This document shows positions 1 to 64,000 of a DNA stretch of 64,000 nucleotides, piece after piece. Numbering within the stretch: the first letter of the stretch is position 1; the number at the start of each line of letters is the position of its first letter. The notes under the pieces are model-generated. The model saw only the letters and a program-made list of their open reading frames with translations. It was not told the origin of the DNA and made no database searches. Both the position numbers and the translations under genes were made by a program. This stretch comes from Owenia fusiformis (Eukaryota), in NCBI GenBank assembly GCA_903813345.2, contig CAIIXF020000001.1, positions 5,022,001 to 5,086,000 on the forward strand, in the 5' to 3' direction.

Positions 1-1598
1 ATACCCACTAATTATACCCTTGCACACAAGGCAACACTACAATACGATCTCTATCGCAAAATGTTGATTCCAGAGGAATGTTATTGACTTGGAATTAAAC
101 TCAGTACAATAAATAAATTAAGGGAATGTTGACTTCAAATCATTCACGAATAAATTACAATTGCCTCCAGTATAAAAAATATGAATATTTTGTGACTTTA
201 TTTGGCATGAGACAGATCGGGTAAATCTTGTAAAAGATTCTCAAAATCTTCTAAAAAGGATCCACCATGAAACAGAATGAGATGTTAAGTATCTAACGCC
301 CTCTGCTCAACAAAGACCATATATGACCATATAAGGTGATCGACAAAGACCATATATGACCATATATAGAGGTTAATTTACTCCCGGTACAAATCTCATA
401 ATTAACCAAGAGTTACACCAGGGACCGAGAATTCCTACGATCAAAAAGTTATTCTGATAAATCTTATAGATTCCAAAAAAACTTACGATTGTACGAATTA
501 AAGTATATCCAGATCAATAAATCTGAAATCTTTTAGAATTGGAATAACACAAATTCGTGGCCCCAGGGGTGTTAGCTCTCATTTAGTATCCTTTTGTCCG
601 ATGTTAGTAAGCTGGTAGTTGAGCGAAGTAGGCTTAATTATATTGCACCATTTACCTTTGGCTACCATGGAATCGGCATCTTGAACTTGAACAATAGATT
701 CAATCCAGACATAATAACGCATATGTCATAAAGGGTGTACAAAAGTATATCTTAACATAATGGAATGCACATTTGAAATGATCAGTACATCTCAAAGCAT
801 CACTGAGCTGGCGCACAGCCCCGGGAATTAATACGGCTTAATGGAACTAGTATAGTAGCATCCATATTTTAGGAACATGTGCGCCAAACTGTACATATTG
901 TACATATTATTGTACATATTGTACATAATGCATGTATTAAACTGTTTCATTAAACAGTTGAAACACCAATATTTATGCATTCTGACTGAGACAATGGCCT
1001 TAAATAATACATTTGTACACAGGTAAAATATCTGTTTGCTAATTTTGTACACTGGTAAATGTCTGCTATGTTTAACGCCATATTGTTTTACAAAAACAAC
1101 ACAACAACAATCAACCTGCCACCAAATATAATAATGATATAACGTATATTACAAATTTTATCAAACAATTGATTGTGTGGACCAATCAATACATGACTAT
1201 CTTACCCGATTTGATTAACTATATTTTATATTACTTTTAATCTCTCGTTTTGCTTTTTGGCTGAATCGTGGCCAGTTTAGCCTATTGCACTTTACTGTTG
1301 TAAATGTGAATCTTATAAATAAAACTGATAGTTTTACATAGTTTATCAGATATTTTCTATCATGTATATAGAGGCACTTACTGCTGTACTTAAGTCAGCA
1401 TTTTTATATATATAAGCCATCTTCAAAGTTTTGAAGGTGCAGCATTAAGATTGCTATGTAATTTCTGTTAAAAAATCTGTAGCACCTTATAAAACGTTGA
1501 CCTCATATCTTCAATACGTCACATGACGTGATAAATATACTATACTAATTCCCGACCCTTTGTCTGTGGTTCTCACAAACAATGTTTTCTCCAGAGGT

Positions 1599-1780
1599 TC
1601 AGTTCTGCTGTTGGAGAAGGGTTTCAAGTTCGTCCGCTGACCGATATAGGAAGGCTGCCGACTCTCTGTAACCTGCGATCAGTTGTTTTATTGTTGCGAT
1701 CTCACTTGAGTTTAACTGGGTTTTGGAGGACGCTTGTGATTTCTTTATGCTCAAATCTGTTGGACCAGACACTGGGAGTC
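1599..1780 (-). CDS. NOL4: NOL4-family terminal exon ([11 protein letters not shown]...[30 protein letters not shown])
   Basis: Matches the NOL4/NOL4L C-terminus ([23 protein letters not shown]) and PTDLS motif; ttctag| acceptor in phase 1; TGA at 1599-1601. Confidence 0.95.
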
Positions 1781-2029
1781 CTAGAATGGCACAGCGAATA
1801 CATTCATTATATTTCACTACATTACAAATGCATGCATTACATACCATAATATTTAAACATTTTAATATCTTGAATATACCCCATCTAATGATCAGAAATT
1901 GAAATAATTCTATATTCTATTTAGTGATCCAAAAGAAGTCACAATTCTTTTATTCAACCCATCTCGCGGTTTTGATAAAATGTGTGTAACAATATGGATG
2001 GAGAATTACTTGATAATCTTAAAAGCAAA

Positions 2030-2345
2030 ATCAGATCTATGTATACTGTATGGGGTGAAAAAATTGCAAGCAACGTGCACAATTGACCTATCAATCTATT
2101 CCTTACAAGCTCAAATACAATCTCCCGAAAGATTCACGATATGTTATAAATTGGTGAAGTTATTTACGATTCAAAATACAAAATTAGGTGAAAATGTTTA
2201 AATTCGCCCAAATAATAAAAATGGTAACCATGTTTATAGAAAAACAATAAATTTTTGTAAAAATCTAGTTTCCCTGAAATAAAGTATGCACGTTGAGAAT
2301 TTTTAGATAATAGACATGACAAGGAACGTCACAGCCAAAAATATT
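2030..2345. repeat. Inverted copy of the 34010-34345 dispersed repeat in the last NOL4 intron; a more decayed copy lies at ~27470-27615
   Basis: CTATTCCTTACAA..TCAAATACAAT..ATTCACGATATGTTATAAATTGGTGAAGTTAT aligns with the reverse complement of 34010-34345. Confidence 0.8.
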
Positions 2346-2548
2346 TTATTGGTGGATAGTATAGATGTCACTTTGGATTAGCTACGCACCAACCATGATT
2401 AAACCAATCCCAACAGACCATACCAATAAAGTAAATAAATAAACAAAGTATTATCACAAAATAAGACCATGTAAAATGCACAATTTCGTATGATTACATT
2501 ATCTTAAGACATCTTAATTTGGGTAATTGTTCAGGTTCGTAAGCTTAC

Positions 2549-2939
2549 CATTTTGTAGTTGTGTAGCAATAGTGGAGTGCTGCATGACGGGTGGGTGATG
2601 ATGTGCCTGGTGCTGAAAACCAGCTCCGGGGAAGCCGGGCCGGAACAACCCATTACCATTCGTAAGGAAAGGATTGTGTATTTCATGGGGAGGTCTGAAT
2701 GCTGTCGGTGCAGCCGCACCTGTGTGTCGCATGTAATCCGCTACACTAGCGACGCTTGTGACTGGCTGACGCTCTAGTGCGGGAGGCTGATGAGATACGG
2801 GTGGCTGCGGTTGATGCGAGACTAGTACGGGAGATTGGTGCGATGAAGGCTGGGGAACTGGAGGCTGTGTCTTTGCTGGTTTTTCCGGTGTCTGTGATGG
2901 CTGGACAGCACCTGTGGACGGTAGACCCATTGCACTGGC
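2549..2939 (-). CDS. NOL4: NOL4-family exon 9 (ASAMGLPSTG...Pro/Gln/His-rich...TQLQN)
   Basis: GC-rich coding-like ORF; aaatag| acceptor in phase 0, G|gtaagc donor in phase 1; 391 nt. Confidence 0.85.
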
Positions 2940-5651
2940 CTATTTAAAGGAATAGAAATACATCAGCTATTTTAAAGACGACGAACTGAGGGACTGATTG
3001 AGAAACACTAAAACTAGGTACGTATTAAACAGAGATACACCAAAAGAAGTCAAACACACACGATAAAATAGTGAAAGTCATTGGTACATACATACAAAAG
3101 GCATGAAAACTGAATGAAAGTATCAGAAAATCAAATCAAACAGGTGATGTTCAACTAGAAAAAGAAGTGAACAATTCCAAACTCCTACTACTTGGTCTTT
3201 TCTTTCATGTTAAACTACAACAGTTTGAAGTATGTTGATTTTGCATGCATCATGATCAAATGCACCACTGAGAAATACATGTGAATATATCTGTGTTGAA
3301 ATATATAAATAAAGATGTGTGGTTAACTGTATATGTAGACTATTTCAATTACCCCAATAACGATTTACTAACACGTTCTCTTTCCATATAACTTTCAAGG
3401 TAATTGTGACTTTTATCATATACCGGAACTTCACATCCATTATACATAGAATTCTGATTGTGATGAAGACCCATATAATGTCTCATTGCATTGTCCTATG
3501 GCATTCATATCTAGTCGTATCTATTACATGACACATATTGAAAACTCATCATACCAAGAGAACGTAATATTTCAACAATGATGATGGTGCTAAACTACCC
3601 TATGTAAACAGATCGGACAAAATTAAGAATCTGTGAGCAAATATGCGACAAAAATCTTTCGGATTTCAAAATGTCAGAGGAAAGGTACGTTTGTTTTTTT
3701 ACTTTTGTTTTTTGCAAAAGTGTTATGTCATATGCTATTGCTATTGATATTCGATTGAGTATTTTGTTCAAAATTGTATCAGGAAAACACCCGAAATGAG
3801 TTGATAAATCCAAAAAATCGCCTACAAATTCGACGCTTTTCAAATTTTTCTGTTGTTACTAAATGATTATTTTGAATTATACAAACTCAATTTTATTCTG
3901 AATGATGCTAATTTATCACTCCCTTACATGCTTACTTATGATTGATTATTTGAATCGACCTGCCATCTTTATAAAATATGTGAGAGATTATGTCATGCGC
4001 AATGGAGCAGTTAGCAAATTTTTAATTCAACAAGTCCTCCCAACCTAGCACTATCTATTAAAAATAAGTTGAACAAAAGGGGCGGTTATTTGATTATTAA
4101 AATAAATGGTTGATATAATGAGAGTATTTATCCCTTTTACTTAACATGTTTTAGCCCAAACTATTGATGTTTGGTTATATTCTTGTAAAGATCCGCTTCA
4201 ACCTAAGCACAGCTAAAGGGTATGCAGTAAAGCCTGTTATCCGAACACCTCACTATTCTGAATAACTCTTAATATAATGTGAACACTTTTTGAGATTCCA
4301 TTTTATTTGCTATAGACTCCCTTGTTAAAAAACGTAGTTGAAATGTGAGTGACTGCCAATCTAAACACGTTTGTCAGGTCCCGAGGCCAATTTGTTAAAT
4401 GTGTTCTGGTAATTCCAGTAATTAGGTCAATTCGGTTAAGCACGTGGTAAGTTCAGGTTTACAACCATCAGTCCCGAGACTTTCAGAAGGTGTCAGGTGA
4501 TGTAGGTTCGAACCTAAGGTGAACCTTAAAGTGATACCCATAATCTGACGGTTACCTAAACGGACCTACAAAAAGTATACCTTATACCATCTGGAACGTT
4601 AATGTTTACTTCAGGCGTGAGGCATAAAGTAAATCAAAAAAACTATAGCGGAATTAAAATCTTAGAAATATTTAGAGAATTACCTAAAGCGAACCTAAAA
4701 ATCTTACAACCTGAAGCAATATATATAATGGAATTACCGAGAGCGACCTCGAAAACTTTTCATGTCATTTTCACCGAGTATCAGAAGCGTACTCTATATA
4801 CCATTCATAACACTAAATATTAATGCAGATAGATATTGCTTTGGAACACATTTATATTTTCAAATGCAGTACCTTATCACTCGCATGCTAAGCTGTATAG
4901 TGTACAAGCACAAAAAGATCTACTCAGGTTTTAATAACAAAACTTTTAGTAAATAACGGTTACAATACATTTGAGAAAGAAAGGTTATTGCATCTTTGCT
5001 CACAGATTCTTAATTTTGGCGGATCTTTTCACATAGGGTATAAACTGATGTGAATATGAACGTTTTTGTTTGTAACAACTTATGAAAAATGGGTAAAAAG
5101 TAATGGAGTATGCGAAATTTGCACATTACAAGTAAATGACACCGTACATATCTAGATCTATGATGCCATTCTATTGTAGTACCACATCATTTTGAAATGT
5201 TTTTTGTCAACGTTTATAAACCAATGACTGTTTAATTTGGACAATTTTTACTTGTTGTATAATCATGTGTGACATGTAATGTGGCAATCGTTTGGTGGGA
5301 TAATTATGTCAGAAAAATCATTTTTAGCGTTGCACTGCATTTTCAAATCTTTGTGTTCGCAGGCACTCTGGATAACACTACCAATACCACTGGGTTAAGG
5401 ATTTATCTCACAAAACAACATCAAATAAGTGATAAAACAAAAATTGTTCTACTACAGGTTAGAGCAAAAGGTCCACGACATAGATATAGTGTGTAGTATA
5501 GTGTGTAGAACAAGTAAAATCAGCATATTCTGTACATAGTGATGTGATATAATAATGTTATTCGTCTTAGTAGATGTGTGTACACCTTTCGCTTAAACCG
5601 ACCCCTCACCAATACATGCAATCTAAAATATTCTTCTATCTATGGTTTTAC

Positions 5652-5768
5652 CGGCAAAGGGTCTAAGCCCATCCTCATGCGCTTTGCATTGTTGGTTTCA
5701 TTTTCACAGGCCTGTGCTAATAGTTGTTCTGCAGCTGCAGACGTAAGATGTGGAGGGGTCGGTCGGAG
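5652..5768 (-). CDS. NOL4: NOL4-family exon 8b ([39 protein letters not shown])
   Basis: Matches the NOL4 motif [22 protein letters not shown]; ttttcag| acceptor, CCG|gtaaaa donor, 117 nt, phase 0/0. Confidence 0.9.
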
Positions 5769-5836
5769 CTGAAAATCAGAGATGATAGTCAAGCAACAAT
5801 AGATCACAAGAGCACTACAATAGTACATTCAGTTAC

Positions 5837-5944
5837 CGGTAGGGGTTCCAGTCCCATACGCATGCGTTTAGCGTTGTTTGCCTCGTTTTCGCATGACTGT
5901 GCAAGTATCTGTTCTGCTATTGGTGAAGATAGGTGTGACGAAAG
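5837..5944 (-). CDS. NOL4: NOL4-family exon 8a ([36 protein letters not shown])
   Basis: ttttcag| acceptor, CCG|gtaact donor, 108 nt open in phase 0/0; paralogous to exon 8b. Not in the ORF track. Confidence 0.85.
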
Positions 5945-6475
5945 CTGAAAACCGAACAGTTAAAATTGGTGTCATCTGTTATCTGATATATGTTTGTAAT
6001 TAAATTGATAATACCACTGACATGTAGTATAGTATATATCACCAAACGGGGAGATCGATTCATTTGCCTTACCGAGCCAAGACCTACAGTGTATGAGTGA
6101 TTTGAAATGTTAATCGATTCGAGACGATTCTATAAAATATGCACTGGTATATACATGCATTTCATTTCTGCTTTTCTGTATGATAAAATCATGACTAGCA
6201 CTTAATGGATTATAAAGGATTAGATCAGTTCCGGCAGAACAATGAAATTATCATCTTACATTTCTGTATCGTGCAAACTGTAAACCATCTCAATATCAAT
6301 TTGTTCCCTGTATTTCGAGAAAGAGTTTTATGGTATTCAAATATGAGTGACAACATGCAGATTTAATTACTGATATTAAAAATGATCTTTAGAAACGTTT
6401 GCCAATGTTTCATTCAAACTTTAACAAATCGAAAATTGAACGCAACATTAAACCTTCCATGTGTGACCTTCTTAC

Positions 6476-6676
6476 CGGTTCCCAGCCATTTTCTTTAGAC
6501 CTTCTCATTCGCCTACAGGACTTCAGGTATGTCCTTATCCTTTTCCTGGAACGTCCATGGAATTCTGGGAATTGTCTGTCACAGGCCTCCAATATAGCCT
6601 GGATTTTATCTTTAGGTTGTTTTGATATGGGAACTGTTCTATCTAAGTTTTCGTCAACAAACAATCTGCAGAACAT
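6476..6676 (-). CDS. NOL4: NOL4-family exon 7 ([28 protein letters not shown]...[14 protein letters not shown]...WEP)
   Basis: Most conserved NOL4 domain; tttcag| acceptor, |gtaag donor, 201 nt, phase 0/0. Confidence 0.96.
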
Positions 6677-7299
6677 CTGAAATAAACATGAACTAATTTA
6701 TAAAATCATTAATAATGTGTTTATTTAATTGTCTCTTAGTGTGCATTAAAACCACAGTAACACTTAATGTAATGACAATTGTCCCTTACAGTGAACGGTC
6801 GAAGTTCTTTTAAATAAACATGCTTTTGTGGCTTCTACATATTTTGATCTAGGTGTCTATGGTCGATATGATTGTTGAATAGGTTTGCGCATAGAACTCT
6901 GTTGAAGATTTGTTTTATGGGTTTGTTAGCATATTATGTATTACGAATATTGGCCCTTTGACCATTCATACTGAAAGCCACGCCTTGTACAAGTTACATG
7001 TATGGTGGAACATGACTTATCTACAACAGAATAAATGGGACATTGAAGGATGATATGAATATTTTTGAAGTATTGGGCATGTCCTTTATCTAGATTTGTT
7101 AGCTTTGTATACCAAAAAATGAGCAGGATTTTGATTTTGATTTGACCTGAGAAATGTAGTTATATTAAACTCTATTGGTTGTTTAGCATTATAGTCACAG
7201 AACGTTGTTGTGATTGGCTCAAAAAGATATTGTTCCTAAAGTGTTGTTTGTATTTGTTTAACTCGTATTACTCGTGTTGTGTTTTCTTATTTGACTTAC

Positions 7300-7425
7300 A
7301 TTAAAAGCTTTAAGTCTCTCTGGATCATGCTCAATTGATGTTTTTTCTTCTGATTCGTCGTCGTCATCATCATCGTCATCTTTACCATTGTCATCGGCTG
7401 CACCATCACTTGCCTTTGTGGAACT
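7300..7425 (-). CDS. NOL4: NOL4-family exon 6 (SSTKASDG...poly-Asp...DPERLKAFN)
   Basis: Acidic run followed by ERLKAFN, which precedes [12 protein letters not shown] in NOL4 proteins; gtttcag| acceptor, |gtaagt donor, 126 nt. Not in the ORF track. Confidence 0.93.
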
Positions 7426-9037
7426 CTGAAACACATTGATGAATATCAGGTTTAACAGTTTAAAGAGTTATTTAAAGAGATGATCATCTAAACTAGAAAT
7501 ACAAATCATTAGTGATTTGACAGACCCTTTATGTATAGGCATATCTAGCTAGAGTTGTCTTTGACTAAATATTGGTATATGTTTTCTAGATAGTAAGACG
7601 TAACATTTAAAAAAAATTCACTTGCGAATAAATTTAAAATTTGCCTTGAAATTTTTTTAATGATTTATTGTTAATAACGATGTAAATTCCTTAATGTGGG
7701 AATCATGCTTCTTGGAATTTATTTTTGATACTCGGTTTAATAGTAGACATAATCCCCCTGGTAGAGCATAAAACTGAAATGGTTATTGTGATAATTATAC
7801 CGTGATCGAACACACTTCGATACAACGTATATATAAATGTATGTCAATCTTATAGATTAAGATATTGATCAACTGTAAAGCTTCAATGTCAGATCAAATT
7901 AAGTTTAATAGAATGTCATACTTCAATATCTCAATTTGATATAATTGGACGTAAAAAAGCAAAAGGATTACCCCAGTCTAACTTTAGGCCTTGATTAATC
8001 AAAAACATGTTTGTTGCATAACAAAACATTGCCTGAGCATTTTTTTCATTCTTATTAAAGAACATAGTTAGTTTATAGATGTGAGGTTGATTTTAGGAAA
8101 TTAATGTCAGCGGAATTGGTCAATTGATCAGCCGACTAGCTTACTTATAAAGTAGAACATTTCACAAAATGCATATATTAATAGAACACGATTGAACGAA
8201 TAGGCAACCATCAAGGAAGAATGCCTCCCAGGGTTCCAACCCTATAATCTGCCATATATAAAGTCGTGTCGTTTTTACAAGATTCAAAATCAAATAGCCG
8301 CCATTTTTTGTTCAGAATCTGAATCGCGTGTTTTGGTCTTATTTCCGAAAACACATTTAAGGAGTGATCAAGACATTAGTTCAGATCTTTTGGATCACTG
8401 ATTATGGATTTATAGACCAGTTATAATGTCAGAAAATAACAACATTTTCAATCTTGTCGTCGATCAACGTCAAGATGAAATATCGAGTTGGAACCCTGGG
8501 AGCCAATACTCCTTGGGCAACTATTACGTACTGTCGTGATTTCCATATGATCGCCGTCTTCCAAGGGGATTTGCAGAATCGAGTATTTAATATAACGGAG
8601 TTCTTTATTTGGCTTCCGTGTTTCAATCTATAGATCATTTTGATAGAAATATAAGTATTAAACAAAGACCGATTTTGATTCTGATTTCCATAATGTCGAG
8701 CTTAAAACCATCGGAGTAAAACGATCTCAATCAAACTGTCAAACGAATAAAATGCTAATTCAATATTTTACCTATTGGATAAGCTGTTCCTTGCGTGCTT
8801 AGAGTGGGATGGGTAGTGAAGGTATTGTTCAGCTGTCAAATATGTAGATATGATATAAAAACATAAAACAACCATACTACTAAGCATGGATCAAAAACCA
8901 ATTTCATTATAAAAAGCCGCCATTTAACGCTCACAACATGACGGTAGATGAAAACCAATGTTGCGCTCTTTTATCAAAGTTTTCTGACTCAGGGTATAAT
9001 ATATACATAATTGTATATGTATTAATTTAAAAGTTAC

Positions 9038-9122
9038 TACCCTTTGCATTTGTCCGAGTTCCCTTCTTAAAAGAGAGCCTCGTCTTCATCTTGGTTTCTA
9101 ACCAGACTCTTCGAGCATGGTA
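9038..9122. mobile_element. 85-bp mini-element with 9-bp TSD, same family as 32730-32802
   Basis: AAAAGTTAC|TACCCTTTGCATT...CTTCTTAAAAGAGA..CGTCTTCA..AGACTCT..GCATGGTA|AAAAGTGAC. Confidence 0.85.
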
Positions 9123-10012
9123 AAAAGTGACATAAAACGTGATGGATAGTACGTCGTATAAAACAAAACTAAGATTCATTTTTATCAAAGTGCTATGATT
9201 ACGAGTATATCACCAATTATTATAGTGATCATGGTCTATATAGTATATATAACTAGTTTACCTCCTTTGTCCCCATTATGGTTCATATCAGTGGACTGCT
9301 TGTCTATTTAGAATGACATCTGAATGATATATCATAAATTGTTTACTTAATTAAACCCAGTTTGTAATTCAAACAGGGCTCTATGGCATGAATGTAATTT
9401 CCATAGACATTGTCAGCCATTTTGTTGGAATATTTGTACAGTTGTAGTTAGAGGTATCTTAGGTATATTATTCTCATTAAAACGTTCCACGTCAACACTA
9501 TAAACCAACTCACTAATAAAGGAAATTTCTCAAGCACGAGATCTAATATCTCTCGTTCTGCCTATTGTCTGCCTGGTCATGGGAACAGGCAAGGCGGAAA
9601 GATACCAATATTACTATATCGTTTATGTATCGTATTAATGCGAAAACACCTCAATCTGAACAAAGCCATTGCATTTGCAATTGAAAAATTTACTTCAAAT
9701 AAAAAAGGTGCTTGCAAAATCAATAGAGAGCCATGTTGTCAGTTAATATTGAACAGTACGCTACGTAGATGGGAACATCGGCTGCCCGTATATCGACGAG
9801 GTTATATACCAACTCCCTACAGTCATCAAGGTTGTACAAAGCTGCATACGTCATTGGTATATTGAGCCAGAATATATCATTAGTTGTTTAACAAAGCATG
9901 GCTAAACAATTATTTTATTTACACCTATCCATGTACCTGTTAAAGGTGTAACGCACTCATTTTTTTCAATGGATTTCAGCAATTCAAAGCACATAATGAT
10001 AATGATATTTAC

Positions 10013-10284
10013 CCCAACGCTGATTTCATCACTAGCCCTTCGTTTCCTCTCTGGGTGACCCTTGTCGATTTTGGTTTGTTCCAAATCAGTCGGGGTGAAT
10101 CTTGGGCTTGGACTGCTTCCTATCTGTGTTGGAACAAGCTTTTCGGCAACGGCTGGTTCTGTTAGACCGTTGGCTACCATTGTAGGAGCTTTTACTGAGA
10201 GTGGAAAGGAGGTCACTGCAGTTTCTGTCTTCAAGTTTACGGGGCTATCGGTCCTACTGTTATTGTTCAAAGACTTCTCTCCTT
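10013..10284 (-). CDS. NOL4: NOL4-family exon 5 (EGEKSLNNNSRTDSPVNLK...RKRRASDEISVG)
   Basis: atttcag| acceptor in phase 1 reads into the long ORF 9902..10294; |gtaaat donor in phase 0; contains a basic RKRR stretch. Confidence 0.8.
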
Positions 10285-13200
10285 CTGAAATCATAAGATA
10301 AATGCAAAGATTGTCAGTATTGACTAGTAGTAGGGAAAAGTAGGTTACCGATCACTGTTTCACATTTTCACGAGGTCGACTTGGTTTACAGTTGCAATTA
10401 AACCTGAACCTATATGCTGATGAATAGCCTAGATATGAATCCCGTTAATATGGAATTGCTTTTTACACAGCCATATTGTAGTTTAGTGTATATGGATCGC
10501 GACCTGTTGCGCCTAGTATATCTAACAATGCATCTCCATCCTCGGATCATGCAGCGCCTTGACATTGACTCTTGACATCAACAATTTATCACCGCGTGTG
10601 CGCAATGACACAGTTTCTAATAAATGATCGGCATTCTTTTAAAAAATGGACCAGTAACTTAACAATGCTATGTTATCTTATAAACATAGAAGTAGCTGTA
10701 TATCCAATAGGCATTAACCAGAATTGATACGATAAATTTAATATGCTTCGAGTCTTGATTTCCCAGATTAACAAACGATCTTAATCAATCCAGATCAGCG
10801 TTCCTTTCCTACCTTCCATCAATATCCGTTCTATGTTATACATCGGTGAAAAAAACTTTCTAAAAATTCTAGATTCAATCAACTAACTGTAAATTATTTT
10901 ATTGGGAACGAGAAGTTGATGTAATGATGTTCTGCCTTCTCTTCAGTTGATCATTTCCTCATAATGTCTCGACTCCAGCATAGAGATATTAGTTGTGACC
11001 TTTATTGATTTTTTTACCGTACCCATTCAGTTGAAGATTTCTCTTCAATATACGACTGTTTGATTGTCTTATCGCTTGAGAGATTAAGCTTTTACCACAT
11101 TGAGATAAATTATAGCCGCTTTGTCGATCGGCAGCAAACCACGCAAAGTGATATCCTACACCAATCCATATTGTCTGCTCTGTTTATTCAGTGGGACCAT
11201 TTATTAAAGGGTATATATGCTTCAGTGAGCAGTGACTTGTTGCTATGTGTGTCACAACAAACGGACAAATTGGACACTGCTTTGTGTATTGTTGTGTTAT
11301 TGTTAAAAAGTTTAAGTTATACGTATCTGGGAGGACGTACGTAAATGTGTAATCTTATGATCCCCAGGGGTTATTGTCACCTTTTCAATATATTAGTTTG
11401 CACAGGGACGTGATTACAAAAATTATTTTCTTTTTCGAGTGAGTAACGGTCAAGAAAAGCAAAATCATCCCCCGAGGAGCCAACATTTTTATACGTTAAC
11501 GTTCTTCAAAACGTAACGTAACTTCTCTACTGACTCAGGTGTGACGCCAATGTGCACTGTCCATTTGAACATTTGACTCTACCGATCTTCACGTCTCTTT
11601 GTTAGTTTCACACATTTACAGTTGCATTGATCGACAACTCGTGTATTTTCATGGAATATGGTTATACCAATTATGGAAAAATATCATCTCCAACGATTAA
11701 GAATGCTAAACATCCTGTTATCAGCTTGCTTGATCAATACTCTAGCAATGATTGCTTTATAACTTTGAATTTTACCCTCCATTGGCATTAACTTACCCAT
11801 CCAAGCGTGACTCGACCATTTTAACGACGTAAGGTAAATTAAACAATTGTTGACTAACGATTTTTTCAAATAGTTTATTTTATCATAAATCATATAACAT
11901 CGGTGTTCATAGTCTATTGAGGTTGATATATTTTGAGACATCGCGATTCACGTATATGTTTTACTTATTTCGAATAATTATGATACCCTTATTTTTAAAA
12001 CGTATATTTTAAAGAATCTTCTAACGATAAAATCAATTTCGCAATTGTTATAGCTAGTGGAACACAAGTATCCCACATGTAGTTAAGCTCACCCGTCGAC
12101 TAGGGATCGGACTGACGATGCAATAAATAAAAAGTATACACTGCACAAATAGGTAAACTGTCCAATTAAACAATGGGACTAACTATTTTGATGTGATTAT
12201 ATCCAATCTGTTTTAGGGATTGAATTGTAGGAACAATAGCACGATACATTTTCCTGTCAGTGTTATTAAAGTCTAAGATACAGTTTCTTGACAACTATAC
12301 CTCATTTTACAACGCAGCACCCTGTATTTAGAAGTACTTGGTACTAACTTGGTACTTACTGGGTGAAATAATTGGAGTTTGGAAGGCACTTGAATCCAGC
12401 ATTGTCCATATTTCATCAATAAAGCTATACTAAAAATTACACATTGTCTGTGTTATTGCTGATGTCGGTTTACAATAGTCAAATCTACTATACTTGTATC
12501 TAGCTAGCTATACTATAGACCACAATGCAGCTGGATAACGTAAGACATTTGTGTACTAGGAAAATGATCGATCCGTCAGATCAACCTTGTTAAGAGTATT
12601 ACCTGTCTCCCATTCCCTTCTGAATGGGGAATCACCCCAAAAGAGGAACACTAAGCAAAAAAAGATATTCAATTTCAACAAAAAGTTTAAACAAAGTGCT
12701 AAATGCTAATCATATGTCAAAATAGGATGAAAAAGTATCTAACGAGTCCAAGTGGGATAGTAACAAGGCGAGCCTCCATTCACCATGAATCATCTTCGGC
12801 CATCGTTGCTCGGTGCTCGGTGCTCTTCCATTGAAATTCGACTGCTGATATAACACAACAATATTCAAAAAGATCCTGTCCGTGTAAATCAATAATGAAC
12901 ATAAACTAATAAAGTCATCCCTTGAAATTAAAGTGAAAACGAGCGGCCTACTTGATTATGTTCATTGTTGGCATTTTACCACATGCCGCAGTTCTTTACA
13001 CCGGGCCTTTCTTGGGATGATCTGTTGCTGCTTTATATAATCAATTGACTCCAATTTGACAAAGTAAATATACAACAATGAGTCACAAACCTCTTTCGAA
13101 TCAGTATTATTCGATGGGATTTGGAAAGATATGTATGTTGCAATGAACATCACCCTCCTTCACATTTGTACCATTTTCAAGACAGAAAAATTGATATCTG

Positions 13201-15555
13201 GTCGATTCAAAGTTATAATGAGATGAATATTTGCGCCACAGAGTTATCTTTAACGTCATCTTCACAAGTTTAAGGATTGGGCAGAAGGAAATGGCAAATA
13301 CCGAGTCTAACACTATTCCACCCGGAAATCGTTATTTAGTCTTTTAATATGGCAGTTTGAATATATTATCATCTCTCGACTATCGCGATGGATTGAATAT
13401 GCCAACATTCGCAACCCTTGTAAATAAATATATTATCTTCTAAAATAATGGCATAGATAAGTAGTTGGAAATCGATTTTTACATCAAAGTGGAGGTAGCA
13501 AACACGACCCATTCGCTGCTTGTAATGGTAGGAGAGCGTTGAGTCTAATTGAGCGCATTTAATGGACATTTAATGTCTATTCCACATTGGTGGAAGCGAA
13601 ATTCTGTTTGTCCAACCTTGTTTTTCTATGTATTTTTAATTGTCTATAGCCATCATTTTGATAAATTGAATGAAATTGAATTTTGATGAGAAGTTTTTGT
13701 CATTTGTGAAATATGCCAGTGTTTCTTACGAATATGTTACTGGAAATATTACTCATTCGAAAGGTGGAATATGGTACAACAAGATGCTATTTACATTTGT
13801 CATACTTACCTGTTTTTCTGCAACGTTACACCAGCAAACAGATCCGGATCAATTCTCGTATTCTAGTGGAGGTACAACACACATGTAGCATAGCGACCCA
13901 TCAATGAATAAGCGAGACCATGCACGCGTTGCGTCGCATGCAGTTCAGCTCGAGCGATTTATGATTGCGATATTGATATTGATTTTGACAAAACAATTTC
14001 TTCAACGAAGACACAATATTGGATTGGTATATATTTGAATTTTGATGAACTCATTGCTAAATTTTCAAGTTTTTGAATGGAGTACATAATTCAGGTGTAT
14101 ATTCTACCACCCTGAAGGCAGTTGCTCCCCAATGTGTTACAATAATTACATTGATACTCAAATTAACAATTTTGAAGCTTTTCATCGCATTGGTTCCACC
14201 ATCTGACAGATATACCAGATACCTGGAATTAGCAAACCTTCCATAGTGCCTAAAAGTTAAAAACCTCAATTGAATAAACTCATTGGATAGTCATTGTTTT
14301 TGTTAGAGAAAACTAATCGTACGCTTAACATCTTTACTGTCAGTATGAACCATTTGTATGATGATCTGCCATTCATGAAACAAATAACTCTTGTTTGGTT
14401 CTCGTACATGCAAATGCACAAAATAATTTGGCCATGTAAATGCAATATTTAATATAAATGACATGGCCATTCAAGCAGATTCATCAATAATGGTGTAGAG
14501 AAAAGCTCTCATTTGTCACTTCAACAATATGTTATCTAATTAAAAGCACCTGTTTCCAGTACACAATAAACTTGTGATCATATAAAGAACAGGAGAATGG
14601 TAACATGTTGCTTGTAATTATACTCTGGCTAATACACCCCTATCATTTTATCAATAGGAAATATTGAAGCTTCTATCTTTTCTAATTTAATGTTGGGTAG
14701 TTTTATCATGTCTGAACTAAAGAAAAATAATGGTGTATCTCATAAACGATACACATAAATCAAAACTGAATCTGAAACTGAAAATCATTTTTAGTTTGTG
14801 GCAATAATTATTTGAATTGTTTACATTAAGATGGCTCTACATCAAAATAATTTCATAAAAAATGTTCAAAATGCAAGATCAAGTGAGGTGTGTTCTCATA
14901 TTAAAGGCTTCTCATATAATTTGAATAACTTAACGTTTTCGGTTCAGGACATGGTTTATGATATTTTGCATAATGTAATTTGAATGACCTTCGTAATGTT
15001 TACTGCTTAATTATAAATGTCCTGGACATGTATGAGTGTCTAAGATATGTTGTTTTAGGATTTGAAACACCCTTTGCATTCTAATTTCAGTGGGTATCAT
15101 ACATGGACCTTTCTCTCTGAAACGCCATTGCTTGGTGGATGATAGGGTGAAGATGATGAATTATGTTACGCCACACTCCACAATTGCCTACCAAGAAGAC
15201 ATCTCTTGAAAAGTAGAAGCAGTGAAACTGACCCTAAAGATGATTTTAACACTAACACACAAGTCACCAAAAGGTAAACGAATAGGTACAATGGTACAAT
15301 AAGCAAACACGATTGTATAATTCACATTCTAAATTACCAGTCACATTTCCATTATAGTCATACCTGTTTCTGTATCACTAATACTGACAATAACACTGAC
15401 TTATATAATATATAGTATTTACTATTTACTGTATTGTGTTGTCTATCATTTCTTCATACCCCATGTAGAATATTGGTTATACTGGGATGCCTTCTACAAA
15501 TTGACTAAGATTCCATAATTATGATTAAGGGTGAAAATCAAGGATTCGCACTTAC

Positions 15556-15655
15556 CCTTTTTAAGATCTGGTGGCATTGGACTGAGGCCCCCTAGTGCTG
15601 GTATTGGGGAATCACTTGTGGGTACACTGACGTCACTTATACTCGACATACTGTC
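15556..15655 (-). CDS. NOL4: NOL4-family exon 4 (DSMSSISDVS...PPDLKK)
   Basis: tttcag| acceptor, |gtaagt donor, 100 nt; phase 0 in and phase 1 out, matching both neighbours; Ser/Pro-rich linker. Confidence 0.75.
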
Positions 15656-18600
15656 CTGAAAATACACCAAACACAATATGAAGATAAACTTCAGTTTTTG
15701 ATATCACTCATTAGCGTTCTTCAGGACTTCGTGCAATTTAAGTAGCAGAAGTCTCGCTCTGGGGAAATAGTTTGTTTTTCCCAAAGCTCGCAACCATTTG
15801 GGTACGTGGGAATTGTCTGCAGTAGTTGAAGCAGCAAAATCAAAATATGCCGACGAAATCAGATTTTGAAAGTGTTAATCATTATCAAACTGGACGTCAA
15901 AATATTCTCTAATGCAATAGTCGACCATGCTACGTAGGCATAGTGAAAGAAGAATCATTATATCTAATACATAAGAAATTGATACTATCGCAGAAAGCAA
16001 TTTTACCTATACATTCATCGCATTTATTAGCGGAAAGAAAATGATATCCCCAAAGAGCCAGGGGTCACACGAACAGCGAATAGTCAAAGCGCATAAAGAA
16101 ATTCTCTAGAACCATGAGAGCCATTTCCGCAGTTGCCTAGTAACCAGTGAATTAGAGTTCCAATTCAAAGGTAGACCTGCACCGCTTAGGAGAAGATAAC
16201 GGCCAACCAAAAGCTTCGATTTTAATTTGCCTTGCAACGGATGAGGTTTTTTCTTTGTGTAAAAGGGGTGTAGTCGTATCGATTATTTCGTGGAAAACAA
16301 GCCAGTGTTCCCTGATTCCAAATATCTAATATATTCTGGGATTTGCCTTTGTGACTCATAAAATTGGCTTCAATTTCAACAATGGATAATGCTCTCATTT
16401 TTTCAACTGATTTTCATGGCATTTACACAAGAGTACAAACGTTATACTTGTACCATATGGTGCACTCTATTCAAAAATAATGCCCAATAATCTATGTTCT
16501 GCATTGATGTTGAGATTAATTAAAAGTTTGTTGAAGCACTTGAAATCAGGCCATAGTTTTATATAGTTAATCGATATACCTGAGGTAAAACCTGAAATGG
16601 GACATCAACTTTTATTAGCATTTGATCAAAATGAAAACAGGGAGCATATTGGCGTAATTAATCGGATTGGTAGATTATTCAGAACACGAAATTGAGACGA
16701 AATAGACGTTACACCTCACGGAGATGTTCATGATTGACATATGACGATCGTGGGAGTTAGATGGCAACACAAGCAAATGTTACAACCCAAACTTACCAAT
16801 GAAAACCAAAGTGACCAGTAAATGTCCCCGAATAAATCTTCAGATTTGCCCTTAGTTATTTCTAGTGTGTATTTCTAATGTATATATTCTAATGTATATA
16901 TTTAGACAAAACGCGCATGACATGATTGAAGTCATTGTCAAATCGTATTTATTTATTTAGTTAGTTTGATGAATTTATGAATGATTAATGATAATAGATT
17001 AAATATATTCACTGTATCTACCAGTCGACTACATAACGTCTCTCAGAAGCAACACTGGATGTCACATTGTTTTTAAATAGTTTCATGCAATTTTGCAATG
17101 TACGTTTTCCAAATATATTATGAATGATGTAAATGAATAATTTAATGAATAAAAGAGTAAAAACAAAATGCAGATTTAAACCCTTACTAAAAACATCTTG
17201 GTTTACAAGGTTTCAGTTGCTCCGTCGAACATGAAAAGAGCCTACACCTTTTTTAAAGTTTACATATGACTTATTTAGTCATGCATATTATGGGAAACAC
17301 AAGACGCTTATGATCATTTTTGATTGGTTCTATTAAAATGTTTTTGACTTTGAGGTTATCAATAAAAAATATATTTAAAAGTATGAAGTCATATGAAAAA
17401 ATCAAAGGATCTGAAATATGGAGCATTTCAAAGCATAGAGGACTTCTGAACGACGATTCAAGCCTTTTGGTATTATCTATCTAGACACCATTATGAAAGC
17501 ACACAATTCATCATTTCCACGAAGGTCAAGATATGGAAGAATGAAGGAGTTGAGAAAACCTCCTCAAATAATCAGAAAACGTGTAAAAATTGTTTGTTAT
17601 CAAAATAATGTATGGTACAAGAGTTTGGTCAAAACGTTTTTTATTGTTGGCTTTGAGAAATTCGTCAACACGTATAAGTGTGTCAAAGCTATCAGGATGA
17701 ACAACTTGGAAGTCATTGCAAAACTCCGAGGAATTGCTGATCAAAATGAAGGCTAATCATGGATGACATGTGATCTCATGATTTCATGTGATCTAAGGCA
17801 ATCAATAATGGTTTAACATATTTCAAAGGATAACATGCATTGTATGATTGTTCATGAATCCTCTTGCAATAAAACAACATTCAAAGATAACACATAAAAC
17901 TCTAAGCATGAACAATACGGGGCTTGAAAGGTAAAATGAATAATATATTCCAAATATGTAGTTTAACGATAGTTTACGATTACTTTCCGATATTTAGATT
18001 AGGTTATATGAAGGTTATTGCTAAATAAATTCCCTAGCTACATCAGTACACACATGCTATATACAGGAACATTAGGTTGTATTCAATAATCTCTTCTGCA
18101 TATCTGTCTGTGTATCAATACAATAAGGCTATAGCTTGTGCTGAACATATGTGTGATAATATTCACTATTCACAAAAACGGAGAAGATCCTGCTTGTGTT
18201 TTATATACTTACAACTCAGTTACAGCTTCTTGATCCGATCGCGCCCTTTCCTTCTTATAATTCACGACCCCTTTGGGATCACCGCATACAATATGGTATT
18301 GCTTTTCTCCGGAATTTATCTAGGCCTATCTTGTCACAGTTCTATCTCTATATTCCCAATGTTTCTTGTGGTCTATATCTGTTGTAAATATCAATAAAGG
18401 AATTAACTCAGAGAGACACGCGCCACGTATGGTAGCATCGCCCCTATACCGTGTATTGTAGTATATGATTAATCCCCTTCTCGCCAGCCTCGTGTTACAT
18501 TGGCCCTGCTATTGCCTCTACAGTACGAATACATTATCGATTTTACACAATTTAGGCTTCAGCGGTAATTTGGTCAAATATAATCCAACAATTATTGGTT

Positions 18601-21600
18601 TTCAGCACGACGTTACACCATCCCTCAACTTTGAATAAAGTTTGTCCAGAACGATAATGAAAGACAATGGCCAAAATAATAATCAATGGACGCAAGTTAA
18701 GAATTTCGTTCCAAATTATCGAAGAATATAATTACATTACCAAACCTACGATATAAACATACGAAATTGTTGTTATTGTTTTTATTTTGCTATTGCCATA
18801 CGTGTACGTATACTAAACAGATGAATGCAGTCACATTCCAATTTAATAACACCTATCAAAGTAACTATGAACAGGTGTATGCTACTCCCATGTGAACATA
18901 ATATATGTACATAATGATGTCCAAAATTGAAGAAAAGTCTCAACTCTGGAAAAACGTGACTATACGTGTATGATTGTGTTGTAAGATAACTAACCGATCT
19001 CACTTCGACGCAATTATTATGGGTAACCACTTTGCTGATCGGATTGGATCGGAGCAGAATGCGCCATTAAACGCTTCCTCTGGCGTCTAAGTACTTTTTA
19101 CAACACCGATTACATAAATTACCTGAGCGTTGAATCTAATAAATCAAGGACGAATACCGCATTTTCAATGGTCCATCCCTATTACCAATATCAACTATTA
19201 TTGATAAAAAATCTAGGAGGTCGTCGCAGTGTGTAATTTATTAGAAAGGCTCGCAAGTTATTTGACATGGAGGGCTTGGTTCACCTTAGGGGTACACGTC
19301 AAACCCCTTGAGTATCGATCTATGGTAATTACAGTGGAACGTGTGCGGACTAACTGTGGCTATTATCTCCTGAGAACGTCTCTCTTCTTCATGAATCAGT
19401 GGCTCAATGCCGGTTACTCTTCCCACATTCTCACCGAATCGGCCTTTGTTCGCAAGCACCCACCTGGTGCAAAAAACGCATACTACTGTGCACTGTCCCC
19501 TCCCCTCAAAACAAAGCACATATAAATCAATTCTAATAAATTAAAATTTGACTACGAACTTTTTAACACTGTTGTTTTTATACAGTATTTAATATCTTCA
19601 TCGCATTTTTTCATTATCAGCTATAAATGCATCTTTTCTTAAACAATGAGTGTATGAAAAACACGCTATTATGATTACGGCTGTAAAACAACCTATTTCG
19701 AGTCAAGGCGATCGTTTTTCTTATTTCAATTAAAATCAATACCTAAAGTAGGCCTATTAATAGAAATAAAGGTAAAGATGTTTATTTCAAAGGCAGTTGT
19801 GCCCGTTTCTATTTTTTCATATGATTCTTGTTACAGAAGTAAAGGTGCAACAGCAGTTTGTTATCGATCAATAAAGGAGGGTTTCGTTATAAACCTTTCA
19901 ATATATTAACTAAATTAAAACAATATTTGATGACATGCCAAATATCATTCCATAATATTCATATCACCCATACAGTTTGTATATATTTCGAATGAAAAAC
20001 TATGGGAAGCTGTATGCTGACACGTTTTAAACCATTTTCCCAAATCAGATCAACACAAATTTTCTATTTACTTTGTTTTTATCAAAGTATTTACTTTTCT
20101 TCTTACAATTACAATTTTTAAAATGGAAAAATTATGATGAATTTGCATATTTGGATAACTCGTAAGAGCATTTTTCAAAATACACGAAGAAATGTTTACT
20201 TTTAGAGTTTCACTTCCATTTATCAATATTAAGCATCTCTTCCCATGACCAGTGTCGCAAAATCACCCATTGCGCATACTTAATCTACTTCGTGACCATA
20301 CAGTTATGTAGCACAACATGTTATTGCGACTAGCGTTTGATATATGACTACAGCTACTGTAAAACAAATGGGACAATGGAATGTGAATTTTTACTTTCCA
20401 GCAGGGTATGCTTTTGCTAAAATAAAGTGGAATTGGCATGACTGGTTTCTATTTAATATTAAGTATATTATAATTATACCTTTCTTTGTGTGAAACGGCA
20501 TCTCAAATTATCAAAATTGTTCCAAACAATAACGTTAGACGAAAATCACTAAAACTAAGCTTTGGTATATTACTCGGGGTCAAGACTGTTGAAAAACAAT
20601 AAAACGTCTCGTTTAGGTTCTGCAAAAATACCTACATGTATATGACCCGAGGAAAGACAACTTCAATTCCAACACGGTCGCATGGATGCAGTTTTTCGTG
20701 ATTTCACATCGCCATTCATTACGTGGCGTCTACGAGCAGAATATGGGTATTCTGACGCACTTAAGATGTTCCTTAAAACATCTTAATAACCATGCTCCTG
20801 TACCTGACTTATCTCTATTACCATGACAACGGGTTATTATCTGATTCCTACCTGAGCCTATAAGTGGGTAGACTAAATTGGAACGAAATCTTTATTTCTT
20901 GTATTGATCAGTTCCTCAGCGATGTTCTGTGCACCTCCCTAGTGTAGAATTTCACCGAACGCCGCGTCCAAAACATTCAGATCAATACTAGAGAGACTAA
21001 AAACCACCATTAGCTAATGGAAGTAAGAGAAAAAGCAGAACGCCTACCTGTATGTTTGTTACGATGTATGAGAGGGTTTTGTTCGGTTTTTCAAGCCGAT
21101 TGGTACACAGAAGTGCCCACGGGAGCATCTGAACTGACATCGGTACATAAACATGGTAATAAATGTTCAACAGTTAACACTTGTCACCTGGTCGTCACAT
21201 TAAATGGTTAAAACACTGACTTACAAGGGCCGGCGTGTAACAATGTATACCCAATAAAACATGAAAAACATTTAAGTTTTGGATGTAACTTGGGGCAGTA
21301 TTTGCAAAACTTAATGGCATTCTTCTCATAGATATACGCTAAATTGGGTCATTCAAGCAATTGCTTATGAAACTATAACGCGGTGAAAAAAGGAGCGAGG
21401 AATTATTTAGCGTTAGCTGCAAATTGTTGTATTCCTCGATTCAAAACTGCTAAGTAAAATATCAAGTATCACTGATCATTGAGAAAACACAATGTACTCT
21501 ATTAGAAAAGGAAGACAAAATGAATAATGTAAGCTGATTCTGAACAAATACAGAACCTCCATTCTAATTTATCAGAGTCACTTTTTATCTAATGCTTGTA

Positions 21601-23123
21601 TATTCTAAAGGATAGTAAAGGCTTTGGATCCTACAATGCAGAACATCGTGATCATCCAGATTGATGTTTGGAGCCCCGTGTTGACAGAACCTCAAAATAG
21701 GACAAACTTTCGTGGAATTTGCACTAAGTTTTTCTTATTCTTATTTGCAGCTGTCATTTTGAACCTAGATGTTCTTAACACCCCCATTCAATTAACATAA
21801 TTAGTGGAACGTATGCGAATTGTGGATATGAACCGATAGAACATATTTAAACTCCTCTATAGGTTTAACAATTTTGGACTACAAGTTAAAACATGATGAT
21901 GTTAGAACTCGAATTTACATTTATCCAATTTATTATCGAGTTAGAAATATAAATTGACTTCATTTCCAAAGACTCCAACTTTTGTATGATTGTTGAACAC
22001 CCTAGAACATGAGTACTCTCCTCATTTCGGCACCCGTCTGTCGGTCAACCAACGGTGGTGAAGACCGAGCGTGCGAAGATGCAAGTATTTGGTGTAATGG
22101 TTTTAGTTTTGACACGTACACATTCAGTCAAGTTTAGCTATAGTCTACCAGGTCTTTTTGTACTTTAGAACTGGTGAGGTACACGCGACTGAAATACACC
22201 TGTGGTACGTACTAGGTAAAAACGATACGGGTGCGATCTGAGCCTCAGGGTGCGATAGAGAGTATGTTTCTTTCGGGATTCCAGAATTGTAATGTGTAAT
22301 ACTATAGCAATCTTTGAACTGATCTGCCATCTATAAATAATGATAACTTTTATATTGTGCTCTCTCGTTAAACGTTTGAGGGAGACAAAGTATTGATCGA
22401 AGATGTAAATAAAGCTTTGAAAAAATCTTGACCTATTCAATAGAATCAATGAACTTGAAAACACCTTTTAACCCTGAGTATAGAAGAATAAATTTAAAGA
22501 AATGAGAGTATGTCGTAAATATTAATAATAATGACTCCTGTTCACTCTTGACTAAGTTGTCATAAATTCAGTTTTCAAAACAGGTCAGTTTGAATTCTTA
22601 GAATTAAAATCAACATGGCCCAGTTTTCAATCTTTTGGAAATGTATTTTAAATCAAGATCGTACTTGCCATCAAGAAAGTATATGTGTGCTAGTGACGGG
22701 GCTCCAAATTTAAATGGAATGTATCTAGGTAGACCACTGGATATGGCAGTCTCGAATTACATTTTTTAATTTTAGTAATATTGTTCAAGGATCGAAAATA
22801 CCATCAATTCTGCGGTCGAGTTTGAAGTTGATAGAATGTTATCAAAATGCTCTTGAACTGGTGAAATGTAGATCCCCATTCGTATTTGATAAAAAAGATA
22901 ATTATGTTGTTTTCAATAAACTGTCCTAATACCATAAAGGTCCCGAGGTTATTTGACAGACATGTTTTTGTCACAAGTTAAGGAACAAGGATGTCATCGT
23001 AGGAACATGTGAGAAAAAGTTGAACTGAGGTCATGTGACCAGTTTTCAATCATATGTTTTGTCTGAACCTTGGTTATACCAGTGATCTAAGCCTACCCTC
23101 TAAAGCTTTTAGTATCCCAATAT

Positions 23124-23553
23124 CCCAGATGCGAGTAGAAATAATCTTGATTTACGTCATTAAAAATTCACAATTCAGTCAAACTGATGTCATATTTGGA
23201 ATCTTCATGTAAAATTACATTTAGAAATGTGGTTTTGAAAAGACTTTATCAACTTTGAAAATTAAATTTTCTTTGAAAATGTGACTTCTAGGTCGGGGAG
23301 ATTCCCCATAGAGCCCATGTTGTAAAACCACAAAAAGTGAAATATCTTTTATTGTGTTGGGCAGATAATATTTTCTTTTACTGGACATATTTTAATTTGT
23401 ATAACTATCAGTTACATAAAGGTAATATGAAAAGTGAACCATTAAAACTGATGCATATTCAAGTTTAAGGGAATTTTGTAATACCCTGCCATGTTAATTC
23501 CCCCGAGTCAGCCACCTGGTGGCGAAACTGCTAACTACCTACTCGCATCTGAG
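23124..23553. mobile_element. ~430-bp MITE in NOL4 intron 3
   Basis: TIR CCCAGATGCGAGTAG / CTACTCGCATCTGAG; its right part recurs inverted at ~33572-33740. Confidence 0.75.
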
Positions 23554-24215
23554 TAATTGGCTAAGTTGACTATTGTCATATGCATATTTGTGAACTCCAA
23601 TGACGGTCCGCTAATTAACACCCACGTGTTAATTATTGAACTGTATTTTGATATCCTACAAAGAGTGTTGTCACGATGTCATATTTAAACTGCTGGTGGA
23701 CCAATTTTCTTTATATAAGTAGTAAAGAGATGTACAGGGGGCCGTTGACTAGAAAATGCAAATCGCATTCTCTGTCTCCCTAAAAATCAAAATGGTAGTT
23801 GAGATGAGTAAATTGCGAACTTGAATCGTCTTTCTTATTCATGAAAATTAAAATCGTTCATCTTTAGCCAAAGATCTTTTTGTAAGTTCTGAGCTCATAA
23901 TAATAACGAATCATCATATTATATGTTTTTTATGGAACAACATTCTTTCTCCTCCGGTTGCCGGGATTAAAACAGTTGAATTAAGGGGCTGAGGAACAGT
24001 TTAGCACCATCTTTCAATGAGCCCTTCTCATTGCCCTAAATGATTATTAGGATAAACTTATTGAAGGTGTTGGATGCAAAGGTATTCAGTATTTATCCTC
24101 ACGAGGTCAACGACCCCTAAAGGTCAATCTCCATCGGAAATGACAATGTTTATCTCGCAATATAGAATGGAAACGGACATTAACCTTAACACCCATGAAC
24201 GTAAAATATATTTAC

Positions 24216-24458
24216 CTCTTCCATTTTGACTTCGCCATTTTGATACATGAATCCGTCCCCAACCTGTCCCTTTCCACGCATGTGATTAAGATATGCTGTT
24301 GTGATGGGCATACTATAGTCTATTATAGGTTGGTCCAGTGAGGTGTTCGCTGTTACATTATTGTTCTCTCCACTATGCATGCGCTTCTGACAGTCTGCGC
24401 ACGAGAGAAGAAAATGCGTCACTGCTTCACGTGGTATAAACGAATAGGTTTCAGAAAT
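24216..24458 (-). CDS. NOL4: NOL4-family exon 3 (ISETYSFIPREAVTHFLLSCADCQKRMH...KMEE)
   Basis: Continues the conserved NOL4 sequence (ISE.Y.F.PREAVT.FL.SC..CQKRMH; IDYSMPIT.AYL.HM); ttccag| acceptor, |gtaaat donor, 243 nt, phase 0/0. Confidence 0.95.
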
Positions 24459-25464
24459 CTGGAATCAATGGAAGACAGTATGTAAATGTATATCATAAAA
24501 GTACAGGTTGATCCGAAAACGTCAACTTATTTATTCGCTAATAATTTCTTTCACTGCTATGGGTTTCAAAACCATACAGTGAGGCCAATTATGTAATTGT
24601 TCCCCAGAATTTCATTCAGGTACATTCGGCCAGTGTATTTCTTGTTACATGTGCATGAAAACAGGGATTTTAATGGTTAATTTCAGTGGCAGAACTTTCG
24701 TATCTAGTTAACGACACTTTGATTCGCAGGTACAGACAAACGAAATCACCAATTTGTAATACAAAAGATGTTGGTCATTCGACCTGGCGTTTACTTAAGT
24801 ATGATCTGTCATATAATTATATTAATATGCGTTATATCGCGAATTACTCTAATTTGTATATAAATATCAAATTGCTTCCCGACTGTGAACTAAATTAAGT
24901 ATTGTGTTGAAAATTACATAATTTGGGTCTCTTATAGGTATGAGTCTAATCCGAATAATTCGAATATAACTAGAACCACTGATGGAAAAAATTTGAAAAA
25001 ATTAGTCCAGTTTCTCCAGTTATTATATTTTTGAAAGACCTTTTTTAACAACATTAGCAAATATAGACGTGGTATGGCCCACGAAGAAGGCAGAAGAAAA
25101 TTATTGTATTTGATATGACAAAAACCAGCACTCGGCAGAATGTTTACTACGATTACCTTCCAATGCATATATGTGTAGAGGAAGAGTTTCAAGATGCTCC
25201 ATTGACGGAAAAACAAATGACGCAATTTGCAACAAGGTTCTGATCCTATATACATCGGGATAACAGTAGGTCAAATGGTAAAGGGTTTGGAATGGCTTAA
25301 TTATATTTAAGGAACATTCATGTTGTGCAATCTGTTATTGGTTCTTGTCTATACTTAATATAGCTACGATATTAGTCATGTGTTAATTGATATGACTTAT
25401 ACTCCAGTCATGTATGAGATGTAACTAAGCAATGAGGACCAAACATCACTGTACGGCGACTCAC

Positions 25465-25605
25465 CGCTTTGTAGGTTCGTTTTTGTCCCGCATGTTTTCC
25501 ACTTCGTCCCTCCATTTCAACATGTACAGAATATATAATATCGAAGAAATCTTCCACCACTGCCACACGTTTGTAGACCCTGTCTTCGTCTGGAGCATCT
25601 TCAGC
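25465..25605 (-). CDS. NOL4: NOL4-family exon 2 (AEDAP...KRVAVVEDFFDIIYSVHVE...GKHAGQKRTYKA)
   Basis: Near-identical to the NOL4 motif RVAVVEDFFDIIYSMHVE...KHAGQKRTYKA; ttgcag| acceptor, |gtgagt donor, 141 nt, phase 0/0. Confidence 0.95.
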
Positions 25606-28600
25606 CTGCAATAAGATAAACATATGCCATAGGAACTCAAATATTTGATAGGCTAAGAACTTCAAAGCTTTAATAAGCAGATGCCATGACCAGATAGCAA
25701 TTTCGTAAAAATAAAAATTCGTTACACTTGGCTCATAAGAAGAAAATGTTCGTCCTCGGATTAGTAATAGGCGGATGTGTACCAATGGGTTGCGTGTTGA
25801 AACCAATTGGACAGAGAAGTATATAAGCTACAGAATGACTACAATATTGGGCGAGTAACCAGGTAATTACACAGATTTTCTCTAGTACACCATACGCTAA
25901 CTGAATGATAAATCAACTAGTTGCCATGGAAACGTATCCTGTCCCGGTAACTCTAATGTATGCTTACTTCATCTCGGCGACAGGACAATCTTATAGTGTT
26001 GAACCAGTGAATACACACTTAATTCCATCATGCTGCCTTCTCGGCTTGCATGTCACTTCCTAGAGAGGACATATGGTTTCAATCTACGATTACAAAGATA
26101 ATCGTATCTTATGTATAATACATTGCCATTGACCATTCTACTTATTCAAACGAGTTGTGATTACCTGGAAGGGTTAATAGGAGTAGCGCCGAAGTTATCA
26201 GTTCTTGTTTAACAACCATCTCTCGGATGTCACTAATTTCTAACAATCAAACCACACACGGTAACATCAAACCAGTAGAATCATGGCAATAGAGCAAGCC
26301 ACACCAAGTTCAAGTCAACATAGCAAACAGAGAGTTCACATCAATAAAGCAAGTCACACAGAGCTCAAGTAAATAGAGAGAGCGACGTATTTTTCAAACC
26401 GACACATATTTGTAATAATATTTAGTGATACATGTACACACCACAGGCCACTTGTCTGGTTTCATGTGAAGCTAAATTATGAAAGTTTCGCTGTCGCCAA
26501 GGACGGATTTGCTATAAAATCAACCACTCGATATAACTGATACATATTGAGATGTACTCTGTATCATTGAAATTCCACCTTGATGTCAAAATATATCTTT
26601 TTAAGTACCACAGGGGATCCAGAGTTTTAGTGAATAGGAACTCCTTCTCTATACCATTTCCACCAAAATCTTGCATCTTTATGTTCTAGGACACCTTTTC
26701 TAGAGATGCAGAAAGTCTGTACACTAAATCATGTAGTTAAGAATTTTGAAGCCTCTGAATATGCGACTGAAAATGTTCAACAATAAGGAAAGATTGCTGA
26801 ATGGAATTTTTCGAATTTTCTTGAAAATATGCCTACTTCATTGTTTGAAAAGTACACCATAAATAACGTTTTTTCCATTTTTAATTAGGTTGGTTACAAT
26901 AGTTAACGTTGTCGTTGGTCAGTAGGGCCGTGCCACCTACAGGGTTTCACTAATTTGATATCAACGCGTCGCATTAATTAGCTTAAAACAACGCTGCTTG
27001 GACTATTTGACTTCTTTAAAAGAAAACCGTAGCTTTTTACGGTGTAATAAACATTTAACTAAAAACCTGTACCGTATTCGGTATACAAGGAATAAAATCG
27101 AGTTTTTCATTTTACGATTCCCAAATCGCACAATGTGCACTCGCTAGTTTTTTTCAAAAGAAAGCACATTTGTTCGAATACAAGATATAATAGGAAACTA
27201 TATCCATCGAAGTTTAACTAATTCGTTAATACAAGCTGAACGAAAGATGCAACCCTCTATTTTTATTAGGTGCGGAATACCACCTTTTATCAAAATAAAC
27301 GTTTTTGCGATGTAGTGATATCACATTGTGTTAAGTGTTTTAGGCGTTTAGTGTAACATCATGAAAATCAGATCAAAATTATGAAATTAGACCAAGTATA
27401 TTACAGGCTGTGGATCCTACAATGGTACAATAGGTTTCCCACCAAAAGTTTGACAAATGTAGTCGTCATAGTTATTATTTGGGAGATTTTTTAAAAACCT
27501 TAAACATTTTGAATAACTTCACAAATTGATTGATAACATATCGCAATTTTTTTGTTTTTGAGATCTTAGGTTCATGTTGTCTGCAATTTTGTCACCCTTA
27601 CAGATTTAATTCTACCTTTAGTGGAGAAGTTATGTTTCAATAGTCTTGCTACAATCCCTTGTGACAGAGTTGTTGAAGGAGATAGTCCGGGGTCTTGAAA
27701 TAGGACTATTTGTTGAAAGCATTTGAATGCTACTTGTATATCATATTTCTGCTTCAGAATGCATCGTGTCTTGCAATAAACATGATCTAACGCTCAACAG
27801 AACTATATTCATACTTCCCAATGACTCGAAGGCACAAAACGAGAATCCTACAGAGAATTCAAGCTGAAATCTCGGGATGTTTGTTAATGACAATGGTGTC
27901 AGTTGTCTGGAAGAGATCAGTACAAAATAATTACTTTGTGATGCACCTGCGGCGTGAACGTTGCAAACAGTTTTTAATTTTCTCCAATAGCATCTTACAG
28001 GCCACCTACCCCGGGCACAGAGAACTAAGAAATAAATATACAGTTTTGATGCTGTAGATCAAATGAACCCACAAAGTAGCTTGCGTGGCCTTTTATGGGA
28101 GTTTGGACATAAAATAAATGCAAGATACTGCACTGATTGGGTAGCTTCAACCTGATCGATACGTTCTCAATACATTGATTAGGTAAGGCTATGATCAAAG
28201 GATTACCTCAGAGTGGAGATGAAGCTGTCTTTTAAGTAGCGAAATCAAACTATTGGGAATGGTACAAGCCATCAAGACTAGCCTGGCAAACAACTTAATT
28301 GGATATTGGCAATGCTCTAAACGTTTCAATTGTTTATTTAAACTTTGGAAGTCGAAGATGGTCAATAGGTTATAGGTAACACATTCCATCTAATACCAAT
28401 AAAAAGGAGTATATTAGGTTAACAATACGGTTACAAATATGTTTTATATCTTTTATAAGTTCATGTTTTACATATAGTCAGTCTATTTTAATAAAAGAAT
28501 TTACCGAATAACTATATGATTAAGTCACAATTTGCATTTACATAAACGTCTTGAAAGGAAGCGATGGGGTATCACTGATTCCAAAGCAATCTCGTTTAAG

Positions 28601-30047
28601 ATTCGTTCGATTTAAGTTTTTAGGGGATTTTGAAATGTAAATGAAACAATGTACACCTTCGGCATCATTCATTATATACTACAAATATATCTTGATATCA
28701 ATTGTCAAAAAATGAATTTCAAGCGATTTTAGCATCAAACAAATTGGAACAACCGATAACCCACACTACTCACACGCGCAATCACAAATTACTACACACA
28801 GGTATACGTTAGTTTTAGTAAGGCCCCAATGGAAAGCTGGCAACGTTTCTATACATCGCTCTCTATCGCTTGATAAGTGAAGTAAATGAAATAATTTAAA
28901 ACAATATCCATGATCTCATAGGCCTTATTGTGCTGCTCGTCATTCTATTATTTTTGAATAAATATTTCAAAGACAACAAATAGCTTCAGTTAGGACAGCT
29001 CAAATGAAGATAAAGCCAATTTTTCTACTACCATAAGTATGCCATTATGTATATCCTTAACTAGAGAGCATTACATTAACGCATATTAGTAAGTCGTGTT
29101 GGGTTGATTCAGTGCTAAAACCATCGAGGAAGAATCTGGAATGAATACACTGAAAAACCAAACGTACATTTTTCTGATTCGAAAACCAATAACCAATAAG
29201 TCCGAAACAATCACTTCTTTAAATGCCTTTGTATACATGTCCCAGCACGAAAGTGGCGTAATTCATTTTGAAAATTCTGACAAAATAGTTATCTTCCTTT
29301 CTCATCCATGACTGTGTCGATAATTAAAGGTCATTATCGGTAAATTAGCAGAACTTCGGATTTGATAAAAGGGTGTCCAACAGCGTCCATACTGGTTTAG
29401 TCATTTAGTCATAAAGAATGGCGTGTATGATGATCAAATTAGTTTTTTTGGATACTACTTTTCAATGTCAGAATATGGACTATTACTTTTACACCAATGT
29501 TTTCTTTCAGGCGTACGAAATATCTCGCTGGATCCATAAGTGGATCTGGAAATTGACAAAGGACATACATTATTTATCGACACCCCCTTTAGCCCTTTTC
29601 CGAAAATTTTGGGCAGTTTTCTCAAATGGGCCCCTTTTTCCAGGAGAGTCCCATATTTTCAAAACGTGGTACCTAGTTCTGAAAATGAGGTTTTATTTTA
29701 GCCCTAAAATGAAATGAAATGAAATGAATAGTGCCCCAACCCTTGAAAGGGATGGGTGTGTCCTCTAAATAAATGCGTCACAGGTATCAAGATAAACATC
29801 AGTTATCGTAGGGCACACGCTCTCTTATCCTATTGTATTGAGTCAACAGCTTTGCCGCATGTACAAAATGATTTATTGTATTTGTATGATGCTCTAAACA
29901 CAAGTTGAAAGTAAAACAATTACATTAGTGAAAGCATATTGTATAACAGGTCATAAAGGTCGTGTAATAAATACGGCGCATTGGGTCGAGTTCAGCTCAA
30001 TATAATAGTTTCAATGGGTAATAGATCGATTGAATAATTGATCTTAC

Positions 30048-30344
30048 CGTAACCTTTGTTGGAACGTACAATAGCGGCTCCTCCCCCTCAATGCGTGTCA
30101 AACCGGCCCGGGACCCAAGACGGAATCCTTTGCTTTTTACCCAGAACTTAAACTTGGAGTTATCAGTGGATTCCTGGTCCAGTTCCAATATTTTGATTAT
30201 GCGTTTATATTTTTTCCTAGTCACTGTCTTAGTTTTGCCATTTTCACCGTAATTCCGTATTGACCACGCGTGATATGCGTGGAATATATCGTCCCGTGGA
30301 GCAGTCGATAGCATCTCGCAGCCGCTACCAACTTTCGCTGTCAT
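30048..30344 (-). CDS. NOL4: NOL4/NOL4L-family protein, coding exon 1 (MTAKVGS...LYVPTKVT)
   Basis: ORF contains NOL4 N-terminal motifs (YGENGKTKTVTRKKY, DNSKFKFWVKSKGF, LYVP); ends at ACG|gtaag donor, 297 nt, phase 0. Confidence 0.92.
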
Positions 30345-30639
30345 CGTCCCGAATGGATAGCTAAGTGCGATATTCCTTGATTTCTAATATTGACTAAATT
30401 ACAGCTAGTGGTCTTACGGGATAGATATTCAATTTTCCTAACATGGACAGAGGCACTGATCCAGAATCCAGACTGACGTGGGATGGTAGGAGTTGCCGCA
30501 ATAATCTATGCTTGTCTCTATAGACCCGCTGGCCAATACTAATTAGCGTTGCTGAACAAAGGTAGTTGGTATTAGCGTCCAATCAGAGTGGATGCTACCA
30601 GCTGTCCCGAGCACGGAAACAACCACATATTGCACCAAC

Positions 30640-30810
30640 TATCGATCGGTTTCTATGCTGCCTTCACTGTCACGACATGGCAAGATTGGGCCGGAGATTG
30701 CTCGCTTAATTTACTAAGCGCGTGTCAGGCGTGTGTCTCTTATTCGCGTGGCCTGCTCACGACCTCGGACGCAGCGTCAAACAGCGTCCGATTATTTAAA
30801 CGTGAATGAA
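30640..30810 (-). promoter_or_regulatory. Probable NOL4 core promoter / 5' UTR start
   Basis: CpG/GC-rich patch 300-450 bp upstream of the ATG with a TATA-like TTTAAATA on the minus strand at ~30793-30800. Confidence 0.35.
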
Positions 30811-32139
30811 AATTGTTGATATTTACACCTTTTAATCACTGACCAAATCCCTCCATGCTTTTGCTATATTAAAATGGAATGACCTGTCAAAGACTCATGA
30901 GAAAAGTAAAAAACGAAGGAATCACCACAGCCTTTGGGGTGTTGGCTTGGCATACCATGAACATTCCTTTCCTTATTCCACATCAATTGGGAATATATGA
31001 CGATAAGAGATGACGAAGTAATAAATTGATCTGATTTGCTAAAATACATTATTTTAGTATCCCGTCAAGAAAGAAACCAATCTGTAAAAATATGCGATAC
31101 GCGTAATCAGTGTAAACACGTTAAAATAGAATCTCAGGAAACTGATGAACTGCTCTGGGGTGTTTCTTTAGAGCCCAATTGCCACTAATCCTGGGATAGG
31201 TGACTTTCTGTTTGACCTTTGGCCTGGGGCTGAGACACGAGAAGTTCAGGATTGGGACAGGATAGTTGTTTAGTCCATTTAACTAATTTACAAGTCCTAT
31301 GTGAATTAATTACATATACATCTCTGAAATAGACTATACACCGGCTGTCCAGCTCAGGTCAATGTGAGGGGACAGCAGATAGTGTTGGCAGGTGCATCGC
31401 TAACGTTATATAGGGGCTTCATAGTGGCCCAATTACCTATTGTTCTAAACTGACGAGCCATTCAATAGTGACAATTCAGACCATTTTAATGCCCCGCCTT
31501 CGTATTTTCTTCTGACAGACCACAGCAGCGTCCGATATGTAAATGAGGTGGGCAGATGGGGGCCGTTGACTTTGGTTGATAGGCCTCTCAAGATTAAACT
31601 ACAAATCTTGCTGACCTTTGGTCGCCAGATTTACCTGCAATATATCCGAGTAATTACTTGAATAGACAGAATAATAACAAAGCACCCTATCTGGGAACTA
31701 AAACGCCAGCGTTCCCCGATGGGTCATTAGTGAGAGTTCATCATTCAATTTATTAATTAGTGGATAATCGAATTTTTCTTAATGTATTCGTAAAAAAGTT
31801 TGTTCTGAACCGCCAAATAATTCGTCAGAAGGACAAAGAACTGCAACAGAGTTATATAATTATTCTGAACAATGCAATACTGATACTGTATATTTGTATC
31901 TGACCAATCGATACTTGATTACACCGGAGCAAACACTGAATCGTGCAAATATCATGTTTTACAAAGGTCGTTACTTATTACGTAATAGCTGAGAAATAGA
32001 TCGTAATACGTCCAACACCTTCATGAAATACCATATTGACTGAGCATTTGATATTATTAAATCATCGTGAATTGGAGAAGTGAAAATTAAAGACTGGGCA
32101 GTTTTGAGCAATATTGACTGACTCCGGCAGGTGATTCCA

Positions 32140-32234
32140 TAGTCTAGCTACAAGCCTCTGTTACCCCCCCCCCTTCCGCCCTCTACTAAACACCTTATCA
32201 CGCAGCTTATGTGCAAGGTCTTGTAGCTAGACTA
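32140..32234. mobile_element. 95-bp MITE with perfect 15-bp TIR and 9-bp TSD
   Basis: GTGATTCCA|TAGTCTAGCTACAAG...CTTGTAGCTAGACTA|GTGATTTCA. Confidence 0.88.
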
Positions 32235-32729
32235 GTGATTTCACATACGACCTTTAAAGCAATCCCCCAACATATCGCGAAAATAACATGATATATATCA
32301 CAAAAAAGATGTACCGATATTGAGTTTCTGAATTCGCCCATGTCCTCAAAACGTTCATGATATTTTTGGGGTCAAAAGTAATAACACGCTGATTGAGGCA
32401 AAGCATGGGTTATCAAAGGTGAAAGAGTCGACGTATCTCATTGTTAGCACTGCCAAGGTGAAGAAAAGACCTGTCAATGAAACTTCTCAGGTATATGGAA
32501 TACGGAGGTTGCAATTGGAAAATATCAGACTTAACTTAAAAGCCAGACTGTGTACAATCCAGGACAATATAACATTAAACATTTGATCTAAAATCGTGCG
32601 GCTTTATTACTTGCTTTTGTATGTTGACCATATACCAAAATCAACAAAGCATATATATCTGATGAGGCTCCATCCTCCGTCCTTTTTCTTCCCTCTAACC
32701 ATGGACTTTCTGTAAGTCCGCGCATTAAC

Positions 32730-32802
32730 TACCCTTTGCATTCGTTTGACTTCACTTCTTAAAAGAGAACTTCGTCTTCAACTAGACTCTGCGCGCAGGG
32801 TA
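32730..32802. mobile_element. 73-bp mini-element with perfect 9-bp TSD
   Basis: CGCATTAAC|TACCCTTTGC...GCGCAGGGTA|CGCATTAAC; homologous to 9038-9122. Confidence 0.88.
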
Positions 32803-33409
32803 CGCATTAACGAGGACATGCGTGAGATTCAATGCGAGATATACATATACATATATTAAGATTTAATGATGTATTATATTGATTTATAAATTTTTTTTTT
32901 TTAATTTAAAATAGTGCTACTCGTACAACGACTAGACTTTTTATCACTACTTACACAGTATACCATGAAGTTAAAGTTATAGATTAAAACGACTGTTTGC
33001 AATTGTTATTTTCCATAGATTTTCTATTTGTCTAATTAATAAAATATATTTTGAACAATTGATGACAAATATTTTTCAAATAAATAAAGTGTATTTTAGA
33101 CGATTGACGACATTTTACGACTAACTTCTCTACCATAGCTATAATAGGTATGTGCATATTGTTTGGTGCATACTCATGACATGGTCTTTGTAATATTCCT
33201 TGATATCTTGAGCGAAACTTATTGCATCTACTGTCGCTCGAGAAAAGTAAATTAATTTACTGACATCTATAAAAGTCGTACTTATTTATTTTACTCAATA
33301 TAGAATCCAAAGTGATATTAACGAGTTATCAGTGACATCTATTTCTCTGAACAACGTTTTTGGTAAGGTCTTATTTGGAGAAGTGGAAGTCAGACCTATA
33401 CTTGTGACA

Positions 33410-34345
33410 AAAATTGTTTCAATTTTAGAATATTTTGGTTTCATATCATTCCTTGTCATGTTTATTTTCTAAAATTACACAAAGATAGTTATATTTGAGG
33501 AAAACTAAAGATTTTTAAAATAATTACATTCATTTTTCAATTTTATGGTTACCATTTTTGTTATTTGGGAGAATTACCCGGATGTGAGTTACCAGTTTTT
33601 CACCACCAAGTATCTAATTCAGGGCAGATAACATGGCAGGATATTAGAGAGTTCCCTTAAACTTGAATGTTAATCAGTTTTAGTGGTTCAATTTTCATAT
33701 TACCCTTATGTATCTGATAGTTATACAAATTGAAATATACAATTTTCCCCCATTTTGGCACTTTGAATCCTTTAAATAACTTCACCAATTTATAACATAT
33801 CGAGGATCTTTTTGGGGATATCATGTTTGAGATTTTAAGGAATATATTGGTATGTCAACCGTAAATGTTGCTTGCAATACTACCAATGGTTCTGAATCTC
33901 ATTAACTAATCCCAGCAAAGGAGGACGGAAAGTATCGCAACAGATTTCGGACAGTCATACTTTACAAATATTACATAGAGAAAATCAGATCTAGCGAACA
34001 GCCTAACAAAAAATTGTTTCACTTTTAGAATATTCCTGACTTATGTCATTCATTTTCATGTCTATTTTCTAAAAATCCCCAAAGTGCTCACTTTATTTTA
34101 GGAAAACTGAAGATTTACGAAAATATATTATCTTTCTATAAGAATGGTTACGATTCTTATTATTTGGGAGAATTTAAACATTTTTCACCCATTTTTGCAC
34201 TTTGAATCCATCATAACTTCACCAACAATTTATAACATATCGTGAATTTTTTGGGAGATATTGTATTTGAGATTGTAAGGAATAGGTTTGTAGATCAGTT
34301 GTACATGTTGCTTGTAATTTTGTCACCCCCATAGATCTGATTCTG
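33410..34345. repeat. Two adjacent diverged copies of a dispersed repeat (~33410-33880, interrupted at ~33572-33740 by a fragment of the 23124-23553 MITE; and ~34010-34345)
   Basis: Shared blocks AAAATTGTTTCA.TTTTAGAATATT, TTATTTGGGAGAATT, GCACTTTGAATCC, ATTTATAACATATCG. Confidence 0.8.
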
Positions 34346-37300
34346 TAACTACTCAGTTCACGTGTTTTCTATTGTGCCGTTAATCTCTAAACTTTCAATT
34401 AAAGTTAAAATTTGATCTCCCATTATAAATAATGTATATGTTTTTTATTGCAATAACAGCATCGATAGTCATTTCAATTTTATGCAAAGTCCGCAGTTCT
34501 ATTACTTAACAAAGTTGCGTCTTCTCAATACATTTTGTAGGATTATTAGAGCAGCGACCTATCCTCAGTTTGGAAGTCTGAACAGAAAAGGCTCTTTCCC
34601 TGACCAGAACCATGACGATATAAACAATTATATATGTTTAGATTAAAGTGGAAGTCCAAACCAATGTTTCAAACCGTGACATTATGCATCCGGACATAAA
34701 TAAGTAAATAGCAAATTCAACAAGATGCAGAAGGAGTCGTTTACTTACTGTATATGTAAACATATTATGTTTGAATACAAAATATAATTAAAAAATACAA
34801 TTAACATCTCTGTGAGTCTATTTGGTCACGTTAAAACACAAGTAAAATTAAATAAATTTGTATATCCCAGAACAGAACACTGAGACAGAAGGGCTTCAAG
34901 ATGCAGATGTGCGTGCATGATCCTCCAACTGACTATAAAATAAATACTAGAGGATTATTTTTATATATCGAGTCTTGTGATTTCATAATATCCTTCTTAC
35001 TGATATTTATATTCTTTCAAGTCAACTACTTCCACTACGAGGGCAATTATCTGTATATTGGCTTGGGTTTCGTACCCGAGCATTTCCGTTGTTTATGTTG
35101 GTATGGCCAATAAAGTTCGATAAATAGCGGAAGAAAGATCAACGATCGAATTCATTTATTCAGCGCGTTCCTTCTAACAGAGGATGTATTTGTTCTGGTC
35201 TACGGGACAATTATTTCTCGTTCAGATGTGGGTATCACTCATCACAGAGGCACAACATGGCCTGGCTTGTTTTCTCTAAAAACACATCGAAACATCGCCC
35301 ACGTAACTCGAGACAAAAGTCAAAATCTGCACACCAAATGAACATGTTTTGCAGGTCCTTTTGAACCAAAACTTCGAAAAGATAAAATATATACGCGTGG
35401 GACTCTCAGTTGAAATGATGAGGATTCTTAAGAAGCGTCCTATAACGCCTGGTAATCCTATATCAGATGTGATCACAGAAATTGTTTATAGCAACGTATC
35501 ACCCTACCCCCTCGACCAAACCGTCCACTGACAACACGATACTCATGAAATCATAAATCTTATATTACACTGATCATGATGAGAAAAACTACGAGGCAGT
35601 TTTTGAAGATGGTTCATCATTGATACATTGTTCCTGGAACTAACTCAAATATTTATCTTCCACCAAACAAATTGCTTAAACTACCACTCGAGCATCATTC
35701 CTGAGGAATCAAAGATTTTCAACATATTTGATGCTAGATTGAATTTTGCTTACAGTCGTGTTAGGAAACATAATGACTTTTCAATGAGGGAACCGTACGC
35801 TGAACATTTCCGTATGGGCCTTTCAGAATATATGTATTTAAACTCTTGTTTAGAGGTATGTGCTTGTTAAAAAGAAGAGATTTAGAAATGATTGACACGG
35901 TAGCAATGGTGCGTTCACCTGTTCATGGCACAATTGTGGCGTTGTTTAACTCAAACTTTTAAATCTATTTCATGATAAAATTCGCAAACATAGGTTAAAA
36001 CCATGCAAACCAGCTTGTAACTAGTTTGTATCTGAACTAAATAAAGAAAATGAATATTTTGTCATAATAAAATTCAAATTGATGGTATGAATTAAAACAT
36101 TGAAAAGGAAGATCCTCGTTCAATTTCAACGGTCTCCAACTGTCAATATTAAGACAAAAATCTAAATAGACTATGCTAAAAATATATTTTTGAAACATTG
36201 CGTCATATCTCTATGAAATTATCGGAAACATGGAATTTATTTCAGCTAGCTCCAAGAGGTCAATTTGCATCATCTGCCAAACACTTGTATCAATAGCAAA
36301 TCCAGCTGTAAATGACACTCTATATTTCCATTTTGAAACAGTTTTTGGGAATCGCATTACTAAACATTGTGATTCTTGTAGCATTCGATACTGCACTGAA
36401 ATTATCATAAATCTGCGTTGTTCAGAACATTTATGAATCGAAGCACTGGGTTCGCTAATGATGGGATCTGTGAAACAGTGAACAAAACAATATTTTTCTT
36501 GAAAACAACGAACCAATGTGTGATGTTTCAAAATGTAAAAAGACGTTTCAATCGATGCTCTCAAATGGTGATTACATAACATTTAAGAAAAATAAATGCG
36601 CGTCAGTCTCAAATATTTCGTGTAGGAATAAGCTGCTGACACCCGTTGACACTAAGATGGCCATGGTGATAATGACATGAACAAAACGATTCTGACATTG
36701 GGTTTTCCAATATCGTCAGCTCTTCAACCATTTTGAAATACTTGATTTCCTCGATTTTAACTGTTTTAATGAAAATCTTTCAATGATTCAATTGCGTTCG
36801 TAGATCAATCAAAATACTAGTATCAGCTCTGGTGATACAGATTTACCTTAAAAGAGATCTTCAATGGCCCAAGTTAATCAATTACAGAGATAAATTGAAA
36901 CTTGGAAAGTTTAAAAAGAGGAGAAAATGTAGATATTTTCTTAGGCAATATTTTGGGATTATGCATTGACCTTAAATAAATGATAAATCAGAGTCCGTCT
37001 CAGGCATTATATGATTAGGGACCCGTGCAGGCCGTGGTCAAGAATTTAAAATAGCCAAGACATATTTGAGTTAAATGGGAAATGCATGCTATCATAAGCT
37101 AAGTTTACAGTTTTAATTTAAAGATTCTGAATTGGTTGAAATGAGGCGCATCGTGCCAAAACATTTTTACTTCTCCATGCTCTAATGTATTGAATGTAAC
37201 TGTTTGTTCATATAGCTTTATTTTAAAATCACGGTAAAATTATACAAGATTTCATCTTTTCTTTAGAAACGATGAGGAATATGTGAGTAATGTGTATCTT

Positions 37301-37780
37301 TATTTTATGAACGCTTGGATCTACGAAAAGTTTAGGCAGATATTTAGACTGCTTCTGATTGGTTGGTTCTGGCTAAAATAACACCTATGGTCTATGCCTA
37401 ATGACAGGATCCACAGCTGCCCTTCTCGTTATCTCGCCAACGTTCAACAATTTGTTACAGAGCGATTTCTAACTTACTTCTAAACTCAAAGTTTTTAAAC
37501 TTCTATGATAATCTTTATGATAATATATCGATGATTTCTCAACATGTAATGGATTCTTGTGGTTTTTGTCCTGGCGATTAGGAACTGATTTCTAAGTAAG
37601 TTGAAGAAGACATCGACCATCCAGTCGTAGCGCATCAGGTAGATGTAAAAATCAATGAGGCCAATATGAAAACAATGTAAAAGAAAACTACATGTAAACT
37701 AAATAGTGGAACTTTTTCTTCCCATTTTCACAATTACAAAATTGGATTGGATCAACAAGTCGTGGATTCTACGGACAGTC

Positions 37781-38207
37781 ATGAACGCTCCCACACTTCA
37801 CCACTACCAGTCGCCCTTTTCTACGAACTGGCACCAGGCCCCCGGGCTTCAAAGGACATCTATATCATCTCTGTATGGAGGTGGTGGCTTTCCAAGCTAC
37901 CATTCTGTGGCAGACTGGGGATTAAGTCACAATACTTCAACATCAAGTATGAGCACAGGGGGACACAGTAACAATACAGCGGCACATCTACTCTCCAGGG
38001 ACCACCCCGCTTCCGAGTTTCTCGCCACTGCACAATCGCACCCAGTCAGTGCCTCCCATGGACACTTGTCGTCAGTTGACGTAAATGCTGCAACAGTTCT
38101 GGGCTACAACAATCCTCTCGAGTCAATGTTTAACGCACAGTTTAATAAAACAAGCATCCCACTGTCACCAAAATCCACAACAGCCTCGTCAGATTCAAAG
38201 TCAGCAG
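37781..38207 (+). CDS. Mox: Mox/Meox homeobox protein, exon 1 (MNAPTLHHYQ...SSDSKSA)
   Basis: Ser/His-rich ORF; first in-frame ATG at 37781; CAG|gtgag donor in phase 1 fits exon 2. The start codon and the link across a 13.6-kb intron are inferred. Confidence 0.8.
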
Positions 38208-38652
38208 GTGAGCCTATGTTAAAACTCACACCAGAAATATGTTACTATTACACAAAAAGTTGATTAGGCTAGCTAAAAACATTATGACATCGCAAATCCT
38301 GCGGTAAAATGATTGAAAATTAAATACAGATTCATACAAATGTACTAATATACATGGTGTAGAAATCAAAGAACCATGGAATATTAATGCAACAATCATC
38401 CGAGAAAAAAGGCTCTGAATGTCGTTTATATTTCTGCCGTAACTCATTCTGAAAATGCCACTTCGGTCTAAATACTCTAGTTCAAGAATTTCTGAAATTA
38501 ATCTCAATTATGAAGTTATCTGACATTTTATAAACACTTTTTGAGGATAATCGATTTTCTCCTTTACAGATACCACTTTGAAAATGTATTTTCCCGCCAA
38601 TTTCAAAATACGCATTTTTTTTTTAAATGTAAAATGTTTTACAAAAAAATGT

Positions 38653-39627
38653 AAAATATGATTCGAATGAGCATTAATAAGAATTTCCGTGTACAAGAGG
38701 TTCGTTAAATAAAAACAAAATTCAAATTACAAAATTCAAATCACTTTTCTCCGTTTGGGTACGTCGGATATACGAAAGCTATTTATCTTATGTGCTTATT
38801 GCTTTGATTTATAAATCAACACGAGGAGCGATGTGTAGTTGATGAATATAATTTGTTGTAGAATTGGAGTTTGCAATAGTCCTAAAATCAAAACTTTGTT
38901 TAAAAACATCTTTAAACCCGAATTAAAGATATAGCAGTCTGATAAGAATCTTACCCTTTATGTTGTTATAAAATAGCCCTCCATTTATAACAAGCTAAGG
39001 CAGCTGATAATACATCAATTGCAGTTTTTAAGAGTACATTAATATATAAACATCAGTTTGCTTATATACCTAACATCATGAAAAGGGACATGGATTTTCT
39101 GAATTTCCATCCAAATCAGAAATATATTTTTGAAAATATGAAAATATGATTCGAATGAGCATTAATAAGAATTTCCGTGTACAAGAGGTTCGTTAAATAA
39201 AAACAAAATTCAAATTACAAAATTCAAATCACTTTTCTCCGTTTGGGTACGTCGGATATACGAAAGCTATTTATCTTATGTGCTTATTGCTTTGATTTAT
39301 AAATCAACACGAGGAGCGATGTGTAGTTGATGAATATAATTTGTTGTAGAATTGGAGTTTGCAATAGTCCTAAAATCAAAACTTTGTTTAAAAACATCTT
39401 TAAACCCGAATTAAAGATATAGCAGTCTGATAAGAATCTTACCCTTTATGTTGTTATAAAATAGCCCTCCATTTATAACAAGCTAAGGCAGCTGATAATA
39501 CATCAATTGCAGTTTTTAAGAGTACATTAATATATAAACATCAGTTTGCTTATATACCTAACATCATGAAAAGGGACATGGATTTTCTGAATTTCCATCC
39601 AAATCAGAAATATATTTTTGAAAATAT
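38653..39627. repeat. Direct tandem duplication, 488-bp unit x2
   Basis: Sequence from 38653 repeats from 39141 with no differences seen; AAAATATG microhomology at the junction. Confidence 0.95.
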
Positions 39628-41981
39628 ATATCGACGGACCAATGATGTGAATTCCAAGAGTTTATATATCACGGTTGTATATTCCAGTTTTGAACTTTGC
39701 TTCAATTTTAAGTAAATTTAAAAACAGTTCAAACTCAGCAATTATGTTGAGCACTGTTAAGGCGCGTAAACAAAAGTCTTTCAATTAAATAATGTGTCTG
39801 CCTTCATTGATATTCAATATAAAGTGATCTACATTCTAGTTTATTTTTTCCATAGTAAATTAAAAGCAGGATCAAAAATCGTTTTCTCATTACCGGTCAT
39901 ACAAATTCAAACATAAACATGCGGATAGTTATCCATTGGGGATATAAGGTTGCTAATCTTTTGGAGGGTAGTTTAGATTATGGAGTGATCCAACCCAACC
40001 GTAACGATGGCGAATTATAAGCCGCAAAAAAGCGCGTGATTTACAGATTGGAGTCATTGATGCCTGACGAACTAGGTGGTAATGGAGAGGCTCTATTTTC
40101 TTTAGCGTAATTGGCCGAGGTACAAGGGACCATGTGATATGTGAACGGGGAAACGAGAGAATCGACATATTGTGTAAACTCTCGGGCTCTACTTAATTAG
40201 TGTATGTAGAACTTTACCAGTCATACACATCCCGATATATCGTTTTACTTTCAAAATAACGATAATGATACATAGAACGAGAATGAAAACAGTACCCCAG
40301 TCCCCCACGACGCTGTGAAAGTTTCATGCAACTTTCTCCGGGCTATTTTTGCAAATAATTGGCCTACTAAGGTGTTTCCTGAAGTAAAACAAATATGTTG
40401 CATAAACCTCCCGGTGTGGTCAAAAAAAGATCAGGGATATCTGATGATGGGCACCACTGTGAGCCTTTCGGGACAGCACACGCCAGATGTGGGGAAATCA
40501 TTTTGATTGCATCCCGTTAATAGTGTCATTAATGTCATCATTAATTTGAATATCGAAATGGGATTATCATAATTCTAAACAATCACATGTTAAGTTTTAT
40601 TTCAAAGTTTAAGAAGCTTCCATATAGATTTACTTTTTAGTTTTACCATACCTAGATCTGCATGTAGATGGATGCATTTAGAACAAATTATTTGGGGGTG
40701 TGACCTGATTATCTCAAATGGCTCTATCTACACGCTAACTAATCTTGAAACGGTCGAAGAACAACCCAAACAGTGTCTGCGACGACAGAGGTACATTTAC
40801 GGGTAAGATAACCAGGAAATATGTGTCCCATAATGCTAGTAACTCACTCAAAACATTCCACGCAAGTACAGACCACAAGAGCTGTTGAAACCTGACCAGA
40901 TTTATAGCCGAAAAAGTATAAGATATGATTGCAAAATATGCCCTACAATCTCTAAACTCTGACAATCAGGCAGTGAGCCACTGGGTGAAAAAGACCAATA
41001 TTTGTTTTCTGCGCAGGTTTTCTGCGCATCTTCTTTCGGCTGAAATATTTAGGCTATTTTCATCCCGAAATACTCTCCAACTATCAAAGTACTCGTAACC
41101 TACGTCTGGCGAACTTATTGAAGAACATTTTAAGACCGAATTCGTGGAAATTGATCAATTATATCGAGTATAACTTGCCGATTGAATTTTTTTTCGAAAA
41201 ATTGATCTTCCCTTTTTCGTAGATTTTGACTAAACGCCGACTCTGCCCCGATTTTATTTTTTAACTAAACGATTGCCATTAATGTCATGTTTCCAAATAA
41301 CGTAAAACCACAAGTGAGCCTTGAGTGGCCCGATGAAGATACACTTTTTCTTTTTCAGTTTTGTAGATTTATCGAAAAAAACAAGATGGCGGCCGAAATA
41401 ATTTTTCGAAAAGTCCAATTCAGAATATATTTTCTTTGATACTAACATAAACAGAGTCGTATTCAATTTTTCGAGGTTATAATTACTAAATATAATGTTT
41501 ATAACTTCTATTCCAGCACCAGACGAATGCCTAGGTTCGTGAATCGTGTAAAAATCGTCCATGATTGATTATTTCAATTTTTCAAGAATTTTTTTAGAAT
41601 GTTTTTGTCATTATCCGCTTCGTACATGTCATACCATCAAAAGACTAAAATTGTCAAATGATATATTGTTATTCTTCAATTAGTGTTTTGAAAACGGTTA
41701 TCGTACACTATAAAAAAGTTCTATATGTAGAGTTTTCAGGTGAACCATGGGTTCCAGATGGTGGTAGTCCATGGGTGAACAGAAAGTAGAAAAGTCAAAA
41801 CTGACTGGGAGTCATGTACACCACAGAGTGGGTAAAGGCTAGAGACCAAGAACTGAACCAAATAATAACGACAAAACAATCGATTTGGACACCAAGGGCT
41901 ACTCTTTCCATCAAAAAGTTAATGTTTTCTTGACATAGACATGTAGCACTGGGGCTAGTGCAGTAGTGTGAAGACTAAACT

Positions 41982-42469
41982 AGCATTTCATATTATCAGC
42001 ATATTGTGCACTAAGAAAGCAAGGGGATTCAAATTCAAAAATATTTCTCTATCTATGTATGCGTACAATACTGAAATGCTATCCTACATGGATATTATAA
42101 CAGAATAAAGTATTTGCTTAGTTCATATACAAAGTTATATATATTTATCAAAAGATCATGATTTCCATGTCTTTGCTAAGCTTTATTTCATGGAATGTTA
42201 TCATTATATATTGTGATATACTGCAGCATTTCATATTATCAGCATATTGTGCACTAAGAAAGCAAGGGGATTCAAATTCAAAAATATTTCTCTATCTATG
42301 TATGCGTACAATACTGAAATGCTATCCTACATGGATATTATAACAGAATAAAGTATTTGCTTAGTTCATATACAAAGTTATATATATTTATCAAAAGATC
42401 ATGATTTCCATGTCTTTGCTAAGCTTTATTTCATGGAATGTTATCATTATATATTGTGATATACTGCAG
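41982..42469. repeat. Direct tandem duplication, 243-bp unit x2
   Basis: AGCATTTCATATTATCAGC... starts at 41982 and again at 42225; no differences seen. Confidence 0.95.
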
Positions 42470-45400
42470 TGAAACTGGTAAAAAGTTACATATTTCAGTA
42501 TTTGTAAAATCTTTGTGAATACTGAATAGTATACAGATTCATATATCATTAATGCAAAATAAAAAAGCAGTTGATTCTTTTGGGCTCAAATGTACACACA
42601 AAACATAGCACCTTTCATACAAATGTTCATGAGCTATTTGAAACCTGTATAAAGCAAAAAATAAAACAATACTACATTTGCAATACAAAAAACTTCCTAA
42701 ATGCCAATTAGCATGTTCCCATACCAAATAATTTTTACAAAGTACTTGTTAAGTGTATTTTCACCCAAAAGAAATACCAAAATGTTCAAATATAGGTCAA
42801 ATGTCATCATTTGAAGCAAAATATAGAAAATGCTAGAACTTGGGTAAAATGTACTATAGTAGCCAATGGCACACTTATGTGAATAACAGTACAAAGCAAT
42901 AATGAATTGCCTCAAATACCATGATTGTTTAGAGAATTGCACTTTACTTCAGTATTCGTTACACACATGAACATCTTTCTTTATATTTACTTGCATAACA
43001 TGGCTTTACTTGTAAATACCCATATATCTGTAAGCCATAGATATACCATTGCATAAATTTACATATATTTGTACCTAATGCTTCATGTTATACTAATATG
43101 TTATTCAAAATTTTTGTATTGACTTCTGACTATTTCTAACTACTGAAACTTATTTTCTCGCTTACATATTTTCATTGATTTAATACACGTTATATAACAC
43201 AGGGCTTAATAATAATAACCGCCTGTAAAAAAGGAGTAAATGTTCATATAATCATCTGAGCAAGATCATCTGTCATATAAATTTAGCAGAATATGCATGT
43301 ATTGCATTCAGGTATATATTTTTGTAATTGCACAGATTTGAATATAATGTTATTTTACTTAAAGTTTGAGAGTGATATCTTTATATACTAGATTTATATG
43401 TACATATACATTGTTTATATTGCAAAACCTTTTAATACCTGGGGAACCTTTAACATTATTTACCTGTATAACAGTTTGACACAGTTTGGACAGTTTACAC
43501 ATTCTTCAAATAACAGTAGTGTTTACAAATAAACATGAATTCTTGTCTTGATTAGAGCTGTTTTAAGTATGACATTTCCTGTTTTACAAAATTATATGTT
43601 GCACTTGCAAATATAAGTTTACTGTAAAATACAAATGCATTATATATTCTCATGGTGCATTAAATCTGCAATTTCATGACTGTTACAGACAGCTAGACAG
43701 CAAACCTAGTAGTAAAAAAAATTAGGACAGCTTACACTAGACTAGACTGCAGTACAATATGTTCTACTTTACTTGTACACATATGTGCAAACATGGCAAG
43801 GTTTTTTCACTTGAAAATCATGGACAAAAATGATTCCAATTTATAAAATAAAAAAGCAGCCCATGACTAGTTTGGCTGATTCTGAGTCCTGACTCTCTAA
43901 TTAATTGACGGATGCCTTATATATGCCTGATATACCTACATGTGTATCAAATAACAAAGAAAATATCAGAATAAACACTCTTAGTCATATCAACATAAAT
44001 TTGTTTATTTGGTCAAACATATTCAAATGAGATTCATCATTTTCAAAAAATTAGTAAAATAAAATCTTAACTTCTTACTTAACATAACTTTCTTATAACT
44101 TTGTATTTATGCAATGGGATATCAAACACGTAAAATATGATCTAGGCTAATTAGTAATTACCCACAATTACACAGTCCAGTGTTGAGTTGTAGTGAAGCA
44201 CATGACTGCTGTGGGTTGTTTCTTGTCCAGCATTCAGGCATTACAACAACTGAAAGAAAAAAGTTTTTAAATAATAATGCAATATACATGACAATAATGT
44301 GTTAATTGTATGGATTGTTATTACTAGTTATTACGGACATTAACAAGCCACGGGCTATTCTTTTTTGAAAACTATAATAAAACAACTTGTAAAAGTTGAA
44401 TTAAATTGGCAGATATAAGTCATACATTAGAAAATTACCAACCAAAATTACCAGTTTAAGCATTGGTGTGACCACTGATGAGTTTCAAAGGCACAAATCA
44501 TAAAGACAATACAATATTTATTATTTTCTAATAAGTATTATGTTGATCGGAAATTTTTTGCTAGATCCCACATTAAGCGGCCATTTTGAATTTTACGAGG
44601 CCTGAGACAGAAAAATTATTAATTTTTGCAATATACTTTAGATTTTTTCTAATTTGAGTATAATAAAGCTATACTTCAGAAAGATCTCAAAATTGACAAA
44701 AATTCCTGTTTTCTGACCCCCATACACAAAATTAAAATTCATACACTTTAATACAGTAGAACCTTTACTAGTAAACATGTCCTATTGAATCCCTACCAAC
44801 AGTTAACCTTTCTAGTTAGCAAGCGAACACTTCTCTGTCAAATCCATTCCATCAGTTAACATTTATATTTGGCAAAAGTTTTTTCTCCCATTGAGTCCCA
44901 TATTAAAACTTATTAATTTTAATACAGTAAAACCTGCGCTAATGAACACCTCTCTATTGAACCCCTGTAGACAGTTAACAAATATTCATTGTGCACAGGT
45001 TTTACTATATTCACATACTTAACAAATAACTACATACCATTAATCATCAATGAATATGTGGCACTAAACAATCAGCAAACCCCAATAGATCCTGCCTATC
45101 ACCACTGCATCCCATCTATTTCCACTGCTTCTCACCCCCTGCTTCCTGCTGGTCCATGTGTGGTCCCCATCTTCGGTTAGTCCATGCCCACCTATTACCC
45201 GCCTTCCAAAACCTAAATTTAACAGAAAATATGTTACTTAAGTTTAAAAATGGAATGCATGCTTTTGATATCTATAGTACACAACCTTAAAATCTGTAGT
45301 AAATATGTGCAACTGATAAACAGGTGACTTGAACACAGAAGTATACTGAACAATACAGGTTGACACAATGTTATTTTTCCTATGATGCATAGTCCTGGTT

Positions 45401-46521
45401 AATACAAAAACAATCAATCCTTATATTATTTCAGTATTTTAGAGTAAAAACTGTATTCTGTCACATAGTATTCAGGGGTGATGCTAGAATTGCCAACAAA
45501 CAGGTACAGGTATATCTTAGCAGGATTTTATTATTATGTTTTAAGAATATAATCACCTCCAAGTCCAGTATGAATTACTGATCAGCTTCTCCAGCACAGC
45601 ATAACAACAGGAAAGTCCATCCAACCTTAAACAAACAAAAAAGAATGATAATAACATTGCAAAAACCAAACTAGATATTCTCCCTTTTTAAGCTCTGATT
45701 CAAATGAAGCCAGAAGGGCTCACATTGGATATTTTACCCAAAATGTTTAAGGACCTAGCAAGAAAAGAGTACAGTTAAAGAAAACAAAGAATGAAATCCT
45801 GTGCTAAGGGCTGATCAGACCCCTCCCTTCCAAGGCGATTGCTCTACCACCAAGCTTTTCCCTATCAACATTACATATAACTGAAAACTAGACCCTAAAC
45901 TAGACCATACTACTGTATATTTCATATTTATAATTGAAAAACTGAAAGGTGTATACTGGTATATACATATAAATGTGTATTTTGATTTCATATTCTTCAG
46001 CAAGTTTTAACATCAAAATCATATAGGCTATTAAGAATCACATGTTCATGTTTTAAGTGAGCTTGATAATCTAAGGTTGGATTATATGTAAAACTCAATT
46101 ACAATTTTATATTTTCACCAGTTATTTTCACAAAGTCGCCTTTTGTTTTTTCAAGTTTTCCATGTTAAATTTATGATTTCCATTAATTTAGCCTGTTGTT
46201 TTCATTTACAGCCTGCTGTGGGAAATTCTAGTGAAACCTCTGTGTATGAGTTGAAAACCAATATGTTTCTACAATGACTCTAGAATACCTTTGCTTGTTT
46301 GCAATTTTATCATTCTTGGATTCACCACTTAAAATGCATAGAAATAACATACCTTGTATAGCACCTAGAGTGATAATACAGCATTGCCTTTTCTCAACAT
46401 CCACTGGTCAAATGAATGATAATAGGATTGAGGCCCACCTGAAAAAAAAGAAAAATAGTAATAATTTGAAATAAGAAATTGATTACATGAACAAATATTT
46501 CCATAGCCTGGCATATAACAT

Positions 46522-46796
46522 ATGTGCGCCATTCCCAGACATTTCGAGAAGGGGGCATCATCAAAGATTTTTTGGGCTCAAAAAAATTTTGGGCCCGAAG
46601 AAGGCCTTAAGGCCCAAAAAAGTGGGCCTTGAGGCCTTATTTTTGAATTCAAGACTAAATTCTGAAGAAAATGGCCCTCAAAATTTGGGCTTTAAGGTTT
46701 CAGGGGCCCAAAATTTTTTCCCGCACGAGCACAGAATTTTTTTTCTCTGACTGGAAATCTGGCCCGCCCCCTTGATGTTTCCCAGATCCGCCCCTG
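46522..46796. mobile_element. GC-rich short insertion (MITE-like) ending GATCCGCCCCTG
   Basis: Sharp composition shift with many GGCC/GGGCCC motifs; CAGGGGCGGATC-type terminus on the minus strand; left end and TSD unclear. Confidence 0.5.
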
Positions 46797-47131
46797 ATGT
46801 ATGTGGATACAGAAGATAAGCCAGCCGAGCAACAACAAAAAATGGCCCTTTTGAGGACCAACTCATACTACCAAAAGAGCATTGTATTTATGAATTAGGC
46901 TAGGCCAATATATCTACATAGGCTTATGATTAAAATCAAATAAGCCTACATATGTGTTGGCTTAAGTGTGAATGTTTGACTGATGAGAGACAATTTAAAA
47001 AGTATGATAATTACCTTTGATGGTGATGAGTGATCGATAGCTGCATCTCGTATCACATAACTATATGGTAGTATATCTGAAGACCACACCTAAAAAACAC
47101 ATGAAACTTTCAATTTTGCACATGCTATTTA

Positions 47132-47955
47132 TTGCAAGACTTATGCCTGGCACAACCGTCACCATGTTATTAAGTGTTTTTAAGTTTCGCAAGGATCCTG
47201 CCATGACTGTGGTATTGTTATCATGAAAGCGCTGGTATAAACGTGACAATGCTATATTATATTGCAATGCATATCATGACCGTGGTAATGTAAAAGCCTT
47301 ATTTTTACAGTGACAATGTTCACATTCTTGAATGAAATTAGAATTTCATTTTGTTGAAATGAATTATGAGTTAAAGTAGTAGTACATGTAGTAGTTGTCT
47401 AGATTAACATATTTAAGGTAGATAAACGATGAAAATTTTCATTACAGTATTCTCATGCTACTAAATGTAATTTAATATAACCATTGTTACGGTCATACTG
47501 TGCTTAAACATCATTACCACGGTCATGACAGGTTTTACAACCATTGCCTCAGTCATACAAGGCTTTTACATTACCATGGTAATGACAGGCCTTGCAATAT
47601 AATATATCAATGTCACGGTCATATCAGGCTTTAACGTTACCACGGTCACGACAGGCCTTGCAATATAATATAGCATTGTCGGTATACCTACCCCCATAAA
47701 TGTAGGGTTATATTGAGTTTTTTTTAAATTTAAGACATTTGTTTCTCAAAATAATTATTTTGACAAACAAATGTCCTAAATATAAAAAAAAAATCAAAAT
47801 AACCCCACATTTATGGGGGTGGTACTACGGTCCTGGTAGGATCCTTGCGAAACTTAATAAAAACACTATAACATGGTGACGGTTGTGCAAAGCATAAGTC
47901 TTGCAACAGATAAGGTCTCAAATTTTGACGGTTGTGCCAGGCATAAGTCTTGCAA
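47132..47955. mobile_element. Foldback/MITE-like inverted-repeat element with a nested ~140-bp palindrome (47686-47824)
   Basis: TTGCAAGACTTATGCCTGGCACAACCGTCACCATGTTAT...TTTCGCAAGGATCCT pairs with 47837-47905; the terminal 28 bp is duplicated at ~47926-47955; inner ACCCCCATAAATGT...ACATTTATGGGGGT. Confidence 0.8.
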
Positions 47956-50863
47956 CAGATAGGGTCTCCAATTTTGTTGAAAATCGGATCAAGAACTTTG
48001 GCTTTTAGTACAAACTCCTTCAATTTATTCGATAAATTGGTAAACCGGAAGTCATATTATCGGTTTTATTTCGTATATATCTCGAAAGATACCTGATGCC
48101 CCGTCAAAACTACTTGAAAATAACGAAAAACGATATGTTTTGAAACGAATTTCAACCATTTTGAACACCAAAGTTTAATGGCCCGCTGAAGATATGGTTT
48201 GCAGCGTACTCTGGTCTCATCGACTCAAAATTTATGTTCGTTGTTCGGACCCTCCAAAAACATACTTCTTTTCAAAGCATCGCAACGTTCTATACACCAA
48301 ATTGAAGAAGAATTTCTTACCTTTTAGAAAATTCAGGTCGCCATATTCATTCTACATGGAGGGGATCCCCTTTTGACTAGAAAGAGGTCGGGGTCGAGAT
48401 CTCGAAAAGTATCGCGAAGGCGCGAGATGTGCCAAATTTTAAAGAGATTTGGAAAAGAAATCTCTCTAAATAGGGCTTGGCGCAGATGACGGCCGATTGC
48501 CTGAATGTGTTAAATTTATTGAAGCACAGTTGGTATAAAGATAGAAATCCGATTTATAATTTCAATCCAGATGCCTAAAATTTAATAAAGAATGGACTGT
48601 TGTTGTGACCTGTAGTCATATTCTCCTCTCCTGGTGAATGGTTCAATGATACAATGGTACAATACATCTCCTCTAGATCTTGATATACATACACTTGGTA
48701 TAATAAAATGTTTGTAAAATGCAATCCGAACTTTTTATGAGAAATATGTCATTGAATTCGATATTCAACATATTTTTTATCTGTGTTCTATTTTCTCACA
48801 TTCGCCAAATTGTGTTTTCTATACTTTTCATGGTTAAAGTTGTCATCTTAGTGTTACTATCGTGATTAAATTGAAGTTGTCTGTATAGTTTTTACGTTTG
48901 CTTCTGCATCTCGTTGGTAAATAAAAGTTAATTTCCTTGGGGTCAGAATCTAGTACAGATGAAGGTCCGATCTTTTAAAGAAGTTAAATGAAACTATCGA
49001 AGAGGATATATGTGTACTCATTCAAATAATACACACAGACTCTACCCTCGTGTAATATGGGTTTGGGGTAGAACATACATTCATGCATTTATAAATCTCC
49101 ATTTTTGAATTATACTCTACAATTCTTTATTGCTTGAATAATGAACTGTCAACATGCTTTTCCAATGTGTAGCTAAAGGAACAATCCGGAAAATTGGTAG
49201 ATTCGATGCACCTTCACAATTCTTTACATTTTGCCCGAAAACATTTCTTAAATAAATGTGAATGAGTTCTGGATTATGATCTATCTTTAACATATCACAT
49301 ATAAGAAAATATGGACTTCAACAACAAAACTACGGGGAATTAACGCACAGACAAAATCAAAACTTCTCGTAAACTAGTGAAACAGATATCAATACATATT
49401 CCCTATGAATTAACTCAAATTGAAGTAAAACAATCTTACATTTTTTTGTTTATTTTGGAGGAAGCGATCTAGTCTAAAATGTATTTGCTCAATTTATGAA
49501 AGAGGATTCTGAACTATAGTAGCGGAATCTGAAATTGAATCTTTGGTTTATAGTTCCATCCGATGCTTCGTTTATCAAAGTTTTGATTTCATCATTGATA
49601 TACGTATTTAATTAAAATTTAACATAAGGTTAAAACCATCATTTGTTTCACAAAAACACTTCTAGGCATGTAAAAGTTAAAACACTAAATTATAGTTTAT
49701 CCAGTTGAGAAAAGTAACTAAAGAAAACAGAGAGATAAGAGTAACTATGCTGTCAACAGACTCACACCATTGTAACACGAAGAAACTGCTCGTAGCAACC
49801 AGACCAGCGAAAACACAACTGAATTTGTCAACACTGCGCTCATATTTCTTCTGGTTTCCACACAGTATCAATCTAACGTGTTTATTTTATAAAGTCTAGC
49901 AAATCGGAAATGGACTTTTAAATGGGAACGTGTGGACAGAACAGAACAAACTGTACTGTAATTTTCCGGATCGTGTTTCTAATGGGATACTTGGGGTAGT
50001 ACGTAATACTCCAGTGTGAGATTAACTACCAGACGTTTCACATAAATCAACTAATGGATATGCCTCTCTGACTAGCGATAATTAATAAGAAATTGATGCC
50101 GCGTACTTAAAGAAAAGTTAATGTTTCTTATCTTAATACCATATCTTGTTTTCACACATTTTGTGTTAAGAAGGTCTTTAGGTTGAGTGGATAAAATGCT
50201 GAGTTTCTGTCTTGATGGAACGGGCCACCAATAAACAACCTCTGACAGATAAGAATATCTGCTAATTATAACTAATTCGAAAAATATTTACAACCCAAAC
50301 ACGTGTATGAACCATTTGAAAAATATGATGAACGATTTTGCAGATTTTCGTATGATTATCTTGACTGACTATTCGTCAAAATTGAACAGCAAGATTGCCT
50401 CCAAGACAATTGCATTATTAGCAATATAAAACACATCGCGATATCCTTCTGAAATCACTATTTTACTGGATATCGAAAACCCCATGTAAAGTAATCGTCG
50501 CGTTTTTAAATCTTTAAATAAAAATCGTACTAAAATCGTACTACATCATCTTCCAACCGGTTTAATCAACATATATTGGAACGTAATGATTACGTAACAA
50601 GTGACGACTTCTCTATATACTTAGAATGTTGATTTACGTTCTCATTTAACATATATTATTTATTTTTATATCACTATCATATTCCTCACTCTCTGATTGG
50701 TCCATGTAATACACGTGACAAGCGATATCAAATGATATTCACCGGTCCGACTATAAGTCCAGTGTAATTTTAATTTTATATATACCCGGGAGTACATTGT
50801 TATGATTAATTAGACATCAATATTTTGTTATTTCATCAATGTGAGTGAGGAACAAAATGATAA

Positions 50864-51006
50864 AACAAATATTTAATTATATTTTCGGTGAATACCTGTG
50901 ACTCTTTCTCAAGATTATATTCCACTAGCCCTTTGGGCTTCGTGCACGTGGAATATCACGTGTGAAAGATGCACGAGTATTCACCTCAATAGAATTAAAT
51001 ATTTGT
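50864..51006. repeat. Degenerate ~140-bp hairpin in Mox intron 1
   Basis: ACAAATATTTAATT..GGTGAATAC..TCTTTC..ATATTCCAC..AGCCC TTT GGGCT..GTGGAATAT..GAAAGA..GTATTCACC..AATTAAATATTTGT. Confidence 0.75.
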
Positions 51007-51783
51007 ATGATAATATGTCCGGGTCAAATTAAAAATATATCTCATCTTTACCAAAAAAATACCGCATGTGAAACAAAAAGTCGTATAACTAAATTGAACC
51101 TCATTGATGACAAAATAAATAATAGAGAGTAAATGTTAAACTAACTATTAATTTAGCCAATTGTTTAACATCGCTTATTTAAAACCGAAGGTATTACATA
51201 TTTGTTTTTTCTTATTTTTGAACAAAAATTATTATAACATCGTGTAACTATAGTAGACTGAGAAACAAATACTAATTAAAACTAATCAAATTGGGACCAG
51301 AGTCTCATTAGAAGCTAATTACATTATATTATCTGGTGGGGTCATTGCATTTGTTTGATTTTTTATTTGGCATATAACCATAGTGTAACATTTAATAAAG
51401 ATGAAACAAATTGTTGAGTGTTGATATCCAAATACAGGAATAAAAATTTAAAAGTCCAAAATTAACGGACTGCCTCAAACTTTGCGTTTGCGATTGTGAC
51501 ATTTGTGATAATGAAAAGTAACGTGAGAACTTCCCAAATGATTATGGCCCAACAGAATATTAAAATAAATGATTCAATGGTTCCTGATGGCATAGGGGAA
51601 GTTAGGGGAAAAAACTAAGAAAAAATTCAAAATATCTTTTAGCCCTTTGTAATTTCATTTACGAAAGTCTAGATAAAACCATTTTGTGACTTATGATATA
51701 TGCAATACCAGGTAGTTGTACATAGGTATACATTTTAAGATTTTCTAAAATCCCTTAATTATTTTACAATTTTGTGACTTCAG

Positions 51784-51959
51784 ATTCCAATTCGGATAGC
51801 TCCTACCAGTTGGACCTGAGTTCAAAACCAAGAAAAGAACGCACTGCCTTCTCAAAGCACCAAATAAAGGAGTTAGAAAAGGAATTTTCAGTCCACAACT
51901 ATCTGACTCGACTGAGGCGGTACGAAATTGCCGTGGCCCTTGATCTCACAGAGAGACAG
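51784..51959 (+). CDS. Mox: Mox/Meox exon 2, homeodomain helices 1-2 ([59 protein letters not shown])
   Basis: KPRKERTAF and [14 protein letters not shown] are diagnostic for Mox/Meox; cttcag| acceptor, CAG|gtatgt donor. Confidence 0.97.
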
Positions 51960-53887
51960 GTATGTGGATGGATGTTTTATTTAGCACTTCAAAGAGAATA
52001 AGTAAAGATCTGAAAAATGCAAACTTCTAATTAATTATGGTGACATATTCTCTAATTTTCATGTGTAGATAAAAATGTTTGAAATCTATCGAAAGAATGA
52101 TGGATTTTGTTTTGTTTAATAGTAATAAATAAATTTGCAGAACTATGTTAAATAATCTAAATAATCTGAAAATGTTTGTGAACAGTATCTAATTCGCAAC
52201 AACAAGTTTTAAAATGATATACTACATGTATATAAGAGGATTTCCAATTACTAAAATTACTTGAGTCATCCGATCAATTACTTATGTCTTTTAGTATAAT
52301 GGTTATCTAATATGTTCCTAAATACATTAATTACAGCGGGCCTTAAATGAGTAATAACATTACATATCAAAATTTCTAAACTTTTGATAGATAATTGAAA
52401 TCTTATTTTTGCTACAAGTTTTAAACGTAATTAATATTATAAACGGAAAGTACTGAGTGCTTTTTAAAATCATGTATTTACATTAAAAGAAGTAATGCTT
52501 ATTGGTAGTTGTTAGAACAATTTAATACTTCGAGTTATTATTTGCTTGTTATGAGTAAAATAATTGAACCTACTACTAGTATATGAAAAGTAACTATTAT
52601 TGAGAAGTAACTTGTTCTGCATGTTCATATTTTGGTGTCAGAAGCAATTATGGATCATCCAGAGTCTGCTAGCAATGGGGATACTATTGAGTTTAAAATA
52701 GGGTAAAATAACGCTAAGAGATTTTCAGATTTTATCAATATAATATATATAGGTGAAGTTGAGTATAAAAATGAAGTATTTTTGCCCCATTGAGTTAGAG
52801 ACTTAGTTGACAGACGTTTTTTCAATAAAATAGTGAAAATGAAGTGATAGTATTTGACAGTATTTGCTTCTACCTTTTTAAAATTTGCCTCGCAAATTTA
52901 ATATTTGCCTCGTCAATTTTTAGATTCTGGAAACGTCCCTGTCGACTTTATTGTCAGAAAATAATGTCTAAGAATTATTTAATAACCAAATTAGAAACCC
53001 AAAGTTCCAAACCCATTAAGAAAAGCCTTAATGTTCGAAAATTATATTGAAGTAAGAAGTTGAATAAGAAGTTGTATTTTATGTCTATTGCTTCATTTTT
53101 TAACTCTGACCAATGTACATGTGCATCTACAGTATAGCTTGTCAAAAGTTTAAAGCAAGAATAACATGCGCCATGTTTATGGCAAGAACGAAGTTACCAT
53201 GTAATGAGAAGTCGAGCACACATGGTCCAAGTCATGTTGCTTTCAACACCCCACCTGGTAAAGCTATCCAGCCATGATAAACTCCTATGTGCCTATGTCT
53301 TACCACATACTATATCAATCTATAATATACACGAGGACAAGCGGGTTAGTTGACGTACTGATGTTTCTAGCACGATTTAGTAGAAGAGTTCACGATTTAG
53401 TAGATACAATATGAATGCAGATTTTATGTTTAGGTAGAATGACAAGCACGCAGTTTGCCATAATGGATCTGGAAATTGTTGTTGCGAATTAGATAATTAC
53501 CAACGTGTCGTTCTAATCTTACATTTATGTTTTAAGAAGTATATGGAAATACATGTTTGGTTACTATAGCAACAACATGAAAGAGATCAATTTAACGAGC
53601 TTAATTGAGTATGGGGTATCATAGAGCGCAGCGCAACAGGTTTCAACCAAGTTCTCAGCTGAGAAAACACCCAACAACCACATAAGTTTGCAAATTAGGA
53701 ACAGCTTTGCTAGCAGCTGTACATTCAACATTTAACTCTAAATCCCGACAATTAGTCAGTCATCAAGTCGTATATTTTTGATTTGGCCACTCATTAGCAC
53801 CAAATTAATTATATCGCTTGATATTATCACATTCTTGCTTTATTGTTGATGACAACTACTACTCCTTATTTTATGATCAAATGGTGT

Positions 53888-54598
53888 CAAGGATAGGTAT
53901 CGACATGGTGAACTGAATTCAACAATGTTTTTCTCTAAAACCAATTATTGAAAACATTCTGTAATAAAACGGTCCTTTATGTAATGTTGACTGATTGGCA
54001 ACAATTTAATGCAAAAATTATTTATATATATTTTATATAACTGTTTTTGTTTTTTAGTGCAATTTTTTCTTGTTCCTTTCTACCAATTCTTGAGAATGAA
54101 ATAAATTGTCTTTCCGAACCTTTTTGTTGAACAATATAACATTTTCTTAGACCTCTCAATATTACAGTTATACAAAGGAAATTTTGGTTGATTGTACAAA
54201 AAGTATGGAAAAACTTAAAACAACCCTCAAAATAGATAAAAATGAAGATACACATTTTATTTCATTAACAAGATACTTTTTTAAAATCAACCAAACTTTC
54301 CTTTATACAAATATTGAGAGACCCTAAACACATTTTGTTTACGTCGTTTTGTTCCAATTAGGTTCGGATAGATGTTTCATTTCATTCCGAACATATGATA
54401 CCAAGAACAAAAGAAGTGTCTGATGTGTCTAAAACAATATAGAGAAAATGATAAAAAAATATGTATTTCAAATTATAATGTTACCATCCAAAAGATGACT
54501 ATTAAATTGACGATGTGTAAAATTTTCAGAATGTTTTGATAACTGGTTTAAGAGAAACGCGTGTTCAAAAAGTTCACCATATCGATACCACTCCTTTG
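53888..54598. mobile_element. ~710-bp MITE, copy 1 (Mox intron 2)
   Basis: TIRs CAAGGATAGGTATCGACATGGTGAACT / AGTTCACCATATCGATACCACTCCTTTG; internal inverted repeat (~54105-54192 vs ~54285-54375); reverse complement of 57078-57804. Confidence 0.88.
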
Positions 54599-55730
54599 TT
54601 GTTTTGAGATAGATAATCTTGAAAAAAGCATTTTTAAACATCAGATGGTCATTTCTGTAAGCACTTTCATAAAGGAAATAAATAAAATGTACATGGTGCT
54701 TTATCAGTCATATTTTTCGTATTATACCAAAGATTGAGAAGTAAATTCTGTTATATAAACTTTTACCAAATGGAGAAAATTCCCTAAGAATACTAGTATT
54801 ATATAATAGACCATAACATTTAGCCTTTTACAATCACCCATAAATATGTCACACATCGTATACATCTGTTCTAAATGTTATTTTATGTTATATATTACCA
54901 TGACTTTGTTACTGAACAAAATGATTAGTTACTATTCTATGATGACTATTCGAGCGGTAAAATCATCTGAAATCATGTTTTAATTCGCTTTTGGCACAAC
55001 AATTTTTTGCTCGTACGTGAATGTTTATATCAAACTTCCCGGTGTCAAGGTTTAAAACAGCCTTTGCAACAGGTATAAAGCATTTAAACATAGAGGGGGG
55101 GGGTCATGGGGAAAATGCAAATATTCGCAAGCTGTAATTAATGACTTATACTCAGCTCAGTGAATTCCGTAAGACAGTGATTTAACATTTTAACACGGAT
55201 AATGATAATATTAGAAAAATATTGCTTACTCTATGTCAAAAACTATATTCACAAATCAACTTAAGTATTTGAAAATCAAAATGCTTTATAAACAAATGCA
55301 TGATAAATTAATAATAGCAGAATATCAAGAGAAATTCAAATTAGGTCACTTTTCATCAGAAAATGGAATCTCATCCTAACTTTTTGTATCCTGAATTTAA
55401 TGGTTCAAATTTTATTGTATGTCTTGCGTTTGATATTTTTGAAATATATTTATCCACCACTGTATTATGTACATGTTTCTAAGAAATTAATAGAGTAAAT
55501 GAATCCATGTCATTAGTAGTTAATTTTGACCTTCTCAGAGAGTAAGTATCATGGACCAGATATGCCAGCGGACTCGTGGGAAGTGAAAACCAAGATCTGA
55601 TATGTTAAACTTATGTTCAAAAATTCAAAAAGTGTGATTTGAACAACTATTTCCAAAATGCTAAAATCTATTTTCTAGGAGCCAATCTTACATTTATAAA
55701 CATGTTTAATGACATAACTTTATTTTGCAG

Positions 55731-55883
55731 GTTAAAGTCTGGTTTCAAAATCGCAGAATGAAATGGAAACGTGTAAAGGGGGCGACACTAGCCAAAGACA
55801 AGGTGACAGGACAGTTGAAACCACTAACGATACCAGCCCCCAACGCCACTATACTGGCATCTGATAGTGAATCACCTAGATGA
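55731..55883 (+). CDS. Mox: Mox/Meox exon 3 (VKVWFQNRRMKWKRVKG...SESPR*)
   Basis: ttttgcag| acceptor; recognition helix WFQNRRMKWKRVKG; TGA at 55881-55883. Not in the ORF track. Confidence 0.97.
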   Translation, partial: VKVWFQNRRMKWKRVKGATLAKDKVTGQLKPLTIPAPNATILASDSESPR

Positions 55884-57077
55884 CAGTAGGTTAGACAATA
55901 AAAAGGATGACTGCTTTCTCATTTCGGTTTCTCTTGGACAAGGAGGGGCTTACGTGCATCCAAAGGCCAAGTTGTATGAATATGTATTTCAGTTACATGT
56001 GGTCTGCTGAAGATGACTCGCAATCGGAATGATAAATACTACCATCTTATGAAACGGAGAAGATTGAGACAATTGTAATGTAACATCAAAGTATTGCCCA
56101 CGGATGCTTACATTGAAATCGTGTTATATTAGAGAAAACAGAATAATGGGCAATCTACAGTCTGTACATATTTAACAAGCGGATAACCATATATTGTGAT
56201 AAAAAATATTCTTTTTTCTGAGTTCTCTATTTTGTCCTTTCATATGTTCAGGGCATTGAGGGCATCTATGATAAAATGTTTGTTGCGAGGGTGGTCTCTA
56301 ATTTTGATTACATTATATAGATGTTAATGTGCGAGTATCTTGGCAAGCGCCTGCTCATTCCTGATGAGTTATGATAATTTATACTTCTCAACTCGAGGAT
56401 GACGAAAAGCGACTCCAGAATTGACAATATTAAACAGGTATGCCTGTCACTGTATTTCCACAATCATTTCTATGACAAAAATGATGATGCTTGGAGACGA
56501 ACAGGTTCAGATTAATGAGACTTTGTTATGACAATAGAAGTTATAAAACATGTTTTTGTAGAAAATGCAGATATGCACTCTAAAATCACGGTACCATACG
56601 GTATATTATGAATATGGTATCGTACGGTACATACGGCATTATATAAGTCAACTGTACGGTACCGTACGATACTATATTCAAATTACCGTACATTACCAAC
56701 GCCAAACCGTACCGTACGGTACTGTTAGATAATATGGAGTTTAAGCTTGTTTTTTCACAACCTAAACGTGAACGGAAAATATTTAGCGATGCATTTGTAT
56801 GGGCGATTGGTCATACGTATAGGTTGGCGTTTCGATTTTATTTGCGAGCTTGAACTCCCTATTGGCTGTGTACTGTACGCATGGCATCAAATGAATGTCT
56901 CTTGTGATATCAGAGCAACTCAACTGTGTTCATGTTCATATATTGTTGGCACACTCTGCAGCTGGCCGGTGATGCCAAATGTGACTTCATCCTACACACA
57001 TGTGACGTTTTAAATGAAAGATGGTTGAATACAACAGGTCTGGTTGAATATGAGTTAGCCATATGTGAAATATAACT

Positions 57078-57804
57078 CAAAGGAGTGGTATCGATATGGA
57101 GAACTTTTTGAACACACGTTTCTCTTAAACCAGCCATAAAAAATCTAAAAATTTAACACATCGTCAATTTAATGGTCATCTTTTGAATGGTAACAATATA
57201 ATTTGAAAATATATATATACTTTCATCTATATCGTTTTAGAAAACACATGAAACACTTGTTTTGTTCTTGGTATCATGTTTCCAGAGTGAAATAAACATC
57301 TTTCCGAACCTCATTGGAACAAAACGACATAAACACAACATGTTTAGGTCTCTCAATATTGTAATTGTATGTTTTAGTTGATTTTAAAAAAGTATCTTGT
57401 TAATGAAATAAAAGGTTTATCTTGATTTTTATCTATTTTGGGGGGTTTTTGTTTTGATTTTTTGAATACTTTTTTAAAATCAACCAAAAATTCCTTTGTA
57501 TAGCTATAATATTGAGAGGTCTAAAAACATGTTGTATATGTTATTTTGTTCCAACGAGGTTCGGAAAGACATTTTATTTCATTCTCAAGAATTGCTAGAA
57601 AGGAGCAAAAACAATTGCACTAAAAAAACAAAAATGTTAACAAAAACAGTTATATAAAATATTTCTAAATAATTTTTGCATTAACTTGTTGTCAATAAGT
57701 CAACATTACATAAAATACCGTGTTTTTTACAGAATGTTTTCAATGATTGGTTTAAGAGAAAAACATTGTTGAATTCAGTTCTCCATATCGATACCACTCC
57801 TTTG
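57078..57804. mobile_element. ~727-bp MITE, copy 2 (downstream of Mox), inverted relative to copy 1
   Basis: Perfect 28-bp TIR CAAAGGAGTGGTATCGATATGGAGAACT / AGTTCTCCATATCGATACCACTCCTTTG; no clear TSD. Confidence 0.9.
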
Positions 57805-57923
57805 TATCTGTAACTAAATATACTGTGGTACTAACCTTATTTTCTGAAATATAAATTGTCCCCACCTTGCAATATAATACAAAGTATAGGATACAAGACA
57901 TTCACAATACATTTAGTCGTGTG

Positions 57924-58783
57924 TTTAAATTAAGGAATAAATAATGATAGGCCATTCAATATGGTGAAATTCAGCACGAGTTGGACAGAATGTCGTACAA
58001 AGCACGAACCGAAGGTGAGTGCATTTGTACTGACATTCTGTCCAACGAGTGCTGAATTTCACCATATTGAATGGCCTATCATTATTTATTCCGATTCAAA
58101 CATATAAAAAATGAAAACATTGTTCAGAGAATTGGCAAACTCGAGCTCGCTGTTATTTTCGCCATTCCCAGGTGTGACGTCACAATGCAAATACAATACG
58201 TAGATTCCCGGATGATTGGATAGAGCACGGTCGTGCATCTATGAAGAATTAGAGAACGTTCTATATTGGCTATGCTGCATTCTGATTGGTTGAGAAATTC
58301 GAATAGAGCACGGTCATGTTTGAATCTTTTTCACACGTTGCAAATGATTTAACATCACTTTAAATAATGATTTTTGCTAGGAAACCTTGCTATTCTTTTT
58401 AATGAGAGTATTTATACGTTTTCACTCAACTGCCAAAAAGTGACGGAGATTTTTGAATTCAGTGAAATTGATTACCCTCATCGATTTCATAATATCAAGT
58501 TGTATGAACAATAAAGATATTCCGTACACTACAATGGGGCGTGTAGCCAGAGTATTTAAGAAATAAGGTCAGGGTGTGTCAGTTACATGTAGTTTCATCT
58601 TGAGGCGTCTACGCCTGTTATAGAGATTTTATTTATATTTAAACTGTACTTCCTTTTGTTACCATGTACATAAAGTGTAATATATTTATACACAAAATAA
58701 AGGATATAAAATAATTTAAGGTTTGTTAGAGAAAATAGCTATAGAACGCTGGCTTTACACCGGTAGGATTTTAAATTAAGGAA
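57924..58783. mobile_element. Hairpin-bearing non-autonomous element bounded by a 14-bp direct repeat
   Basis: TTTAAATTAAGGAA at 57924-57937 and 58770-58783; near-perfect palindrome at 57934-58092 with a CCGAAGG apex. Confidence 0.55.
57934..58092. repeat. 159-bp near-perfect palindrome / hairpin
   Basis: GGAATAAATAATGATAGGCCATTCAATATGGTGAAATTCAGCAC... pairs with ...GTGCTGAATTTCACCATATTGAATGGCCTATCATTATTTATTCC. Confidence 0.95.
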
Positions 58784-58791
58784 GATGTGTA

Positions 58792-59661
58792 CACTCCCCT
58801 CTATAAGTTTGGCAACCTTTTTTCCCCATTGAACTATGTGTTAAAGCCTCTTTACGTTTGAATTTTTATTTACTTAACCGGCGATGAAATAAGGTATAAT
58901 ATTGATGGAAAAAGTAACTTGACTTTATTTCCAATACCTCCAAATTTTCTCAATTTTTTTCCTCAATTACAATAGGTCGAAAATTGATGATAAATTTGAT
59001 GAATTTTTGAAAATCGTCATTCCCATGTAATCCAATGGGAAATTGAAGGTTCGGGGCAAATCAGAATATCTTTTCAGTAAAAGACTCAGCGAAAAATATT
59101 TTTATATAGAAAATTGAATTGTCTAACTTTTTAGAACACTAAGTGTTCAGTTTATTTGATGAATATTAAAGTTACAGCGCTTCAAAGTCATTTTTGAAAA
59201 TAATTTTTCGCCTCTTGTCTTATTTCAATGGGAGAGGTTTTTTGAAAAACAATTTTGACTTTAAAGCCCTATAACTTTGTTGGACCTGAAGAAACATATC
59301 AATTTTTTGTTAAATAAAGTTAGCAAATTCAATTGCCTGCCTAACTCGTATTTTTTGCAAGGACTCGGATGGATGGATATTCTGTCATATGACTTGCGGC
59401 AAACCTACCATTTCCCATTGCTTAACATGGGAATGTCGATTTTCAAAAATTCATCAAATTTAGCATCAAATTTCGACCTATTGTAATTGAGGAAAAAAAT
59501 TGAGAAAATTTGGAGGTATTGGAATTAAAGTCAAATTACGTTTCCATCAATAGTATAAGTATTTTCATCGCAGGTTAAGTAGATAAAAATTCAAAGGTAA
59601 AGAGGCTTTAACACGTAGTTCAATGGGGGAAAAAAGGTTGCCAAACTTATGGAGGGGAGTG
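58792..59661. mobile_element. Tc1/mariner-type MITE, about 870 bp, ~240-bp TIRs, TA TSD
   Basis: TA|CACTCCCCTCTATAAGTTTGGCAACC...GGTTGCCAAACTTATGGAGGGGAGTG|TA; long inverted arms; no transposase. Confidence 0.92.
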
Positions 59662-59822
59662 TACGTTTTGAATTTTTATCCAATCCTCATTGGGGTCACA
59701 TGTTATCTCAAAATGGTCGAACGTACACATTGACCTTACATGGGCTCAGTGGCTATTTCTGAACCTAAGATGCGCCAAAATAAAAAAAATAAGACTTTTA
59801 GCATTTTTAATAACATATAGTC

Positions 59823-59906
59823 CTTGGTAATATGGACTCTCTATCCTGGAAACGTCCATAATTGCTTGGTAATATGGACTCTCTATCCTGGAAACGTCCA
59901 TAATTG
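59823..59906. repeat. 42-bp tandem duplication
   Basis: CTTGGTAATATGGACTCTCTATCCTGGAAACGTCCATAATTG x2. Confidence 0.9.
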
Positions 59907-60562
59907 TACTCCCTGAAACACCTTGTCCAGGTAACAGCTTCTGAAAATATTCATGTAGATACTTCATTCTTGCGTGCTTAAAATCTGTAGTCATTGAGAC
60001 AAATGTTCCTGGGCTATAACGGAATTAACTGATGGATATTTCATCATATATTATACACATATTCTGTCAGAGAAAGAGATAATACTGGATTCTGTTGGTG
60101 CTGCCATCTTTATATCGGCCCAGAACCTATGTAATTTATCTCTCTTGTTATTCGGATCAATTTTTACCACTACACCTCATCTCTACAACTCTACATTTAT
60201 CCTTCTCCTGTAATATGGTTTCTTTTGTGGAGCCAAGTAAGTACACTTTGGGTGGGGTGCGTCGTCTGGGATTTGTCATTGTTTGATATGAAATCGACTC
60301 CTTCTTCACAAGGGTTGTGGTCGTGTCTTTGTCTGTTTCTGATTCGTCCTTGTCTCCGCATGGTGTGGCTTCACTAGTCTTCTCACCTGGAAGGAACGAA
60401 GCAATTTTTATTTCATGCACTTGGTTCGAATTATATTGTTTTATCTAAAAATTGCTATTATGCCTTACAATGACTAACATCGTACGCCAATTAAGCCAAT
60501 TATATCCAATGCCATGGCATAGAGTTGTATATATTTGCTAATTGCAAGAAGTACTGAGTGTA

Positions 60563-62074
60563 CGAGGGTTGATCCAAAAGTTCTCCACCGTTTTATCTAA
60601 AAAAATTATTTCTTGGTGAATTTTGTTCAGACTTGGTCAGAAGCAACATGAATATGATAGCTTGGTATTGTATTAATATCATTGAAAAAATATAATATTA
60701 ACTATGTCATTTGGTTACCATAGTAACAGGACAACGAGGAAGGCGGAGCTGAATATAATCACTGTTTATTACAATTTTTTGTCAAACAACATGGTATTAT
60801 TACAGAGTTTTAACAAGGGGTTTTAACATTAATGAAGGCTTTTATTTGATGCAATATCAATGTTCATTCTCCTTCAAAATGGTCCCCACCATGGGCTATG
60901 CATTTATTGCATCATTTTATCCAATTATTGAACACATGCCGAAGTCCATTCTCAGCGACTGAATACACACTGTTGGTAAAAGCTACAATCATCGACTCAT
61001 CATCTGCAAAACGAATCCCACGGAGGGGCTTCTTAGTGTAGCCAGTACTGTGGAGATGGATTGGATAGGCCAAAGAAGACAAAGGTACAGAAATCTACAT
61101 CTAAAGTGATGTTTATCATCTTTTTCGACATCCACAGAATCATCCTCGTTCACGCCGTGCCAACTGGAGTTACTGTGAATTCTGCATATTATTCAAAGGT
61201 AAATTGTGAATCCCAGGTTTTGGACCCGACTTGGACCCTGTGTTTTGGACACATGACTTCTTCAATGTCTTAGTTGATAAAATATGCCTTTCCATGGTAC
61301 CTTCATAGTTATACAATATGGCATGTACATGTATTTGGGTCTATTCGTGATAATAGAAAATGAACTGAGGTATCATAATTGATGTGTTTCAGTTACTAAG
61401 GAAGAATCTGAAAGATGCCATCAGGAGAAAGAGGCCAGAGCTTATTGCAGATTGCTTCTACTTCCATCATGACAACGCCCCTGCCCACAGAGCTAACATT
61501 ACAATTGAAGTTATACATGAGCATTTACAAGCAGAACTTGTCAAGCATCCCCCTTATTCCCCAGATACAGCTCCCTGTGACTTCCACATATTTCCTGAAG
61601 CTAGGAAGCCCCTCCGTGGGATTTATTTTGCAGATGATGAGTCGCTGATTGAAGTTTTTACCAACAGTGTGTATTCAGTCGCTAAGAATGGACTTCGGCA
61701 TGTGTTCAATAATTGGATAAAACGATGCAATAAATGCATAGCCCATGGTGGGGACTATTTTGAGGGAGAATGAACATTGATATTGCATCAAATAAAAGCT
61801 TTCATTAATGTTAAAACCCCTGGTTAAAACTCTGTAATAATACCACGTTGTTTGACAAGAAATTGTAATAAACAGTGATTTTATTCAGCTCCGCCTACCT
61901 CGTTGTCCTGTTACTATGGTAACCAAATTACATAGTTAACATTATATTTTTTCAATGATATTAATACAATACCAAGCTATCACATTCATGTTGCTTCTGA
62001 CCAAGTTTGAATAAAATTCAACAAGAAATAATGTTTTTAGATAAAACGGTGGAGAACTTTTGGATCAACCCTCG
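60563..62074 (+). mobile_element. Non-autonomous rearranged mariner element with 474-bp inverted arms and TA TSD
   Basis: TA|CGAGGGTTGATCCAAAAG...CTTTTGGATCAACCCTCG|TA; 60563-61036 is the reverse complement of 61601-62074; transposase fragment in the centre. Confidence 0.95.
61037..61773 (+). pseudogene. 5'-truncated mariner transposase (C-terminal catalytic part) split by a GT-AG intron at 61199-61392
   Basis: PKK...KVM..IFFD...G.TVNSAYY then LR..IRRKRP...HHDNAPAH...HPPYSPD.APCDF..F...W.KRC.KCI...GDYFE; splicing AAG|gtaaat...tttcag|TTA joins both ORFs in frame; HTH domains and first catalytic Asp are missing. Confidence 0.9.
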
Positions 62075-62833
62075 TATAACCATATGGTAGAACATGCTTT
62101 TGAATATAAATTGTCAAAGTTACTCATGTAAACTGTAGGATATTCTTTAGATCATATTTTTAGTTTACATTTTTCTTAGATATTGCCACGATACATAAAA
62201 AATCTCTTGTTATTTTCAGAAACGCATATAACTTATTCCATATATGGCCAGTATCGCGCAAAAGGTGCATATCTGGGTTATTAGTTGATAAATACTTGAG
62301 GTTTATAAAAAGGAGAAAATGCAACAACCAGCATTTTTGTTTTAGAAAGTAAGTCACTAAATTTTGTATATTTCACATATTGTGTAAAATTCTTGTCCAA
62401 ACTGATAGATGTAGAACATGAATGAAATGTGATATGTGTGTATGGCAATAACAAGGGTGAGGCCATTTCAGTCATCTTGAAAACAAAGAACAAGAACTTT
62501 CTACAAGGAATGGCATTTACCGAAGAAGGCTGTCACATGAGAATTGAGTGATTGGACATCTCTGCATGTACACGTATATCTTATCTGAATGTATATAGCA
62601 AGCAATATCACGTTCCGCTGTGGCTAATAGAGTCATGGTAAATAGCATTTACACTCCACATTTTCATAACATGCAAGAAAAAACTGATAATGAAGGCAGA
62701 GATGTGATTTGACTTTATGGTCAACACCTCCAATTTTTAGATTTTTTTTCCTCATGTTGAAAATCGATGACAGATTTGATTCCAATGTAAACCAAGGGGG
62801 AAATCTGGAGGTACATGTAAAGGAAATATATAA

Positions 62834-63003
62834 CACTCCCCTCCAAAAGTTTGGCAACCTTAGCACCCTCATTGAACTACGTGTTAAAGCCTCTCTATGT
62901 TTGAATTTTTATTTACATAACCTGTGAAAATAATACTTAAAATAATGATGGAAATGTAACTTGACTTCATTTAACTCAATTACGATAGGTCGAAAATTGA
63001 TGA
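62834..63003 (+). mobile_element. Truncated solo TIR of the 58792-59661 MITE family
   Basis: CACTCCCCTCCAAAAGTTTGGCAACC...CATTGAACTACGTGTTAAAGCCTCT...TAGGTCGAAAATTGATGA aligns to the MITE arm with an internal deletion. Confidence 0.85.
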
Positions 63004-64000
63004 TAGAAGATAGAATCAAATATTTGTATAATATTCAGTTATATGAGTTTTAGATCCTGTAATGTCTTGGTGTATTGCCGTTTGTGAGTATTCAATGTGA
63101 TGTGAGATGTGTGATATATAAGTCAATGTGAAATAAGTACTTTGAATAAGAAACCCCATTATTAGTGTGAGAATGGTATTGTTATTCAGATTATTTAGAC
63201 CTATCATTTTTCAATTGGCTTGCAGTAACTTGTACAAAGCCACCTGTACACATGTTCAGTTTCATACTTTTAAATAAAGTTATTCCAATATAAAGAAATA
63301 ATGATCAGTATGACAATAAATAATGAGTTGAGAAAAAAGGTGATTCCACCTTCAAAAGCCCATTTTACATAGTCATCCAATGACCTCCAGGACTGTCAAT
63401 AGATGGCGAAAAATTCAGTGGATTTAATAGCATACTTAACATGTAAAAATTGCTCCAAAAATATCCCAAAATAAATTTTATTGAAAATATCCAAAACCTT
63501 TTTATTTTGAATCTTAAACATTTTGTAAATAGTAATGAAGGAAAATATGATATTTATGAATTTGAAGTTTTAAAACAGCAATATTTACACAAAAACCAAT
63601 GGGCCAGATGTAAAGAACAACCTAGTAGTTAAGTGCCATCTATACGAGTCCTGGCTCCCATTACATGAATCGTCCATCAAAATATGGCAGGACATGCGAC
63701 TGTCACTACCTAATTTTTAAAAGTTTGTCCTCACATCTCCACAAAGCATGCAGCAGTACGAGATACCTTCTCTTTTGATTAAAAAGAATCCATACAGGCC
63801 GAAACGAGGAATCATTGATATAACTTCAGGTCCATAATATAACATGGGAAACGTGGGTTTAGAATATGTAATGGCATCATTCCTATGGGTTTCAACTTAT
63901 CATGTGTAATAGTAGGGGTAGGTATGGAGTGTGGATTTCACATTTTCTCGTTATAATAAATTGAAATAAAATATCGTATATTTTCTAAATCATGCAAGCT

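Follow-up and report, generated by a model that had tools for sequence, protein, structure and literature searches.

The NOL4 locus and its tandem exon pair

The window, that is the whole 64,000-nt stretch of Owenia fusiformis DNA analysed here, contains the NOL4 gene on its minus strand. NOL4 is a poorly understood neural and germline regulator. The constitutive exon upstream of the exon pair (6476-6676, minus; its start is corrected here to 6676) encodes the core of the NOL4 helical domain (PF23079). It matches the public gene model P0004 at 100% protein identity, and its best protein hits carry the name nucleolar protein 4 or nucleolar protein 4-like. P0004, the sole Owenia protein in our collection and the only member of its cluster, has a PF23079 match at residues 158-255 that scores 154 bits against a cut-off of 26, which places it in the NOL4/NOL4L family. 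Further NOL4 exons were found upstream by tblastn of P0004, P0013 and P0047 against the window; they span 7300-30290 (minus), at approximately 7425-7300 and 10285-10016 and from 15649, 24458, 25605 and 30290. The three upstream exons in 24189-30290 encode a long-isoform N-terminal domain that is absent from P0004. Downstream of the pair, a proline/glutamine-rich exon predicted to be disordered (2549-2939, minus) is followed by the last coding exon (1599-1780, minus), which encodes a C-terminal helix and a PTDLS motif, presumably of the CtBP-binding type. If the last intron were retained, the frame would stop ten codons on (2514-2548) and both the PTDLS motif and the C-terminal helix would be lost; the reads seen represent the spliced form.

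Elsewhere in the window we observed a homeobox gene (37703-38263 and 51759-52001, plus; Pfam Homeodomain, E 9e-14) that stands head to head with NOL4 and that we take to be Mox/Meox-like. A DDE transposase remnant at 60543-62094 is present as two inverted copies that are 84-88% alike, and a perfect 243-nt tandem duplication at 41983-42468 either arose very recently or is an artefact of the assembly.

The pair itself consists of exon A, or 8a (5837-5944, minus; 108 nt, 36 codons), and exon B, or 8b (5652-5768, minus; 117 nt, 39 codons), both of phase 0/0 and separated by a 68-nt GT-AG intron (5769-5836, minus) that would introduce an in-frame TGA as its 11th codon if retained. They are neighbouring internal exons of similar length with further exons on either side, and each is a stop-free AG-exon-GT unit in a compatible reading frame; TTTTCAG precedes both, and both end in CCG followed by GTAA. 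The coordinates, phases, spacing and intact splice sites of the original prediction were thus reconfirmed. A and B have the same residue at 26 of the 33 gap-free codons, and the nucleotide differences at codon positions 1, 2 and 3 number 10, 1 and 21 (68% nucleotide identity). Exon A carries LSS in place of LRPTPP of B, which bears out the earlier observation that 8a lacks the RPTPP segment, in addition to the seven other differences.

The duplicated exon pair is real. That it stems from mis-assembly, from a second NOL4 gene or from chance resemblance is extremely improbable: 68% identity with differences patterned by codon is not what mis-assembly yields, and these readings are refuted by the flanking exons occurring once each in the window and by a search of the whole genome with exon B, which returned two matches only, B and A themselves (E 7e-20 and 6e-11).

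Both exons match PF23079 (positions 73/76-95). The pair therefore forms the last quarter of the domain (positions 73-95 of 95), and the earlier placement of the swap behind the conserved domain was wrong. In two AlphaFold2 models, RPTPP falls in a low-confidence linker while the rest of the duplicated exon forms one confident helix (residues 242-263, pLDDT about 90) that ends with KRMR. The predicted NOL4 core in front of it (window 6476-7330; P0004 residues 158-225) has BEN DNA-binding domains as its best structural match, one that is weak and consistent over the two models. The top entries were 4x0g (Z 5.3, rmsd 2.4, 68 residues aligned) and 7yul (Z 5.2, rmsd 2.2, 62 aligned); the BEN-type matches overall had Z 5.1-5.3 and rmsd 2.2-2.4, with 7yuk, 8yzs and 5jno lower, and an unrelated chain came close to them at Z 5.0. 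Foldseek gave 4ix7 at a probability of 0.51 and E 5.4 and no match at E 0.001, and no solved structure related by sequence to the NOL4 protein was found. The BEN domain is described as a five-helix fold with a middle loop and a central DNA-reading helix (PMC10789644, as far as the consulted part goes), and the weak predicted likeness could mean that NOL4 proteins bind DNA directly.

Origin of exon A and selection on it

The B type recurs in molluscs, annelids, brachiopods and nemerteans, and P0004 contains B and not A; judged from the sequences, B is the ancestral type and A the derived copy. Third positions are saturated, A and B agreeing at 34% of them and either exon agreeing with other animals at 36-37%. 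A and B have in common a Gln that is present in 1 of 39 named spiralian orthologues. Since this residue is rare and a clade of A and B is not rejected, the duplication most likely took place in the line leading to Owenia.

Exon A is an old duplicate that has been under purifying selection. When neutral evolution since the duplication was simulated, 0 of 4000 simulations at each of eight branch lengths reproduced the A/B pattern (no stop, no more than seven residues changed and 16 or more codons changed synonymously), and the best-fitting simulations had an omega of 0.2 or less. The saturated third positions and the rejection of the neutral model agree with the old duplication and purifying selection originally proposed, and so does the dN/dS check that had been suggested between the copies, with 21 third-position differences against a single second-position one and an omega of 0.2 or less fitting best. 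Among 164 distinct orthologue blocks, six of the seven residues by which A differs from B occur in the same column; the seventh is a Ser in A where the column is Ala in 164 of 164, and the RPTPP that A lacks is kept in most relatives. When B was decayed at random by 4 to 7 residue changes, the profile score of A was reached in at most 0.6% of 5000 trials, with an orthologue profile that is partly biased in that some blocks were retrieved with A as the query and six columns are fixed by the extraction pattern.

Exon choice in RNA and the short intron

RNA was looked up in 4 of the 16 listed runs (X8, X14, X15 and X16) over region 1452-7451. X8 consists of contigs whose RNA status was guessed by the tool, and its exon-to-exon joints show that it contains spliced RNA. 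In this run the joints 7300-6676, 6476-5768 and 5652-2939 are each present in one contig at a depth of 97.7. The bin with B has a depth of 57.2, exactly the contribution of B itself, while the depth of 0.05 in the bin with most of A is due entirely to an intronic contig; the depth on B is 97.7. Three further joints that are not displayed cannot involve A because A has no depth. In X16, raw reads of which about 12% were read, two reads span 6476-5768, one spans 5652-2939 and none falls on A, whereas X14 and X15 contain almost no NOL4 exon reads and have no say on exon choice. In all four runs, hundreds of partly fitting outside reads fall on a multi-copy repeat at 2050-2330, inside the last NOL4 intron.

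These data indicate that B is the default exon in the X8 sample. No read or contig was found on A in any of the four runs, of which X8 alone has useful depth, and the share of A in the X8 sample is below roughly 2%, as estimated from contigs, which drop rare variants. One outcome named at the outset as speaking against exclusive use, a dominant 5837-5768 joint with both exons always included, was looked for and is refuted, because the upstream exon joins B directly at a depth of about 98. No A-to-B joint is listed in the four runs, in which A itself is uncovered. The validation rule given for mutually exclusive exons in the consulted portion of PMC5740500 is a set of two bridging junctions, and one of the two is in hand here, that into B bridging A. 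The candidate status of the pair thus stood in part: the junctions 6476-5768 and 5652-2939 skip A, and the counterpart on the side of A was not found in these runs.

The silence of A in all four runs, together with its absence from the gene model, might mean that A was long a working alternative exon and has recently been silenced, leaving a young pseudo-exon and only B in use. The loss of RPTPP and the Ala-to-Ser change at an invariant column would fit this reading, which we consider rather unlikely. An exon A as intact as observed has a probability of 0.40 without a neutral tail, 0.25 with a tail of 0.02 and 0.083 with a tail of 0.05 substitutions per site, and tails of 0.02 or 0.05 retain 62% or 21% of the likelihood. 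Longer tails, of at least 0.1, are disfavoured (0.022 at 0.1, which retains 5% of the likelihood, and 0.002 at 0.15), and silence would fit no more than a short final stretch of a history that was long enough for third positions to saturate. The frame, the length and both splice sites of A are intact, and the missing RNA comes from one run with depth, made up of contigs from which rare variants drop out.

If A is used, the best candidate for what keeps A and B apart is the short intron. Exclusion through decay or through spliceosome incompatibility is inapplicable here, and base pairing is no stronger than in shuffled sequences. Exclusion enforced by frameshift and decay was discarded since 108 and 117 nt are both multiples of three. 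Minor-spliceosome donors follow the consensus GTATCC or ATATCC. Such a donor is absent from the pair, whose donors (GTAACT and GTAAAA) and acceptors are all ordinary GT-AG, so that U2/U12 incompatibility was likewise set aside. For a docker-selector arrangement of the Dscam type, the best shared dockers reach -12.4 and -12.6 kcal/mol, values equalled by 79% and 76% of 150 shuffles in a test on a single genome, where no covariation is possible. Local folding around the pair gave z-scores of -1.3 to +0.8, and the inverted repeats I4 and I17 have a common arm at 6240-6263.

A candidate branch point for exon B, TTGAC at 5788-5792 (minus), is predicted by motif only. Its adenosine at 5789 would lie 21 nt from the B acceptor and 48 nt from the A donor, under the steric threshold of about 50 nt between donor and branch point that PMC5740500 and PMC7969005 derive from vertebrates in the parts consulted; a second motif, 61 nt from the A donor, stands merely 8 nt before the AG. 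The intron is also short for this genome. It is shorter than 31 of 31 sampled myosin introns (126-2160 nt, median 289 nt), a sample that includes one estimated length and one weak call and that would miss short introns if the profile match extends through them, and the published median for Owenia is 1,091 nt (Table 3 of PMC12257675, a source seen in part). Genome-wide counts of donor-acceptor patterns at lengths of 32-46, 61-75, 90-104 and 250-264 nt (45, 33, 45 and 46) reflect background with no short-intron peak, in a comparison of little power. It is plausible that the short distance between donor and branch point sterically blocks the joining of A to B; the splicing of introns of about 60 nt in other invertebrates (L043 and L044) speaks against this. 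A myosin heavy chain gene of this genome (G000:C9:37986009-37994325, minus; L075-L077) holds 14 tandem copies of one N-terminal motor-domain exon, 13 full and one truncated, which are 50-83% identical to the query copy and mostly have AG and GT where expected. Annelids are known to have Mhc exon clusters, and none of 14-copy size was seen in the portion of PMC3912159 consulted.

The short intron also bears on whether A is an ordinary cassette that is sometimes included with B, in which case the protein would carry the helix twice in tandem and KRMR twice. As each exon length is divisible by three, A plus B would be in frame and escape decay. Some invertebrates do splice short introns, such as the one of about 60 nt between ordinary NOL4 exons at L043 and L044 (another animal) and those of Dimorphilus, with a median of 106 nt (PMC12257675, consulted in part). 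The segment moreover tolerates a copy number of zero, as in Haliotis rufescens P0032 and Octopus vulgaris P0043. Against this, the A-B joint is not listed in the RNA runs, two copies occur in 0 of 311 fetched proteins and the 68-nt intron falls far below the lengths sampled in this genome; joint inclusion appears improbable to us, more so than a silenced A.

As for what sets the choice, TGCATG, which we assume to be an RBFOX-type motif, occurs at 6359 and 6159 in the 531-nt intron upstream of A (5945-6475, minus) and at 5615-5620 (minus), 32 nt downstream of the B donor. RBFOX sites upstream of A and downstream of B would repress A and favour B. The three occurrences compare with 0.27 expected (P 0.003), although the hexamer ranks only fifth in the region, with four others scoring equal or better, and no conserved TGCATG was found around the orthologous exon in distant loci. 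RBFOX-type control is thus a weak lead.

From these observations we consider A and B to be probably a mutually exclusive pair in which B is the default and A a rare or tissue-restricted alternative, kept from joining B by the 48-nt distance. Long ago in the lineage to Owenia, tandem duplication of a 39-codon NOL4 exon would have created two interchangeable copies, of which A may now serve as a minor or tissue- or stage-restricted replacement for B. With the predicted branch point about 48 nt from the A donor, U1 and U2 would be too close to bind together across the 68-nt intron. Splicing proteins, and not docker-selector pairing of the RNA, would probably make the choice, and RBFOX-type sites, those upstream of A and the one shortly after B, might bias it toward B. 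The A isoform would keep the amphipathic helix and KRMR behind a linker three residues shorter, lose the conserved RPTPP with its Thr-Pro site and gain a Ser-Pro at the helix start, a swap that should leave nuclear import in place and retune how the helix is positioned relative to a partner or the core domain.

If A is used, an unannotated exon is added to the gene model, and the pair offers a natural swap of a NOL4 segment whose removal alters partner binding in mouse variants. It would also single out RPTPP and the beginning of the helix as what evolution adjusts, and add a further example of a very short intron enforcing steric exclusion in a genome whose introns are long. The pair belongs to a familiar class, brings a mild change and comes from one genome; the gain is for annelid genomics and NOL4 specialists.

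The segment in other animals and in known systems

The pair had been proposed for a search in NOL4 orthologues of other invertebrates, and this search returned nothing beyond the Owenia genome. No second copy of the motif was found in 311 fetched proteins or in 72 metagenome loci (65 with at least 250 nt on each side; many are near-duplicates and a few are transcripts). The 34 isoform proteins of Lingula, Haliotis, oysters, Octopus, Lineus and Tubulanus contain no A/B-type pair, and a word-based protein search whose query was exon A extended by four intronic codons gave no candidate. Among the best 150 of 194 proteins in a HMMER scan with A, none was more than 82% identical across the whole exon or had two true copies; P0163, P0232 and P0248, which appeared there in several stretches or without a score, are unrelated proteins. 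The gar protein that tops the search with the upstream exon repeats that exon and not the duplicated one. In the literature, we found no report of the NOL4 exon pair in a search from which most subscription journals were absent.

The segment is a recurrent target of alternative splicing: the Haliotis rufescens RefSeq isoform P0032 skips the orthologous exon, whose acceptor varies in oysters, Haliotis and Lineus and which is also absent from the Octopus vulgaris model P0043. The recurrent-target view rests on this skipping and acceptor variation together with mouse NOL4-S-delta, which lacks the conserved region holding the NLS and binds Mlr1 and not Mlr2 (PMC5343783, as described in the part consulted).

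A second NOL4 gene occurs in 25 of the 72 loci (L048-L057, L059-L073), in assemblies that also hold the standard gene (L020 with L048, L009 with L052). Its single exon resembles A in that RPT is lost, the start is shorter and a Ser-Pro is gained before the helix (xALPHLTSP[EQ]AES). It differs in being part of a whole-gene duplicate with its own upstream exon, in starting four codons before the His (three in A) and in lacking the Gln of A and B. Ser-Pro stands at the same place in the single exon of two bryozoans. A common origin of A and the second-gene exon is the less favoured reading, the grouping of the two in a 99-column tree being weak (86/87, with a long branch) and the clade of A and B having a p-AU of 0.38. 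Convergence is the preferred reading of these sequences because the A-B clade is not rejected, A and B share the rare Gln and Ser-Pro also occurs in bryozoans. One speculative extension, to which we give little weight, is that a short-linker, Ser-Pro NOL4 evolved twice in annelid-grade animals, by exon duplication with mutually exclusive splicing in Owenia and by gene duplication in L048-L073, or once in a common ancestor whose exons were later sorted into two genes; if the core were BEN-like, the swapped segment right behind its last helix might act as a splice-controlled tuner of DNA or partner binding.

Among known systems, the pair shows all three of the sequence criteria that predict mutually exclusive exons in PMC3228551, criteria shared by only 0.56% of ordinary exons of the Drosophila X in the portion of that study consulted. 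OGDH exons 4a/4b (PMC7969005) and 57 human clusters under 50 nt (PMC5740500), both as described in the parts consulted, are like A and B adjacent homologous exons of similar length and phase with a predicted donor-to-branch-point distance below 50 nt, in Owenia by motif prediction. The likeness extends to one copy at a time in the Owenia RNA seen, B only. In Owenia the whole intron is short, whereas in OGDH and the human clusters the branch point is far from the acceptor; and the Owenia pair, unlike those systems, comes from one genome, with RNA known for B alone. The closest parallel within the family is found in the mouse isoforms NOL4-L, NOL4-S and NOL4-S-delta, where, according to the part of PMC5343783 consulted, splicing hits the conserved NLS region and alters the binding of Mlr1 and Mlr2 there. 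This variable region appears to correspond to the exon duplicated in Owenia, so that the swap would affect the same region, and the long-form upstream exons missing from the short Owenia gene model resemble the difference between mouse NOL4-L and NOL4-S. Most of the region is deleted in the mouse variant, whereas in Owenia it would be exchanged with KRMR retained.

Follow-up and report, generated by a model that had tools for sequence, protein, structure and literature searches.

A probable non-autonomous DNA transposon carrying a spliced non-coding unit in Mox intron 1 of Owenia fusiformis

In plants, Pack-TYPE elements (Pack-MULEs and Pack-CACTAs such as Tpn1) are non-autonomous transposons with terminal inverted repeats (TIRs) and a target site duplication (TSD) that encode no transposase and enclose a gene-like, intron-containing and transcribable interior, as set out in passages of PMC8903248 and PMC10741241. 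Their long TIRs are typical of the family and enclose pieces of coding genes. The CACTA/EnSpm (CMC) group is described, in a portion of PMC10741241, as combining a 3-bp TSD with short TIRs, with members that are large and some that contain host gene sequence, and the AcademX lineage of Academ is assigned TSDs of 3 or 4 bp in part of PMC10045372. Spliced non-coding host genes (lncRNA and snoRNA host genes) are a second point of comparison, being multi-exon, without an open reading frame (ORF), CpG-rich at the 5' end, furnished with ETS- and YY1-like motifs and robustly expressed.

The locus described here, a 7537-bp segment, lies in the first intron of Mox, a homeobox gene of Owenia fusiformis, and is numbered in the window (the whole 64-kb stretch of DNA that was analysed). 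It resembles Pack-TYPE elements in its TIRs, its TSD and its gene-like interior, but its host is an annelid, and its spliced non-coding unit looks complete and extends to within 13 bp of either end. It resembles lncRNA and snoRNA host genes in its interior, but that interior lies inside a mobile TIR and TSD segment, and no snoRNA or other Rfam family reached threshold in the element. We consider it about two-thirds probable that the segment is a non-autonomous cut-and-paste (class II, TIR) transposon with an AAT TSD and a lncRNA cargo, sitting in Mox intron 1 as a young, polymorphic insertion antisense to Mox. An earlier note, made from the letters of the window, had proposed a transposon-like module at this place; the TIRs, AAT flanks, motifs and CpG pattern that it described are all present, and the location in Mox intron 1 is borne out. 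The public runs cited below are X2 (assembled contigs, library type unrecorded), X18 (spliced RNA contigs), X21 (stranded RNA reads) and X24 (raw DNA reads). The element and its ends are as follows.

40967–48503, unstranded: whole element (X2 empty-site contig and match limits of X18 RNA contigs)
40964–40966, unstranded: left TSD copy, AAT (direct sequence; single AAT in the X2 empty-site contig)
48504–48506, unstranded: right TSD copy, AAT (direct sequence; X2 contig)
40967–40979, plus strand: left TIR, CAGGCAGTGAGCC (10/13 complementary to the right end, first 6 perfect)
48491–48503, minus strand: right TIR, CAGGCAATCGGCC on the minus strand (reverse complement of 48491–48503)

The exact limits of the insertion are seen in X2. 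A contig of 1916 nt (record 7, depth 22.4) covers 39799–40963 and 48504–49018, with 40963 and 48504 at neighbouring positions of the record (741 and 740) and no letters between. The site reads GAC-AAT-GTGTT, which is the window sequence minus exactly 40967–48503 and one AAT. Another individual thus carries the empty site GACAAT|GTGTT that the earlier note had predicted, and the segment is confirmed as a discrete inserted unit. In the window the flanks around the insertion are CTGACAAT and AATGTGTT, of which only 3 bp are duplicated. At the Mox site of X2 only the empty, diverged flank haplotype is seen, with all flank differences at 22.4/22.4; this is the one empty-allele contig seen. Its flanks differ from the window by 1.7% (20 in 1165) and 7.8% (40 in 515), whereas copies of the element differ from the window by only ∼0.25–0.3% (8 differences or gaps in 3213 nt in X18; 6 in 1999 nt in X2), which points to a young insertion. 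The insertion into Mox intron 1 would be recent and still polymorphic among individuals.

The same contig decides how much weight the termini can bear. The TIRs are short and imperfect (13 bp, 5'-CAGGCA...TGCCTG-3'), which counts against a transposon. A brute-force count of chance-type configurations in the window (a 3-bp flank repeat around inverted ends matching at 10/13 or better, spaced 500–15000 bp) returned 6267, so the TIR and TSD cue alone is not significant. It rises above chance because the independent X2 contig breaks at exactly the same coordinates; for ends fixed in this way, the probability of a match of at least 10/13 is ∼3e-4. No second copy of either element end is present within the 64-kb window.

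Several known superfamilies were compared with these termini. The earlier note had invoked YR...YR termini as a trait of Academ. The 3-bp TSD fits AcademX, a comparison made on the TSD alone, but it fits Zator or the CACTA group equally; the element, which has no coding capacity, contains no Academ-type transposase/XPG nuclease. A TIR that starts with CAG resembles hAT ends, but hAT elements duplicate 8 bp, and only 3 bp are duplicated here. The 3-bp TSD also matches CACTA/EnSpm, the termini of which (CACTA/CACTG...TAGTG/CAGTG) differ from the CAGGC...GCCTG of this element. PIF/Harbinger elements fit in TSD length, but the triplet is AAT and not the TAA or TTA given for them in part of PMC10741241. 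A retroposed copy is rejected by the five introns that are kept, and an LTR element by the lack of terminal direct repeats within the segment.

The interior of the element is a minus-strand unit of 6 exons and 5 GT-AG introns, as defined by an X18 contig and X21 junction reads. The five joints, which read CT..AC on the plus strand, are crossed by 60, 21, 18, 11 and 9 X21 reads and all recur in the X18 contig; the junction reads are strand-consistent throughout (119/119, all with the first mate on the plus strand and 0 on the minus strand). None of the joints occurs in the X24 DNA reads or in X2. The unit is laid out as follows, in the order of transcription.

48321–48503, minus strand: exon A, first exon seen, with GAATATGGCGACC (minus strand, 48336–48348) (X18 record 6, splice joint 47087>48319)
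47090–48320, minus strand: intron 1, GT-AG (9 X21 reads and X18 contig)
47015–47089, minus strand: exon B (X18/X21 splice evidence)
46439–47014, minus strand: intron 2, GT-AG (11 X21 reads and X18 contig)
46353–46438, minus strand: exon C (X18/X21 splice evidence)
45626–46352, minus strand: intron 3, GT-AG, with a high-copy repeat at ∼45815–46208 (18 X21 reads and X18 contig)
45557–45625, minus strand: exon D (X18/X21 splice evidence)
45213–45556, minus strand: intron 4, GT-AG (21 X21 reads and X18 contig)
45038–45212, minus strand: exon E (X18/X21 splice evidence)
44250–45037, minus strand: intron 5, GT-AG, with a high-copy repeat at ∼44545–44955 (60 X21 reads and X18 contig)
40967–44249, minus strand: terminal exon F, 3.3 kb (X18 record 1, X21 depth)
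41982–42469, unstranded: perfect tandem duplication of 243 bp in 2 units, unique to the window copy (one unit in the X18 RNA contig, joint 41981>42225, which skips 243)

The main 3' end of the RNA lies near 42.4 kb, where a minus-strand AATAAA is found at 42425–42430; X21 depth is 30–56x over 42450–44199 and drops to 3.6x below 42450. Within the spliced RNA of 3871 nt, no ORF is longer than 104 aa, and those that cross a splice junction reach 68 aa at most. Likewise, the longest ORF in the whole element is 104 aa, a 102-aa ORF has no homologue, and of 43 submitted stop-to-stop ORFs (50 aa or longer) 0 reached a Pfam gathering cut-off. Both the absence of a transposase ORF and the non-coding, transcribed nature of the cargo, as the earlier note had claimed, agree with these results. 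With no credible ORF, the spliced transcript is a long non-coding RNA. The cargo would be transcribed from the minus strand by RNA polymerase II, much like a gene, and a transposase supplied from elsewhere would have to move the element, since the element encodes none.

Most of this RNA does not come from the Mox site. At the left, X18 record 1 matches the window to exactly 40967 (its position 441), and at the right record 6 does so to exactly 48503 (its position 185). The contigs continue for 440 further letters past 40967 and at least 77 past 48503, and these letters are not those of the Mox flanks: the X18 depths of 18.2 and 11.8 in bins 40700–41049 and 48400–48749 are what the element part alone accounts for. 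RNA depth is 0 over 40000–40699 and 48750–50149. The other copy seen in RNA has the same sequence as far as the two termini. The expressed copy must lie at a different place, since its contigs run beyond both element ends into other sequence; it has one 243-bp unit where the window has two, and most RNA reads show a letter other than that of the window at 41046 (5/5), 43250 (43/45), 44222 (46/57) and 45194 (37/38). At least one copy at a different site is thus the main source of the RNA in the public runs. Together with the presence of the element in the empty-site run X2, the foreign flanks of the X18 contigs lead us to infer at least one further site.

The number of copies differs between runs. 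Although the Mox site of X2 is empty, X2 contigs of the element have depths of 178–642 with 0–2 differences per 334–520 nt, or 8–29 times the flank depth in a library of unrecorded type. Depth at the two ends (323 and 642) exceeds that of the interior (179–273), which looks like a family with deletion derivatives. X24 disagrees: a depth of ∼1.4x inside (41050–44199) against ∼0.8x in the flanks, an estimate from some tens of reads only, gives roughly 1–3 copies. At position 41690, X24 has only a variant (10/10 reads) whose depth in X2 is single-copy-like (23.7 of 520.7).

The run-through of both element ends, unexpected with an internal promoter and terminator, suggests that a larger transcription unit surrounds or includes the expressed copy. 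It also favors a different history, in which an internal 7.5-kb piece of a longer host lncRNA gene was mobilised or duplicated once, by a transposase acting on fortuitous inverted sites or by double-strand-break repair, with no transposon family involved. The X24 depth is compatible with this history, as are the non-window letters that dominate the RNA reads and the ordinary-gene look of the interior, with its five GT-AG introns, CpG-rich 5' end, CpG-poor body and high-copy repeats confined to introns. Repair does not readily yield a 10/13 inverted match at independently fixed ends (P ∼3e-4), and a clean 3-bp duplication is the signature of a transposase. The version with cryptic TIRs avoids the objection from P, yet it calls for a rare kind of event, and both versions sit poorly with the depth of the element contigs in X2 and the excess of ends over interior. 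We regard this history as unlikely.

The CpG landscape of the segment is sharply bounded, and two regions of it stand out.

40967–41700, unstranded: CpG-rich left end, with YY1-like CAAGATGGCGGCC at 41382–41394 (CpG o/e 1.56)
47981–48503, unstranded: CpG-rich right end, promoter-like 5' region of the minus-strand unit (CpG o/e 1.39)

Between them, CpG o/e falls to 0.30 over 41701–47980 and to 0.185 in the core (42001–46500), where TG+CA o/e is 1.35; both Mox flanks are at 0.94. The earlier note had described CpG-dense ends around a poor interior, with about five CpG counted by eye over 42480–43920; the count is exactly 5 (o/e 0.17), and, when the window is cut into 500-bp bins, 8 of the 11 with CpG o/e below 0.35 fall within the element. 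O. fusiformis has mosaic gene-body methylation and methylation of transposable elements, according to part of PMC11292947. Judged from base composition, the CpG trough could reflect gene-body methylation, which fits the pattern published there. The CpG-depleted, TG/CA-enriched body would be the trace left by prolonged germline methylation, either of a unit under constant transcription or of a transposable element, and the CpG-rich 5' region would be unmethylated in the germline. Because CpG decay is slow and the insertion young, this landscape was probably acquired before insertion and imported with the element.

The earlier note had also read both ends as inward-facing promoters, which holds in part. 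The right CpG-rich end contains the first exon seen (48321–48503), but a start site inside the element would be putative, since the RNA contig extends at least 77 nt past 48503 into non-Mox sequence. The minus-strand RNA has its main 3' end upstream of the left CpG-rich end, around which a low level of plus-strand RNA may start. Of the latter there is no more than a hint: reads of this orientation are present at 3–8x over 41050–43500, in a library with junction reads stranded 119:0. Such RNA would be expected if a gene were becoming a transposon, or if a transposon were built as a gene, that is, a mobile complete lncRNA locus in which both CpG-rich ends, taken to be unmethylated, are promoters of convergent transcripts over a methylated body. 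The same idea would predict the inward-pointing ATGGCG motifs that are found at both ends and, in X2, a single-copy-like variant beside a high-depth one. We hold it to be a doubtful reading. If it were true, overlapping transcripts could contribute to control of the element by small RNAs or methylation, and its landing could bring a ready-made expressed, methylated chromatin island into a Mox intron with flanks at CpG o/e ∼0.94.

Three other histories fare worse. The segment could be an old resident of Mox intron 1 and the empty allele a 7540-bp end-joining deletion at AAT microhomology; 3-bp microhomologies are typical of such deletions, and just one empty-allele contig is at hand. This is very unlikely: X18 contigs possess both end points but go on into different sequence, the depth of the segment is high in X2, where the Mox site shows the empty haplotype only, the segment is at least 6 times less diverged than its flanks, CpG o/e steps from 0.94 to 1.56 and from 1.39 to 0.94 at the ends, and the inverted termini would be a coincidence (P ∼3e-4). 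Helitrons, which are not known to leave a TSD, insert between A and T and have 5'-TC, 3'-CTRR and a 3' hairpin. In one register, the insertion here would lie between A and T of the host and begin with TC, but it ends in TGAA; 5'-TC, 3'-CTRR and an A|T target never occur together in one register, the 3' end is without a strong G+C-rich hairpin (z −1.6), and the element has both inverted termini and a 3-bp duplication. Helitrons do capture gene pieces with introns (as stated in part of PMC4224331), but a rolling-circle element of this type, with gene fragments inside, is extremely unlikely. An assembly artefact that misplaced the segment into the Mox intron is scarcely credible: filled junctions at the Mox site have no independent sighting among the matches listed for four runs, but a misjoin would not produce inverted termini flanked by two copies of AAT at the very point where the contig of another individual runs through without a break.

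As a transposon, the element indicates that a DNA transposon was active in O. fusiformis, a reference annelid for developmental and methylation studies, recently enough for presence or absence to differ among individuals, and that a full spliced non-coding unit with its own CpG landscape was brought into a homeobox gene. TIR elements with gene-like cargo are known mainly from plants, and to these it adds a specific example from an animal; it is also a candidate lead to the responsible transposase. The filled and empty alleles form a natural pair for studying possible effects of insertion on Mox regulation or local methylation, and the Mox copy is itself only a putative site of transcription. 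The element also carries a warning for annotation, in that a 'lncRNA in Mox intron' would be mobile DNA with reads largely from another locus.

Smaller features are scattered over the element. The high-copy repeats of introns 3 and 5 reach X24 depths of ∼554x (45950–46299) and ∼965x (44550–44899), and depth is 29–80x over 47000–48049. Intron 1 contains a nested foldback, MITE-like repeat at 47105–47976 with a palindrome centre at ∼47755 (inverted repeats I1–I7), a region with sub-threshold MIR-type hairpin matches in Rfam, as well as the ETS-type CCGGAAGT at 48045–48052. At the left end, a small hairpin lies at 41010–41028, and TCGAAAA occurs six times, on both strands, in 40967–41500.

The 7537-bp segment at 40967-48503 lies within the first intron of a Mox gene. 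The translation of 37781-38221 (147 aa) shows 100% identity with a protein of 251 aa, recorded as an unnamed Owenia fusiformis product, that has a homeodomain of the Mox type; a protein search with this first exon for longer proteins found none. Mapped onto the window, the 251-aa protein defines three exons.

Exons of Mox, from mapping of the 251-aa protein onto the window
37781-38206, Mox exon 1
about 51783-51962, Mox exon 2
55728-55880, Mox exon 3

Intron 1 is thus about 13.6 kb long, and the segment occupies 55% of it. The left terminus, CAGGCAGTGAGCC, is found at 40967-40979 as the earlier note had proposed, and the right terminus (48491-48503), reverse-complemented, reads CAGGCAATCGGCC, which matches the left end at 10 of 13 positions with the first six perfect; a matching AAT is present on both flanks (40964-40966 and 48504-48506). 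Taken alone, these terminal inverted repeats (TIRs) and the putative 3-bp target-site duplication (TSD) are no more than chance would give, the window holding 6267 configurations of equal quality (a 3-bp flank repeat and inverted ends matching at ≥10/13 positions, 500-15000 bp apart). The ends are, however, fixed independently by a contig that carries the empty site, and for ends so fixed an inverted match of 10/13 has a chance probability of about 3e-4. When 40467-49003 was compared with the window by BLAST, neither end had a second copy and there was no end-to-end similarity beyond 13 nt, internal tandem and foldback repeats being the only matches; a scan of both termini against metagenomes gave 0 matches for each.

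Four public sequencing runs, all labelled as the same species, were compared with the window over 39650-50149: X24 (raw DNA reads), X21 (raw stranded RNA reads), X18 (contigs), and X2 (contigs from a library of unrecorded type); X1, X3-X17, X19, and X20 were left out. One X2 contig (1916 nt, depth 22.4) covers 39799-40963 and 48504-49018 at adjacent record positions, and it contains the predicted empty site, GAC-AAT-GTGTT, missing exactly the segment and one AAT. Because a k-mer assembly cannot bridge two places on a 3-bp overlap unless reads span the join, the empty site is a real allele. An assembly artefact and a deletion allele are both weak alternatives. Only the empty, diverged haplotype is represented in the X2 flanks, where every difference is at 22.4/22.4. 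Divergence from the window is about 0.25-0.3% for copies of the element, as against 1.7% and 7.8% for the allelic flanks, so the insertion is young relative to the haplotypes. Among the run pieces listed, filled junctions at the Mox site were not seen independently. We conclude that the segment is a genuine mobile element, inserted recently and still polymorphic, whose cargo is non-coding, spliced, and expressed.

Two observations concern the surrounding intron. X24 reads, very few in number, carry about 9-10 differences each on the flanks (39650-40966 and 48504-50149) as against about 2 on the element; judging from these few reads, X24 may come from a divergent branch of the species whose element has been conserved better than the surrounding intron. 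In the left flank, 35 X21 RNA reads of a single orientation align at 39948-39973 and share one set of 4 differences relative to the window; they probably derive from a related repeat expressed elsewhere.

Five joints, seen in X21 reads and in an X18 contig, define the transcript; their plus-strand borders are CT..AC, which makes them GT-AG on the minus strand. Support comes from 60, 21, 18, 11, and 9 X21 reads (119 in one orientation, 0 in the other), and none of the five was found in the X24 DNA reads or in X2.

Exons of the element transcript, from RNA reads and contigs
48321-48503, minus strand, exon A
47015-47089, minus strand, exon B
46353-46438, minus strand, exon C
45557-45625, minus strand, exon D
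45038-45212, minus strand, exon E
40967-44249, minus strand, exon F

RNA coverage stands at 30-56x across 42450-44199 and falls to 3.6x below 42450, with an AATAAA on the minus strand at 42425-42430; in the flanks it is 0. A transposase ORF had been reported as absent, and indeed the longest ORF is ≤104 aa and 0 of 43 ORFs reach a Pfam cut-off; a protein search with the 102-aa ORF at 41254-41562 found none. As the spliced 3871 nt likewise hold no ORF above 104 aa (the longest crossing a junction has 68 aa), the cargo is a spliced non-coding RNA. A 243-bp unit that forms a perfect tandem pair in the window is single in the expressed copy, and the RNA carries non-window letters at 41046 (5/5), 43250 (43/45), 44222 (46/57), and 45194 (37/38); transcription is therefore demonstrated for the element as such and not for the Mox copy.

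The match of the X18 contigs ends precisely at 40967 (record 1, position 441) and at 48503 (record 6, position 185), beyond which the contigs hold 440 and 77 further letters, respectively. These extensions are not the Mox flanks, since the depths of the boundary bins (18.2 and 11.8) are those of the element part alone and the flank bins are at 0. The possibility that splicing makes the contigs stop matching at these two points was rejected, GT/AG being absent in register. The X2 element contigs have depths of 178-642 with 0-2 differences per 334-520 nt, despite the empty flank haplotype. Although contigs cannot prove absence, the X18 and X2 data in combination put the segment in at least one other site. 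Taking single long near-identical X2 contigs only, and not summed bin depths, as a guide to copy number, the element stands at 8-29-fold depth, whereas X24 depth is low, and the two runs thus disagree. A variant at 41690 is fixed in X24 (10/10 reads) and has a single-copy-like depth in X2 (23.7/520.7).

These data are best explained by a non-autonomous TIR transposon, mobilized in trans, a reading to which we assign a probability of about 0.68; transposition would have carried the element into the Mox intron on enzymes supplied from elsewhere. The strongest rival, in which an internal stretch of a host lncRNA gene was mobilized or duplicated a single time, accounts for the RNA that passes through both ends and for the low X24 depth, but it leaves the 8-29-fold X2 depth unexplained and, in its repair form, the inverted termini as well; we regard it as improbable. 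A Helitron is weaker still, given the inverted termini and the 3-bp duplication, and an LTR element or retroposed copy was rejected on the five introns kept and the lack of terminal direct repeats. Within TIR transposons, the 3-bp TSD is compatible with AcademX and Zator (PMC10045372) and with CACTA (PMC10741241). The termini do not carry the CACTA terminal motif, the duplicated AAT is not the Harbinger target triplet, and 3 bp is not the TSD length of hAT. A literature search on AcademX/AcademH returned no source giving Academ terminal motifs.

The contrast in CpG content described in the earlier note was borne out by counting. The ends have observed/expected (o/e) ratios of 1.56 (40967-41700) and 1.39 (47981-48503) against 0.30 for the interior (41701-47980), 5 CpG were counted in 42480-43920, and both flanks stand at 0.94. 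In the core (42001-46500), CpG o/e is 0.185 and TG+CA o/e is 1.35, and 8 of the 11 window bins with CpG o/e <0.35 fall inside the segment. In O. fusiformis, constantly transcribed gene bodies are mosaically methylated and so are transposable elements, which is unusual for annelids (PMC11292947). From base composition, a body poor in CpG and with a TG/CA excess, lying between two ends that show no depletion, agrees with a long past as a methylated, transcribed unit; that past would predate arrival in Mox because the insertion is young.

Both motifs noted in the ends are present, the YY1-consensus CAAGATGGCGGCC at 41382-41394 and the ETS-type CCGGAAGT at 48045-48052. The suggestion of inward-facing promoters holds in part: the CpG-rich end on the right includes the first exon observed, the ETS-type motif, and an inward ATGGCG, but at another site the RNA reaches 77 nt or more beyond the element on its upstream side. 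On the left, opposite-orientation reads cover the stretch between roughly 41050 and 43500 at 3-8x, and the library is perfectly stranded at its junction reads; this is a hint of plus-strand RNA starting in that CpG-rich end.

The element's exons are low-copy and its introns contain high-copy repeats, with X24 depth at about 965x over 44550-44899 and about 554x over 45950-46299. The very high-copy short repeats, hundreds of times single-copy depth in X24, lie at 44545-44955 and 45815-46208; many X24 reads have joints that go back (e.g., from 44676 to 44545 with 6 intervening letters), so these families also form tandem arrays elsewhere. A foldback or MITE-like nested repeat at 47105-47976, with a near-perfect central hairpin (47687-47823), has a raw DNA read depth of 29-80x. 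An Rfam search of 38000-52000 gave no hit at the gathering score, only sub-threshold plant MIR-type matches at the hairpin (47677-47833) and one weak match to the histone stem-loop.

The window is animal DNA of 34% G+C, highest (0.44) at 30001-31000, and a tRNA scan found 0 genes. Within Mox intron 1, just upstream of the insertion, a 488-bp unit occurs twice in tandem, 99% alike (38644-39627). Downstream of Mox, a 134-aa ORF at 61369-61770 (+) has a sub-threshold match to DDE_3, a Tc1/mariner-type transposase domain (E 4e-5, 23.9 bits where the cut-off is 28.6) and probably represents a decayed mariner-like copy. Two further ORFs, at 25411-25827 (−, 139 aa) and 30000-30383 (−, 128 aa), had no Pfam match at threshold. 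A 141-aa ORF at 2517-2939 (−), rich in proline, glutamine, and histidine and likewise without a Pfam match, may represent one exon of an adjacent gene that lies on the opposite strand.

Follow-up and report, generated by a model that had tools for sequence, protein, structure and literature searches.

The six-exon RNA transcribed from the minus strand at the locus studied here is very probably a transcript, lacking coding sequence, of the transposase gene of a young non-autonomous AcademX-type DNA transposon. One copy of this element lies in an intron of the homeobox gene Mox, apparently through a chance insertion, and the spliced RNA most likely serves no host function under selection. The locus lies in the window, that is, the whole 64,000-nucleotide stretch of Owenia fusiformis DNA that was analysed. 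A sequence-only reading had proposed a six-exon, non-coding, transposon-borne transcript antisense to Mox. The RNA and four of its five introns are borne out by sequencing reads, but the first intron, the 3' end and the link with Mox are not.

Structure and abundance of the RNA

The spliced, non-coding minus-strand RNA of this locus model is real. In the stranded RNA-seq data, the kind of check that had been suggested, spliced minus-strand reads were found in all three runs (X18, X19 and X20). The exons and polyadenylation motifs are as follows.

48321..48362, minus strand: exon 1, donor AAG/GTAAGA, from the 5'-end pile and junction reads; coordinates approximate
47015..47089, minus strand: exon 2, 75 nt, from junction reads; begins 13 nt upstream of the acceptor first predicted
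46353..46438, minus strand: exon 3, 86 nt here; its counterpart is 70 nt long in the autonomous copy and 87 nt long in the C6 copy
45557..45625, minus strand: exon 4, 69 nt here, 87 nt in the C6 copy
45038..45212, minus strand: exon 5, 175 nt here, 176 nt in the autonomous copy; window-private base at 45194
42400..44249, minus strand: exon 6, terminal, ~1.85 kb; 3' end approximate, from read depth
44004..44009, minus strand: AATAAA first proposed as the end signal; the RNA reads through it, and it lies in a 23-nt stretch missing from the autonomous copy
42425..42430, minus strand: AATAAA near the drop in depth; AATGAA at the equivalent place in the autonomous copy

Four introns were recovered exactly as predicted in every run, with GT-AG borders on the minus strand: 47014-46439 (11, 23 and 91 junction reads in X18, X19 and X20), 46352-45626 (18, 18 and 63), 45556-45213 (21, 19 and 71) and 45037-44250 (57, 39 and 138). 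All of the predicted acceptor and donor motifs are present in the sequence, including those of the first intron, which had been placed at 48092-47077. The reads contradict that placement and give 48320-47090 (9, 15 and 50 junction reads, 74 in total). The pair of donor 48093 and acceptor 47076 is absent among the 15 joints listed of 72, and may be in minor use. The 5' ends of the RNA pile up at 48362 (19 molecules in X20), 142 bp inside the element end, and both the start region and the donor position are matched in the autonomous copy.

The transcript had been expected to end near 43985, just past the AATAAA at 44009-44004. This motif exists, but the reads pass it and continue to about 42400: first-mate-plus depth holds at 21-85x between 44240 and 42348, then falls to 1-3x in the following bin. 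The AATAAA at 42430-42425 is the likely poly(A) signal. Abundance in these runs, summed over copies, is ~20-70 reads per kb per million, a level that leaves room for a function. The claimed GC enrichment holds for exons 3-5 (0.41-0.49 against 0.25-0.33 in the flanks), but fails on the upstream side of exon 2 (0.37 against 0.38) and in the opening 265 nt of exon 6 (0.30 against 0.25 and 0.32).

The transposon family

As had been supposed, the unit sits in a transposon, and nested repeats fall in its introns.

40967..48503, minus strand: non-autonomous AcademX-like DNA transposon copy, 7,537 bp including a private tandem duplication; ends CAGGCA...TGCCTG
48491..48503, minus strand: promoter-side terminus, CAGGCAATCGGCC, short imperfect terminal inverted repeat (TIR)
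40967..40979, plus strand: far terminus, CAGGCAGTGAGCC, short imperfect TIR
41982..42469, no strand: 243-bp tandem duplication, private to the window copy
47105..47976, no strand: nested palindromic MITE-like repeat in intron 1, missing from the autonomous copy; core 47685-47824

The window family is a 7.3-kb element with 13 near-full-length copies on 8 contigs, 0.04-0.56% apart; it is young and has spread recently. The RNA is not a Mox-specific antisense transcript, because just one of these 13 copies happens to sit in the Mox intron. The target site duplication (TSD) is AAT, 3 bp, at the window copy; across 12 sites it is 4 bp at nine, 3 bp at the window site, 5 bp at one and absent at one rearranged end. 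CAGGCA stands at both ends, with 9 of the first 13 bases matching, and the TIRs of the autonomous copy are more diverged. The window family and the autonomous copy share the 3- or 4-bp duplications of AcademX, which PMC10045372 links to an encoded nuclease.

The nested repeat core at 47685-47824 folds into a near-perfect hairpin. An Rfam scan with E allowed up to 1 produced 11 matches, all short of the gathering score; ten of these are miRNA-precursor models lying on the hairpin.

The autonomous relative and the deleted block

The only close transposase source found is an 18.6-kb autonomous relative (G000:C1:55241551-55260187; TSD ATGA/ATGA), ~8.5% diverged from the window family and with different termini (CTGTC/CACTC). 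It has an intact ORF of 1989 aa and the same 3' region. The two are colinear, at 75-90% BLAST identity, on either side of one 8.56-kb gap that removes the whole ORF from the window family. Common ends and flanking internal sequence with loss of the ORF identify the window copy, on this alignment, as a non-autonomous deletion derivative of an AcademX-type element. The deletion junction is placed as follows.

43907..43908, minus strand: deletion junction, 2-nt microhomology TC, ~8.56 kb gone

No duplication flanks the block, which terminates in degenerate repeats, one unit of which the window family retains. Consequently, it belongs to the element, and an origin of the ORF block by nested insertion was rejected. 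Exon 6 is leader-side sequence fused to the 3' region of the transposase gene. All ten splice dinucleotides are kept in the autonomous relative, which is not significant as stand-alone evidence against a background of 124/154 GT and 103/124 AG kept.

A start 142 bp within one end drives the minus-strand RNA, from which five GT-AG introns are spliced and which ends near 42400. These observations suggest a simple course of events. In the autonomous element, exons 1-6 would form the 5' leader of the transposase mRNA, presumably spliced to the ORF. The 8.56-kb deletion would have joined this leader to the 3' UTR, leaving an abundant non-coding by-product, and the family would be mobilised by transposase supplied in trans, possibly by the diverged relative with its different termini. 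Within Mox intron 1, the copy would be a recent chance insertion, probably polymorphic. The earlier suggestion of a decayed gene fits insofar as the RNA represents the untranslated parts of a transposase gene with a deleted ORF, but the exons bear no trace of a former reading frame.

In the autonomous copy the start codon lies 1,034 nt beyond the exon 6 acceptor, and this interval contains 33 ATGs; there are 13-16 more in exons 1-5 (16 in 447 nt, 9.4 expected, p 0.02). Because this makes a poor leader for translation, the ORF might be transcribed from an internal promoter instead, and the six-exon unit would then be a separate non-coding transcription unit, perhaps restraining the transposase by read-through. 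In the 300 nt just ahead of the ATG no acceptor scores above 9, the bottom of the 9-13 range of the confirmed acceptors, and in two further relatives the ORF begins only ~1.2 kb from the element end, so that long leaders are not a general feature. For the nearest other autonomous relative (C11:19.95 Mb), the ends were looked for and not found. However, the RNA starts at the element end and points toward the ORF, which is where a transposase promoter usually lies. No early poly(A) signal is evident in the autonomous copy, since the AATAAA at 44009-44004 is absent there, and the exons of the unit show no constraint. Such a separate unit is quite unlikely.

One may also imagine that in this lineage the five-intron leader, rich in upstream ATGs, limits its own transposase and has been retained over subfamilies 8-14% apart. 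The abundant RNA of the non-autonomous family, leader plus 3' UTR, would then affect the one autonomous copy in trans, either by competition for its factors or by pairing with antisense RNA produced when transcription of host genes such as Mox runs through a copy, and a coding-free RNA would control the activity of its own superfamily. This extension is conceivable but unlikely.

The transposase and related systems

The 1989-aa protein combines a DDE transposase, an OTU domain, an XPG-like nuclease and a CXC domain. The modelled DDE core (region pLDDT 76.5) resembles P-element transposase (Z 11.5, rmsd 4.4, 267 aligned) and, at lower scores, Hermes (Z 7.8) and integrases (Z 6.2-8.3), which points to a DDE/RNase H fold. 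Pfam returned DUF6589 for the transposase, and only OTU domains were among the Foldseek matches listed for the DDE-region model. In this model the OTU domain interrupts the core, falling after the first and before the second catalytic segment of the RNase H fold.

AcademX is defined by an XPG/FEN-type 5' nuclease in place of a helicase and by a C-terminal Cys8/CXC zinc finger. The nuclease region, modelled at pLDDT 93, is predicted to have a 5'-nuclease fold, with XRN1/XRN2 as best Foldseek matches, followed by Exo1, FEN and Rad2 (best E 2.3e-5), and it has a weak profile match to Exo1 (E 0.39). Pfam scans of the transposase contained no helicase family, and phmmer against the PDB gave alpha-amylase alone for the nuclease region (E 0.11). 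A profile match to the LIN54 CXC (E 0.0015) supports the zinc finger; Pfam TCR is found in 20 of 84 aligned members, the query itself being without it. An exact sequence look-up of P0001 gave no match. The AcademX-like assignment is made from TSDs, TIRs and domains.

Academ proteins reportedly consist of a DDE core, an XPG-like nuclease and a C-terminal Cys-rich domain (described by Kapitonov and Jurka in 2010 and Kojima in 2020). The likeness thus comprises 3-4-bp TSDs, short TIRs and, in the autonomous relative, one large protein of this kind. The differences are that this relative has five introns and ~6.5 kb before the ORF, whereas two same-genome relatives have ~1.2 kb, that an OTU protease lies within its DDE core, and that the window family makes abundant spliced RNA without a CDS. 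The Academ core had no Pfam model, according to PMC5751038. OTU cysteine proteases are fused to transposition proteins in Ginger1 transposases and animal Helitron RepHel, according to PMC2836005 and PMC6431247. The autonomous relative, not the window copy, shares such a fusion, but the OTU domain is C-terminal in Ginger1 and inside the RNase H fold here.

KP, an internally deleted P-element, encodes a truncated repressor protein. By analogy with KP and Har-P, the window family may be regarded as a derivative that kept its ends and promoter, lost the transposase ORF and probably moved in trans, although it belongs to another superfamily and its RNA has no conserved ORF. For short Har-P/P-element derivatives, these features are described in PMC6917496. 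Searches of mainly open-access literature found no papers on Academ with XPG as a whole word or on DNA-transposon transposases with an OTU deubiquitinase. In the same literature, none of the entries listed indicated an Academ-OTU fusion or, for non-autonomous DNA transposons, a spliced leader or lncRNA of this non-coding kind.

Coding potential of the exons

The RNA was correctly read as non-coding. Exon 46438-46353 has a stop in each of the three frames, and exon lengths differ between copies by non-multiples of three. In local alignments, substitutions affect 34/431 exon and 199/2328 intron positions (p 0.71), and 22/155 and 79/553 in a second comparison (p 1.0). In these alignments, conservation is no higher in the exons than in the introns, and no reading frame is preserved between copies. 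An initial p of 1.7e-6 was an artefact of global misalignment over large insertions, and local alignments replaced it.

It is very improbable that the exons encode, or formerly encoded, a small protein, whether a 65-aa ORF spanning exons 3-5 (MLYY...QWK) or a second gene now decayed. Several exon frames have few stops and the ORF is whole in 13/13 young copies, but the latter is expected because the copies are 99.4-99.96% identical. In both diverged copies the ATG is lost and indels shift the frame; on the same grounds a version with possible TGA read-through in exon 3 was rejected. Among 34 substitutions scored in that frame, third positions are not favoured (11/9/14 by codon position; 12 synonymous, 22 not), and 18.6% of 1000 local shuffles give an ORF this long.

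The insertion in Mox

The host gene, which we take to be Mox/Meox from its label in the sequence-only reading and a homeodomain motif, has exons at the following places.

37781..38207, plus strand: exon 1, boundaries from sequence, without RNA support
51784..51959, plus strand: exon 2, homeodomain, from sequence
55731..55883, plus strand: exon 3, coding part, VKVWFQNRRMKWKRVKG...

It is highly unlikely that the RNA regulates Mox as a functional antisense transcript, by transcriptional interference or through small RNAs. The copy does lie antisense in intron 1 with its splice sites intact, and some reads fit it: at most 5 of 187 at the private base 45194 (2.7%, 95% CI 0.9-6.1%), and 7 of 153 without the other copies' allele at 43250. 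Weak transcription of this copy would be compatible with these counts. However, at least 95% of the reads at the two sites carry alleles of other copies, the transposon RNA overlaps no Mox exon, and Mox exons have a depth of 0-0.03 in the three runs where this RNA is abundant, so that these runs offer no expression contrast with Mox. The individual sequenced in run X5 probably lacks the insertion, as may the animals sampled for RNA. Spliced, stranded and non-coding, the RNA resembles a natural antisense lncRNA; a functional one for Mox would be expected at a single locus conserved in position, and here there are 13 near-identical copies on 8 contigs, a probably empty X5 site and no exon constraint.

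A single step is enough to place a convincing multi-exon "antisense lncRNA" within a developmental gene: a transposon need only lose its ORF while retaining promoter, splice sites and 3' end. Annotators should not label this RNA as Mox antisense, because multi-mapped reads from other copies would be wrongly credited to that locus. Because the family is young and transcribed and has an intact transposase to match, Academ, a superfamily that has received little study, becomes open to experiment, as do the roles of the long leader and the inserted OTU domain. The probably polymorphic insertion, in turn, offers a natural experiment on the consequences, if any, of placing an active antisense promoter in the intron of a homeobox gene.

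Transcript structure

Transcription starts at the terminus of the window element, a 7.3-kb non-autonomous AcademX-like DNA transposon copy (window 40967-48503, minus strand), and yields an RNA with five introns and no conserved ORF. Three raw RNA runs (X18, X19, X20) and one contig set were aligned to window 37300-56200. In the junction reads of the RNA runs, the skipped segments are GT-AG on the minus strand, and almost all of these reads are first-mate-plus, which corresponds to minus-strand RNA in most stranded libraries. The exon map of the sequence-only reading proved largely right: every acceptor and donor motif it listed is in place, exon 46438-46353 has a stop in each of the three frames, and four of its five introns were recovered exactly, every one of them supported by 11-138 reads in all three runs. 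Its intron 1, with a donor at 48093, was not; the intron is 48320-47090 (9, 15 and 50 junction reads in the three runs), and the RNA starts at 48362, where 19 molecules end in X20. The proposed 3' end at the AATAAA at 44009 was not borne out either, as depth runs on as far as about 42400, close to another AATAAA at 42430. With this 3' end, read from depth, the mature RNA measures about 2.3 kb; the exon map rests on the 15 joints listed out of 72, and minor isoforms are possible.

Past the 3' end of the RNA, the far end of the element (window 40967-42347) carries reads on both strands at about 1-8x, possibly from inward or read-through transcription able to pair with the main RNA. A near-perfect 140-nt hairpin is predicted in the nested repeat of intron 1 (window 47685-47824; -79.5 kcal/mol, z -15) and could be a source of dsRNA in the pre-mRNA of every copy.

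Origin and spread of the element

The window element and its autonomous relative (G000:C1:55241551-55260187 in the species' own genome; 18,637 bp, TSD ATGA/ATGA) are colinear on either side of one gap. The relative has retained the start region together with all 10 splice dinucleotides. About 8.56 kb long, the gap contains a 1989-aa ORF in the orientation of the RNA; a public Owenia fusiformis protein is identical to residues 244-1989 of this ORF. The deletion junction (window 43908-43907) shows 2-nt microhomology and no duplication, and the missing block terminates in several degenerate copies of a unit that is present once in the window element. On these grounds the window family is a deletion derivative.

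Searched at the DNA level, the same genome gave 11 matches over the full length (96-100%), one of them the window itself, and two copies split by insertions. The ends of all copies are sharply defined, at the equivalents of window 40967 and 48503, and start CAGGCA; the target duplication at 12 insertion sites is 4 bp in nine, 3 bp at the window site, 5 bp in one and absent in one. Pairwise differences among the 13 copies are 0.04-0.56% (78 pairs); the family therefore spread recently.

The exons probably represent the leader of the transposase gene, now fused to its 3' region. Against this leader reading, 33 ATGs occur in the 1,034 nt that separate the exon 6 acceptor from the start codon in the autonomous copy, and in two other relatives the ORF has just about 1.2 kb ahead of it. 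The RNA is probably a by-product, and the transposase would be supplied in trans. Non-autonomous deletion derivatives that keep their promoter are a known kind of element; no earlier description of a five-intron non-coding unit within them was found in the literature covered, Repbase Reports and most subscription papers lying outside its scope.

Other arrangements were also observed. A head-to-tail pair, with 8,985 bp in each copy, is flanked by one CATA duplication (G000:C10:18827435-18845403; L037-L039), and at about 28.4637-28.4747 Mb of G000:C9 (L042-L043) the far end of a copy adjoins an inverted partial copy (equivalent to window 46020-48209) without a TSD. The termini of the autonomous relative are asymmetric (CTGTC.. 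/ CACTC..) despite its clean 4-bp TSD, and solo left ends at C5:22.33 Mb and C11:13.90 Mb begin with CTGTC or CAGTC.

Coding potential and constraint

Substitution, frame and codon-position comparisons with diverged copies gave no sign of coding or constraint in the RNA. Relative to the autonomous copy, exons 1-5 carry 7.9% substitutions and introns 8.5% (p 0.71); relative to a more distant partial copy the values are 14.2% and 14.3%, with no codon-position bias in the comparison with diverged copies. Exon lengths differ between copies by 1, 4, 16 and 18 nt. The longest ORF (65 aa) has its ATG gone from both relatives, and an ORF as long occurs in 186 of 1000 shuffles. Exons 1-5 contain 16 ATGs against 9.4 expected, a marginal excess from one test (p 0.02). 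Exon 4 is the only one to be well conserved, with 1 change in 69 relative to the autonomous copy, which is weak as one of six exons, and this good conservation is not repeated in the diverged partial copy on C6 (8 changes in 69, and indels). None of the Rfam families reached threshold.

Transposase domains and classification

In the predicted structure of the 1989-aa transposase (protein P0001), the DDE core resembles P-element transposase (Z 11.5, rmsd 4.4, 267 aligned) and is interrupted by an inserted OTU domain (structural Z 13.1; Pfam E 1.3e-9).

The OTU protease domain occupies residues 594-741 of P0001 (encoded at L045:3663-9629, minus strand) and has a Cys motif (DGRC) and a His motif (GHYD).

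A predicted C-terminal 5'-nuclease fold (XRN, Exo1, FEN) is followed by a CXC motif. Together with 3-4-bp TSDs, the length given for AcademX in PMC10045372, this domain set fits that group as usually defined. OTU fusions are already described in PMC2836005 and PMC6431247 for the transposition proteins of Ginger1 and Helitrons. Here the OTU domain is inserted in the DDE core; no earlier description of such an insertion was found in the literature covered, Repbase Reports and most subscription papers again lying outside the scope. Pfam detects OTU in 2 of 29 aligned relatives, and DGRCLF also occurs in a relative at C11:19.95 Mb.

The protein search yielded 96 matches from the 116 scored of 147 candidates, among which the transposase has one copy at 100%, the next intact relatives being at 51% and 37-38%. 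Another two intact Academ-like elements, each about 15.6 kb long (L067-L072; G000:C5:17.84-17.86 Mb and C11:14.70-14.72 Mb), carry 16-bp TIRs CAGCAGGAGATCCAAG and 4-bp TSDs, and their open frames are 2552 and 2641 aa long. At about 0.17-1.78 Mb of G000:C3 there is a cluster of many decayed fragments, in part arranged in tandem, with 49-79% identity to the transposase core.

Relation to Mox

The region of the RNA falls within the host gene, with exon 1 on one side and the homeodomain exon on the other; this gene is presumably Mox, the name used in the sequence-only reading. The suggested link of the RNA to Mox is unsupported: the reads mostly carry the alleles of other copies, and depth in the Mox exon bins is 0-0.03 in the three RNA runs, apart from 0.5 on the opposite strand in the last bin. 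There are 17 differences private to the window copy outside its tandem duplication. The other copies' base is present in 182 of 187 reads at position 45194 and in 146 of 153 at 43250, and their allele in 229 of 264 at 44222, indels near read ends probably being under-called. Other copies are therefore the main source of the RNA, or else it comes from animals that lack this insertion; the window copy possibly contributes a few percent of reads. In the contig set from another individual (X5), the match of one contig (depth 16.9) breaks off at 40963, leaving a remainder of 277 letters, and another of equal depth has indels at 48655-48663. An empty site would give this pattern, with AAT assigned to the right side, and the insertion is probably absent there.

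At window 38644-39627 (488 bp), where X5 depth is near zero, and at 41982-42469 (243 bp), there are perfect two-copy tandem duplications, which are either recent or assembly artefacts. A multi-exon gene at about 2514-30383 (minus strand), upstream of and divergent from Mox, has ORF pieces that we take to resemble NOL4. Decayed transposase fragments with HHDNAPAH and YSPD motifs, presumably of a mariner-like family, lie at 61037-61773 (plus strand).
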